Assembly (NCBI RefSeq): GCF_000485795.1 | Contig: NZ_AXZL01000076.1 | Span: 559,895-583,894, forward strand | Source of the DNA: Shewanella decolorationis S12 | Lineage (GTDB): Bacteria > Pseudomonadota > Gammaproteobacteria > Enterobacterales > Shewanellaceae | DNA: 24,000 bases | Direction of reading: 5' to 3' | In this document: positions 1 through 24,000 of the stretch, in pieces | How the letters are laid out: each line of letters starts with the position of its first letter | How positions within the stretch are numbered: the first letter of the stretch is position 1 | The notes under the pieces: generated by a model | Databases searched by the model: none | Told to the model about the DNA's origin: nothing | The model's input: the letters and a program-made list of their open reading frames with translations, nothing else | Made by a program: the position numbers and the translations under genes

Positions 1-1230
1 GATATATTCCAGCTCATCGACCGCCCAATTGCCCTTGGTCAATTGGGTCTTCAGCTTACCTTTTAGGTCAAACAAATACAGATGATTAAAGCCGTCGCGC
101 TCCGAGGCCCAAATAAAGGCCGATTGTTGCTTTAAGAAGTGCAGGTCATTGTTAAGATTCACCCAAGCATCGCTACGCTCTTTAACTAAGGTTTTCGGCT
201 TGGTCAGCGCATCGAGCGCCACCAGTTGCAGGTCTAATTTTTGTTGATCGCGGCTCTGCCACTGGAAGGATAAATGCTTGCTATCGGGCAACCAATCGAC
301 GCGAGGCAGGTAAATATCCTTATTTTTATCATCGCTTAAGGTCACCCAATTGATGGCTTTATTACTTAACGTCACCACGCCCAGTTGGATCTCGACATTG
401 TTTTTACCCGCCGCCGGATAACGCTGCTCGGTAAGCTTAATGCCATCGGCGTAGATTTCATTGCGGGTGACTAACTCAACGCCAGACTCATCGATACGGG
501 TAAAGGCGATGGCCGACTCATCGGGAGCCCACCAGTAACCCGTCATGCGATCCATTTCTTCCTGGGCGACAAATTCTGCCATGGCATTTTTAATCGCGCC
601 GCCACCATCTGTGGTCATGGCCTCAAGCTTTTTAGTTGCTAAATTGAGCACATACAGATTTTGGTCCCGCACGAAAGATACAAAGTTGCCCTTGGGCGAT
701 AGGCGAGCATCGGTGGCAAAGCCCTCGCCAATCGGCAGTAAGCTAACGCTGTTATCCGCCAAGGAGAAGTAATACAAATTACCCGAGGCAGGGATCAACA
801 GCGCCTTGCTATCGTCGGCCCAGAAATATTCCATAATGCCTTCGCCATAAATACGTTGGCGCTCGCGGCGGGCCTTTTCTTCATCGGACAGTTCATTGCT
901 CGCCAGCTTATCGGCATTTAGCAATAGGCTAGATTCGCCCGTTTTCACGTCCATCTGCCAGAGATCGTAAAAGTTCTGGTTGTCTTTACGCCCCGCAAGG
1001 TAGGTCACCCTCTGGCCATCGGGGGATAACTTTAATCCACGGGGACTGGTGCCCGCCAAGGCAGGCGACGCATTCATGCGCTCGATAGTCAGCGGCGTTG
1101 TGCCGCCCTCAAGCGCATAGGCGGGGGTCAATATCGCGCTAGAAACCATGGCCAGTTGACTCGCTATCAGTAGGGATGAGGCGCCCAATGTCACCGAGCG
1201 CAGGGAAGAAGCTAACCCATTTTTAGTCAT
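1..1230 (-). CDS. Dipeptidyl-peptidase IV family serine peptidase (S9B), N-terminal 410 codons; the gene continues beyond the window start
   Basis: Absent from the ORF track because it is open at the window edge. My minus-strand translation from the ATG at 1230..1228 is stop-free to nt 1. It begins MTKNGLASSLRSVTLGASSLLIASQLAMVSSAILTPAYA (signal-peptide-like). It continues ...TIERMNASPALAGTSPRGLKLSPDGQRVTYL...NFYDLWQMDVKTGES...AEFVAQEEMDRMTGYWWAPDES...LPRVDWLPDS...SERDGFNHLYLFDLKGK. I recognise these blocks from the DPP-IV N-terminal beta-propeller region. Confidence 0.8.
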   Translation of the reverse strand, partial: MTKNGLASSLRSVTLGASSLLIASQLAMVSSAILTPAYALEGGTTPLTIERMNASPALAGTSPRGLKLSPDGQRVTYLAGRKDNQNFYDLWQMDVKTGESSLLLNADKLASNELSDEEKARRERQRIYGEGIMEYFWADDSKALLIPASGNLYYFSLADNSVSLLPIGEGFATDARLSPKGNFVSFVRDQNLYVLNLATKKLEAMTTDGGGAIKNAMAEFVAQEEMDRMTGYWWAPDESAIAFTRIDESGVELVTRNEIYADGIKLTEQRYPAAGKNNVEIQLGVVTLSNKAINWVTLSDDKNKDIYLPRVDWLPDSKHLSFQWQSRDQQKLDLQLVALDALTKPKTLVKERSDAWVNLNNDLHFLKQQSAFIWASERDGFNHLYLFDLKGKLKTQLTKGNWAVDELEYI

Positions 1231-1528
1231 TATTATTCCTTGGAAGCATATTCGCCTTTAGGTGGCGATTAAATAACTGCCGCCATTGTGCCAGAGGCAA
1301 AGCCTAAATAAAAAGCGCAGGCAATATACAGATACAAATTAGCAGGCAAACTCCTTAAATTAGCTCAATTTTCAAGATAACCAACATCGCCTTGCGATAA
1401 CAGATAACGGTAACAACCTAAATTGCGTAAAACCCACAGCAACATCGCTGAAATTGTCGACTAACTGAGTTATTATTCGCGGCAAATAATGAAATTGACC
1501 TCAATGTTGAACCCCTAAAGGACCTAAC

Positions 1529-2521
1529 ATGCAGACTCTTGCCCAGCACTTAACCTCAAAGGCAGTGAACGAATCCCTCGCGCAACTGATTTTGACCTTA
1601 GCCGACACCTCCAAAGCCATCAGCCATGCCGTGCGCCACGGTGCCTTAGCTGGCGTGTTAGGCGCGACCGAACAGGAAAACGTGCAAGGTGAAACCCAGA
1701 AAAAACTGGATATCATCACCAACGATATGCTCAAAGATGCATTAAAAGCCGACGGTACAGTGCGCGGCTTAGCCTCAGAGGAAGAAGATCATGTGGTTGA
1801 AGTCAGCGCCAATGGTCAATATCTGGTGTGTTTCGACCCTTTAGATGGTTCATCGAATATCGATATCAACTCGCTGGTCGGCACCATTTTCTCTGTCCTG
1901 CCCGCCCCTGCTGGCGAGCTGACTGAAACGAGCTTTTTACAATCTGGCCGCAATCAGTTAGCCGCAGGTTATGTGCTCTACGGCCCATCAACCATGCTCG
2001 CGCTCACCACAGGCCAAGGCGTGCAACTCTTTACCTTGCACCCAGAAACCAACGAATTTTTACTGACCAACGCGGCCATGAGCATCAGCCCAGACACCCA
2101 AGAGTTCGCCATTAACATGTCGAACCAACGTTTTTGGGAAGCGCCAATGCAGACCTATATCGCCGATTTACTGCTAGGCAAAATTGGCCCGCGCGAAAAA
2201 TCCTTCAACATGCGCTGGATTGCCGCCATGGTGGGTGACGTGCACCGCGTACTTTCTCGCGGCGGTATCTTTACTTACCCAACCGACAATAAAGATCCGA
2301 AAAAGCCATACAAGCTGCGTTTAATGTACGAAGCCAACCCAATGGCCCTTTTAGTCGAGCAAGCTGGCGGTAAAGCCTCTACCGGTTATGAAACCATTCT
2401 GGATATTCAACCAACGCAAATTCACCAACGCGTTGCTGTTATCCTCGGTAGCGCCAATGAAGTGGACGCTTGCCTAAGCTACCATGGTTTGGACTATAGC
2501 GAAGAACCCAATCTGGACTAA
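1529..2521 (+). CDS. fbp: Fructose-1,6-bisphosphatase class 1
   Basis: 330-aa ORF. It carries the class-1 FBPase metal-binding block [11 protein letters not shown] and the C-terminal [24 protein letters not shown] block. Length is typical. A terminator hairpin follows. Confidence 0.95.
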
Positions 2522-2552
2522 GCCGAATCGCTTACATCTTGATTTCTATGAT

Positions 2553-2582
2553 AAAAGCCACTGACCACAGTGGCTTTTTTGT
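2553..2582 (+). terminator. Rho-independent terminator of fbp
   Basis: Stem gccactg (2557-2563), loop acca, stem cagtggc (2568-2574), then a T6 run. An A-run precedes the stem. Confidence 0.7.
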
Positions 2583-2610
2583 TGTCGCGGAATGCGACAA
2601 TTTGAGTTTT
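2582..2610 (+). terminator. Second hairpin directly after the fbp terminator (possible tandem terminator)
   Basis: ttgtcgc (2582-2588), loop ggaat, gcgacaa (2594-2600), followed by tttgagtttt. Confidence 0.35.
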
Positions 2611-2633
2611 GATGCGGCTTTACCGCCGGAGTC

Positions 2634-2682
2634 ATTGCGGCCTAACGGCCGAGGTGAATCAAGATCGTGGGGCTTCACCCTC
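2634..2682 (+). repeat. REP-like ~50-nt hairpin unit, copy U1 (degenerate)
   Basis: attgcggcctaacggccgaggtgaatcaagatcgtggggcttcaccctca. It shares the cggcc-N4-ggccg hairpin and the gtgggg..cttc..accc module with the units at 2748, 5741, 5859 and 5934. Confidence 0.7.
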
Positions 2683-2747
2683 AATCAATTGTGATGATTT
2701 GTTTGGTGTATCACTAACAAAGTTATCGCTGTGAATCGCGATTAGAA

Positions 2748-3038
2748 ATTGCGGCCTTACGGCCGAGATGAATCAAAGTCGTGGGTCTTCAACCCACACC
2801 CGACCAAGAGGGGATCAACAGCAATTCCCTCTTGGATCTCCCTTGCCGCCCCTAGCGAAGTTACATGCATTAGAGACTGGCCTTGGTCTTATGGATAAAT
2901 TGCTATCGCTTCCGAAGGATGCGTCCCTGCACCTGCGAAAGCTAGCCGGTCATCCATGACCGGACTCACGCAATTTATTCCAACGCCCCGCGGCAACTTC
3001 GCAGGGGAAGGTGAACTGCTGGTGTATTGGTGTTGGCT
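2748..3038 (+). repeat. Long (~290 bp) structured repeat, copy L; its outer 60 nt form REP-like unit U2. Candidate ncRNA or ssDNA-structure element.
   Basis: Aligns end to end with the reverse complement of 5506-5797, at roughly 85-90 % identity by eye. The copies differ by compensatory changes in three hairpins. They also share perfectly identical 69-nt and ~47-nt blocks. Confidence 0.85.
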
Positions 3039-3163
3039 GCGGTTAACTGAAAAAGATATACATGTTTCATCTTTGAAGAACATTAACACAAAAGTTTAAT
3101 AGATGGATGTAATTGATTATGCGATACTTTAGGTAACGTAGAAAACTCTAACTGGATTAATGA

Positions 3164-4204
3164 ATGTCTTCAGCAGCAACTGTACCTTCAACAGCTACGC
3201 CTACTAAACAACAGGTATTGTTGAAAGGATTAGAAAGCACAGGTGAGCAATCTTTTGCTCGTGTAGTCGGAGCGAATTACGGCTTCCGCATTTCTAATCG
3301 CTGGGAGAAAACTGCTGTTAATATTGACGAAGATATAAAGTCAACGAATAGCAAGTACCAAAATTGTACAGTTGATAATTTAGAGAACCTGGTTGATAGA
3401 GTCATTATATCGGCTAATCATCATTACACTATTTACAAAGTTTCACAGAAAGATGCAATCCAAATCAGGCAGGAATTGTCAGCCTTAGTTGGACAACCTG
3501 TTAACAATATCTTTGCTCAAACTTACCCCGCTTTAGTCGATTTTAACTCCGTTAATCCTGCCGCAGGGGAGTACCTTTGTAAAGTAGCTGATATGGGAGA
3601 TGGAATTGCTTGTATCTTTGCGTCTATAGTAAAAGAATCGCTACCAGGGTATCGAACTATGACTGCTGGAGTGATTACCTCACAGTACTTTCATACTGTC
3701 TTTGTACCTTACGCTGCCGATAGAATCGAGGTTCGGATAACAGATAATGCTCCAACAAGGTACCATGAGAAACACGCTACAGCGATCAAAATTGAATTCC
3801 AAAATATTATTGGTCAAAAAGGAGTTCACTACCCAACCACACAAGTGAATTTCTTTAAATGTATTGAATCTTATTTTAATGATCCAACTTCAGGTCGAAT
3901 AGCGCATGCAATTTTGACTACAGGTCAAGATAGTAAAGATGCGGAATTGAAAAGCTTACGAAGTAAAGATTACTGTGCCAGAACGCAGCAAGTTGTTGAT
4001 AAAAAGAACAACTTCAACTACGTTTGCCGGGCTATTTTACTTAGAAAGCCCTACACAGGAATCAGTACTGGTGAGATGGATATCAGCTTTTTTCCTCACA
4101 AAAACACATGGGAAGCAAATTTTTGCTGGTGCGTACAAGTAAAAAAACCGCAAACAAGTGCAGCTTTGAATTTAATCATTACTGATGCTATAGCGAGAAG
4201 CTAA
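3164..4204 (+). CDS. Hypothetical protein, 346 aa, no family recognised
   Basis: Long ORF in AT-rich DNA, where random ORFs of this size are unlikely. It is first in a tightly packed three-gene set; its stop is 2 nt before the next ATG. The SD is weak. Confidence 0.75.
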   Translation: MSSAATVPSTATPTKQQVLLKGLESTGEQSFARVVGANYGFRISNRWEKTAVNIDEDIKSTNSKYQNCTVDNLENLVDRVIISANHHYTIYKVSQKDAIQIRQELSALVGQPVNNIFAQTYPALVDFNSVNPAAGEYLCKVADMGDGIACIFASIVKESLPGYRTMTAGVITSQYFHTVFVPYAADRIEVRITDNAPTRYHEKHATAIKIEFQNIIGQKGVHYPTTQVNFFKCIESYFNDPTSGRIAHAILTTGQDSKDAELKSLRSKDYCARTQQVVDKKNNFNYVCRAILLRKPYTGISTGEMDISFFPHKNTWEANFCWCVQVKKPQTSAALNLIITDAIARS

Positions 4205-4206
4205 TA

Positions 4207-4620
4207 ATGAGTATTGAAAGTAGGATTAAGGAATATTCGGCTAGACTCGATCGGTTGGCCGAGAGGCTAAAAGATGAGGATTCATCTAATGTCAATATAT
4301 ACAGAAATTTCTTAACTTTTGTTTCTGATAATCCAGATCATACTTACTATCCAATAACTAAGTTACTTACTGCAGCCAAGTGTAAAGATGCCAATCAAGC
4401 TCTAGATGTGGCAAATTATTTCTCAGTGGGTAGAAATGCACTACTAAACGTTACATTTTGCTATTTTGATTTCGATGGCACTGATATCAGAATTGATAGA
4501 GAGTGCTTTATTGATAGCCTCAATAACAATACTCCACCTGTTGAAGATGAGACTGGTTATCCAATAGATAACTTCGAGCCATCGCGACTAGGTTTTTATT
4601 GTAACTTGATTAGCGAGTAA
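4207..4620 (+). CDS. Hypothetical small acidic protein, 137 aa
   Basis: ORF starting 2 nt after the upstream stop (gctaaTAATGagt). Its composition matches the neighbouring ORFs. No domain recognised. Confidence 0.7.
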   Translation: MSIESRIKEYSARLDRLAERLKDEDSSNVNIYRNFLTFVSDNPDHTYYPITKLLTAAKCKDANQALDVANYFSVGRNALLNVTFCYFDFDGTDIRIDRECFIDSLNNNTPPVEDETGYPIDNFEPSRLGFYCNLISE

Positions 4621-4628
4621 GTTGTGAC

Positions 4629-5462
4629 GTGAATAAAACCGATCAAGAGTTGTTTGAAGTTTTAATATCAACGCCAGAAGGTAAAAAGAAGCTTCAACAA
4701 ATAGCGAAATCTTGTGAAAATCATTATAACGCTTTCATAGATGTCCTATATGCTAGACTGGATACTATCTTTAAAAAGCTAGAAGATTCAAGGGATAAGC
4801 ATTTTTCACATGATGAAGATTCAATAACCGGAGTTATTGCTGGGCGGCTTGAAGAAGCCGGATATATTGCTACAGAACAAACAAAGAAAAATGGTGCTGT
4901 AGATTTAACTGTTCAGCTAGGTGATCATAAGTGGATTGCTGAAGCTAAGATAGCTTACTCAAACAGTAAAATATTAGAGGGATTGTTACAACTACTAACT
5001 CGTTATGTCACAAGAGACGAGCACGCTGGATTACTGGTTTATATCAAAAAAAACAATAGTAAAATGGTGTTAGAAGATTGGAAACGTTATTTAGAAGGTT
5101 GTGATGGTCTGAAATCGTACATAGCAAATAAAAATCCTGAAGTTAAAGATGATCTAGAGTGCATTCTTAACAATGTGGAAACTACCGATATTAATAATTT
5201 CTCTTTTAATTCTAAACATAATCTTGTCTGTGGTTCTTCAATTAAAGTCCAACATTTTTGTGCTGATCTTTATTTTAACCCTGCAGACATTAGTGGTAAC
5301 AGCAGTAAAAAACAAAGAAAAGACAATGCTATTAATAATTTAGCGAATTTATATTTTGAGCATTTAGATTCAAATAATAGTTTCGATAGTAATAAGTGTA
5401 TTGAGTTTTTAGAGAGATTGTTTAGAGATTTAGACCCCGACGATATAAGTCTAGACGAATAG
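4629..5462 (+). CDS. Hypothetical protein, 277 aa, with a PD-(D/E)xK nuclease-like core motif
   Basis: GTG start 8 nt after the upstream stop. Residues 60-125 read ...DEDSITGVIAGRLEEAGY...NGAVDLTV...HKWIAEAKIAY...LLQLLTRY. This fits helix-E / strand-D / strand-ExK / helix-Q of restriction-endonuclease-like folds (D92, E105, K107). The C-terminus is Asn/Asp-rich and of low complexity. Confidence 0.7.
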   Translation: MNKTDQELFEVLISTPEGKKKLQQIAKSCENHYNAFIDVLYARLDTIFKKLEDSRDKHFSHDEDSITGVIAGRLEEAGYIATEQTKKNGAVDLTVQLGDHKWIAEAKIAYSNSKILEGLLQLLTRYVTRDEHAGLLVYIKKNNSKMVLEDWKRYLEGCDGLKSYIANKNPEVKDDLECILNNVETTDINNFSFNSKHNLVCGSSIKVQHFCADLYFNPADISGNSSKKQRKDNAINNLANLYFEHLDSNNSFDSNKCIEFLERLFRDLDPDDISLDE

Positions 5463-5505
5463 GCTCCACGAAATATGGGACAGGCACAACTCTTTTGGGA
5501 TTTAG

Positions 5506-5797
5506 AGCCAACACCGATATAACAGAAGTTCACCATCCCCTGCGAAGTTGCCGCGGGGCGTTGGAATAAATTGCGTGAGTCCGGACATGGATGTCCGGCT
5601 AGCTTTCGTAGGTACAGGGACGTTGCCTTCGGAAGCGATAGCAATTTATCCATAAGACCAAGGCCAGTCTCTAATGCATGTAACTTCGCTAGGGACGCCG
5701 GGGGATTTCCAAAAGGGGAACAGGCGTTTTTCCCCTTTTGGTCGGGTGTGGGTTGAAGACCCACGACTTTGATTCACCTCGGCCGTTAGGCCGCAAT
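5506..5797 (-). repeat. Long (~290 bp) structured repeat, copy R (inverted relative to copy L); its outer end forms REP-like unit U3 (5741-5797)
   Basis: The reverse complement aligns with 2748-3038. It begins 44 nt after the stop of the third island ORF. Confidence 0.85.
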
Positions 5798-5858
5798 CAT
5801 TCACATACCCACAGCGATAATCTTGCCAATTCAAACGCTAAACAAACCAGCATTATTA

Positions 5859-5914
5859 TCGGGTGTGGGGTGAAGCCCCACGACTTTGATTTACCTCGGC
5901 CGTAAGGCCGCAAT
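5859..5914 (-). repeat. REP-like hairpin unit, copy U4
   Basis: The reverse complement reads attgcggccttacggccgaggtaaatcaaagtcgtggggcttcaccccacacccga. Its second stem gtgggg/ccccac covaries with gtgggt/acccac in U2 and U3. Confidence 0.75.
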
Positions 5915-5933
5915 CACTAAACTTCTACATAAG

Positions 5934-5984
5934 GTATGGGTTAAAGCCCCACGACTTTGACTTACCTCGGCCGTAAGGCCGCAA
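5934..5984 (-). repeat. REP-like hairpin unit, copy U5, abutting the stop codon of the 5987..6556 gene
   Basis: The reverse complement reads cttgcggccttacggccgaggtaagtcaaagtcgtggggctttaacccatac. It starts 2 nt after the TAG of the upstream minus-strand gene. Confidence 0.7.
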
Positions 5985-5986
5985 GA

Positions 5987-6556
5987 CTAACTTGCAACAC
6001 AAAGATTTTGCTGAATCTTCCAACGACGTTCCATGAGTGGAATCGAAAAACCATAACACACCACTACAATCAAAGGTTGAAGCTGAAAGCTCAACTCAGG
6101 CCATAACATAAAGGCTGCCACGCAAGCCACAGTGCGCACAATCGCATGCACAATGGCCACCTTTTGCGCCGCTAACACGCCGAAAACCAACCACATTAAT
6201 CCTGTTTGTACAGCAAGGGCGAAGGGCAAGGCTAAATAGTTTTCCATAAAAAAGGGAATACTGATGCTAAAGGTTAAAAAACTCATCCCCATCGCAGCCA
6301 AAAACACAGTCTCAAACCAATTACGATCAGCGCTTTTCTTGAAGGAGATATTCTCACCGGTGAGACGTGAGACTCCCATAGCAAGATAGACAATAGAACC
6401 CGTGCCGATAAATGTTGCCATCACCATTTGCGATGCTGGCAAAATAAAACTCAAGATAAACAATAGCGTCCATACAATCATGCCTGATACAGGCATAGCT
6501 AAAGCACGTTTTTGGCGGTATTCGATAAGTTGTTGATCCAGTGATTGATGTTGCAT
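5987..6556 (-). CDS. Hypothetical polytopic inner-membrane protein (~190 aa)
   Basis: Five or six hydrophobic segments. I prefer the internal ATG at 6556 (MQHQSLDQQLIEYRQK...), which is preceded by a strong SD (caAGGAGGcttaatcATG). The track start at 6643 has no such SD. Confidence 0.7.
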   Translation of the reverse strand: MQHQSLDQQLIEYRQKRALAMPVSGMIVWTLLFILSFILPASQMVMATFIGTGSIVYLAMGVSRLTGENISFKKSADRNWFETVFLAAMGMSFLTFSISIPFFMENYLALPFALAVQTGLMWLVFGVLAAQKVAIVHAIVRTVACVAAFMLWPELSFQLQPLIVVVCYGFSIPLMERRWKIQQNLCVAS

Positions 6557-6635
6557 GATTAAGCCTCCTTGTTGGTATGGCTTAAGTATCCCTGCATCCG
6601 CTAAATCACGGCAGTGTGAGTTGTCAGCAATTACG

Positions 6636-6651
6636 GATGACAAATGTCATC
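6636..6651. promoter_or_regulatory. 7-2-7 perfect inverted repeat gatgaca-aa-tgtcatc; candidate operator upstream of the membrane-protein gene
   Basis: Centred ~87 bp upstream of the ATG at 6556 and just upstream of a ttgctgaca (-35-like) string on the minus strand. The 2-nt centre is too small for a hairpin loop, so a dimeric protein site is more likely. Confidence 0.3.
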
Positions 6652-6718
6652 GGTGGGAATTAACAATGGAACAATCGCTGATAAGCCCAGATTGGAACAT
6701 TGCAATATGCCAGTGGTA

Positions 6719-7426
6719 TTACCCCTCAATATCACCAAGGCGAAGCGCAATACGAATCGCCTCTGCTGTGGTCGCTACGCCCAGTTTTATCCGAATATTG
6801 CGTAGATGGTTTTCAATTGTTCTTGTCGAAAGGCCGAGTGCAAGGGCGATATCGCCTTGTCGTTTACCTAATGCAGTCCATGACAGCACTTGCTTTTCAC
6901 GTTTTGAGAGCGTTTGAGTTTGCGGTTCTTGAGCCTCTAATAGACGACGAGCGGCGGCAAAAGCAGCGCTAGACAACAGAGTTAGCTCGAGGCGAGCCTT
7001 GGCGGAGCTGTCGATGGATTTGCCGCCAAGGCTCATTGCGCCCTCTAGGCCAAGGGGACCAAAGAAGGGAATTTGTAAGCCGTGTATACCCGCCCCTTTT
7101 GGTGTTTTAACGATATGATATTCTTCGTCTTTACCATCAATGGCCTTGGTCCAAAAAAAGGGTTGGGCAGTTTCCAAGATATGGTGAGTCACGGGGCACT
7201 GACGGATATAACTGGTAGCATCGACGGTTTTGCCATTGTCAAACCAATCGCCTTCAATCCAATAAATACGCTCTATGATGCCATCGAGACTCGAATAGGC
7301 TGAGAACAGGACAATTCTATCGTAACCATAAAGGTGAGCCCGCTGTCTAAGCCCTTGTTGAATAGCTGAAAAATGGCGACAAGTTTCAAATTCTAATAAC
7401 AAGCGGGTTATATCATCAGCGGGCAT
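6719..7426 (-). CDS. LuxR-family transcriptional regulator (LuxR solo: autoinducer-binding-like N-domain plus C-terminal HTH)
   Basis: The C-terminus LSKREKQVLSWTALGKRQGDIALALGLSTRTIENHLRNIRIKLGV is a canonical LuxR/GerE HTH. The ~160-aa N-domain has the size and layout of an AHL-binding domain. No luxI-like gene is present in the window. Confidence 0.8.
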   Translation of the reverse strand: MPADDITRLLLEFETCRHFSAIQQGLRQRAHLYGYDRIVLFSAYSSLDGIIERIYWIEGDWFDNGKTVDATSYIRQCPVTHHILETAQPFFWTKAIDGKDEEYHIVKTPKGAGIHGLQIPFFGPLGLEGAMSLGGKSIDSSAKARLELTLLSSAAFAAARRLLEAQEPQTQTLSKREKQVLSWTALGKRQGDIALALGLSTRTIENHLRNIRIKLGVATTAEAIRIALRLGDIEG

Positions 7427-7432
7427 CTTGTT

Positions 7433-8299
7433 TTACCCTTTTTCAACAGAATTGAGTAAGACCTTGGCCGCGAGTTGGCCTAGGGAGTTACCAGCCAAAG
7501 GACTATCTCCTGTCAGTAACTTACGATCCTGATGAGCTTGCCCTGAAATCCCTTCATTAAGGATTTCAAACCCAATGGCTTTAAGCTTTTCGCCAAACTT
7601 CCAAGTGAGGTGTCCTGGCATATAACCAATATCTGGTGTTTGGGCATCCATAGCATCAGGGAAAGCAACAATTTGGTAGCCCGCAAACAAAGGGTCATCG
7701 CCAACAGCAAGAAATGCAGCAGGCCCATGGCACAATGAAATGATAAATTTATCTTGCTCCATTGCCCATTTGATTACCGCTTTCATATCTTCACTCTCAG
7801 GCAAACCGATAAGCGCTCCATGGCCACCAGGTATAAATACCCCTATATAATCAGAGTCTTCACTAAGGGCATTTTGTACAACGTCGGCTAATTTAAGCGG
7901 CTGCCTAAAAGATGAGTGATATTTTTGGTATAAACCTTTGACCTCTTCATCCTCCGATGGCATAGCCCACCATTCAAATTTAACGGGATTACCTGACAGG
8001 GTGGCTATATCAAATGAAAAGCCTGCTTTATCAAGATGGTACATAGGAAGTAATGTTTCAACAGGATGATTACCAGTTGAGAAAAACGTCCCATTATCCG
8101 TCAATAAATAGCGCTCATCGGCGCCAACAAGCAGAATTTTCCAGCGCCCGCCTTTGTACGGGTTGGGGTAATCTGCACCACTGAGATCAGATTTCGCTGC
8201 CGTAAATTGACTTAATGAATAAGGTGAAGGGAAAAAAGCATTATCTTCTGCGGGGTCAAGGGTGGGACGCTTATCGTCATGCACTGCCGTCATAGTCAT
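7433..8299 (-). CDS. hchA: Hsp31-type glyoxalase III / protein deglycase (DJ-1/PfpI superfamily)
   Basis: Near-collinear with E. coli HchA as I remember it: [59 protein letters not shown] (nucleophile Cys), [19 protein letters not shown]. Confidence 0.92.
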
Positions 8300-8685
8300 T
8301 TCCTCAGCTATGTTAAATTAGGTTTCCATTATAGAGACTGATGTTAAATGCAAAATAAGGGATTTCCCCTAAAAATACAGAATATTTATAACAGTTCATC
8401 CACTTCTATAGCATGTCAGACTAAATCAATAGATTTATTTCCTTATTTTCAACATATCTCTATGTTCATCCTACAATGATTCACTTGAAAAATATTTTAC
8501 TAGCCATATCTTTTAGCTACATTTTTCAGCATCGAATTGTCTGGCATTCGACTAAAAGCTGGAAAATTATTGCGTCCAACTCACGCTATATACTGTGGCG
8601 CATAGCACAGCGTTAACTCAGTATGTTATTGTTTTGGCTTCATTGATTTGATTTTTACGCTTTAACCACTAAGGGTTTACTCCAT

Positions 8686-9174
8686 ATGGAACAAATATTT
8701 GAAAAGCTCATGTATGCATCACGCTGGATTATGGCGCCCATCTACTTGGGGCTCAGCCTAGTGCTATTGGGCTTAGGCATTAAATTCTTCCAAGAAATCT
8801 TCCATATTCTGCCGATCATTTTTGAAATGAGTGAAGTGGATTTAGTGCTGGTCACCCTGTCCTTGATTGATATCACCCTTGTCGGTGGCTTGATTGTGAT
8901 GGTGATGTTTTCTGGCTATGAGAATTTTGTCTCACAGCTAGATGTGGGCGAAGACAGTGAGAAGCTCAGCTGGCTGGGTAAATTAGATTCAGGCTCACTC
9001 AAAAACAAAGTGGCTGCCTCGATTGTGGCGATTTCGTCTATCCACCTGCTAAAAATCTTTATGGATGTGAAGAATATCGATAACGACAAAATCATGTGGT
9101 ACTTGCTGATCCATATCACCTTTGTGTTATCGGCCTTTGCTATGGGCTACTTGGATAAGCTGACACGCAAATAA
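8686..9174 (+). CDS. yqhA: UPF0114 family inner-membrane protein YqhA
   Basis: [17 protein letters not shown]...[16 protein letters not shown]...[16 protein letters not shown]...GYLDKLTR closely parallels E. coli YqhA over its full length of 162 aa. Confidence 0.9.
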
Positions 9175-9178
9175 TCAA

Positions 9179-9210
9179 TAAAAAAGCCACTGTAATCAGT
9201 GGCTTTTTTA
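9179..9210. terminator. Bidirectional rho-independent terminator between the convergent genes yqhA and the transporter gene
   Basis: A-run, stem gccactg (9186-9192), loop taat, stem cagtggc (9197-9203), then a T6 run. It would work on either strand. Confidence 0.75.
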
Positions 9211-9219
9211 TTCTGTTGC

Positions 9220-10470
9220 TTAAGACTCGCTATCAACCAACTCGACTTGATGGGCCTTTTCGGTTTGATCGACTATGGTCAATACCGCGGTATCGCCAAC
9301 TACGTTGCAGGAGGTCAGCACCATGTCGATGATGCGATCCAGCGCGGCCACAATCGCAAAGGCTTCAATCGGCAGACCCATTTGATGGATTAACACCCCA
9401 ATCATCACCATGCCGCCACCAGGCACACCACCCGCGCCAACAGATAACAAAAAGATACTAAACAGTAGCGATGGCAGTTGCTCGCTGGTGATTGGCATTC
9501 CGAAGGCATTGGCAACAAAGAAAATTGCAATCGTGATATAAATCGCCACACCGCCCATATTCATGGTCGCCCCAAGCGGCACACCAAAGCCTGCGACGGC
9601 GCGATTCACCCCGAGCTTTTCCGTTAGGGTGCGCATGGTTACAGGAATGGTGGCATTAGAGCTAGCGGTAGACAGGGAAAACAGTACTTGCTCTTGGGTT
9701 TTCTCGCGAAAGCGCTTGGCCGAAATCGGTGTGAAGAACCCCACCGCCAGCGGATAGACCACAAAAATCCACAGTAATAACAGCGCCAGAATGATCACGA
9801 CATATTCGAGCACACTCATAAATACCGCCGCATCTAAGGTGGCGCCTAACTTAAACATCAGCGCAAACACCCCATAAGGCGCAAGGCTCATCACCACAGA
9901 AATCAGTTTCATCATGATTTTATTGGCGGTTTGAAAACCTTGTACCGCGCCAGCTACATGCTCGCCGAGGGATTTAATCACCCCGCCCAGCATCAGTGCC
10001 ATAAAGATCACTTGCAGCATATTGCCCGACATAAAAGCCGCCACCGGGTTACGAGGCACTATATCAATTAGCAGCGCCATTAAGCTGGGGAGTTCGGTCG
10101 CGGTAATGGCCACACCATCTGTGCTGCTCATATCGACGCCTTTACCTGGGTCGAGCAGTAATACGACTAATAGGGCGGTAGAGATAGCGACCAGGGTATT
10201 AACGATGTAAAAGCCGAAGGTTTTGCCGCCAAGGCGGCCAAAGCTTTTTAAGTCCTGCAGCTCACATACGCCGCAAACGATACTGACAAATACCAGAGGC
10301 ACGACCAACATCATGATCATATTGACGAACATAGTGCCGACGCCGCCAGCCAGTTCGACTAAATTGCCAGAAAAGAAGCCAATATCGTTTAGAAAATATT
10401 GCACTAAGGTGCCAAGAATAAGTCCCGCAAACAGACCGATAAAGATCCGTGTCGAAAGTGATTTAATCAT
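9220..10470 (-). CDS. Dicarboxylate/amino-acid:cation symporter (DAACS/SDF) family transporter
   Basis: 416-aa polytopic protein with the family blocks SSNATIPVTMRT and VPLGATMNMGGVAIY. Substrate cannot be assigned from the sequence alone. Confidence 0.85.
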   Translation of the reverse strand: MIKSLSTRIFIGLFAGLILGTLVQYFLNDIGFFSGNLVELAGGVGTMFVNMIMMLVVPLVFVSIVCGVCELQDLKSFGRLGGKTFGFYIVNTLVAISTALLVVLLLDPGKGVDMSSTDGVAITATELPSLMALLIDIVPRNPVAAFMSGNMLQVIFMALMLGGVIKSLGEHVAGAVQGFQTANKIMMKLISVVMSLAPYGVFALMFKLGATLDAAVFMSVLEYVVIILALLLLWIFVVYPLAVGFFTPISAKRFREKTQEQVLFSLSTASSNATIPVTMRTLTEKLGVNRAVAGFGVPLGATMNMGGVAIYITIAIFFVANAFGMPITSEQLPSLLFSIFLLSVGAGGVPGGGMVMIGVLIHQMGLPIEAFAIVAALDRIIDMVLTSCNVVGDTAVLTIVDQTEKAHQVELVDSES

Positions 10471-10860
10471 GCTTATGGTTTCCCCAAGTAGCTCATCTTT
10501 TATTCTTCATCTTCCTTGATGAGCAAAATCGCCATTCCCTTTTCGCTTCAGGCGGGGATAGTGAAACATGCTGGCAGTAAATTCAATGAATAAATTTACT
10601 TATTTCATTTTCAATTAAGCCAAACCCATCACAAAAATTTTGTATTTAACTGATTTTTATTAAAAATAAAATTATCGATTAATAATCACCCAGTTAAATC
10701 ACAAGTTGAAAAATCAAAATTTAAACAGTATTTAAACCAAATAAACACAATTAATCGATTAAGCCTGAATAAAGCTAGATTTAAAATCCAAATAAACATT
10801 TTAATTAGAATTAAAAACTACAAATCGTGATATTTACAGAGAGATGGGGAAGGATAACGA

Positions 10861-11733
10861 CTAACAATATGCCAGTAGCACTAGCTCGAGCCGATGCGCC
10901 AGCAGGTGCTGCTGTTTAATGCTAATACGTTGCTGAGTTAACCAAAGGCTTAATGGCCGCCAATTTTTTAAATCGGCTGACTGTAAATATTTAGCCTGAG
11001 GCGCTTGCTTGGCAAAGTCATCAGCGGAATTAATTTGTGGGATAGCGAGTAACTCGTTGGGCGCAAAAAGCGCTAACTGCGGCACAATACAATGGGTCAT
11101 GCCCGTTAAGGTATGGGCAATTTGCAACCCTGCGGGGTCAAGATCGGTAAAGGCAATAATCGGCATTTTACCTACCATCGCCTGTAAAAACTGTCGCACA
11201 CCAATGGGTGAATGGTGGCCGCTACCACGGTAAATCACCATAACGCGGCTAAGTTCGGCAGGTAGGCGCGCTTGAGTGATGGCATCGAATATATCTAGGT
11301 TTTCAACCACTAAGATGGCGTTAACATTAAGATCATGGCAAAGCTGCTCTGCTTCATCTAAGGGGATACGTAACGAAGAACGCGCAGACATCCCCACGGG
11401 AGATGACTCAAACCCGAGATACTTCAACAAAACATACTCGGCTTCGGGGCGAATACTCGCCAGCTTTTCATTCTGGCTTTGGGCGGACATGGCAATACGG
11501 TCTAGATTAAAATCCAGCGCCTGTAAATCGACGCCCTCTTTTGCCAACACGCCCTGGCGCAGCAACTCAAAATCCCGCGGCGCAAAACACAAATATTTTT
11601 CTGCACCATCCAGCTCGCCCACTTCTAACTCGCGGTAAATCGTTCGCCAATTCGGGGTGAGTTTCACCCTTGGAGAGCGGTTAAGATAAACGCCCTCCAA
11701 GAGTTGCAACTGCTGCCGACCTAGGCGAGCCAT
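10861..11733 (-). CDS. JetD/MksG-like Toprim-domain protein (DUF2220-like), short form of 290 aa
   Basis: AILVVENLDIFDAI (E144), then VMVIYRGSGHH, then IIAFTDLDPAGLQIA (D197, D199). This reproduces the E...DxD Toprim signature and spacing I associate with the Wadjet JetD C-terminal domain. It is the last gene of the operon and overlaps the upstream gene by 13 nt. Confidence 0.6.
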   Translation of the reverse strand: MARLGRQQLQLLEGVYLNRSPRVKLTPNWRTIYRELEVGELDGAEKYLCFAPRDFELLRQGVLAKEGVDLQALDFNLDRIAMSAQSQNEKLASIRPEAEYVLLKYLGFESSPVGMSARSSLRIPLDEAEQLCHDLNVNAILVVENLDIFDAITQARLPAELSRVMVIYRGSGHHSPIGVRQFLQAMVGKMPIIAFTDLDPAGLQIAHTLTGMTHCIVPQLALFAPNELLAIPQINSADDFAKQAPQAKYLQSADLKNWRPLSLWLTQQRISIKQQHLLAHRLELVLLAYC

Positions 11734-12944
11734 AATTCCACATCACGGATAATAAAGTTACCGCTGTAGATCGGATGGGGTTCGCCTAAGGGTTCTAACT
11801 CGAAATAGGCTTTATGCTCATCGGGTAAGCCGTCGTAGCCGCCAATCACTTGATAAATCCAGCTTTCAGCATCCCATGGCAGGGCTTTTTCGGCTAAGTA
11901 GTCGAGCGCCGACTGACGTAAGCCAGACTCAATCACATCAACAAAATAGGCATCTACGGCTTGCTTGAGTGGATTATCAGGAATATCAAAGTCTTCACTC
12001 TGAGTAAGCGACACGCTCACATCCTGCTCACGCACTGTTTCTATCACGCCCTGACGGCTAATCGCCTTGATATGGGCGACGATGTTCATCAGCTCAAACT
12101 CTTGGCTGGCGTTATGCACATCCACAGACGCTGGGGCCAACAGCACTTCGGCGCGATTGAAAAGGCTTGGGATTTCCTTGTGCGACACATGGTCTGCAGG
12201 GCGATAATCAGGATGCAAATCTGTGTACAGTAACCAGCCCTTAAGCAAGCGAGTACGACCACGAATTTGCCTAAAGCGCCCGAGAAGTTCCAGCAACCTA
12301 CCCTGCACCACACTGAGTTCCTGGGCGCAGTCGCTCATGGTCTCCTGCAAGGTCGTGACCAGCAACTTACGCAACTCACGGATATCACCGGCGATTTCAC
12401 CTAATTCGCTAAACTGGAACATCTCCAAACCATTGAGCAATTCAGACACTTGGCTCTGGGCGAGTTCGTTTTCACGGATCTTAGCGTTAATGGTGCCGAC
12501 ATAACCGAACTCGTTGTTGATCCGCCCCCACAACACGCGGATGGAGTAGCGCAAACTGTCGGCAAAGCTATACACATGCTCACTTAAATCAGACAGATAC
12601 GCCTCGGCGGCGCTGTAGTCTGAGCTGTGGCGCGCCTCTTTATAGTGGTCGGCCAAGGTCTTAATGGTGGCGAGCGCCGAGCCGACGTTGGAGTCGATTT
12701 GGCGATTGCGCTCATCACTTAAGCCCTCTTCGAGCAAGGCACGCACCGAGCGTTTAAGGCGCAGCTCTTGGTCTGGCTCTGGGCGCCATAAAATCCCCGC
12801 CTGCTTGAGTTTTTCAACCACGGCGGGATCATGGCTCTCTTCCTTGAGCGAACCGGCCAGATAGGCATCCATAATGATGTCAGCATGGCGACCTAACTGT
12901 TTGAGCAGCTTCACCCCAGCCTGATGTAAGTTACTGCTCATCAC
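11721..12944 (-). CDS. Putative kleisin-like subunit (MksF/JetA-analogous), 407 aa
   Basis: Assignment rests only on position between the KITE-like and Toprim genes, on size, and on predicted helical character. No diagnostic motif was seen. A strong SD (ccAAGGAGGccgtgATG) precedes the start. Confidence 0.35.
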   Translation of the reverse strand: MMSSNLHQAGVKLLKQLGRHADIIMDAYLAGSLKEESHDPAVVEKLKQAGILWRPEPDQELRLKRSVRALLEEGLSDERNRQIDSNVGSALATIKTLADHYKEARHSSDYSAAEAYLSDLSEHVYSFADSLRYSIRVLWGRINNEFGYVGTINAKIRENELAQSQVSELLNGLEMFQFSELGEIAGDIRELRKLLVTTLQETMSDCAQELSVVQGRLLELLGRFRQIRGRTRLLKGWLLYTDLHPDYRPADHVSHKEIPSLFNRAEVLLAPASVDVHNASQEFELMNIVAHIKAISRQGVIETVREQDVSVSLTQSEDFDIPDNPLKQAVDAYFVDVIESGLRQSALDYLAEKALPWDAESWIYQVIGGYDGLPDEHKAYFELEPLGEPHPIYSGNFIIRDVELWLA

Positions 12945-12983
12945 GGCCTCCTTGGTTGATGCTATGCGTTATTGTCCAAGGCA

Positions 12984-13646
12984 TCATAGTAAATCCCGCT
13001 GCGTCGCCGTTTCCGCCTGCGCTTCAAGGCTTAGGCCTTCGGTCTCGTCGATAAAGCGGATCACTTCGTACAGGTAATCCAGCTTGCCGGTGGCGATATA
13101 AATTTGTTTTTCAACGTTAGGGCGCACCAGATAACCAAGCTCCACTAAGCGTTTGAACACTAACTTAATTTGCGCATCACTATTGGTACTGGTTGAGCCG
13201 AATAAGCGGTATTGGCTGAGTTTGGCCAACTGCTCACGAAACGCGGGCGTATCTTCAATTCGGCTTTGCAGCTCTGTTAATCGCACTGGCGCGCCTTCGC
13301 TTAAGGGAGCATCTTGGCCGCTGGCTTCCTGCACTAATACCAGCCACTCCACCATGGGGATAAGTGCCTGACAAATATCCTTAAACTGCGATGAAATCAC
13401 CTTGCGCTCGCTCTCGCCTAACTGCAAATAACCGCAGAAAAACACATCCCCCTCGGCGGCCGAAGCCACGGTGCGATTGATTTGATTAAGATAAGCCTCG
13501 ACCCGCTCGCGGGTACTGTGATTTTTTAATGCGCGCCAGCCATCTTCATTGGTGGTGCGGCAAATAAACTCACCTTTTAGCAAGAGTTCGATAATGGCGC
13601 CCGTGCCGACTAATACGGTTTGGTTTGACTCATTCATGGCACTCAT
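12984..13646 (-). CDS. MksE/JetB-like (KITE-type) subunit, 220 aa
   Basis: The N-terminal pattern IIELLLKGEFICRTTNEDGWRALKNHSTRERVEAYLNQI...AAEGDVFFCGYL resembles the LLKG-x-hh...W..L....V..Y...G.aF pattern I recall for DUF4194/MksE proteins. Its ATG shares one base with the stop of the SMC-like gene (TAATG). Confidence 0.5.
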   Translation of the reverse strand: MSAMNESNQTVLVGTGAIIELLLKGEFICRTTNEDGWRALKNHSTRERVEAYLNQINRTVASAAEGDVFFCGYLQLGESERKVISSQFKDICQALIPMVEWLVLVQEASGQDAPLSEGAPVRLTELQSRIEDTPAFREQLAKLSQYRLFGSTSTNSDAQIKLVFKRLVELGYLVRPNVEKQIYIATGKLDYLYEVIRFIDETEGLSLEAQAETATQRDLL

Positions 13647-16600
13647 TAGATGGCCTCCTTGCTCAGGCGTTTACTCAACAAATCGGCAATCGGATTGGCT
13701 TTGGGCTTCACCACCTGCAACTTCTTGGTTTGTTTATTAATAATGTAACGGTTCTCGAACAGGTTCAGCACTTCTGACTCTGGGTTCGGGAAGGCGCCTA
13801 ACACGCTGATATTGTTGTTACCACAGGCATCGAAAATCTTCTTCACGTTGGTATGGTGCAGCGTACCCAGCTCGTCGATCGGCCAGTGAATGGTCACATC
13901 GGCACGGCCACGTAGCAAGCGCGTGAATGCCAACAGGAACTTACATAAAATCAGGTAAGCCATACCGTGGCTCGAGGATTCGTTCAGCTGTCTGTCGGTG
14001 CGGATAATCAGGTCGCTATTGCCCTCTTTGAGGCGCAACTCGATTTCCAGCAACTTAGCAATACCGCCGGTTAAGGCCGCGCGGCCAATAATGTCTAAGG
14101 CGCGGCGCATACTGTTGGTGTATTCCTCATCGGGCAGACCATTAAAGCCGTCGGCCTTCCATTGTTTGAAGGCTTTAACGAATTGCTCAAGCTCAGGCCA
14201 AAACTCTAATTCGCTGATCTTAGAGCGAATGCGGACCGCAGATTCCGATACGCCATCGAGGAATAACTCTTCGCCCACTTCGCGGGTAATACGCGCACTC
14301 TGGGAGGCGATTCGACGATCGATATCGGCAAGTACATCGTAGAAGGCGGTTAAATCGACCCCGAAGATCCGTCCCTGTTCACGCAGCGCCATAATCGATT
14401 GCGGCACCATCACATTGAGTAACTGTTCTAGCTGCGGCACAAGCTTGCGGTAATCCAACAGGCGAATACCTTTGTCGTTGATAAAGCTCGACTCTTCACG
14501 GGCGCGCTCCCAAGTCTCGGCTAAACCTGAGCCTGACTTGCTGGCAATCACAGAGTCGAAATGCTCCACATATTGCTTAACCGAGCCCATCAAATAATCG
14601 CGTTTTAGCAGTAAATCTTCGCCCTGACGCAGGCGCTCACCAAGGCTACCCTGGGCCTCTTCATTGTTGGCGGGCAATTTCAGCTCGGCCAACTTACGCA
14701 TCACGGCGCGCAGTTTAGTTAAGTTTTCAGAGGCTTCAATCTGCGCCGCATCCGAGGCCTTACGCTCGGTCTCGAGTTGTTGGCGGCGGGTCTTCACTTC
14801 TTGAGTCTTGGCTTTAAGCTGCTGATCGATTTCCGAGGCGGCGCGTTTCACGTCGCTTAACTGGGTTTGCAGCTTGGGCTTACGGATAAGCCAAGTGTGT
14901 TGATACCAATCGTCGAAGCGCAATACTTCGCTGCGACGCTGCTCGGCGCGGCTGATTTTGGTTTCAAGCTCACGGATTTGTTGCTTGAGTTTAAGGATAT
15001 TGTCCTCATCCACACCACGGGATTTAAGCTCGTTTTTGTACCAGGTTTCACAGGCTTTTTGCTCGGCCTTAGCGCTTTCGCGGCGGGCGTCGATAGTCGC
15101 CTTGATTTGCCCGAGTTGATTGTCGAGCGCGCCAATGACTTCCTGCCAGTAGGCTTGTTTTTCCATCCGCGCTTCGAGCGCCTGCTCCTTTTGCTCTTCG
15201 AGCCAGAGCTGATGCTGATGCTTAAGCTGCTTTAGCTCGCCATCGAGCTGAGTTAAGCGCTGCTGGGCAAAGGCTTTACGCTCGGCCAGCGCCTTGTTGA
15301 TCTTGTCCTGCTCACTGCGTTTTTCATCGAACAGACGACGTAAATCATCGCGGCTATTTTTGTAAGCCGTGCGGGCAAAGGTGAGTTCACGACTGAGTTT
15401 ATCCAGCTCAACGTTAATCGCCACCAGCAGAGATTCGGCCTCGGCCTGTAATTCCTGCGCGCTTTGCAGAGCCTCTTCGGCCTTGCTTAAACGAATACGC
15501 AGTTCCTGCTCTGAGGCGGCATATTCAGGCACATCGATGGCTTTAAGATCTAAATGCACCCCAAACACAGTGTCGCTCTCGCCCGTGACCGTTGGGTGTA
15601 AATCGGTGCGGTGCAACAACTCGGGGGCAATCACTTTACCCAGACTCTGCTCCCAACCTTGGGCTTCCTTACGCAGGAATTCGAGCAAGGTATGGGACTG
15701 CGGGAACAGCATATGGTGCAGTTCATCGAGCGCGGTTTGGCGCTCGTTAACCCGCAGGCTGGCGATACGCAGCGCTTCGTTAGCTTGGTCGCGTTTGGCG
15801 CGCAGCTTACGCTCATCGCTAGTTAAGCGTTCCACCTTAGCGTTACAGCTTTCTTGCTCTTCGTCGGCGCGGTGAATCCGCTCGTCGAAAATCGCAAGGC
15901 TTAACTTTTCTTCCTCGGTGTAGGTCACACCATCGACACGTAATTTAAGCTCGGCGGCATTGAGTTTGAATTGATATTCCTGCTCGCTAAAGCTTGCCTT
16001 GCCCGCATCCATTTGGCTGCGCCATTGGGCTTCGAGGGCATCGAGATCGGCTCTTGCCACTTCACGCTGTTTGTCGCGCGCTTCGCGTTGCTTGTCTTGG
16101 TCCGCGTGTAAGCCTTCGAGCTCGCGGTTTAACTGCTCGCCAATTTTGCTGCGGCGGGCATTGTAAGCCGCTTCAATATCTTGGTGTTTTTCGGTTTGTA
16201 ACTTATGGCGCTCGCTTAAGTTTTCCATGTCCGCGCGCCAGTTTGGCAGCATGTCCAAGTCAGCCTTAGCTTGCTCAATATTGGCATCTAAAAAGGCGCC
16301 GTGCTGATCTTCAATGGCATCTAACTCATACTCGCACTTAGCCACATCGCCCTTGGCGGCGGATAGGTCGAGGTTTAACTCATCACGCACTTCTTTCCAT
16401 TCGTCATCCAACATTCGAAGCTTTAAATTCAGCTCCTTAGACAAGGTTTGTTGGATCTCTAACCGATCGGCCTCTAAGGTTTCGTCATTGCGATAGCCAC
16501 GGGACAGGCTCGAGAGACGCATCTCGGCGCTGAGCAGTTGGTTAAATTCCTGCTCGAGCTTTTCAAACTCGGGACGAATGACTTCAAAGCCTTGGATTAA

Positions 16601-17317
16601 CTGGCTCTCGCGGATCCACGCCTCGACGCGTTGCGGATTGAGGCGTGAGCTAGGTGGATTTACCCCGTCTTCTTCCAAAATGGCGGCGATCATCGATTTG
16701 ACCGTTTCCATTTTGCCTTCTTTGGAGTGCACCGCCTTGGCGAGTTTTTCGATATGGCGCAGTGAATGCTCACCTTCACACAGGGCAAATTGGCGCGCAT
16801 AGGCTCGCAGTTCGCTACGGTTGCTGCCCGTGCTTAACAAAGTGCGATCGTTTTGAATAATCGCGCGATATTCGCGGGTGTTGAGCAAGTTGGTGGTGGC
16901 TACGCCCTGGCGTTTTAAATCCCGGCCGAGTTCTGCCATGGTGTGGCAGAGAATAGTGTCACCATTTTGCGATTTAATATAATCGCTTAACTCAAAACCT
17001 TTGGCGATAAAGCGGTAGTTCACCCCTTTACCATCACCCGCCGATGCCAGCACGGCTTGATAGAGCAAGCCATCGGCCTTTTGGTATTCGTAAATGATGT
17101 AGCTTGAATCGTGTGGCAAGTACCAACGCTCGAAACTATCGCGGGTTGAAGGCACCACGCGGCTAGGATATTCGCCATAAAATACCGGCACTAAACGTTG
17201 CAGAGTGGTTTTACCCGAGGCGTTAGTACCACAAATATTGGTATGGCCATTGAGGGCGAGTTCCACAACGCCCGGAAGGTGCGTATCAATCAGCACAATA
17301 CGAATCAAGCTTGGCAT
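13646..17317 (-). CDS. SMC/Rad50/MukB-like ABC ATPase with long coiled coils, 1223 aa (DUF3584-like)
   Basis: The Walker A motif GTNASGKTT (res 30-38; nt 17204-17230) was verified by translation. Roughly 600 residues in the middle are E/K/R/Q/L-rich with heptad-like character. The C-terminal head has SSSHGMAYLIL (signature-like) and VTIHWPIDELGTL (Walker B; D1148/E1149 at nt 13871-13876). Confidence 0.8.
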   Translation of the reverse strand: MPSLIRIVLIDTHLPGVVELALNGHTNICGTNASGKTTLQRLVPVFYGEYPSRVVPSTRDSFERWYLPHDSSYIIYEYQKADGLLYQAVLASAGDGKGVNYRFIAKGFELSDYIKSQNGDTILCHTMAELGRDLKRQGVATTNLLNTREYRAIIQNDRTLLSTGSNRSELRAYARQFALCEGEHSLRHIEKLAKAVHSKEGKMETVKSMIAAILEEDGVNPPSSRLNPQRVEAWIRESQLIQGFEVIRPEFEKLEQEFNQLLSAEMRLSSLSRGYRNDETLEADRLEIQQTLSKELNLKLRMLDDEWKEVRDELNLDLSAAKGDVAKCEYELDAIEDQHGAFLDANIEQAKADLDMLPNWRADMENLSERHKLQTEKHQDIEAAYNARRSKIGEQLNRELEGLHADQDKQREARDKQREVARADLDALEAQWRSQMDAGKASFSEQEYQFKLNAAELKLRVDGVTYTEEEKLSLAIFDERIHRADEEQESCNAKVERLTSDERKLRAKRDQANEALRIASLRVNERQTALDELHHMLFPQSHTLLEFLRKEAQGWEQSLGKVIAPELLHRTDLHPTVTGESDTVFGVHLDLKAIDVPEYAASEQELRIRLSKAEEALQSAQELQAEAESLLVAINVELDKLSRELTFARTAYKNSRDDLRRLFDEKRSEQDKINKALAERKAFAQQRLTQLDGELKQLKHQHQLWLEEQKEQALEARMEKQAYWQEVIGALDNQLGQIKATIDARRESAKAEQKACETWYKNELKSRGVDEDNILKLKQQIRELETKISRAEQRRSEVLRFDDWYQHTWLIRKPKLQTQLSDVKRAASEIDQQLKAKTQEVKTRRQQLETERKASDAAQIEASENLTKLRAVMRKLAELKLPANNEEAQGSLGERLRQGEDLLLKRDYLMGSVKQYVEHFDSVIASKSGSGLAETWERAREESSFINDKGIRLLDYRKLVPQLEQLLNVMVPQSIMALREQGRIFGVDLTAFYDVLADIDRRIASQSARITREVGEELFLDGVSESAVRIRSKISELEFWPELEQFVKAFKQWKADGFNGLPDEEYTNSMRRALDIIGRAALTGGIAKLLEIELRLKEGNSDLIIRTDRQLNESSSHGMAYLILCKFLLAFTRLLRGRADVTIHWPIDELGTLHHTNVKKIFDACGNNNISVLGAFPNPESEVLNLFENRYIINKQTKKLQVVKPKANPIADLLSKRLSKEAI

Positions 17318-17380
17318 TTCATTCCTTATCCAAACGGGAGCACCTTATGCACAAAGCGAACGATAAGGTCATCCAAAAGC

Positions 17381-17419
17381 GGCCTAAGACTTCATAAATC
17401 AGCGTTAAAAGTCTTGGCC
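17381..17419 (-). terminator. Large hairpin between ttrR and the SMC-like gene: possible ttrSR terminator or a leader structure
   Basis: On the minus strand: ggccaagactt - 16-nt loop - aagtcttaggcc (11 bp, one bulge), followed by gcttttgg. The T-run is short and the loop is large. Confidence 0.3.
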
Positions 17420-17435
17420 TTAAAAGTTAGCCCCT

Positions 17436-17464
17436 AAAATAAGGCAATCGTCGAGCCTTGGCAA
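17436..17464 (-). promoter_or_regulatory. Candidate sigma70 promoter for the SMC-like operon
   Basis: Minus strand: TTGCCA, 17 nt, TATTTT. It lies ~120 nt upstream of the ATG at 17317. Identified by eye only. Confidence 0.25.
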
Positions 17465-17541
17465 TTAAGCACCTAGGGCTGAATGCGTTAGCTCACATCA
17501 AACGGCCAAGGATACGCCAATTCGCGCGAACAAGGGCGGTT

Positions 17542-18153
17542 TTATGTGGGGGCAAGGCGATCGGCAATCCGGCCGTAGATTAATATCATCTCGGCGAGCG
17601 AGCCGACCTGCATGCCTTTCATTAAGTTCGCACGGTGAATTTCGACCGTACGCATAGCGATGCACAGCGTATCGGCAATCTCCTGATTCTTATAGCCTTT
17701 GGCGATAAGGGTAAGGATTTCCCGCTCCCGCGGTGTGAGAGTCTGATAAGTCTGAAGATATTGATTATCTTGATAATGCGCCTTGGCATGCTCTAGCGCT
17801 TTAACGACTGCGTCGGCCAACTTGGCACCATCGGCGGGCTTTTGGAAAAAATCCACCGCCCCGAGTTTTAGCGCCTCCACCGCCATGGGCACATCGCCAT
17901 GGCCAGTCAAATAAATCACAGCCAACGGACTATTGTGCTGCACTAATTGCGCATGTAATTGCGGCCCACTTAAGCCCGGCATACGCACATCGACTAAGGC
18001 GCAGCCAGGCTGGCTTAAGTCGATGGCGGCAAAAAACGCCTCGGCGCTATCAAAGTCGCGGATATTCAGGCCATAGCTTTCGAGCATAAACCGCAGCGAG
18101 CGGCGCACCGACTCATCATCATCGATTAAATACACGGGCAATGCGTGGCTCAT
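17542..18153 (-). CDS. ttrR: Tetrathionate response regulator (REC plus LuxR/FixJ-type HTH)
   Basis: Receiver domain (DDDESV...VDVRMPGLSG...) plus the HTH LTPREREILTLIAKGYKNQEIADTLCIAMRTVEIHRANLM. It overlaps the kinase gene by 4 nt. The locus is arranged as ttrSR divergent from ttrBCA. Confidence 0.8.
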   Translation of the reverse strand: MSHALPVYLIDDDESVRRSLRFMLESYGLNIRDFDSAEAFFAAIDLSQPGCALVDVRMPGLSGPQLHAQLVQHNSPLAVIYLTGHGDVPMAVEALKLGAVDFFQKPADGAKLADAVVKALEHAKAHYQDNQYLQTYQTLTPREREILTLIAKGYKNQEIADTLCIAMRTVEIHRANLMKGMQVGSLAEMILIYGRIADRLAPT

Positions 18154-20138
18154 GCTGGTGCTCCATCAAACTTACGGGGTAAGGATACCTGCGCTTGGCA
18201 GCCGCCACTTAAAGCGGTTTCTAGGCTAAAGCGGCCGCCATGACTCTCGGCGATATCACGGCAAATCACCAGCCCTAGCCCTAAGCCCTCAGACTTAGTC
18301 GAATAAAAGGCCTGCATCAGCAGATTGGCATCCTCAGTTAAACCTGTGCCATTGTCTGTGACCGTGAGCAGTAGCTTGTGTTCTTGGTAACGCAGGTCGA
18401 TATCAATCGTGGGCTGATAGGGTTTCGACGCATCGACCTCGCTCTGCTGGCGTTGCACACAGGCATCGGCGGCGTTTTTCAAAAGGTTGAGCAATAGTTG
18501 CTGCATGCCCACTTCATCTAAAGGCAATTGATAGGCTTCGCCGCTCACATTGGTCGAAAGCTGGATATGGTGCTGCTCCAGTTCATAGGCGAGCAGCGGC
18601 GCAGTATCGTTCACTAACTGATGTAAATACAGAAGCTGCTTAGACACAGGCCGCTTTTTCAATAAATTACGTAAACGGCTGATAATACTGTCGGCGCGGC
18701 TGACTTCTTGCTGGATTAAAGTCAGCACGGATTGTAATTCTTCAGGACTCGTCCCTCGTTGTAAACGTACCTCGGCGCCATGGCAATAATGGCCAATCGC
18801 CGCCAAAGGTTGATTGAGTTCATGGGAGAGGCTCGCCCCTAACTCCCCCGCAATCGCAATCCGCTGGGCATGCTCCAACAGGGCGCGGTTTTCACTGAGT
18901 TGTCTCTGGGTGTTTATCAACTCACGGCCGCGGCGACTAAAACGATATTCTAGCCAGAAATGGTACACATTGAGCAATACCAATATGGTTAACACAAACC
19001 ATGCCCAATGTTGATGCAGTTTTACCCATTGCCACGCCCGCTGCCACCAAGGCGTTTGCAGGGGATGCATATCGAGATCTTTAAGGAGTTGATCTATCGC
19101 CAGTTGGCTAACGGCCGTGGTCCAACCCGCAGATTCAGCGGCTTTAGCGGCGGGACTGTCCTCGGGTAGGGCAAACAGGGCTTGAGTCACCTGTTTTGCG
19201 AGCGATTGAGTCGCACGGTTGGTTTTAGCCATAGACCAGTTGGGGTATAACCGACTCGACACTTGGCAATGAAACCCCGCTGGCGCCTGATTATCGAGCA
19301 CCCGATAATTTTGCAGCTTGATCAAACCTTCAGCCTGCATTTGCTCAAGCTGACATACAGGCACGACCGCTGCATCTAAACTTGGGGATTTATCGCTTGG
19401 CTTATCTGCCGCACCGAGCTGATAAATAAGGTTATCGAGTGGAAAGCCTAAGGGAATAATCTCCCCCACAAAATCAGGTAAATCTATGCCCTTAAGCTGT
19501 GCCTCATAAACTAAAGTAAGATAACCACCAAAGGCATTTTTGGAGACAATTCCAAGGCGCTTGCCCTTAAGATCCTGTAAGGTCTGATAGGGTGAATCGG
19601 CTCTGACCACCAGCGCAGACCCCACTTGCATCGCGGCGCCATTATTGATTGGGCTTCGTAGGGTGGCGAGCCAAGACAGGGAAAATTGCCGCGCCAACAT
19701 CACCGACTGCCCAGGGTTAGTGATAACAAAGTCCAACGCTTCGGTTTCAACGCCTTTGGCTAATTCTTCAATGCTTAAAGGATGCAATCTAAAGTAACTA
19801 TTAGGTATTTGCGACTCAAGCCAGCCCATCAAAGGCTGCCAACGATTGACTGTGCTCTTATAGCCCCGAATGGCCAATACGCCTACATCGACCACTTGAT
19901 AACCCGCCTCGGAAGACAAAGTCGCAAGACTGTCGCTAACCAAAGCGTTATTTGCATCGAGGGCGGCTAAGGTAAGGGATGTTGATGATTCTGTGGTGGA
20001 CTCTTGCCTCCCAAGCACGTTAACTGCGGCAGGATTCACGCCCGTGCTTGACATGGCAGCAGGGCTACACACTAATAATATCAATAAGATGATAAGCGTA
20101 TTACTAGGCCATCGCGCAGCACAAAAGCCAACGCTCAT
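18150..20138 (-). CDS. ttrS: Tetrathionate sensor histidine kinase with a periplasmic PhnD/PBP-like domain
   Basis: Contains the HisKA H-box LSHELNQPLAAI and ATPase blocks NLLKNAADA, DNGTGL and GLGLGLVICRDIAESHGG. The ~330-aa periplasmic region lies between two TM segments. The track start at 20204 is a TTG. I prefer the ATG at 20138 (MSVGFCAARWPSNTLIILLILL...), but the start is uncertain. Confidence 0.8.
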   Translation of the reverse strand: MSVGFCAARWPSNTLIILLILLVCSPAAMSSTGVNPAAVNVLGRQESTTESSTSLTLAALDANNALVSDSLATLSSEAGYQVVDVGVLAIRGYKSTVNRWQPLMGWLESQIPNSYFRLHPLSIEELAKGVETEALDFVITNPGQSVMLARQFSLSWLATLRSPINNGAAMQVGSALVVRADSPYQTLQDLKGKRLGIVSKNAFGGYLTLVYEAQLKGIDLPDFVGEIIPLGFPLDNLIYQLGAADKPSDKSPSLDAAVVPVCQLEQMQAEGLIKLQNYRVLDNQAPAGFHCQVSSRLYPNWSMAKTNRATQSLAKQVTQALFALPEDSPAAKAAESAGWTTAVSQLAIDQLLKDLDMHPLQTPWWQRAWQWVKLHQHWAWFVLTILVLLNVYHFWLEYRFSRRGRELINTQRQLSENRALLEHAQRIAIAGELGASLSHELNQPLAAIGHYCHGAEVRLQRGTSPEELQSVLTLIQQEVSRADSIISRLRNLLKKRPVSKQLLYLHQLVNDTAPLLAYELEQHHIQLSTNVSGEAYQLPLDEVGMQQLLLNLLKNAADACVQRQQSEVDASKPYQPTIDIDLRYQEHKLLLTVTDNGTGLTEDANLLMQAFYSTKSEGLGLGLVICRDIAESHGGRFSLETALSGGCQAQVSLPRKFDGAPA

Positions 20139-20238
20139 CGCTGTTTGGAGTATGTAAAATAACGTCCTGTACAATACTTCGTCCCCATAACTTACAAAAA
20201 ACAATCACAGCAGAATGCGCTATTGTAGCGAATATTTG

Positions 20239-20252
20239 TTGCGCTAGATCAA
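20239..20252. promoter_or_regulatory. FNR/CRP-family (EtrA-like) half-consensus site in the ttrS/ttrB divergent promoter region
   Basis: TTGCG-ctag-ATCAA compared with TTGAT-N4-ATCAA: the right half is perfect and the left half matches 3 of 5. It lies ~141 bp upstream of the ttrB ATG. Confidence 0.25.
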
Positions 20253-20392
20253 ACCCTCTGCCGCTATGTGGAAAACCACTATAGTTATCCCCCCTTCACT
20301 TTACCAGAATGCCCTTAAACCCAGCCCTTAGTCTCAGCCGCTGATATCTACGGGCATGAAGTGAGCTTTCTGTAAGAGTGAAGGAAATCCCT

Positions 20393-21148
20393 ATGGACAA
20401 GAGTAAACGTCAGTTTCTCGGCAAAATGGCCAGTGTGAGTGTCGGCGCCGCGCTCATTCCCGTCGTGCAAGTGCAAGCCCAACAGGCACAAACTGCAGCT
20501 ACGGGCAAACGCTACGGCATGGTGATTGACCTGCGCCGCTGTGTTGGCTGTCAGGCCTGTACCGTGGCGTGTACCTTCGAAAACCTGCCGCCCTTGGGGC
20601 AATTTCGTACCACAGTGCAGCAATACGAAGTGTCGCAACAGGATGCAGCCACGCCGCCCGCATTCTTGATGTTGCCAAGACTATGTAATCACTGTGAAAA
20701 CCCGCCTTGCATCCCGATTTGCCCCACGGGTGCTACCTTCCAACGCCCAGATGGCATTGTGGTCGTCAACAACGAATGGTGCGTCGGCTGCGGATATTGT
20801 GTGCAGGCTTGCCCCTATGATGCGCGCTTTATCAACCATGAGACCAACACCGCCGATAAATGCACCTTCTGCGCTCACAGGCTCGAAGCTGGACTCTTAC
20901 CCGCCTGTGTCGAAACCTGCGTCGGCGAAGCGAGGGTGATTGGCGATCTAAACGATCCTCACAGCCACATCAGCCAACTACTCAAAGCGAATCAAGCGGA
21001 TATCAAGGTGCTCAAGCCCGATGCCAATACGGGACCTAGAGTGTTTTACATCGGCATGAACAGCGCCTTTGAAGATCGCATCAACGGCCAAGCCCCCGTT
21101 CGCACCCTACTGACAGACACTGGCGAGGAGATCCACCATGGTCATTAA
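20393..21148 (+). CDS. ttrB: Tetrathionate reductase 4Fe-4S ferredoxin subunit
   Basis: Tat-like leader MDKSKRQFLGKMASVSVGAALIP and four Cys clusters (CVGCQACTVAC, CNHCENPPCIPIC, CVGCGYCVQACP, CTFC...). I prefer the ATG at 20393 with SD aAGGAaatccctATG over the track's GTG at 20378. Confidence 0.85.
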   Translation: MDKSKRQFLGKMASVSVGAALIPVVQVQAQQAQTAATGKRYGMVIDLRRCVGCQACTVACTFENLPPLGQFRTTVQQYEVSQQDAATPPAFLMLPRLCNHCENPPCIPICPTGATFQRPDGIVVVNNEWCVGCGYCVQACPYDARFINHETNTADKCTFCAHRLEAGLLPACVETCVGEARVIGDLNDPHSHISQLLKANQADIKVLKPDANTGPRVFYIGMNSAFEDRINGQAPVRTLLTDTGEEIHHGH

Positions 21149-22238
21149 AGAAATCTTTACTCCAGATATCGCCATCACTTGGCTGCCATGGGCGGTGCAA
21201 TACTTCTTTTTAATGGGTTTGGCCTACGCCAGTGTGTGGGTGGCGACCATTCATTTATGTAGTGCAAAACAAACCGATGCCAGACTGCTCAAGCTCTGCG
21301 CCTGCTTGATGCTCACAGCAGGTATAGTCGCGCCGATTGCGCTGCTTGCTGACCTACATCAACCGCTACGGGCATGGCATTTCTATGCCCAAATCAGGCC
21401 GTATTCGTGGATGTGGTACGGCGCCTTTTTACTGCCGATATTTTCGGGCACGAGTCTAGTGTTTGCTTGGTTGTTACTGCGGCCTTACCTACCTCAGGCG
21501 CACTCTTCTCTTACAAGTTCGGCTGAAGAAGCGGATTGGTTGAGCCGCATCGGTCAATGGCTCAGATTCGGTAATTGGAGCAGCGATAAATGGCTAAAAC
21601 CCATTGCGCTCATCGCCACTTTGAGTGCGTGCTCGATTGCGCTTTACACCGGAATGGAGACCATGGCGATCAAAGCGCGGCCACTTTGGCATACCTATTG
21701 GTTGCCGCCATTGATGGCAACCAGTGCCCTGCTTGCCGCCTGCGGCACCCTAGCCGTGCTTAATCGCATTTTGCACGGTTATCAAGCCAGCACCCAAGAC
21801 AGGTTACTGCAATGGGTCAGGGCAAGCTTTGGCCTCTTCGCCCTGTGTCTTATCGGCTGGGCCTTATTCGATAACGGCTCGGCGCACGAAGCCGCGTTGT
21901 TATTAGACACCAGCCCAAGCTGGCAACTGGCCGCCATTTGGGTCTTAGTCACCCTCGCTTTGCTGGCATTGGTATTAGCAGTGCGCCGCCTCCCCTCGGT
22001 ATTGATGTTAGTCGTCAGTTTAACGGCGGTACATCTGGCATGGGGATTTCGCTGGATTGTACTTATCCAAGCGCAAACCGACCCTAAATACGGTGCGGGC
22101 ACTTACTTCTATCAACTGCCATGGGGGCCAGAGGGCCTATTAGGCATCGCTGGCACCTTCGGCCTCTGGCTCGCACTGATGGTGTTAGTGTCTGAATTTA
22201 TTCGCCATCAACCACGCTCAGCCCAACAGACCTTGTGA
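21138..22238 (+). CDS. ttrC: Tetrathionate reductase membrane anchor (NrfD/PsrC family)
   Basis: 366-aa polytopic protein lying between the FeS and molybdopterin subunits. An SD gaggag is present, and the gene overlaps ttrB by 11 nt. Confidence 0.8.
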   Translation: MVIKEIFTPDIAITWLPWAVQYFFLMGLAYASVWVATIHLCSAKQTDARLLKLCACLMLTAGIVAPIALLADLHQPLRAWHFYAQIRPYSWMWYGAFLLPIFSGTSLVFAWLLLRPYLPQAHSSLTSSAEEADWLSRIGQWLRFGNWSSDKWLKPIALIATLSACSIALYTGMETMAIKARPLWHTYWLPPLMATSALLAACGTLAVLNRILHGYQASTQDRLLQWVRASFGLFALCLIGWALFDNGSAHEAALLLDTSPSWQLAAIWVLVTLALLALVLAVRRLPSVLMLVVSLTAVHLAWGFRWIVLIQAQTDPKYGAGTYFYQLPWGPEGLLGIAGTFGLWLALMVLVSEFIRHQPRSAQQTL

Positions 22239-22300
22239 GCCTCATCGCTTTAATTAAGAGCATTGGCATTAAGAAAAGTTACCGCATTAAGGAGTCCGTA

Positions 22301-24000
22301 ATGGATAAGAGTAAACGTCGTTTTATCAAAGGCGCAGCTGTGACGGGTGGCGTGGGATTATTTGCCGCAGGTTACAGCCATACCTTAGCGCAAATGGGCA
22401 AAGGTGTGGTAAATGGCAGTTCGGGCAAGACCACCCAAGATCCCATCCATGGCAATTCGCTAGCCCCTGAATATAAAGTAGATTTAACCTCAGGCCAGTT
22501 GATTGGCAACGATGAGCAACGCATCGCCAATACCATGTGTCTCGGCTGCTGGACCAAATGCGGCGTGCGCGCCCGTATCGATAATAAGACAGATAAGATC
22601 CTCCGCATCAGCGGCAATCCCTATCATCCACTCTCGGCGCGGGAACATATCGACTTCGATACCCGGATCAAAACCGCCTTAGTCGGCTTAAGTGCCTATC
22701 AGGAGCAGGGCTTACAGGGGCGCTCAACCGCCTGCGCCCGTGGCAATGCCATGTTGGAACAATTAGATAGCCCCTATCGCGTCACCCAATGTCTTAAACG
22801 GGTCGGGCCGCGCGGCAGTGGTCAATGGCAAAGCATCAGTTTCGAGCAACTGCTGACTGAGGTCGTCGATGGCGGTGACTTATTTGGTGAGGGACATGTC
22901 GAAGGCTTAAGGGCAATTCGCGATATCAGTACGCCACTCGATGCCAATAATCCTGAATATGGCCCCAAGGCAAACCAGCTCTTAGTGTCAAACGCCTCGG
23001 ATGAAGGCCGAGATGTCATTATTAAACGCTTTACCTTCAATAGTTTCGGTACACGAAATTTTGCCAACCACGGCGCCTATTGCGGCTTTACCTATCGCGC
23101 TGGGGCGGGTGCCCTGCTCGACGATTTAAAGAAATACGCTCACCTTAAACCCGATTGGGACAATAGCGAGTTTTTGCTGTTTATCGGTACCTCGCCGCAG
23201 CAGTCGGGCAACCCTTTTAAACGCCAAGCGCGGCAATTGGCCAACGCTCGGGTCGATGGGCGAGAATTCAGCTATGTGGTGGTGTCGCCCATGCTGCCTA
23301 ACACCTCGAACCAGCCCTGCGCGGGTAACAATACTTGGCTGCCCATTCGCCCCGCAACCGACTCAGCCCTCGCCATGGGCATGCTGCGCTGGATTATCGA
23401 TAACCAGCGCTACGCCAGTGCGTTTTTAACCGCGCCCAATGCCGAGGCGGCGAAAGCAGCTGGCTACCGAGGCTTTAGTAATGCCAGCTTCTTAATCATC
23501 AGCACGCCAAATCACCCCAGATACGGCCAATATTTGTATGCCAGCGATCTCGGCCTGCCCTTCGAAGGCAAAGCCTATGGCGAGCAGGATTCTCCACTGG
23601 TTGTCGATGCCGCTACTGGGCAGATCCTACCAGCCAGACAATGCGCCAAGGCACAACTTGAGGTTGAGCAAAGCGTGAATACGCCAAAGGGCGAGCTGAG
23701 CGTGAAATCCAGTTTTCAGCTGCTCAGTGAAGCCGCGCGCAGCGTCGAGATGGCCGACTACGCCAAGGAGTGCGATATTAGCGAGGCGCAAATTGCGGCC
23801 CTCGCCCACAAGTTTACTAGCCATGGCACTAAGGCGGCGGTGATTTCCCACGGCGGCACCATGAGTGCTAACGGTTTTTACAGCGCATGGGCGATCATGA
23901 TGCTTAACGCCATGATAGGTAACCTAAATCTTAAGGGCGGCGCGATAGCTAAGGGCGGTACTTTCCCCGCCTTTGGTGCGGGTCCAAGGTACAATTTGCA
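22301..24000 (+). CDS. ttrA: Tetrathionate reductase molybdopterin catalytic subunit, N-terminal ~566 codons; continues beyond the window end
   Basis: Absent from the ORF track because it is open at the window end. My translation from the ATG at 22301 reads MDKSKRRFIKGAAVTGGVGLFAAG (twin-arginine leader) ...NTMCLGCWTKCGVRARI (CxxCxxxC FeS motif) ...ISGNPYHPLS...RSTACARGNAMLEQLDSPYR...WQSISFEQLLTEVVDGGDLFGEGHVEGLRAI. This closely parallels Salmonella TtrA as I recall it. Confidence 0.85.
   Translation, partial: MDKSKRRFIKGAAVTGGVGLFAAGYSHTLAQMGKGVVNGSSGKTTQDPIHGNSLAPEYKVDLTSGQLIGNDEQRIANTMCLGCWTKCGVRARIDNKTDKILRISGNPYHPLSAREHIDFDTRIKTALVGLSAYQEQGLQGRSTACARGNAMLEQLDSPYRVTQCLKRVGPRGSGQWQSISFEQLLTEVVDGGDLFGEGHVEGLRAIRDISTPLDANNPEYGPKANQLLVSNASDEGRDVIIKRFTFNSFGTRNFANHGAYCGFTYRAGAGALLDDLKKYAHLKPDWDNSEFLLFIGTSPQQSGNPFKRQARQLANARVDGREFSYVVVSPMLPNTSNQPCAGNNTWLPIRPATDSALAMGMLRWIIDNQRYASAFLTAPNAEAAKAAGYRGFSNASFLIISTPNHPRYGQYLYASDLGLPFEGKAYGEQDSPLVVDAATGQILPARQCAKAQLEVEQSVNTPKGELSVKSSFQLLSEAARSVEMADYAKECDISEAQIAALAHKFTSHGTKAAVISHGGTMSANGFYSAWAIMMLNAMIGNLNLKGGAIAKGGTFPAFGAGPRYNL

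Follow-up and report, generated by a model that had tools for sequence, protein, structure and literature searches.

Sequence comparison shows that the inverted repeat around a three-gene island in Shewanella decolorationis S12 consists of two copies of an element that recurs within Shewanella genomes, is highly structured and resembles a non-coding RNA. We think it reasonably probable that these outward-facing RNA genes frame a cassette hotspot driven by recombination. The window referred to below is the whole stretch of DNA that was analysed (24 kb).

The island is bracketed by divergent copies of one element

The initial annotation described 2748-3038 and 5506-5797 as an inverted repeat, and a repeat search of the window confirmed it at ~90% complementarity; the concern that the similarity might vanish under a proper alignment was unfounded. 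The search returned one arm piece of 212 nt (2827-3038/5506-5717, 91% complementary) and one of 82 nt (2748-2829/5716-5797, 89% complementary). The 1-nt offset between these pieces is the 1-nt indel that had been seen by eye, and the ~30 differences then counted came to ~28 mismatches when computed. A 290-nt repeat with 90% identity far exceeds chance expectation. The inner arm ends lie 126 nt before the start of ORF1 (3164) and 44 nt after the stop of ORF3 (5462), in line with the first description, and the weak outward similarity around ttatcgctgtg was recovered as an inverted pair (2718-2733/5810-5825). When compared with a profile of the element family, each copy proved to extend farther toward the cargo, as far as a conserved motif at its 5′ edge (3047-3075 on the left, 5470-5498 on the right). 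The mirror symmetry also extends outward, via ~60-nt linkers, to extra copies of the 3′-terminal ~58-nt module at 2626-2685, 5858-5920 and 5930-6006 (repeat search and nhmmer). The features of the region are as follows.

2626..2685, minus strand: S1, extra 3′-terminal module; outer limit of the unit toward fbp
2652..5910, no strand: block missing from the fbp/DUF7010 intergenic region of S. mangrovisoli (3,259 bp)
2686..2738, no strand: left linker; contains ttatcgctgtg and is weakly similar, inverted, to the right linker
2739..3075, minus strand: left element copy, read toward fbp; 5′ edge 3047-3075, 3′ end at GC hairpin 2752-2765
2781..2797, minus strand: terminator-like GC hairpin of the left copy (terminator scan)
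2907..2966, minus strand: core of the left copy, same two hairpins as on the right; Rfam TwoAYGGAY, 28.3 bits
3077..5463, plus strand: cargo, three-gene cassette (ORF1 3164-4204, ORF2 4207-4620, ORF3 4629-5462)
5470..5806, plus strand: right element copy, read toward DUF7010; 5′ edge motif 5470-5498
5578..5637, plus strand: right-copy core, made of two adjacent hairpins; Rfam TwoAYGGAY RF01731, 28.6 bits
5748..5764, plus strand: terminator-like GC hairpin of the right copy (terminator scan), followed by GACUUUGAUU
5807..5857, no strand: right linker; 96% identical to the same-position linker of L030
5858..5920, plus strand: S2, extra 3′-terminal module; outer limit of the unit toward DUF7010
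5930..6006, plus strand: S3, third and more diverged terminal module (repeat search, nhmmer); abuts the DUF7010 stop codon

The left copy matched the family profile at 3056-2739 (nhmmer, E 4e-88) and shares 99.1% identity with one from a different locus in S. cutis (L033). The right copy matched at 5488-5806 (E 7e-82), is 97.0% identical to the fbp-side copy of locus L030 from another species and folds as RNA at -119.5 kcal/mol (z -3.4). With its start only 7 nt past the ORF3 stop codon, it would give the cargo operon its 3′ UTR. In the right core, hairpin 1 (5581-5598) carries the loop CAUGGAUG and hairpin 2 the loop CAGGGACG at 5615-5622; in the left core, hairpin 1 occupies 2946-2963 and the complement of loop 2 is at 2922-2929.

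The outer modules have a similar make-up. S1 consists of a truncated terminator hairpin and a GC palindrome (2638-2651), and was found as an nhmmer match to profile positions 259-315 as well as in several repeat-search pairs; in L047 a full element starts at this position, which is also a breakpoint of the S. mangrovisoli indel. S2 combines a terminator-like hairpin (5865-5881) with a GC palindrome (5897-5910; repeat search, nhmmer and terminator scan), and homology with the empty site picks up again at 5897. S3 is present in the empty site too, and was found in L077 and L062. The left linker also lies behind the copies in L025, L046 and L030.

The element is a Shewanella family with a conserved RNA-type structure

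An exact 20-base core pattern recovered 45 stretches; Shewanella accounted for 43, with several in a genome, and an nhmmer profile search added further diverged copies. The family is a ~335-nt element that was found in at least 12 Shewanella species, at 5-6 copies or more per genome; no matches were found in the phage, viral-contig and E. coli collections. One copy is carried by a conjugative Shewanella megaplasmid. The initial annotation had asked if the 290-bp unit is multi-copy, and several copies per Shewanella genome were indeed found; of the origins it offered, two copies of an independent element was right, as the family is dispersed. Constant pairing around cargo, which it had also raised, was not seen: many copies are solitary in the stretches viewed, mostly 8-kb pieces, beyond which some of them may have a partner.

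RNAalifold applied to 48 copies gave 52 pairs, 23 of which show compensatory changes. Across these copies the base pairs are kept in 96.7% of cells, against 40-57% when partners were slid, and the covariation score was 0.267 against 0.05-0.08; none of 500 shuffles reached the observed pairing or covariation values. This conserved secondary structure had been missed in the initial annotation. At three positions most copies have a G·U pair, and G·U cells outnumber A·C cells by 123 to 19 (hand count from the pair table). The terminator-like hairpins are on the outward-reading strand, as are the Rfam TwoAYGGAY matches of all eight copies that gave one (27.7-29.4 bits). The G·U pairs and the terminator-like 3′ hairpin argue that the folded strand is the one reading outward from the island. 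Covariation would also be maintained by a structure formed in single-stranded DNA.

At its 5′ edge the element has the conserved motif (G/A)AAAGAUnGGACAGGCAC...UCUUU, a possible promoter or operator; a sigma-70 consensus scan at this edge gave no convincing promoter. In the middle, a long closing helix surrounds two adjacent hairpins with C-ANGGAN-G loops, ~28 nt apart, in both of which GGA is invariant and both of whose stems show compensatory changes. A long variable hairpin follows the core. The 3′ part is a GC hairpin with a U-rich tail resembling an intrinsic terminator in both window copies, its pairs (alignment columns 318-330) being conserved with covariation, and a palindromic GC (REP-like) hairpin forms the 3′ end. 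A ‘type A’ sub-family has an extra 5′ module with a sharp start at ...TAAC and an imperfect palindrome inside that resembles attC; variable genes begin just past this module, which is absent from the window.

The core resembles TwoAYGGAY RNA and is predicted to bind CsrA

The TwoAYGGAY motif (Rfam RF01731) was described by Weinberg et al. 2010 (PMC2864571), and CsrA binding was predicted for it by Gardner and Eldai (PMC4333381). It was the sole recurrent Rfam family to match the Shewanella copies, on the same strand every time, with scores below the Rfam gathering threshold of 43 bits (28.6 and 28.3 in the window, 27.7-29.4 in six further copies). To our knowledge TwoAYGGAY has been an orphan with no demonstrated function since 2010, CsrA binding being the sole proposal so far. 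Both RNAs have two adjacent A-Y/N-GGA-Y/N-loop hairpins inside a long outer helix. Loop 1 is AUGGAU in most copies and fits AYGGAY; loop 2 usually reads AGGGAC, where G takes the place of the first Y, and in a few copies AAGGAU or AGGAU. The outer P1 helix is present as well, columns 59-71/219-233 and 88-96/163-172 enclosing both hairpins, and the P1-type consensus helices 1 and 3 show compensatory changes. One Psychromonas member of the original TwoAYGGAY alignment also has CAGGGACG as its second loop, and among the Psychromonas members there are, as in Shewanella, an upstream AAGAUUGGACACCCAAAUCUU motif (AAGAU...AUCUU with a GGACA centre), hairpin modules arrayed downstream and a single divergent pair. 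The sequence profile of the Shewanella copies did not detect the Psychromonas TwoAYGGAY sequences, and the Shewanella unit is longer, adding the long 3′ hairpin, the terminator-like hairpin and the GC palindrome. These likenesses suggest that the element is related to TwoAYGGAY, which its core resembles. A link between TwoAYGGAY and variable defence cargo was not described in the literature searched.

A C-ANGGAN-G hexaloop presenting GGA is the optimal CsrA/RsmE site. The element has two GGA loops, which by the spacing rule from the literature would lie within the reach of one dimer, and it may bind CsrA. It shares with CsrB, CsrC and RsmX/Y/Z the GGA in C-ANGGAN-G hexaloops, the terminator-like 3′ end and the several copies per genome, but has two predicted sites per RNA where the known sponges have 4-22. 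Matches to the Rfam CsrB or Rsm families were not found, and we take the upstream motif not to be the GacA/UvrY box.

Divergent pairs enclose low-GC defence-type cargo

The three window ORFs encode proteins of 346, 137 and 277 aa, and the GC content of the cargo is ~0.36 against ~0.48-0.50 in the flanks. The span 3077-5463, exactly, is 86% identical in nucleotide sequence to a metagenome contig (L073) that has no arms; arm-free copies of the cassette occur in four other contexts. The three-gene unit is also found in Vibrio and Aeromonas, with a remote copy in a Vibrio prophage, and is accompanied in all contexts by ~85 nt of its own upstream sequence. Cargo homology stops short of the element edges by 1-2 nt and 6 nt, junctions tight enough that they could reflect a site-specific process rather than general recombination. 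The structural model of the ORF3 protein (pLDDT 87.6), with conserved D92...E105-x-K107, gave weak fold matches, the best being Hjc and HindIII, and the protein is predicted to be PD-(D/E)xK-like.

Neighbouring copies in opposite orientation were found at 13 loci; all 13 pairs are divergent and none is convergent. The genes between pairs have a GC content of 0.33-0.40 and encode TIR, NYN, OLD ATPase plus TOPRIM, HicB, DEAD helicase, Pycsar-type TIR, SMC-like ATPase, GmrSD, SIR2 and AIPR domains. Genes 3′ of the copies are conserved between species and genes 5′ of them are not, and at other loci the cargo lies in either orientation relative to the flanks. No recurrent protein or transposase adjoins the ~46 copies; an IS110 gene in L044 is a separate insertion.

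The fbp/DUF7010 site itself was found with three different cargoes and as one empty allele. The window holds the three-gene module with the PD-(D/E)xK-like protein, L047 (whose fbp protein is identical to that of the window) an AIPR gene, and L030 genes for a 343-aa TPR protein and a 108-aa protein. The same site thus holds different defence-type cargo in related genomes, as in a defence-gene hotspot. Among strains, the DUF7010 junction has fbp, degS or an MFS transporter gene as its neighbour.

Mosaic arms and an empty allele point to past exchange

Comparison with L030 divided the right arm in two. Its outer part (terminator hairpin, GC hairpin, linker and S2) is 91-96% identical to the L030 copy at the same position, whereas the inner part is only 72-73% identical to that copy and 96-99% identical to the L030 copy on the opposite side. 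The inner arm types have swapped sides in L030 relative to the window and L047, a pattern compatible with a flip or with exchange in either orientation. Between species, the outer arm parts and linkers found at the same position are orthologous. In other pairs the arms are only 57-73% identical, making the window pair (90%) unusually similar. As read from these alignments, the arms are recombinant mosaics.

In S. mangrovisoli (L077) the fbp/DUF7010 site is empty and keeps one hybrid GC palindrome, TGCGGCCTAACGGCCGCAAT. Both ends of the indel (2652-5910) are inside palindromic GC hairpins. Because more distant species have an occupied site and a closer one an empty site, deletion is favoured, though insertion by some hairpin-targeting enzyme could also account for the difference. 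The initial annotation had suggested the ends of a mobile or invertible unit. That description stands in so far as arm-cargo-arm is a presence/absence unit, precisely absent in S. mangrovisoli, and the inner arm parts occur on the opposite side of the locus in another species. It fails for a classical transposon, since the element lacks terminal inverted repeats of its own and an associated transposase.

Weighing the explanations for cargo exchange

We propose that two back-to-back element copies between the convergent core genes fbp and DUF7010 would form the frame of the hotspot, with foreign low-GC defence-type genes packed tightly between the two 5′ edges. Homologous recombination would replace the cargo together with inner arm parts, crossovers falling in short blocks common to all copies. 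As the two sides mirror each other, a cassette could enter or flip in either orientation, with the terminal palindromic hairpins as the points where the whole block could come or go. The element would be transcribed, would terminate and insulate cargo transcription, and on the right would serve as the 3′ UTR of the cargo operon; the cargo would be moved by recombination and not by a dedicated enzyme.

A non-autonomous mobile element is an unlikely but serious alternative. An enzyme encoded elsewhere, for example a REP-associated tyrosine transposase, would cut out the arm-cargo-arm unit and insert it into GC hairpins, recognising either the long arms or just the GC palindromes (a giant REPIN-like doublet). 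The precise absence of 2652-5910 with one hybrid palindrome left, the mirror symmetry reaching out to the GC hairpins, the multi-copy family, the inner arms on opposite sides in L030 versus the window and L047, the megaplasmid copy and the three neighbours of the DUF7010 junction all fit such an element. It is less easily reconciled with ~46 copies that have no transposase nearby and no protein recurring between pairs, with the divergence of other pairs' arms, with outer arm parts and linkers that are orthologous by position, or with the many solitary copies whose cargo ends at ordinary sequence on the other side. The cargo is, moreover, known without arms, the phage, viral-contig and E. coli collections gave no matches, and the species distribution of the empty site favours deletion. 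Several known classes were rejected. A classical transposon would not explain the lack of own terminal inverted repeats and of a target-site duplication beyond the palindromic hairpin; the palindrome at the indel ends is itself indistinguishable from such a duplication, and the window repeat search found no other flanking direct repeat. The arms are not the terminal part of a known IS, an outcome that the initial annotation had raised: no transposase lies in the window or beside the ~46 copies. A MITE does not fit a 5′ edge (GAAAGAU...) unrelated to the 3′ end (terminator hairpin plus GC palindrome).

Arm-arm recombination might instead flip the 2.5-kb segment as a switch that changes cargo expression. 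The swapped inner arm types are as expected after a flip, and 290 nt at 90% identity suffices for RecA-dependent inversion. We nevertheless regard a switch as improbable: the arms are equivalent and outward-facing, so a flip should alter nothing, the cassette keeps its own upstream region, cargo is found in either orientation elsewhere, and most pairs have arms too diverged for frequent exchange. Pfam scans of the 24 kb upheld the earlier statement that no transposase, integrase or recombinase is present, and hence no invertase; a Hin/Gin/Fim-type segment was rejected on this ground and on the length of the arms (290-335 nt), which are not short crossover sites. Folded single-stranded-DNA sites of the attC kind, into which a recombinase encoded elsewhere would insert cassettes, are suggested by cargo within 1-6 nt of the 5′ edges and by the ‘type A’ module with variable genes just beyond it. 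This reading, too, has little to recommend it in the window, where that module is absent; DNA folding leaves its R-box regions unpaired and gives only a weak fold (z about -2), the cassette is flanked by inverted, not direct, sites, the G·U-rich pairs and terminator-like 3′ end suit RNA better, and there is no integrase nearby. An integron cassette or attC cluster was rejected for the missing module and the inverted flanks. The unusual likeness of the window arms could point to a single local event that duplicated an intergenic stretch in inverted orientation and has no significance beyond this site, but each arm has a closer relative elsewhere (99.1% in S. cutis, 97.0% in another species) and dozens of copies covary, leaving this hardly credible.

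The proposed frame has partial parallels. Like REP/BIME/REPIN sequences, it has short GC-rich palindromes (CGGCC-N4-GGCCG) in gaps between convergent genes, in tandem and inverted arrangements and with indel breakpoints inside them; unlike those, in Shewanella the palindromes form the end of a structured unit that is far larger, the inverted ones lie 3.2 kb and not tens of bases apart, and no associated REP-type transposase was seen. The integron mobilization unit and Tn3-derived TIMEs are presumably similar in that inverted non-coding ~290-nt copies bracket cargo with no transposase inside. The Shewanella copies differ in having no terminal inverted repeats of their own or fixed-length target duplication, in being strongly structured and covarying, and in the high divergence of most pairs' arms. 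Integron arrays, Neisseria minimal mobile elements and Acinetobacter pdif modules, the last bounded by sites in inverted orientation, likewise have a fixed frame with different accessory genes per strain. At the Shewanella frame, however, no integrase or Xer-type site was found, the frame is a pair of ~335-nt RNA-like genes, and exchange apparently proceeds by general homology inside it, giving mosaic arms.

Implications for TwoAYGGAY RNAs and defence genes in Shewanella

The Shewanella branch gives TwoAYGGAY a testable genomic context, outward-facing pairs that frame interchangeable defence cassettes, with the empty-site allele and the mosaic arms as a record of past exchanges. Tentatively, and with considerable doubt, we suggest that TwoAYGGAY-type genes are working parts of a cassette platform for anti-phage genes. 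The paired RNA genes would act as markers and insulators of the slot, every captured cassette would gain a CsrA-responsive 3′ UTR and terminator, and cassettes would be exchanged free of orientation via the shared blocks and terminal palindromes, or by a hairpin-specific enzyme. If this platform were real, an RNA class orphaned since 2010 would have a biological role. If the link between RNA and cargo is only positional, the finding would still explain short-read assembly breaks and strain rearrangements in the region. If the link is functional, global post-transcriptional control by CsrA would be tied to how newly acquired immune genes are expressed or tolerated, defence genes would have a route for being swapped with no integrases, and the RNA would serve as a sequence landmark in searches for new defence systems, the three-gene module of the window being an example.

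Extent of the inverted repeat

A repeat search bore out the inverted repeat of the initial annotation, giving 2827-3038/5506-5717 (212 nt, 91% complementary) and 2748-2829/5716-5797 (82 nt, 89%). The two pieces are mutually offset by one base, in accord with the single 1-nt indel counted earlier, and a MAFFT alignment agreed. The inner-end distances also matched (ORF1 at 126 nt, ORF3 at 44 nt), the outer 'ttatcgctgtg' pair was present at 2718-2733/5810-5825 and, as had been stated, no transposase, integrase or recombinase is encoded in the whole 24 kb. The symmetry exceeds that first description. Both long arms terminate in a ~58-nt module made up of a GC hairpin, its U-rich tail and then a GC palindrome, and extra modules were found further out, always oriented like the neighbouring arm:

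2626-2685 (-): S1, extra ~58-nt module
2739-3075 (-): left arm, copy of a ~335-nt element, 5' edge motif at 3047-3075
3077-5463: cargo, with ORF1 (3164-4204), ORF2 (4207-4620) and ORF3 (4629-5462)
5470-5806 (+): right arm, second copy, 5' edge motif at 5470-5498
5858-5920 (+): S2, extra module
5930-6006 (+): S3, extra module

The cargo lies between the convergent core genes fbp and DUF7010; the true start codon of DUF7010 is downstream of the first ORF call. The fbp terminator hairpin, AAAAGCCACTG..CAGTGGCTTTTTT (2553-2601 region), recurs slightly altered 3' of the UPF0114 gene (9176-9212), and is followed by a second hairpin, GTTGTCGCGGAATGCGACAAT (2581-2601).

The arms are copies of a structured element

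The arms fold far below shuffled controls (z -3.4 and -3.7). RNAalifold on 48 copies gave 52 pairs, and compensatory double changes occur in 23 of these. In an independent count 96.7% of cells paired vs 40-57% with partners slid 1-3 columns, and the covariation score was 0.267 vs 0.05-0.08; none of 500 shuffles matched the observed pairing and covariation values. Hairpin 1 alone occurs as CCGGA/UCCGG, CCGGU/ACCGG, UCGGU/ACCGA, CUCGC/GCGAG, CUUGC/GCAAG and GCAGAC/GUCUGC. At three positions G·U predominates, and this pair was counted in 123 cells of the RNAalifold pair table vs 19 for A·C. A terminator scan detected the 3' GC hairpin, with GACUUUGAUU after it, in both arms. From the G·U pairs and this terminator-like hairpin we infer that the folded strand is the island-outward one, minus for the left arm and plus for the right. 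A scan for sigma-70 promoters at the 5' edge found none, and sigma-54, sigma-E and GacA-box assignments were rejected there after by-eye comparison, the consensus sequences not fitting. Some copies carry inserts inside the structure, such as a ~52-nt hairpin-forming one in the hairpin 1 loop of L013 (~4700-4760).

At gathering thresholds Rfam gave nothing in the window. The only family matching the copies was the orphan RNA TwoAYGGAY (RF01731), at 27.7-29.4 bits against a gathering score of 43 and always on the outward strand. The match spans two adjacent hairpins with loops CAUGGAUG and CAGGGACG, GGA being invariant in both. The likeness extends to Psychromonas ingrahamii members of TwoAYGGAY: one in the original alignment has CAGGGACG as its second loop, an upstream AAGAUUGGACACCCAAAUCUU motif resembles the Shewanella edge motif GAAAGAUGGGACAGGCAC..AUCUUU, small hairpin modules are arrayed downstream, and one pair is divergent (3670439-3669875 minus / 3672769-3673334 plus). 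Searching the Psychromonas TwoAYGGAY sequences with a sequence profile built from Shewanella copies gave nothing significant, and we therefore term the element TwoAYGGAY-like rather than a member. The window repeat is two copies of this TwoAYGGAY-like structured element. Its loops conform to C-ANGGAN-G, the CsrA/RsmE site. TwoAYGGAY has been proposed to bind CsrA (PMC4333381). For the Shewanella element, predicted CsrA binding is a lead.

The family is dispersed in Shewanella and paired back-to-back

The element is multi-copy: a 20-base core pattern retrieved 45 stretches from bacterial contigs (one genome per species), 43 of them in Shewanella; S. xiamenensis, S. profunda, S. hafniensis and S. 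cutis are among the species with 5-6 copies per genome. The remaining two stretches, from Pyrinomonadaceae, were dismissed as chance. A profile made from the found copies detected additional, more diverged copies within the same loci. The repeat is not the end of a known IS, a possibility raised initially. A 440-nt unit had no match among 50,697 phage records, IMG/VR viral contigs and 5,426 E. coli genomes, and a known mobile element was rejected as its identity, the sole match (71%) being to an RHS region of a Shewanella megaplasmid. A diverged, 3'-truncated copy lies amid RHS-repeat toxin genes on the 356-kb conjugative megaplasmid pSX1_LC6 of Shewanella sp. LC6 (L001, 230946-231112), with a Tn3-family transposase a few kb away.

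Where neighbouring copies have opposite orientations (13 loci: the window, L005, L009, L014, L025, L029, L030, L033, L039, L040, L044, L047 and stacked cases), the left copy is minus and the right copy plus in 13/13, so that both point outward; no convergent pairs were seen among them. Under random orientation the chance of this is ~1 in 8,000. Back-to-back pairing is a rule. Solitary copies occur too, the other side of the variable segment then being ordinary sequence (L031/L035, L019/L025).

The DNA between paired copies is 1-5 kb long with a GC content of 0.33-0.40. It encodes TIR, NYN plus OST-HTH, OLD-type ATPase with TOPRIM, HicB, DEAD helicase with a partner protein, Pycsar-type TIR, SMC-like ATPase, GmrSD, SIR2 and AIPR proteins. 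The 5' edge of the element lies 0-100 nt from cargo gene ends. Genes on the 3' side are kept across species and mostly convergent with the element (~28 vs 12), while those on the 5' side are mostly unique; no recurrent protein was found adjoining the copies. The L044 cargo has an IS110-family transposase gene (2773-3816), 75 nt from the 5' edge of a copy, and a DEAD-box helicase with a 238-aa protein that are possibly Hachiman-like. Outside the repeat, four minus-strand genes at 10861-17317 of the window encode a 1,223-aa DUF3584 SMC-like protein, an MksE-like protein, a 407-aa protein without domain match and DUF7281 plus Toprim. This cluster, which L076 and L077 also carry, resembles a Wadjet/JetABCD (MksBEFG-like) anti-plasmid system.

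A sub-family, type A, has several copies per genome (L002, L004, L006, L007, L010, L016, L020, L027, L032, L036, L038, L041, L043, L045). Its extra ~245-nt 5' module begins abruptly at ...TAAC|GTCTTAGTATTTATGCGCTGC..GCAGGGCATAAATCGCTTGTT, an attC-like imperfect palindrome, and just past it lies a divergently oriented gene of 90-364 aa that differs in each locus. Copies in L027, L041 and L043 have a 15-nt insert, AGCTCTTGATTTAAT, after GAATAG near the element core. In L032 the module occurs twice as direct repeats (2551-2684, 3479-3726) around a variable gene. The type A module is real and cassette-like. An attC-like explanation was dropped for the window because the module is missing there and folds weakly.

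The three-gene cargo occurs without arms

Contexts of the three-gene module as a unit without arms
Vibrio cyclitrophicus: beside an integrase
Metagenome contig (L073): within a 4.8-kb islet with 63-nt direct repeats and a resolvase
Aeromonas media
Vibrio tectivirus-like prophage (remote): accessory end

Nucleotide homology to the metagenome copy (86%) covers exactly 3077-5463, stopping 1-2 nt and 6 nt short of the element edges. The arms do not travel with the window cargo. The L073 direct repeat (3716-3778 and 8519-8581) comprises a gene 3' end and terminator and brackets the islet, whose resolvase genes are split; the islet resembles a small integrated element that duplicated its att site.

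No firm cargo function emerged from Pfam, NCBIfam or PADLOC, the one hit being a weak PDC-S54 match for ORF3. ORF3, confidently modelled (pLDDT 87.6), carries D92...E105-x-K107 as an invariant motif; its best, weak structural matches are the Holliday-junction resolvase Hjc and HindIII, making it a candidate PD-(D/E)xK-type nuclease. For the ORF1 model (pLDDT 81.4) no convincing structural neighbour was found. The protein families are rare (24-41 clusters each) and patchy in Vibrio, Aeromonas, Photobacterium, Agarivorans and Serratia. An anti-phage module would fit both these contexts and the putative nuclease domain.

States of the fbp/DUF7010 site

The site was seen in four states. Short-read assemblies break at the window repeats, with contigs stopping ~140 nt past fbp and the cargo left as a separate 2.6-kb contig.

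Content between the arms at the fbp/DUF7010 site
Window: three ORFs
L047 (fbp protein identical, flanks 98% identical): single AIPR gene
L030 (Shewanella MAG, flanks 95%): 343-aa TPR protein and 108-aa protein
L077 (S. mangrovisoli): empty

The 237-nt fbp-DUF7010 gap of S. mangrovisoli holds S3 and one palindrome, TGCGGCCTAACGGCCGCAAT, whose left part is the window S1 palindrome (2636-2651) and whose right part is the S2 end (5906-5914). Because this palindrome is a hybrid, the difference from the window is a 3,259-bp block (2652-5910) with breakpoints within palindromes. A pre-insertion state is possible; deletion would be the simpler reading, and is favoured because more distant species are occupied.

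Nearby, the window has a 1.95-kb segment (6650-8596) with a LuxR-type solo regulator (autoinducer-binding plus GerE, 6719-7426) and the glyoxalase III HchA (7433-8299), which is missing from L030, L008, L062, L076 and L077. At this position (DUF7010 start to UPF0114) other strains have a solitary element copy, which the window is without.

Mosaic arms and proposed exchange of cassettes

The window arms are mutually 90.1% identical, whereas those of other pairs share only 57-73%. A copy from another locus, in S. cutis, shares 99.1% identity with the left arm, and the fbp-side copy of L030 shares 97.0% with the right arm. Compared with the same-position L030 copy, the right arm is 91-96% identical in the terminator hairpin, GC hairpin, linker (between arm and S2) and S2, but 72-73% in the core and long hairpin, which are 96-99% identical to the opposite-side copy of L030. 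BLAST and segment-wise identities ruled out a whole-arm swap between the window and L030: the swap is confined to the inner two-thirds, and the outer parts are positional orthologues. In the L047 left arm the long hairpin is 99% identical to the window left arm and the core 94% to the DUF7010-side copy of L030. The breakpoints sit in blocks common to all copies (UCACC.UCCCCUGCGAAGUUGC, AAUGCAUGUAACUUCGCUAGGG, GGUCGGGUGUGGG). Such mosaics are the pattern expected if cassettes and adjoining arm sequence were exchanged by homologous recombination; as the sides mirror each other, they also fit either-orientation entry or flipping.

The main rival explanation is a non-autonomous arm-cargo-arm unit that would be moved by an enzyme recognising specifically the terminal GC hairpins. 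The S. mangrovisoli empty site is precise, as such movement would have it, and the junction is rearranged by strain in the S. xiamenensis group: past the DUF7010 3' end lies fbp (window, L030, L077), degS/degQ (L062-L065, where L062 is S. xiamenensis CP106874 and L063 is S. xiamenensis JBHFGN01) or an MFS transporter gene (L076, which has an assembly gap). These breaks fall in the terminal hairpin modules (compared with window 5900-6000), and the differing neighbours suggest chromosomal rearrangements between dispersed copies.

The TwoAYGGAY-like element probably constitutes an RNA gene that supplies its own terminator. Its RNA may do no more than mark and insulate the slot, may place the cargo under CsrA control, or may be active in the exchange itself. 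Two copies placed back-to-back would form the frame of a hotspot for defence cassettes.

Follow-up and report, generated by a model that had tools for sequence, protein, structure and literature searches.

Introduction

The structured RNAs closest to the element described here, which we call E1, are the TwoAYGGAY motif and the Csr/Rsm small RNAs. The TwoAYGGAY motif has been reported in gamma-proteobacteria (Weinberg et al. 2010, PMC2864571). E1, too, has an outer helix around two adjacent hairpins with loops of the form A-Y/N-G-G-A-Y. Unlike that motif, it usually has AGGGAC, not AYGGAY, as its second loop, adds a long closing helix, the hairpin H1, a terminator-like hairpin and an inner terminal hairpin, and occurs as a dispersed repeat tied to the ends of gene cassettes. 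Csr/Rsm sRNAs such as CsrB and RsmZ (Duss et al. 2014, PMC4005645) are the second relative. The high-affinity motif proposed for CsrA/RsmE is an ANGGAX hexaloop set directly on a stem (PMC4005645), and E1 has such hexaloops directly on its stems, at two sites ~25–30 nt apart that would suit one dimer, together with a Rho-independent terminator-like 3' end. However, each E1 copy has 2–3 GGA loops against 5–22, far fewer than CsrA sponges have, and E1 is multi-copy and linked to mobile cargo.

Intergenic repeats offer a further comparison. Correia elements of Neisseria, enterobacterial ERIC/IRU sequences and REP/BIME units are, like E1, dispersed, non-coding and strongly folding; they can provide terminators or change mRNA stability, and they resemble the small GC-rich hairpin units that stand in tandem at the outer end of E1. 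In contrast to them, E1 is larger, branches several times instead of forming one long simple palindrome, and has conserved asymmetric loops and a strict outward polarity around variable cargo. REP/BIME units are 20–40-nt GC-rich palindromes with an associated RAYT transposase and a GTAG or CGTC tag (tag classes in PMC3733652). The outermost hairpin of E1, H0, is REP-like in size and tandem arrangement, and no GTAG or CGTC tag was seen in its sequence.

Finally, E1 loci resemble known modular systems. As in integron cassettes and CALIN/SALIN, small interchangeable accessory or defence modules are bracketed by repeats, and one site holds different cargo in different strains. Acinetobacter pdif modules and MITE-flanked composite units are likewise interchangeable cargo modules bounded by inverted sites; the bracket of a pdif module is a 28-bp Xer site, whereas that of an E1 module is ~310 nt long and structured. 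E1 differs from pdif, MITE and integron systems in that no associated recombinase was found and its conserved features point to an RNA role. We considered E1 as an integron attC site and rejected the assignment: attC is a 57–141-nt imperfect palindrome with RYYYAAC ... GTTRRRY ends and the same orientation along an array, whereas E1 is ~310 nt and multi-branched, its copies are inverted around cargo, and its inner regions fold no better than shuffles (z about 0). No paper describing E1 was found in the literature searched.

An inverted pair of structured repeats brackets a cargo island

The window, the whole stretch of DNA analysed, comprises 24,000 nucleotides of Shewanella decolorationis S12. 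Between fbp and a DUF7010 gene it holds an AT-rich island of ~36% GC, against ~48% in the flanks. An inverted repeat brackets this island, with arms 2827–3038/5506–5717 (91%) and 2748–2829/5716–5797 (89%). The stretch singled out in a preliminary description of this DNA, 2804–2963, is the core of the left repeat copy (about 2748–3075), whose inner end was set by the family alignment of termini. Counting the H0 unit within each full copy, there are two short hairpin units on the left side and three on the right. The features of the locus are:

1529–2521, + strand: fbp, left neighbour of the island
2634–2691, - strand: additional outer unit that repeats part of the element's outer end (direct-repeat family D2; BLAST match to query positions 9–55), containing a GGCC-loop-GGCC hairpin and a GTGGGG..CCCCAC hairpin
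2748–3075, proposed sense - strand, outward toward fbp: left E1 copy (nhmmer 2763–3040, E 9e-82)
3164–5462, + strand: cargo, three co-oriented ORFs (3164–4204, 4207–4620 and 4629–5462) of about 36% GC
5470–5797, proposed sense + strand: right E1 copy, inverted-repeat partner across the three-gene cassette, beginning 8 nt past the ORF3 stop (5462)
5859–5916 and 5930–5987, + strand: two more outer units (direct-repeat family D1; nhmmer partial matches), each with an H0-type hairpin, a T-rich tail and a GGCC hairpin; terminator-like site at 5864–5882 (+)
5987–6643, - strand: DUF7010 gene, right neighbour of the island

Paired changes preserve the fold across copies

A consensus fold computed with RNAalifold on 45 copies has 59 pairs. 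It consists of the outer hairpin H0, H1, a long closing helix P1, P2 enclosing P3 and H2, and a small P5. The parts map to the window as follows:

2768–2804, - strand: H0, intrinsic-terminator-like, with stems GTCG 2778–2781/CGAC 2801–2804 and GGGT 2783–2786/ACCC 2792–2795
2777 to 2768, - strand: tail of the left H0, reading TTTGATTCAT
2805–2834, - strand: H1 hairpin, stem 2805–2813/2826–2834, variable loop
2850–3006, - strand: P1 closing helix (2850–2862 with 2995–3006), enclosing the multi-branch core
2894–2903 with 2970–2979, - strand: P2, enclosing the two hairpins P3 and H2
2908–2942, - strand: P3 hairpin, basal stem 2908–2914/2936–2942, distal stem G2921-C2930 and C2922-G2929
2923–2928, - strand: P3 hexaloop, reading AGGGAC
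2944–2966, - strand: H2 hairpin, stem 2944–2951/2958–2966, hexaloop 2952–2957 reading AUGGAU
3051–3075, - strand: inner terminal hairpin (AAAGAT...ATCTTT), where homology with other copies stops and cargo-specific DNA starts
5587–5592 and 5616–5621, + strand: H2 loop (ATGGAT) and P3 loop (AGGGAC) of the right copy
5710–5740 and 5741–5767, + strand: H1 and H0 of the right copy, H0 followed by TTTGATTC at 5768–5775

The window's own two copies differ in a manner that preserves this fold. When they were aligned and the family-supported structure was mapped onto both, 7 of 118 paired columns differed, all seven keeping their pairing, and 18 of 124 unpaired columns differed. The preliminary description had reported compensatory changes in three stems. 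Those in H1 hold as described, with a full compensation from G-C to A-T at 2808:2831 and a half change from G.T to G-C at 2813:2826, and so does that in H2, a full compensation from T-A to A-T at 2950:2959. The third stem needs redrawing: C2930 does covary, but its partner is G2921 (atGc in the left copy, caAc in the right; G-C to A-T, again a full compensation), closing a GTCCCT loop, whereas G2935, which had been taken as paired, is a bulge position, so that its G-to-A change is not compensatory.

The same pattern extends through the family. The preliminary description had called for homologues to be collected and aligned; in the 45-copy alignment 97.4% of cells are paired, and 27 of the 59 pairs show double changes, compared with 13.9 ± 1.3 in shuffles (0/500) and 4–10 with partners slid, counts that overstate the number of independent events because many copies share descent. 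The excess over chance recurs among 89 distinct cores read on the sense strand; there 97.7% of cells are paired, and single H2 positions show 4–5 pair types. The H1 stem has three variants in the family, with double changes in 16 copies at each of the pairs 75:97 and 76:96, and P1 pair 139:310 shows A-U/G-C covariation (15/45 copies; 28/89 copies). The top pair of H0 is G-C in 30 copies and U-A in 11, which bears out the earlier report that the outer hairpin covaries (gtgggt/acccac versus gtgggg/ccccac). Despite the kinship of the copies, it is unambiguous that diverse stems carry invariant loops.

These comparisons support the view that E1 has a conserved secondary structure and that the constraint acts on pairing, not on coding. 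The preliminary description had reached the same view from the overlapping small ORFs, whose frames are not preserved between the two copies; this fits the frequent indels of the family alignment, as does the presence of up to five pair types at single H2 positions under an invariant loop with a constraint on structure.

Conserved loops and a terminator-like end point to the outward strand

E1 is likely to function on its outward strand, - for the left copy and + for the right. Read on this strand, the ANGGAX hexaloops CAUGGAUG and CAGGGACG are near-invariant while their stems vary. At least 10 different stems carry CAUGGAUG as their H2 loop, the form found in 81 of 89 copies, and the P3 loop retains GGA in all copies, as CAGGGACG, ACAGGAUGU, CAAGGAUG or CAUGGAUG; this second loop is mostly AGGGAC, with AUGGAU or CAGGAU in a few copies. 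The P3 helix is 100% paired on the outward strand, where 79 of 89 copies have an internal U.G pair and the others C-G (9) or U-A (1) in its place. On the inward strand about 90% of copies have an A.C mismatch in this helix, seen at C2912/A2938 on the + strand of the left copy.

The end of the element is also strand-specific. H0 extends to GUCG...CGAC and UUUGAUU follows directly on the outward strand, a U-tract that is interrupted. The outward strand carries terminator-like sites in the left copy (2798–2780, -), the right copy (5747–5765, +) and the related locus L002, and a scan between the ORF3 stop (5462) and the H1/H0 hairpins of the right copy found no terminator-like site. Promoter scans gave nothing above chance, with no convincing promoter for the outward strand of the left copy or for solo copies.

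Folding energy was tried as a strand test and rejected. The outward strand folds 12 kcal/mol better in 93 of 94 copies, yet shuffles show an equal offset and the z-scores are alike; the advantage is an artefact of G/C composition and was discarded as evidence. The preliminary description had read its G.T pairs as a weak sign of an inward (+) transcript. This suggestion did not survive the family comparison: on the + strand the 42 G.U cells only modestly outnumber the 19 A.C cells (18 versus 15 positions) and sit largely at helix ends, and this count is biased in that the + fold omits the A.C position, so that the question was settled on the sense alignment.

Partial similarity to the TwoAYGGAY motif

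E1 is not an annotated ncRNA family, in line with the preliminary description, which had recognised none: the window and 17 related loci gave 0 Rfam matches at the gathering score. In E-value mode, the only similarity was a sub-threshold one to TwoAYGGAY (RF01731), on the outward strand only. Against a gathering score of 43 bits, the partial matches in the window reach 28.3 bits (2907–2966, -) and 28.6 bits (5578–5637, +), that in L002 reaches 28.8, and that in L013 reaches 25.7; the L013 match covers the whole model, with P2 aligned to the model's outer stem. The Rfam models of CsrB, CsrC and RsmX/Y/Z had no match in the window even at E up to 10, and the GacA/UvrY box TGTAAG-N6-CTTACA occurs at chance level only, with none near E1.

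A dispersed family around interchangeable cargo

A profile search gave 182 matches to E1, with 101 full-length copies in 103 sequences, and every named genome with E1 is Shewanella. Exact-pattern scans agree: one genome per species yielded 43 loci, all in Shewanella and several per genome, and a second pattern found 51 further loci in metagenomes, although both patterns were exact and taken from Shewanella copies and would miss distant relatives in other genera. A plasmid search returned one copy, on pSX1 of Shewanella sp. LC6, which is 78% identical and lies beside RHS genes. Neither a phage search nor a viral contig search gave an E1 match. The family includes tandem partial units, truncated copies and copies with small insertions, and mosaic copies suggest gene conversion. 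The preliminary description had missed that the element is a dispersed multi-copy family whose copies bracket interchangeable cargo genes.

Copies are arranged with a strict polarity. Neighbouring copies are convergent in 14 cases, tandem in 17 and divergent in none. The gene outside a copy reads toward it in 54 cases and away from it in 18, with 148 nt as the median gap. Copies end sharply on the inner side, where ...TGCCTGTCCnATCTTTC directly abuts the cargo, and the outer end is ragged, with 0–3 extra H0 units. Of the cargo ORFs directed at a copy, about a third stop within about 0–25 nt of the inner terminus (8 nt in the window), and cargo start codons usually lie at least ~90 nt from it. 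Most solo copies are upstream of the adjacent cargo ORF and antisense to it on the outward strand, and E1 cannot there be the 3'UTR of that cargo. Some cassettes carry at their far side a second end element, E2, which looks unrelated to E1 and has C-AUGGAC-G and a variable-N ANGGAY on the outward strand. Its sharing of the loop motif argues that this motif, not a particular fold, is what counts at cassette ends.

The cargo itself is diverse: the cassettes that copies border are small, AT-rich and highly variable, and abound in anti-phage and conflict genes. The 117 ORFs adjoining copies fall into 86 clusters, many of them defence-like; their Pfam/PADLOC matches include GmrSD, OLD/Gabija-like ATPases, AIPR, NYN, KAP NTPase, Mrr, HEPN, reverse transcriptase, NERD and SUKH immunity proteins. 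For the three cargo ORFs of the window, Pfam and NCBIfam gave no match and PADLOC no strong one; ORF3 matches phrog_9664 and has a weak PADLOC match to PDC-S54.

Cargo also turns over at a single site. At the fbp/DUF7010 locus, at least four different cargos lie between the same repeats: that of the window; a TPR-like protein with a 108-aa protein in L028, which is 95% identical to the window across fbp; an AIPR abortive-infection gene in L045, a locus whose Fbp protein does not differ from that of the window; and a 140-aa ORF in L071, where copies stand on either side of DUF7010 as well. The E1 repeat breaks short-read assemblies, and in them the window cargo forms its own 2.6-kb contig. An empty-site allele, against which a target-site duplication could be defined, was not recovered; contigs with the same Fbp protein stop within the repeat.

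Alternative explanations

The main alternative, to which we give a low probability, is that E1 acts as a DNA-level signal. The element would fold as single-stranded or cruciform DNA and be bound by a trans-acting recombinase or transposase (attC-like, HUH-type or MITE-like) that mobilises the cassette, the covariation preserving hairpins needed for the recombination reaction. A dispersed multi-copy family, its inverted pairs flanking cargo and the turnover of cargo at a single locus all fit such a signal. So do the helices, which are 96% Watson-Crick; both strands fold about equally after allowing for base composition, and these two properties together keep a single-stranded DNA structure in play. 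Some related loci also have integron-like junctions. S-type relatives, outside the window, carry a 64-nt imperfect, attC-like palindrome that ends exactly where GTTA meets variable sequence, and a 27-nt motif, TTTAAC-N12-GTTAAAC, stands at cargo borders. Many orphan attC sites and cassettes have been reported in Shewanella genomes (PMC9229058).

Against a DNA-level signal, no recombinase or transposase gene recurs in the cargo, and the boundaries are the reverse of those of transposons: the sharp, conserved end of E1 is the inner one and the outer ends are ragged, whereas transposon terminal repeats have sharp outer ends. Both ends share one strand or orientation in IS200/IS605-type and integron systems, an arrangement that inverted pairs do not fit. 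In its folding the inner region is unlike attC, and the element is far from the attC size range given above. The window was searched for the 27-nt junction motif, the S-type leader and E2, and all were absent from it; that motif was itself considered as a dif/Xer or Hin-type site and rejected on poor arm matches in a by-eye comparison. A DNA-level signal would also leave the asymmetric near-invariant ANGGAX loops, the U.G pair and the U-tract unexplained.

We judge it more doubtful still that E1 is a selfish or neutral palindromic intergenic repeat of the REP/ERIC/Correia kind, accumulating downstream of genes with no specific host role, and that cassettes look flanked only because repeats promote recombination and insertion. 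The 3' intergenic location, the tandem partial units, truncated copies and copies split by small insertions, and the gene conversion suggested by mosaic copies are what such a repeat would show. It sits poorly with the strict polarity, 0 divergent against 14 convergent neighbours, with loops kept over many stems and shared by E2 on the same relative strand, and with stop codons that tightly adjoin the inner terminus.

Least probable is an inward RNA, read in the left copy on the + strand and serving the cargo as leader or sRNA, whose C-rich UCC(C) loops could be anti-Shine-Dalgarno seeds: solo copies are mostly upstream of and co-oriented with the adjacent cargo ORF, the gene on the outer side is mostly directed at the element, and a few G.U pairs occur on the + strand only (79:93 in 10 copies, 188:290 in 12), but those pairs lie at helix ends or beside bulges, the P3 helix is mismatched on that strand in about 90% of copies, H0 has no U-tract there, promoter scans found none, the Rfam similarity is on the opposite strand, and in pairs half of the copies would be antisense to such a role.

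A proposed role at the ends of defence cassettes

On balance we favour, with modest confidence, the reading that E1 caps defence cassettes as a module transcribed outward, which would provide a 3'UTR and terminator and probably binds CsrA. Directly observed are the fold and its covariation, the features specific to one strand, the arrangement of copies and the diversity of cargo; from them we infer transcription, termination, CsrA binding and an exchange mechanism as parts of the explanation that fits best.

E1 would act as an RNA read on the outward strand. A cargo gene directed at a copy has its stop codon next to the element, and E1 would there be transcribed as a structured 3'UTR; the right copy of the window, which starts 8 nt after the ORF3 stop, would thus be the 3'UTR of the cargo operon. 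Transcription would stop at the H0 hairpin and U-tract, with the extra outer H0 units as possible back-up terminators, and the copy at the other end would halt transcripts leaving the cassette in the opposite direction. With terminators at both ends, the pair would insulate the neighbouring core genes.

The enclosing helix would display the two ANGGAX hairpins in the TwoAYGGAY architecture, the predicted high-affinity form for a CsrA/RsmE dimer. In this way E1 may tie cassette transcripts to CsrA, or titrate CsrA. The ~300-bp inverted copies, moreover, would give every cassette common homology arms, so that cargo could be replaced by recombination; owing to their inverted orientation, recombination between the copies would invert the cargo and avoid its deletion.

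Beyond the module itself, we tentatively propose a Shewanella cassette system in which defence and conflict genes dock between outward-reading TwoAYGGAY-like RNAs that terminate transcription, bind CsrA and serve also as exchange arms or sites. This wider scheme is possible, and we hold it with less assurance than the role proposed for E1.

The association of a TwoAYGGAY-like structured RNA or intergenic repeat with the ends of defence cassettes we rate as new and specific. E1 is a ~300-nt structure with dozens of covarying pairs that is absent from Rfam, and it can serve as a marker for mining defence systems; most of its 86 cargo clusters are uncharacterised. If the proposed role is correct, the orphan TwoAYGGAY motif class would gain a function, and the outward polarity of E1 around swappable anti-phage cassettes would represent an unrecognised way to package, insulate and swap defence genes. 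Horizontally acquired immunity genes in Shewanella would then be wired into the global Csr regulon, or would titrate it.

The fbp/DUF7010 cargo hotspot

Comparison with five other loci that carry copies of the folded element (L028, L045, L071, L091 and L100) identifies the fbp/DUF7010 intergenic region (window 2521-5990) as a cargo hotspot. Between the same repeats, closely related strains hold unrelated genes, and one of the strains with different cargo has an identical Fbp protein. In some strains, DUF7010 is itself bracketed by element copies.

Adjoining the hotspot is a further variable segment (window 6650-8596). Its genes at 6719-7426 and 7433-8299 encode a LuxR-family regulator and a DJ-1/PfpI protein, respectively. 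In place of these two genes, the syntenic L028 has ~400 nt that include a piece of the element's outer hairpin.

The window also holds two near-identical, mutually inverted terminator hairpins (AAAAGCCACTG...CAGTGGCTTTTTT). One occurs downstream of fbp (2553-2584), the other downstream of the gene pair that spans 8686-10470 (9176-9207). L045 has a lysine riboswitch (2923-3097, 92.9 bits) upstream of an aspartate kinase gene, ~5 kb from fbp, which is unrelated to the structured-element finding.

Cassette borders and end elements

At four loci outside the window, the exact border of variable DNA is marked by a 27-nt motif, AAATTTAACAATGGGTGTCTCGTTAAAC|T, that contains a TTTAAC-N12-GTTAAA dyad.

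Positions of the 27-nt motif
L014: region 2695-4439
L005: 108-134 and 1086-1112
L037: 1602-1628 and 2646-2672
L018: 3401-3427

The motif forms inverted pairs flanking cargo and also direct arrays, in which it is joined to truncated element copies. This suggests that the motif is a site-specific recombination junction.

A subfamily of element copies, the S-type, has a conserved ~250-nt extension (L002 5040-5300 and 20 other loci) that terminates in a 64-nt attC-like site, GTCCAAC-AAGCG-ATTTATGCCCTGC-AAACA-GCGCAGCGCATAAAT-ACTAAGAC-GTTA. Conservation stops directly after GTTA, ~25 nt upstream of the start codons of unrelated cargo.

Some cassettes carry at their opposite end a second structured repeat, E2, which may be distantly related to the main element. 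Its outward strand forms a CGCCCC-AUGGAC-GGGGCG hairpin and has another A-N-GGA-Y motif that directly precedes CUAGCU.

Positions of E2
L002: 3480-3620
L018: 3450-3590
Also present at L029, L033, L034, L039, L058, L059 and L077

Some element copies are themselves interrupted within loops or helices by small insertions of 15-50 nt, and one holds a 50-nt insert in the loop of its H2 hairpin. Such copies appear to be decayed or to have served as targets for still smaller insertions.

Element copies with small insertions
L012: 4764-4816
L025, L039 and L041: in the region of helix P2
L035
L009 and L026: after the outer hairpin, H0

Draft assemblies and cargo content

Public short-read assemblies stop within outer hairpin units or the element (3' ends of L046-L051; L103) and place the cargo on a contig of its own, so that draft genomes systematically break up these loci.

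Within the window cargo, ORF3 (4629-5462) matches phrog_9664, a family of phage proteins, at E = 1.5e-43 and has a weak match to PDC-S54, a PADLOC candidate. ORF1 weakly matches phrog_12777. Together, the three cargo genes may form a defence system that is as yet uncharacterised.

Follow-up and report, generated by a model that had tools for sequence, protein, structure and literature searches.

A low-GC three-gene operon between convergent Shewanella repeats is a candidate anti-phage defence system

The window analysed here, a 24,000-nt stretch of the Shewanella decolorationis S12 genome, carries three closely packed genes on the + strand, hereafter A, B and C and jointly the triad. Gene A (3164–4204, ATG start) encodes 346 aa, gene B (4207–4620, ATG start) 137 aa and gene C (4629–5462, GTG start) 277 aa, with gaps of 2 nt between A and B and 8 nt between B and C, an arrangement reported in the first-pass annotation and reproduced by the ORF list. 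Proteins of the locus are on record for this strain as WP_023268702/3, and all three triad proteins are annotated as hypothetical. Gene A is preceded by an AT-rich leader (3076–3163, + strand), in which a promoter scan found no consensus sigma-70 promoter. As had been proposed, the block lies between two convergent conserved core genes. On the left, fbp (fructose-1,6-bisphosphatase; 1529–2521, + strand), for which Pfam FBPase and FBPase_C are matched on an identical protein, is followed by a terminator-like hairpin consisting of an 11-pair stem and a T run (2553–2578, + strand). On the right is an ORF for a DUF7010 membrane protein (5987–6643, − strand; Pfam DUF7010). Its longest-ORF start is the TTG at 6643 and its start on record is the ATG at 6556; an exact protein look-up returned the 189-aa ATG form, with Pfam DUF7010, and no exact-match record for the 218-aa TTG-start form. 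The block had also been described as compositionally foreign, and the computed GC content was indeed 0.29–0.43 per 300-nt window inside the block and 0.44–0.53 outside it, with a mean of 0.36 for the cargo compared to 0.48 for the flanks. Searches of the whole window with Rfam at gathering thresholds and with ARAGORN detected no RNA gene and no tRNA, respectively, indicating that the locus is not a tRNA-type integration site.

The mirrored repeats noticed earlier on both sides of the block proved to be two copies of a ~350-nt structured repeat. Three pairs of inverted segments, 2827–3038/5506–5717 (212 nt, 91%), 2748–2829/5716–5797 (82 nt, 89%) and 2718–2733/5810–5825, aligned the two arms, which shared an identical 67-nt core, and shuffled sequences gave 0 matches. 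An nhmmer search with the repeat-family profile recovered the left arm at 2725–3094 (E = 3e-96) and the right arm at 5819–5466 (E = 4e-102). The family profile, together with the inverted repeats, alignments and compensatory pairs, placed the left arm at ~2718–3075 on the + strand with its inner end toward the cargo, and the right arm, in inverted orientation on the − strand, at ~5466–5825, beginning 3–6 nt past the stop codon of C. The block as first delimited (3039–5505) is exactly the interval between the parts of the arms that can be aligned with each other; by the profile-defined arm ends, the true cargo extends over ~3076–5465. In the left arm, the inner ~35 nt depart from the consensus of the family. 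Both modularity and compensatory base changes characterise the arms. Their outer module, a 58-nt hairpin unit, also occurs in lone copies, one on the left at 2634–2680 (+ strand; repeat search) and two on the right at 5859–5916 and 5930–5987 (− strand; repeat search and nhmmer). Outward-reading terminator-like hairpins were found at 2798–2780 (− strand) in the left arm and at 5715–5734 and 5747–5765 (+ strand) in the right arm.

Copies of the repeat were dispersed over 49 stretches, almost all of them from Shewanella; the first-pass annotation had not recognised that the arms belong to such a family with defence cargo. Adjacent copies formed 20 convergent pairs and 0 divergent ones, and in each adjacent pair examined the repeats pointed toward low-GC cargo. 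When left-arm DNA was compared with a plasmid collection, one partial match (78%) was obtained, on a plasmid of Shewanella sp. LC6. An Rfam search of the left arm at an E-value threshold gave a TwoAYGGAY match only, which stemmed from the CAUGGAUG hairpin loop and was rejected as membership because its 28 bits fell short of the gathering score (43). Inspection by eye of 13 pairs of outer arm ends, whose termini are known only approximately and for which an empty site was lacking, showed no direct repeat of the kind left by a target-site duplication.

Comparison of the fbp-to-membrane-gene interval among relatives revealed a variable site, at which the triad is replaced by AbiU, NERD-containing or other cargos. 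Strains with identical flanking proteins carried at least five alternative cargos there, AbiU (E = 9e-203) being present in one whose Fbp protein was identical; in Shewanella, the triad was seen at this site only. Convergent arms enclosed 18 cargos, of which 10 or 11 matched PADLOC models, including Lamassu, PD-Lambda-2, gop-beta-cII, an OLD/AriA-like ATPase, PDC-S20, PDC-S31, PDC-S65, PDC-S67 and a Dsr2 fragment, and at least seven had no PADLOC match. One arm-bounded cassette (L056) contained a RAYT-like HUH protein. A 345-aa protein from another cargo (L072) was tested as a homolog of A and excluded. We conclude that the repeats represent a previously undescribed Shewanella family bracketing exchangeable defence genes, and that the arm pairs probably mark sites of defence-cargo exchange between strains, for which possible modes are considered below.

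Protein C consists of an N-terminal helical region, a nuclease core (residues ~60–140) and a ~135-aa C-terminal domain. The nuclease-like motif noted previously was recovered as E63...D92...E105-x-K107, and residues E63, D64, D92, E105, K107 and Q121 were invariant in 40 homologs with identity down to 29%. In the AF2 model (pLDDT 89.8), the invariant residues mapped onto an alpha-beta-beta-beta-alpha-beta core, with D92, E105 and K107 positioned on strands 93–97 and 100–108 as in a PD-(D/E)xK core, which has its D where strand 2 begins and its (D/E)xK on strand 3. The best Foldseek matches were the Hjc/Hje resolvases, followed by HindIII and OkrAI, with a probability of 0.84–0.95 over ~80 residues, 15–20% identity and all E values above 1e-2. 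Pfam gave no match for C of the window, and the Serratia homolog matched PDDEXK_9 at E = 0.015, short of the Pfam cut-off. Matches were obtained to phrog_9664 in PHROG (1.5e-43) and to the C-terminal domain of the PADLOC model PDC-S54 (9e-6 for C of the window and 3.4e-9 for the Serratia homolog). By motif and modelled topology, C is a PD-(D/E)xK nuclease of predicted activity, with no whole-chain match reaching significance.

Proteins A and B, by comparison, belonged to no recognised family, in agreement with the first-pass annotation. No match was found for A in Pfam, NCBIfam, PADLOC or PDB, nor for B in Pfam, NCBIfam, PADLOC, PHROG or by profile search, and profiles of A, B and C together with a broad A alignment, run against PDB sequences and Pfam, recovered no family. 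No triad protein fell into a housekeeping or metabolic family in the profile and structure searches. A weak PHROG match of A (phrog_12777, 4e-7) was detected. The AF2 model of A (pLDDT 79.5, pTM 0.82) gave nothing below E = 1e-3 in Foldseek searches of PDB and BFVD; weak matches to CENP-N, Whirly, TTM and a phage "exonuclease" had TM-scores of 0.14–0.36 and count as leads. One loop of protein A, extremely conserved and left unplaced by structure prediction, may indicate a new sensing chemistry. No sensor or signalling domain was recognisable in A or B. We propose that A is likely a sensor, possibly a nucleic-acid binder, and that B, whose 16 homologs were each accompanied by A and C, serves as a small adaptor, regulator or inhibitor.

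The triad behaved as a conserved unit. The A-B-C order, kept in at least six genera, was found in V. amylolyticus, A. media, Agarivorans, Photobacterium, Serratia and a PM2-like Vibrio prophage, and hhalign related the triads of these taxa with a probability of 98–100% for all three proteins. Scanning IMG/VR with the C alignment defined a set of 27 contigs carrying a C homolog; 24 of them contained the full triad, its genes mostly overlapping by ~20–30 nt, and 2 further contigs contained A and C with the middle ORF undetected. With the close A alignment as query, no relatives were recovered from IMG/VR. In Aeromonas, where the host GC content is 0.60, that of the triad was still ~0.37. A more distant A and C pair, arranged around a 130-aa middle gene, was present in Stx1a phages of E. 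coli, where it directly adjoins stx1. Most copies reside in prophages, and a search of plasmids with protein A yielded one Pantoea megaplasmid only, so that plasmids are not the vehicle of this system.

Homologues also lay in defence islands elsewhere. In Serratia and in 12 of 26 IMG/VR cases, the triad was inserted between the P2 portal gene gpQ and gpA, a position known as a defence hotspot (Rousset et al. 2022, PMC9122126); in Agarivorans, it lay in a P4-like integrase/AlpA island, adjacent to a type IV restriction enzyme of AspBHI/Mrr type; and further copies were found at prophage ends. Together with the Shewanella arm sites, these positions locate the triad in defence islands and hotspots. 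In P4 hotspots, 6 of 8 randomly picked loci of unknown genes gave phage protection (PMC13586616). Against the defence reading, cargo other than defence genes, for example partition systems and toxins, is found in P2 hotspots too (PMC9122126), and 15–32% only of the unknown proteins there were predicted to be antiviral (PMC13586616).

We consider it reasonably likely, mainly on grounds of guilt by association, that the triad is a single horizontally moving operon encoding an undescribed defence system against phages or other mobile elements. The view of the block as a horizontally acquired, nuclease-containing operon and defence-type candidate is strengthened by co-occurrence of the three genes, by hotspot context and by variability of the site, and each of the refuting conditions set for it that computation could address turned out favourable to it. 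In the mechanism that we propose, C would be the effector, a PD-(D/E)xK DNA nuclease with a Hjc-type E...D...ExK active site. Because the genes abut or overlap, A and B would be made in fixed proportion with C and would probably keep it inactive until infection is sensed. Once activated, C would cleave the DNA of the phage, of the host or of both, leading to direct protection or abortive infection. Searches of the literature found no measured phage or plasmid protection by the triad, and nothing on the triad itself or on Shewanella repeat-flanked defence cassettes or MITEs.

The combination of a nuclease with a small partner in a tightly coupled module could alternatively mean that C is a toxin and B, perhaps with A, its antitoxin, the module serving mainly to stabilise its carrier, be it a prophage, a satellite or a cassette, rather than to exclude phages. 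The presence of a CdiA-CT PD-(D/E)xK toxin among the structural matches of C and the confinement of the triad to mobile elements point in this direction. Type II toxin-antitoxin systems possess a small cognate antitoxin, usually with a DNA-binding domain, that autoregulates the operon. However, family and profile searches detected no recognisable DNA-binding or antitoxin-type domain in B, and a third gene that is both the largest and strictly conserved (A, ~350 aa) is unusual for a toxin-antitoxin pair. We therefore regard an addiction module as unlikely, with the qualification that a toxin-antitoxin module may at the same time act in defence by abortive infection.

The prevalence of prophage-borne copies, the PHROG matches of both A and C and the resemblance of C, in its closest fold, to a Holliday-junction resolvase would also be expected if the triad were an accessory module of the phages themselves, acting in recombination or junction resolution, in anti-defence or as a selfish cassette with a homing nuclease, with the Shewanella copy left as a prophage remnant. 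However, the triad occupied accessory or moron positions (the P2 tin/old locus and prophage ends) and not the replication and recombination modules, and it was present outside prophages as well, in the P4-like island and in the Shewanella cassette, for which defence genes are the alternative cargo. It was also rare and patchy: the distant version occurred in 23 of 5426 complete E. coli genomes, and the A family comprised only 41 clusters among 1.84 billion representatives. This rarity and patchiness fit accessory defence better than a core phage function, and we rate the phage's own use of the triad as slightly less probable still than addiction.

It is improbable that the operon is decaying foreign DNA with no current role. 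The empty promoter scan upstream of A and the uniformly hypothetical annotation would be compatible with decay, but all three ORFs are intact, the proteins retain a mean column identity of 69–80% with many invariant residues in the close branch, and gene order and overlaps are kept across genera. The location of the triad exactly between long inverted repeats, and the use of a PD-(D/E)xK nuclease by some transposons, such as TnsA of Tn7, would suggest that the triad itself mobilises the element, as a nuclease-type transposase with helpers acting on the arms, yet this is effectively refuted by the Vibrio and Aeromonas triads, which lack such arms, and by ~19 other arm-bounded cassettes with unrelated cargo and no triad.

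Returning to the defence reading, in Shewanella the operon is one among many alternative cargos placed between two convergent ~350-nt repeats. The arm hairpins, as outward-pointing terminators, would shield the adjoining core genes against transcription coming from the cassette. Cargo might be exchanged by a trans-acting enzyme of HUH/RAYT type recognising the folded single-stranded arms or, alternatively, by homologous recombination. We tentatively suggest that two novelties are nested here: the triad as a new anti-phage system with a sensor and adaptor of no recognisable family, sparsely distributed in P2-like and other prophages including those of Stx1a phages, and the Shewanella arm pairs as an undescribed carrier that insulates defence cargos of 1–5 kb and may mediate their exchange by a dedicated mechanism. 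If the triad does protect against phages, it would constitute a new defence family with two proteins outside known families, and the version in Stx1a phages could influence which phages superinfect those lysogens. The arm family bears on the open question of how small defence systems are swapped without a recombinase of their own, for which the fbp/DUF7010 site offers a concrete system of study, and the repeats provide a simple tag by which more defence genes of unknown type can be sought in Shewanella sequences.

Comparison with catalogued defence systems was consistent with the earlier statement that none fits the 346/137/277-aa composition. In PADLOC-DB v2.0.0, A and B had no match at E ≤ 1, C matched the candidate PDC-S54 alone, through its nuclease domain, and no PADLOC Old match was obtained for A, B or C. 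None of the newly named P4-hotspot systems (PMC13586616), compared by description, fits the triad. The closest parallel in layout is Rst_3HP, likewise three genes without a clear predicted domain in the P2 gpQ–gpA hotspot, which was described as "hp + hp + hp" and shown to defend against phage P1 (Rousset et al. 2022, PMC9122126). Its proteins differ in size (333/359/227 aa), and a relationship was excluded by BLASTP, with nothing better than E = 0.07, and by hhalign of the A, B and C family alignments against Hp1-3 (E. coli E1114, pFR109), with probabilities of 0.1–1.5% for all pairings. PDC-S54 shares the nuclease domain of C (profile positions ~250–379 of 410) but is a single larger protein of which the C-terminal third alone matches, provides no counterpart to A or B, and is itself a candidate system that no paper in the literature searched mentions. 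At the P2 old/tin locus and the cos-proximal P2/P4 hotspot, the occupants are small, patchy cassettes, and in P2-like prophages the triad lies at the same position; P2 Tin was rejected as a relative, there being no homology.

Protein C shares with Hjc/Hje and type II restriction enzymes the alpha-beta-beta-beta-alpha-beta core and the E...D...ExK motif, and its 13-residue D-to-E spacing is that of Hjc. It differs from these enzymes in the extra N-terminal helical region, in the ~135-aa C-terminal domain and in being encoded within a three-gene operon.

The arms have their nearest counterparts in MITE-flanked composites. In integron mobilisation units, two ~288-bp MITEs flank the cargo, and REPIN/RAYT systems are comparable. 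The Shewanella cassettes resemble such composites in having two inverted, non-coding, hairpin-rich repeats of ~300–350 nt around a cargo without a transposase, the repeats being dispersed in the genomes. They differ in that one site holds five different cargos, rather than one unit being found at several sites, and in that the arms are modular with compensatory changes and the cargo is strongly enriched in defence genes. Chromosomal integrons and the "minimal mobile elements" of Neisseria involve small, promoter-poor cassettes swapped at fixed sites with conserved flanks, and defence genes are frequent cargo of sedentary integrons; the Shewanella arm cassettes are likewise small, promoter-poor and swapped at a fixed site. 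Integron cassettes, however, carry directly oriented attC sites of ~60–130 nt and form an array next to intI and attI. No integrase was seen adjoining the Shewanella arms in the loci examined; these arms are inverted and ~350 nt long, and the cassettes that they enclose are single and scattered rather than arrayed.

The first-pass annotation had proposed, from the sequence alone, a foreign three-gene defence cassette at 3039–5505. ORF calling confirmed three packed plus-strand genes, A (3164–4204, 346 aa), B (4207–4620, 137 aa) and C (4629–5462, 277 aa, GTG start), separated by 2 nt (A/B) and 8 nt (B/C) and hereafter called the triad (RefSeq proteins of this Shewanella decolorationis S12 locus, WP_023268702 and WP_023268703). 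The block lies between two convergent core genes, fbp (1529–2521, +) on the left and a DUF7010 membrane protein gene (5987–6556/6643, −) on the right. Its GC content in 300-nt windows was 0.29–0.43 compared to 0.44–0.53 beyond it (mean 0.36 in the cargo versus 0.48 in the flanks), in agreement with the foreign character originally ascribed to it. The mirrored repeats noticed around the block proved to be long inverted copies of one repeat family, the arms, and 3039–5505 corresponds to the span between their alignable parts.

The nuclease-like motif reported for the third protein was borne out by the homologs and the model of C. E63, D64, D92, E105, K107 and Q121 were invariant across 40 homologs with identity down to 29%, and in a confident AlphaFold model (pLDDT 89.8, pTM 0.85) they sit on the elements of a PD-(D/E)xK core spanning residues 63–139 (helix 63–76, strands 80–83, 93–97 and 100–108, helix 112–126, strand 132–139). 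The top Foldseek matches were two resolvases from archaea, Hje and Hjc, with probabilities of 0.84–0.95 over ~80 residues; HindIII, OkrAI and a CdiA-CT toxin came next, and no match had an E-value below 1e-2. C matched phrog_9664 (1.5e-43) and the C-terminal third of the PADLOC candidate PDC-S54. On the strength of motif and topology, and with no significant database match to a nuclease, we accept C as a putative PD-(D/E)xK nuclease.

A and B, described at first pass as belonging to no recognised family, indeed matched nothing in Pfam, NCBIfam or PDB sequences, nor in PADLOC, whose PADLOC-DB v2 contains no model for either protein. A weakly matched phrog_12777 (4e-7), like phrog_9664 a PHROG family of unknown function. 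Its model (pLDDT 79.5, pTM 0.82) has a helical N-terminal part followed by a sheet-rich part and gave no Foldseek match below 1e-3 against PDB and BFVD, weak matches to CENP-N, Whirly, TTM and a phage “exonuclease” being leads only. Residues 249–288 of A (window 3908–4027) form the best-conserved stretch of the family, with R273 invariant even across a broad alignment of 42 sequences, yet their pLDDT was ~40; this stretch may need a partner or a substrate in order to fold. The families are small: a profile search of 1.84 billion representative proteins returned only 41 relatives of A at E ≤ 0.001, and a word-indexed search of 5.8 billion proteins returned 24 relatives of A, 16 of B and 41 of C.

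The A-B-C order was kept in other hosts, with copies located in defence hotspots. Triads were found at a prophage end in Vibrio amylolyticus (349/143/289 aa), in an integrase island of Aeromonas media (348/137/281 aa, triad GC ~0.37 in a host of 0.60), in a P4-like integrase/AlpA island of Agarivorans adjoining an AspBHI/Mrr-type enzyme (346/137/269 aa), in P2-like prophages of Photobacterium, adjoining the CI repressor (349/134/278 aa), and Serratia marcescens, in the portal-gpA interval (354/148/267 aa), and beside the integrase of a PM2-like temperate Vibrio phage (339/140/276 aa). All three proteins of the distant copies were homologous by hhalign (probability 98–100%). Among 27 IMG/VR contigs having a C homolog, 24 carried the full triad, and two more had A and C with a middle ORF that escaped detection; in most cases the genes overlapped, an arrangement that speaks for coupled translation. 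Of 26 IMG/VR copies, twelve were placed between the P2-type portal gene (gpQ) and gpA, a P2 defence hotspot housing old and tin according to Rousset et al. (PMC9122126). A more distant version (350/130/221 aa) lies between antiterminator Q and stx1A in Stx1a-converting phages (LC567825; L013, a comparison locus with its own coordinates, 2463–4570): its first protein is homologous to A (probability 99.6% when a broader profile was used) and its third to C, the middle protein reaching only 29% hhalign probability against B. Of 5426 complete E. coli genomes, 23 carried this cassette, for which RefSeq lists three hypothetical proteins. Upstream of the A. media triad (locus L003, 3917–9349), a weak phage-integrase-family gene precedes ORFs of 562, 704 and 147 aa, which lie in the same island as the triad, had no Pfam match and may represent a mobility module or another, uncharacterised system.

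The arms at 2718–3075 (+) and 5466–5825 (−) form the inverted pairs 2827–3038/5506–5717 (212 nt, 91%), 2748–2829/5716–5797 and 2718–2733/5810–5825, and are 92% identical when aligned, with compensatory differences within hairpins. A profile built from family copies matched the window at 2725–3094 (+) and 5819–5466 (−). An arm-derived pattern found 49 stretches in 185,579 species-representative genomes, nearly all from Shewanella (xiamenensis, cutis, hafniensis, morhuae, profunda, glacialipiscicola, oncorhynchi, HN-41 and related MAGs). The ~350-nt unit is modular and hairpin-rich, each module having alternative sequence types, and of the 29 pairs predicted by RNAalifold, 10 show double compensatory changes. 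Where copies neighbour one another, 20 arrangements were convergent and 12 same-oriented (often fragments), with no divergent case; at unpaired arms the inner-side DNA was lower in GC (0.39 versus 0.46). Short-read assemblies stop ~100 nt inside the arms, as expected of a dispersed repeat, and no target-site duplication was visible at 13 pairs of outer arm ends. Terminator-like hairpins in the outer portion of both arms read outward from the cargo, suggesting that the arms may act as insulators. The outer module of each arm is a 58-nt double-hairpin unit (CGGCC...GGCCG and GTGGG...CCCAC) whose second hairpin and T run score as a terminator; solitary copies adjoin the arms at 2634–2680, 5859–5916 and 5930–5987. 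Inside the left arm, a sub-threshold Rfam TwoAYGGAY match (2907–2966, −; 28.3 bits, gathering score 43) was driven by a CCGGUCAUGGAUGACCGG hairpin that carries compensatory changes between arm copies.

Convergent arm pairs enclosed 1.0–4.7 kb of cargo with GC of 0.31–0.43, mostly recognised by PADLOC as defence genes: AbiU (L015, 9e-203), PD-Lambda-2 B and C (L024), Lamassu LmuA and LmuB (L030), PDC-S65/caspase (L037), an AriA/OLD/GajA-like ATPase (L044), PDC-S20/PifA-like (L045), gop-beta-cII (L064), a Dsr2 SIR2 fragment (L065), PDC-S31 (L048) and PDC-S67 (L032). Seven others (L027, L047, L051, L052, L053, L072 and L073) had no PADLOC match, apart from a weak one of the L072 NERD protein to PglW (4e-5). 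Their proteins, including ones of 255, 164, 289 and 343+108 aa and an 878-aa trypsin-STAND protein (L053) that looks defence-like, are by position further candidate defence genes. Comparison of the site in related Shewanella showed that the fbp/DUF7010 interval is a swap site holding at least five alternative cargos between convergent arms: the triad, AbiU (L015), a TM-TPR protein with a small lipoprotein-like ORF (L052), proteins of 345 and 68 aa with the NERD protein (L072), and proteins of 125 and 228 aa (L073). Four of the five come from strains that share an identical Fbp or DUF7010 protein with the window.

At locus L034 (2180–2834), 211 nt separate a full arm from an inverted one that follows it and of which only the outer ~95 nt are present; this resembles a cassette that has collapsed or been deleted, and might help to establish the route of cargo loss. 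Another cassette, from Shewanella cutis (L056), encodes at 5176–6153 a RAYT-like protein of 325 aa and HUH/Y1 type, which contains the motifs HLHVVL and YVDLNPIRA and matched NCBIfam REP_Tyr_transpos below the cut-off (4.6e-10); it is no more than a lead for a possible enzyme mobilising the hairpin-rich arms. About 5 kb from the triad cassette, a minus-strand cluster at 10861–17317 (290, 407, 220 and 1223 aa) weakly matched PADLOC JetD (1e-5) and JetC (9e-5), its 290-aa protein being Pfam DUF7281/TOP6A-Toprim, and looks like a distant, putative Wadjet/JetABCD-type system.

Taken together, the triad is a foreign, coupled operon with a putative nuclease, whose copies occupy defence hotspots on mobile elements of several types, and these independent lines of genomic context support the candidate defence interpretation. 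We consider a defence function of the triad probable. An empirical prior favours this reading: at P4 hotspots, six of eight randomly picked loci of unknown genes gave phage protection; the predicted antiviral share of unknown P2 hotspot proteins was lower, 15–32% (PMC13586616). A, B and C would assemble as one complex in which C, a DNA-cutting effector, is kept inactive, A senses infection, possibly via nucleic acid, and B acts as an adaptor or inhibitor; once activated, C would cut the DNA of the phage, of the host or of both. We hold this division of labour with less confidence than the defence function. A toxin–antitoxin or addiction module appears unlikely, and such a role would be compatible with abortive infection rather than exclusive of it. 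The triad might instead serve the phage in recombination, anti-defence or homing, which we judge less likely still, and decaying DNA is a highly improbable reading. Mobility machinery of the arms is effectively excluded, since the Vibrio and Aeromonas triads have no inverted arms in their flanks and other arm-bounded cassettes carry different cargo.

By description, the nearest named system to the defence operon proposed here is Rst_3HP, three domain-less proteins of 333/359/227 aa from the P2 hotspot, none of which resembles A, B or C; P2 Tin is likewise unrelated. Literature searches returned nothing on the triad or PDC-S54, and the triad is a candidate new family among hotspot-borne, nuclease-containing defence operons. 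For the arms, we take the closest known kinds to be MITE-flanked composite elements and REPIN/RAYT systems, the cassettes of integrons, and the minimal mobile elements of Neisseria. Unlike these, the Shewanella arms are long, structured and inverted, show no visible target duplication, and enclose a cargo that changes at a fixed site and is rich in defence genes. This repeat-bounded architecture seems undescribed and may be of more interest than the triad itself.

Follow-up and report, generated by a model that had tools for sequence, protein, structure and literature searches.

A four-gene operon in Shewanella decolorationis S12 probably encodes a complete SMC-kleisin-KITE system with a Toprim subunit, belonging to a lineage apart from Wadjet/MksBEFG, which in Shewanella forms a constrained chromosomal module that is losing its nuclease. 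The four-gene arrangement is far beyond chance, since the same order recurs across Shewanella, in other genera, on plasmids and in a phage record. Our best reading is of a fourth MukBEF/Wadjet-type lineage that is still being domesticated, with a system once armed with a nuclease becoming a chromosome or repair module.

Operon layout and predicted subunits

The window is a 24,000-nucleotide stretch of S12 contig NZ_AXZL01000076.1, and its preliminary description had reported four co-directional, coupled genes on the minus strand. All four reading frames are present there: an SMC-type ABC ATPase of 1223 aa (13646..17317), a KITE-like (MksE-like) subunit of 220 aa, p220 (12984..13646), a kleisin candidate of 407 aa with a GTG start, p407 (11721..12944), and a short Toprim nuclease candidate of 290 aa, p290 (10861..11733). 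The coupling was likewise seen, in that the ATPase stop overlaps the p220 start (TAATG), a Shine-Dalgarno sequence (AAGGAGG) precedes both p220 and p407, and the p407 and p290 reading frames share 13 nt. Because nearly all p407 homologues are 405-406 aa long and an ATG stands right after the GTG, p407 probably starts at 12941 (406 aa). NCBI frequently begins p220 at an internal methionine, giving 217 aa.

The operon is flanked in the window by housekeeping genes. Downstream, an AT-rich intergenic region (10471..10860, minus strand; GC 0.40 in a 1-kb bin) is followed by a conserved sodium:dicarboxylate symporter gene (9220-10470), which is a syntenic neighbour in most Shewanella loci. Upstream, a consensus scan of the intergenic region (17318..17541, minus strand) located a sigma-70-like site at 17464-17436 that fits 9 of 12 consensus positions. 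This site is the probable operon promoter, on evidence that is weak because the region holds no more such sites than shuffled sequence.

The ATPase was expected to be of the DUF3584 type rather than JetC, and this was borne out. It matches Pfam DUF3584 (PF12128) at 1815.7 bits (cutoff 31) over the full length of the model (residues 8-1195 against positions 1-1191 of 1191), whereas the PADLOC JetC1 models cover residues 1-42 only (18.7 and 12.4 bits), and two plasmid homologues gave no JetC match with the PADLOC models. The Walker A, coiled-coil and Walker B elements described earlier are all present. Walker A is GTNASGKT at residues 30-37, and both the Walker B pair D1148-E1149 and a signature-like SSxG (S1115, S1116, G1118) are invariant in very divergent homologues. 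An N-terminal head half (~1-227) leads into a coiled-coil arm (228-537), a short hinge (~540-600) and a return arm (603-925), which is followed by the C-terminal head half, where SSxG (1115-1118) and Walker B lie. The AlphaFold2 model (mean pLDDT 71.4, with the arms in the 80s) has the SMC/MukB-type layout of a split ABC head, a long antiparallel coiled coil and a hinge, with head and hinge modelled at low confidence. Its best Foldseek matches are MukB (7nyx_A, 2.5e-16) and Wadjet-II JetC (9qe0, 2.7e-16), and condensin, Smc5/6 and Rad50 rank below them; part of this signal may come from the coiled coils, since the head and hinge are of low confidence.

A different account would make this protein a double-strand-break repair ATPase of the Rad50/SbcC or RecN kind, and its partners unrelated accessory proteins rather than kleisin and KITE subunits. 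Such an account would fit the cisplatin sensitivity of mutants discussed below, an NCBI record that labels one homologue 'ATPase involved in DNA repair', and a published HHsearch similarity of the DUF3584 N-terminus to Smc, RecF and RecN (bioRxiv 10.1101/072470). However, Rad50 reaches only 3.9e-5 in Foldseek against 2.5e-16 for MukB/JetC, the apex (~540-600) has no CxxC of the zinc-hook kind, the operon contains no phosphoesterase gene that could supply an Mre11/SbcD-type partner, and the partner proteins match MksE and MukF. We give this account hardly any credence, the least of the alternatives considered here.

The second protein, p220, had been described as MksE-like, and it does pass the Pfam MksE threshold, by 1.6 bits (28.6 bits, cutoff 27); a homologue on an Aromatoleum plasmid (L079) scores 34.5 bits against the same model. 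The match of p220 to DUF4194 (16.4 bits) is below cutoff (32.7), PADLOC JetB does not match it, the IFDR motif of type-I JetB was not found at its N-terminus, and hhalign against E. coli MukE was not significant (probability 1.6%). Some NCBI and UniRef records call p220 homologues 'condensin complex protein MksE'.

The third protein, p407, belongs to an orphan family (248 representatives at 50% clustering, nearly all ~400-420 aa). No Pfam, PADLOC or NCBIfam family, and neither the JetA nor the MukF profile, was matched by p407 or by 95 diverse relatives, and hhalign of p407 against E. coli MukF was not significant (probability 1.1%). The earlier suggestion that this helical protein might be a kleisin finds support in its AlphaFold2 model (mean pLDDT 75.9), which starts with a winged-helix domain and a helical bundle, continues with long helices and a disordered linker (~296-322), and closes with a C-terminal winged-helix domain (325-406). 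The best Foldseek matches in the PDB are MukF chains, led by 9gm7_C (E 4.6e-3, probability 0.97) and 1t98 (probability 0.98) and including 7nz2, 3rpu, 3euh and 9gmb. These matches are modest (E 5e-3 to 3e-2, TM 0.2-0.3); JetA (8q72_E) comes only at rank 41, and a viral-library search returned unrelated helical matches at similar E-value and lower probability. From the predicted kleisin-like layout, p407 is a kleisin candidate. The family is widely labelled 'phosphoenolpyruvate carboxylase' in databases, an annotation that this candidate assignment would correct.

The fourth protein, p290, matches Pfam DUF7281 (PF23947) at 130.8 bits (cutoff 27), a family also found in the plasmid cassettes and in other chromosomal cassettes. 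Its proposed JetD-type Toprim signature E...DxD agrees with matches to JetD_C (22.8 bits, cutoff 22) and to the TOP6A/Spo11 Toprim (27.6 bits), with PADLOC JetD1 and JetD3 matches at E about 1e-5, and with a match of the family profile to the Topo VI-A Toprim 2zbk at 4.4e-4. Within the Toprim core (~110-285), the catalytic residues E144 and D197-x-D199 are invariant. They are kept in the motif-deviant Shewanella copies inspected (n=6, 5 of them read directly), and the other 34 copies fit the motif patterns. The N-terminal ~110 aa contain a conserved R79 and an NEK motif at 88-90, and residues 1-109 match no family. Cassettes outside Shewanella encode Toprim subunits of 267-290 aa, and those within Shewanella range from 244 to 373 aa.

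Inheritance in Shewanella and spread of the cassette

The locus is syntenic and vertically inherited in 75+ Shewanella species. Every complete locus among 78 has the three-gene core in synteny, and the four-gene order occurs in over 40 Shewanella loci. Of the 75 scorable Shewanella/Parashewanella loci, 40 have the Toprim gene and 35 lack it, with only 344-744 bp in its place. Mapped onto the ATPase tree, its presence and absence require at least 12 state changes (gain or loss). The nuclease is optional in Shewanella and has been lost repeatedly.

Selection on the genes was assessed by dN/dS. The core genes (0.034, 0.031 and 0.022) change at the slow pace of a housekeeping neighbour, the adjacent symporter (0.029), and the Toprim gene (0.128) is relaxed relative to the core. 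The Shewanella locus behaves unlike a defence island, being conserved, vertically inherited and not mobile. Across the genus, repeated nuclease loss seems to be converting the operon into a chromosome-maintenance module, a transition that is incomplete because about half of Shewanella species still carry the nuclease.

Outside Shewanella, the SMC-first cassette was found, with identities of 17-31%, on six plasmids of Beta- and Gammaproteobacteria that range from 107 kb to 1.2 Mb, and in one phage record, and the four-gene order was also seen in four other chromosomal genera. The order SMC-KITE-kleisin-Toprim noted in the window recurs in every related locus examined, and each of these (>50 loci) is SMC-first. 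This recurrence at such low identity on plasmids and in a phage record indicates that the cassette is a distinct, widespread lineage. The phage record is assigned to a Dolichospermum phage and has a GC content of 63-69%, which is odd, as the genus Dolichospermum has a GC content of about 40%.

In the distant plasmid cassettes the nuclease is always kept, and the neighbours are transposases, a DNA methyltransferase, a RES-domain gene and helicases. This setting would suit an explanation in which the S12 operon is mainly an active Wadjet-like defence against plasmids and other mobile genetic elements: the SMC core would sense small circular DNA by extrusion, the Toprim subunit would cleave it, and any chromosomal phenotype would be secondary. 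It would also be consistent with the intact, coupled state of all four S12 genes, and with the invariant catalytic residues and purifying selection (dN/dS 0.13) of the Toprim gene. However, the flanks are housekeeping genes in genus-wide synteny, the core evolves in a housekeeping-like rather than an arms-race-like manner, half of the species carry the core but no nuclease gene, and the phenotype in the literature is one of DNA damage that involves just three genes. We therefore regard defence as an unlikely main function in S12, albeit one that retains appreciable weight.

DNA-damage phenotype and proposed mechanism

Transposon fitness data from three Shewanella species identified DUF3584 mutants as cisplatin-sensitive (Price et al., bioRxiv 10.1101/072470). 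These mutants were cofit with two downstream hypothetical genes and also had a motility phenotype; as reported, the cisplatin phenotype covers three genes only, the Sama_0592-0594 orthologues, and the partners were called family-less hypotheticals, with no mechanism offered (bioRxiv 10.1101/072470). The phenotype comes from Shewanella species other than S12 and could be indirect. The 2016 preprint of Price et al. reportedly has a 2018 journal version. Since the published fitness data point to DNA-damage tolerance, a plasmid-restriction role is not established for S12.

Current work recognizes three Wadjet types together with MukBEF and MksBEF, and derives the chromosomal complexes from defence systems by nuclease loss, a hypothesis without intermediates; MukBEF and MksBEF are proposed to be Wadjet derivatives (PMC10586767; bioRxiv 10.1101/2025.03.10.642339). 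The preliminary description had raised the possibility of an undescribed Wadjet-like subtype, and this has held up: we found no description of the cassette as a Wadjet type in the literature, where papers up to 2025 give types I-III only, and the PADLOC Wadjet models do not recognize the operon.

In the mechanism that we propose, the ATPase would dimerise via its hinge, the kleisin would join both ATPase heads by means of the winged-helix domains at its two ends, and a KITE dimer would sit on the kleisin. The resulting ring would load onto DNA and then carry out ATP-driven translocation or loop extrusion, and the Toprim subunit, where present, could be licensed for DNA cleavage. The four-gene cassette of the plasmids and the phage record would most likely serve, in the manner of Wadjet, to attack competing DNA. 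The three-gene core in Shewanella probably supports tolerance of replication-blocking DNA damage, with the nuclease being dispensable and presumably going lineage by lineage. Both activities may coexist in S12, as all four genes are intact there. More tentatively, and as a possibility that we would not put at even chances, the cassette could be a fourth independent SMC-kleisin-KITE lineage and Shewanella a living domestication series, with nuclease-armed mobile copies, some chromosomal copies that still have four genes, at least a dozen independent nuclease losses and a core that has already gained a housekeeping role against crosslinks or replication-blocking lesions.

This lineage adds to the known systems one that standard defence-finder profiles miss, and its gene order is inverted, its kleisin is of an orphan family and its Toprim nuclease is minimal. 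It also offers a natural experiment, in which an orthologous Shewanella locus occurs with and without the nuclease while its core stays under housekeeping-level constraint. Shewanella is genetically accessible and transposon fitness data already exist, allowing direct tests both of the passage from an SMC nuclease system to a chromosome-maintenance module and of an SMC-KITE role in bacterial crosslink repair. If our reading is true, the proposed transition from Wadjet to MukBEF/MksBEF would be open to study in sister species with and without the nuclease.

Comparison with known systems

Wadjet, or JetABCD, is also named MksBEFG or EptABCD. The cassette resembles it in combining an SMC ATPase of MukB/JetC-like fold, a KITE-like subunit, a predicted kleisin with two terminal winged-helix domains and an E...DxD Toprim protein, and both are carried on plasmids. 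This identical four-part composition, together with the weak JetD1, JetD3 and N-terminal JetC1 matches and the PADLOC description of JetC1 as carrying a 'DUF3584 domain', would be in keeping with a divergent member of Wadjet I, II or III, or of MksBEFG, that profile searches had missed. Standard Wadjet profiles had been expected to miss the operon. Indeed, JetA and JetB from PADLOC match none of the cassette proteins and JetC aligns over 42 residues only, in the window and with two plasmid cassettes also tested, and the kleisin is an orphan family. In addition, the gene order is C-B-A-D rather than the A-B-C-D of Wadjet, an inversion found in all >50 loci examined. The Toprim protein has its own Pfam family, DUF7281, and is ~100 residues shorter (it has 290 aa, and the PADLOC JetD profiles span 345-430 positions); it aligns from about profile position 180, and the N-terminal portion of JetD's CAP domain is apparently missing from it. 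The Shewanella locus further differs in being vertically inherited and strongly constrained. Membership in a known type is thus very improbable, and a separate lineage remains our preferred reading.

The DUF3584 genes of Price et al. share with the cassette both the ATPase family and the three-gene unit (Sama_0592-0594 orthologues), but the KITE and kleisin identities, the Toprim fourth gene and the mobile relatives were not recognized there. In predicted structure, the ATPase comes closest to MukB and the kleisin candidate to MukF, both subunits of MukBEF (E. coli), and the subunit sizes are similar to those of MukE (234 aa) and MukF (440 aa). However, MukB exceeds the cassette ATPase by ~260 residues, the cassette genes run in the opposite order to mukF-mukE-mukB, and the cassette includes a Toprim partner. 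None of the operon proteins matched Pfam MukB, MukE or MukF, and the ATPase, KITE and kleisin gave no PDB match at the sequence or profile level.

MksBEF of Pseudomonas aeruginosa belongs to another sequence family (the Pfam match is to MksE only, and is marginal) and has another gene order, and the cassette still has its nuclease in about half of Shewanella species. Like the Shewanella cassette, MksBEF is a second gammaproteobacterial SMC-kleisin-KITE complex, with a chromosome-maintenance role and an ancestry thought to be nuclease-armed, and the Toprim-less Shewanella loci are its direct analogue.

Layout and setting of the operon

The preliminary description placed four coupled genes on the minus strand between 10861 and 17317, and the corresponding ORFs are present at exactly the positions it listed. 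They encode an ATPase of 1223 aa (13646–17317), p220 of 220 aa (12984–13646), p407 of 407 aa (11721–12944) and p290 of 290 aa (10861–11733). The coupling is visible at the junctions: the ATPase stop and the p220 start share TAATG, AAGGAGG ribosome-binding sites lie 5' of the second (p220) and third (p407) genes, and the reading frames of p407 and p290 share 13 nt. The p407 ORF has a GTG start directly followed by ATG, and since its homologues are nearly all 405–406 aa long, 12941 is predicted as the likelier true start.

Ordinary chromosomal genes flank the operon: downstream lies a sodium:dicarboxylate symporter gene, upstream a two-component system, and fructose-bisphosphatase and NrfD-type genes follow at greater distance. 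Proteins of the window are 99% identical to those of Shewanella xiamenensis and S. cutis. In the two-component system (17542–20204), the histidine kinase carries a periplasmic domain of the phosphonate-binding type and the response regulator belongs to the LuxR family; only in the closest relatives does this system keep synteny with the operon, and so the two are probably unrelated. A LuxR-type regulator with an autoinducer-binding domain (6719–7426), which has no adjacent LuxI-type synthase among the ORFs scanned, may be a LuxR solo. The stretch 3001–6000 has a low GC content (0.36–0.41 versus ~0.50 elsewhere) and may represent a small acquired island; its three co-directional ORFs (3164–4204, 4207–4620 and 4629–5462) have no Pfam family, and the last of them shows a weak PADLOC match to the candidate system PDC-S54 (E 8.9e-6). 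A promoter scan was uninformative, with a site count not above that in shuffled sequence, and scanning the window for Rfam families and tRNAs gave no matches.

Assignment of the four subunits

Pfam DUF3584 covers the ATPase over its full length (1815.7 bits, model positions 1–1191 of 1191), in agreement with the DUF3584 type first proposed, and by this match the protein is a core member of the family. The Walker A, coiled-coil and Walker B elements described for it were all located, the motifs in the alignment and the arms in an AlphaFold2 model. Walker A (GTNASGKT, 30–37), a signature-like SSxG (1115–1118) and Walker B (D1148-E1149) are invariant in the alignment, including homologues at 20–22% identity. 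In the model of residues 1–1200 (mean pLDDT 71.4) the layout is that of an SMC protein: the head is split, and two helical arms, each ~310 residues long and with pLDDT in the 80s, are connected by a short apex (~540–600). Confidence is low for the head and the hinge. Each arm contains helix breaks (345/794 and 375–378/767–771) at near-equal distances from the hinge (~192/191 and ~162/166 residues), which would look like the "elbow" or arm discontinuity of SMC proteins. When the model was compared with the PDB by Foldseek, the top matches were MukB (7nyx_A, 2.5e-16) and the type-II Wadjet SMC ATPase JetC (9qe0, 2.7e-16), followed at lower ranks by condensin, Smc5/6, Rad50 (3.9e-5) and type-I JetC (5.6e-5); TM-scores were low, as expected of long flexible rods. 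Identity as Rad50/SbcC or RecN was rejected given this lower fold rank, the lack of a CxxC hook in the apex and the lack of an Mre11 partner. Searching PDB sequences with the ATPase, p220 and p407, as single sequences and as profiles, returned coiled-coil or helical noise only, and the ATPase sequence is, on this evidence, remote from all solved structures.

The second protein, p220, had been noted for an MksE/JetB-like pattern, and it indeed scores narrowly above the Pfam MksE threshold (28.6 bits versus 27), with an Aromatoleum plasmid homologue reaching 34.5 bits. Some NCBI and UniRef records name its homologues "condensin complex protein MksE". A p220 profile aligned by hhalign to the single E. 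coli MukE sequence gave no significant match, and neither did a p407 profile aligned to the single E. coli MukF sequence.

The third protein had been proposed as a kleisin with a question mark. Neither p407 nor any of 95 diverse relatives matches a Pfam, PADLOC or NCBIfam family (no NCBIfam match above cutoffs), and searching 41 close and 95 distant family members against Pfam revealed no transitive link to MukF, JetA or MksF. The predicted model of p407 (pLDDT 75.9) begins with a winged-helix and helical bundle at the N-terminus, continues with long helices and a linker that is disordered (~296–322), and ends in a C-terminal winged helix. Its best PDB matches by Foldseek are MukF chains (9gm7_C, 7nz2_C1, 1t98, 3rpu, 3euh and 9gmb), with a highest probability of 0.98 and E-values of only 5e-3 to 3e-2, and a Foldseek search of a viral library, used as a rough negative control, yielded low-probability helical matches only. 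Judging from its modeled fold, its size, the arrangement of its domains and its place in the operon, p407 is likely a kleisin. Of the assignments in the candidate complex, those of p407 as a kleisin and of p220 as a KITE subunit are the least secure. Clustering at 50% leaves 248 representatives of the p407 family. In most NCBI and UniRef records, p407 (11721–12944) and the homologues P0001–P0120 are annotated as "phosphoenolpyruvate carboxylase"; this identity was rejected because there is no PEPcase domain. Pfam gave no other match either, and the label looks like a propagated misannotation.

The fourth protein, p290, had been assigned a JetD-type Toprim E...DxD signature, and this holds: it matches DUF7281 (130.8 bits), of which it is a core member, as well as the Topo VI-A/Spo11 Toprim domain and JetD_C, and E144 and D197-x-D199 are invariant throughout its family. 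JetD exceeds it in length by ~100 residues, and nothing matches its N-terminal ~110 residues.

Distribution on chromosomes, plasmids and a phage record

The core (ATPase, KITE and kleisin genes) is found in one gene order in every complete locus from 78 Shewanella and Parashewanella species, at 67–100% identity and usually with the symporter downstream. A close subfamily (core identity 54–70%) is chromosomal in Stutzerimonas, Azotobacter, Thiocystis and Corallincola, with housekeeping flanks. The Toprim gene is present in all four of these loci, so four genes are likely the ancestral state. Within Shewanella and Parashewanella, a family HMM found it in 40 loci and not in 35, with two further loci truncated; single-query tblastn, which may under-call divergent genes, had given the same split. 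In the Toprim-less loci, the gap between the kleisin gene and the symporter is just 344–744 bp. On a neighbor-joining tree of the ATPase, which is a gene tree from one protein, this distribution requires at least 12 state changes.

Where it survives, the Toprim gene is about twice as diverged as its neighbors (33–46% versus ~80% identity within the genus; 33–34% versus 54–70% for the core outside it). In the window's own clade, simple Nei-Gojobori estimates of dN/dS (dS 0.6–0.9) are 0.034 for the ATPase, 0.031 for KITE, 0.022 for the kleisin, 0.029 for the symporter and 0.128 for Toprim. The catalytic E and DxD are kept in the six motif-deviant Toprim copies inspected (five read directly, that of Shewanella intestini in part), and the remaining 34 copies fit the motif patterns. 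These comparisons argue that the core is under housekeeping-level constraint and that the nuclease is still functional where present, yet dispensable. In Shewanella intestini (13769–14935 of that locus), the Toprim-frame segment carries ~85 additional residues, rich in Ser, Thr and Gln, relative to the other copies; as the segment runs from stop to stop, the extra residues may lie upstream of the true start.

Protein searches of plasmids recovered full-length ATPase homologues at only 22–27% identity. The six intact plasmid cassettes inspected match the four-gene operon of the window in gene content, order and gene sizes; their plasmids range from 107 kb to 1.17 Mb and come from Aromatoleum, Acinetobacter, Vibrio vulnificus, Marinobacter, Pseudomonas silesiensis and Rhodoferax. 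Their Pfam signature (DUF3584, MksE, no match, DUF7281) is that of the window, and frequent neighbors are transposases, a DNA methyltransferase, a RES-domain gene or helicases. PADLOC did not recognize the two plasmid cassettes run, and near-identity DNA searches of E. coli genomes and plasmids gave no match. On V. campbellii plasmid pLA16-1 (5935–12377), the seventh plasmid copy inspected, the ATPase is divided between ORFs of 112 and 1100 aa and the kleisin candidate is likewise in two pieces, a pattern that points to decay or frameshifting of the cassette.

Type-I Wadjet is reported to restrict plasmids of roughly 50–100 kb. The nine best-covered plasmid ATPase matches (H1–H9, 65–99% coverage), which include the six complete cassettes and the frameshifted copy, all lie on plasmids between 107 kb and 1.17 Mb in size, above that range, so the carrier plasmid could be spared. 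The reading that all carriers exceed a Wadjet limit of ~100 kb is weakened by partial or divergent copies (H10, H27 and H28) on Acinetobacter plasmids of 40–55 kb, which leave the size pattern not clean.

A complete four-gene cassette is also present at 3684–10039 of a 209-kb record for Dolichospermum phage Dfl-JY45 (PP438435.1), with identities of 31%, 43%, 37% and 30% and intact Toprim motifs. Each of its genes is annotated as hypothetical. The GC content of the cassette region is 63–69%, and that of Dolichospermum ~40%, which makes this host doubtful; the host assignment or the phage status may be wrong.

Proposed role and relation to known systems

Transposon mutants in the DUF3584 gene are specifically cisplatin-sensitive in three Shewanella species, also show a motility phenotype, and cofit with the pair of "hypothetical" genes downstream. 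That study suggested a function in segregation or repair, gave no mechanism and did not recognize the partner proteins (bioRxiv 10.1101/072470). We propose that the ATPase, kleisin and KITE would form an SMC-kleisin-KITE ring whose sites of action on chromosomal DNA could include stalled or crosslinked replication forks, and that the Toprim subunit, where present, would add Wadjet-like cleavage of foreign circular DNA. In the Wadjet literature, MukBEF and MksBEF are proposed to originate in this way, from a chromosomal core activity followed by nuclease loss that "locks" the chromosome module (PMC10586767; bioRxiv 10.1101/2025.03.10.642339). Shewanella appears to show this trajectory in progress. 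The genus presumably also carries canonical MukBEF, and the DUF3584 complex would then be a second complex. With the mobile relatives, the optional nuclease and the housekeeping-like constraint taken together, domestication of Wadjet becomes a hypothesis that can be tested in a tractable genus, and the locus is of higher interest because of these added findings.

Literature up to 2025 (PMC10586767 among the sources) covers solely Wadjet types I–III, MukBEF and MksBEF, and no description of the system was found in literature on DUF3584, DUF7281 or further Wadjet types. The SMC-KITE-(kleisin?)-Toprim order initially reported was borne out in the window and, as in the six intact plasmid cassettes, is unlike that of Wadjet in being SMC-first. 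The expectation that Wadjet profiles may miss the operon was likewise upheld when PADLOC was run: the JetA, JetB and JetC tests failed, with JetC models aligning to ATPase residues 1–42 only. Canonical Wadjet I–III was rejected on these failed profiles and the inverted gene order. The Shewanella system is like Wadjet/MksBEFG in its four-part composition, unlike Wadjet in its profiles, gene order and truncated JetD-like subunit, and unlike MukBEF in failing every MukBEF sequence test. With these differences it is classed as a fourth lineage outside Wadjet I–III, in support of the undescribed Wadjet-like subtype suggested at the outset; it is neither a member of Wadjet I–III nor categorically new.
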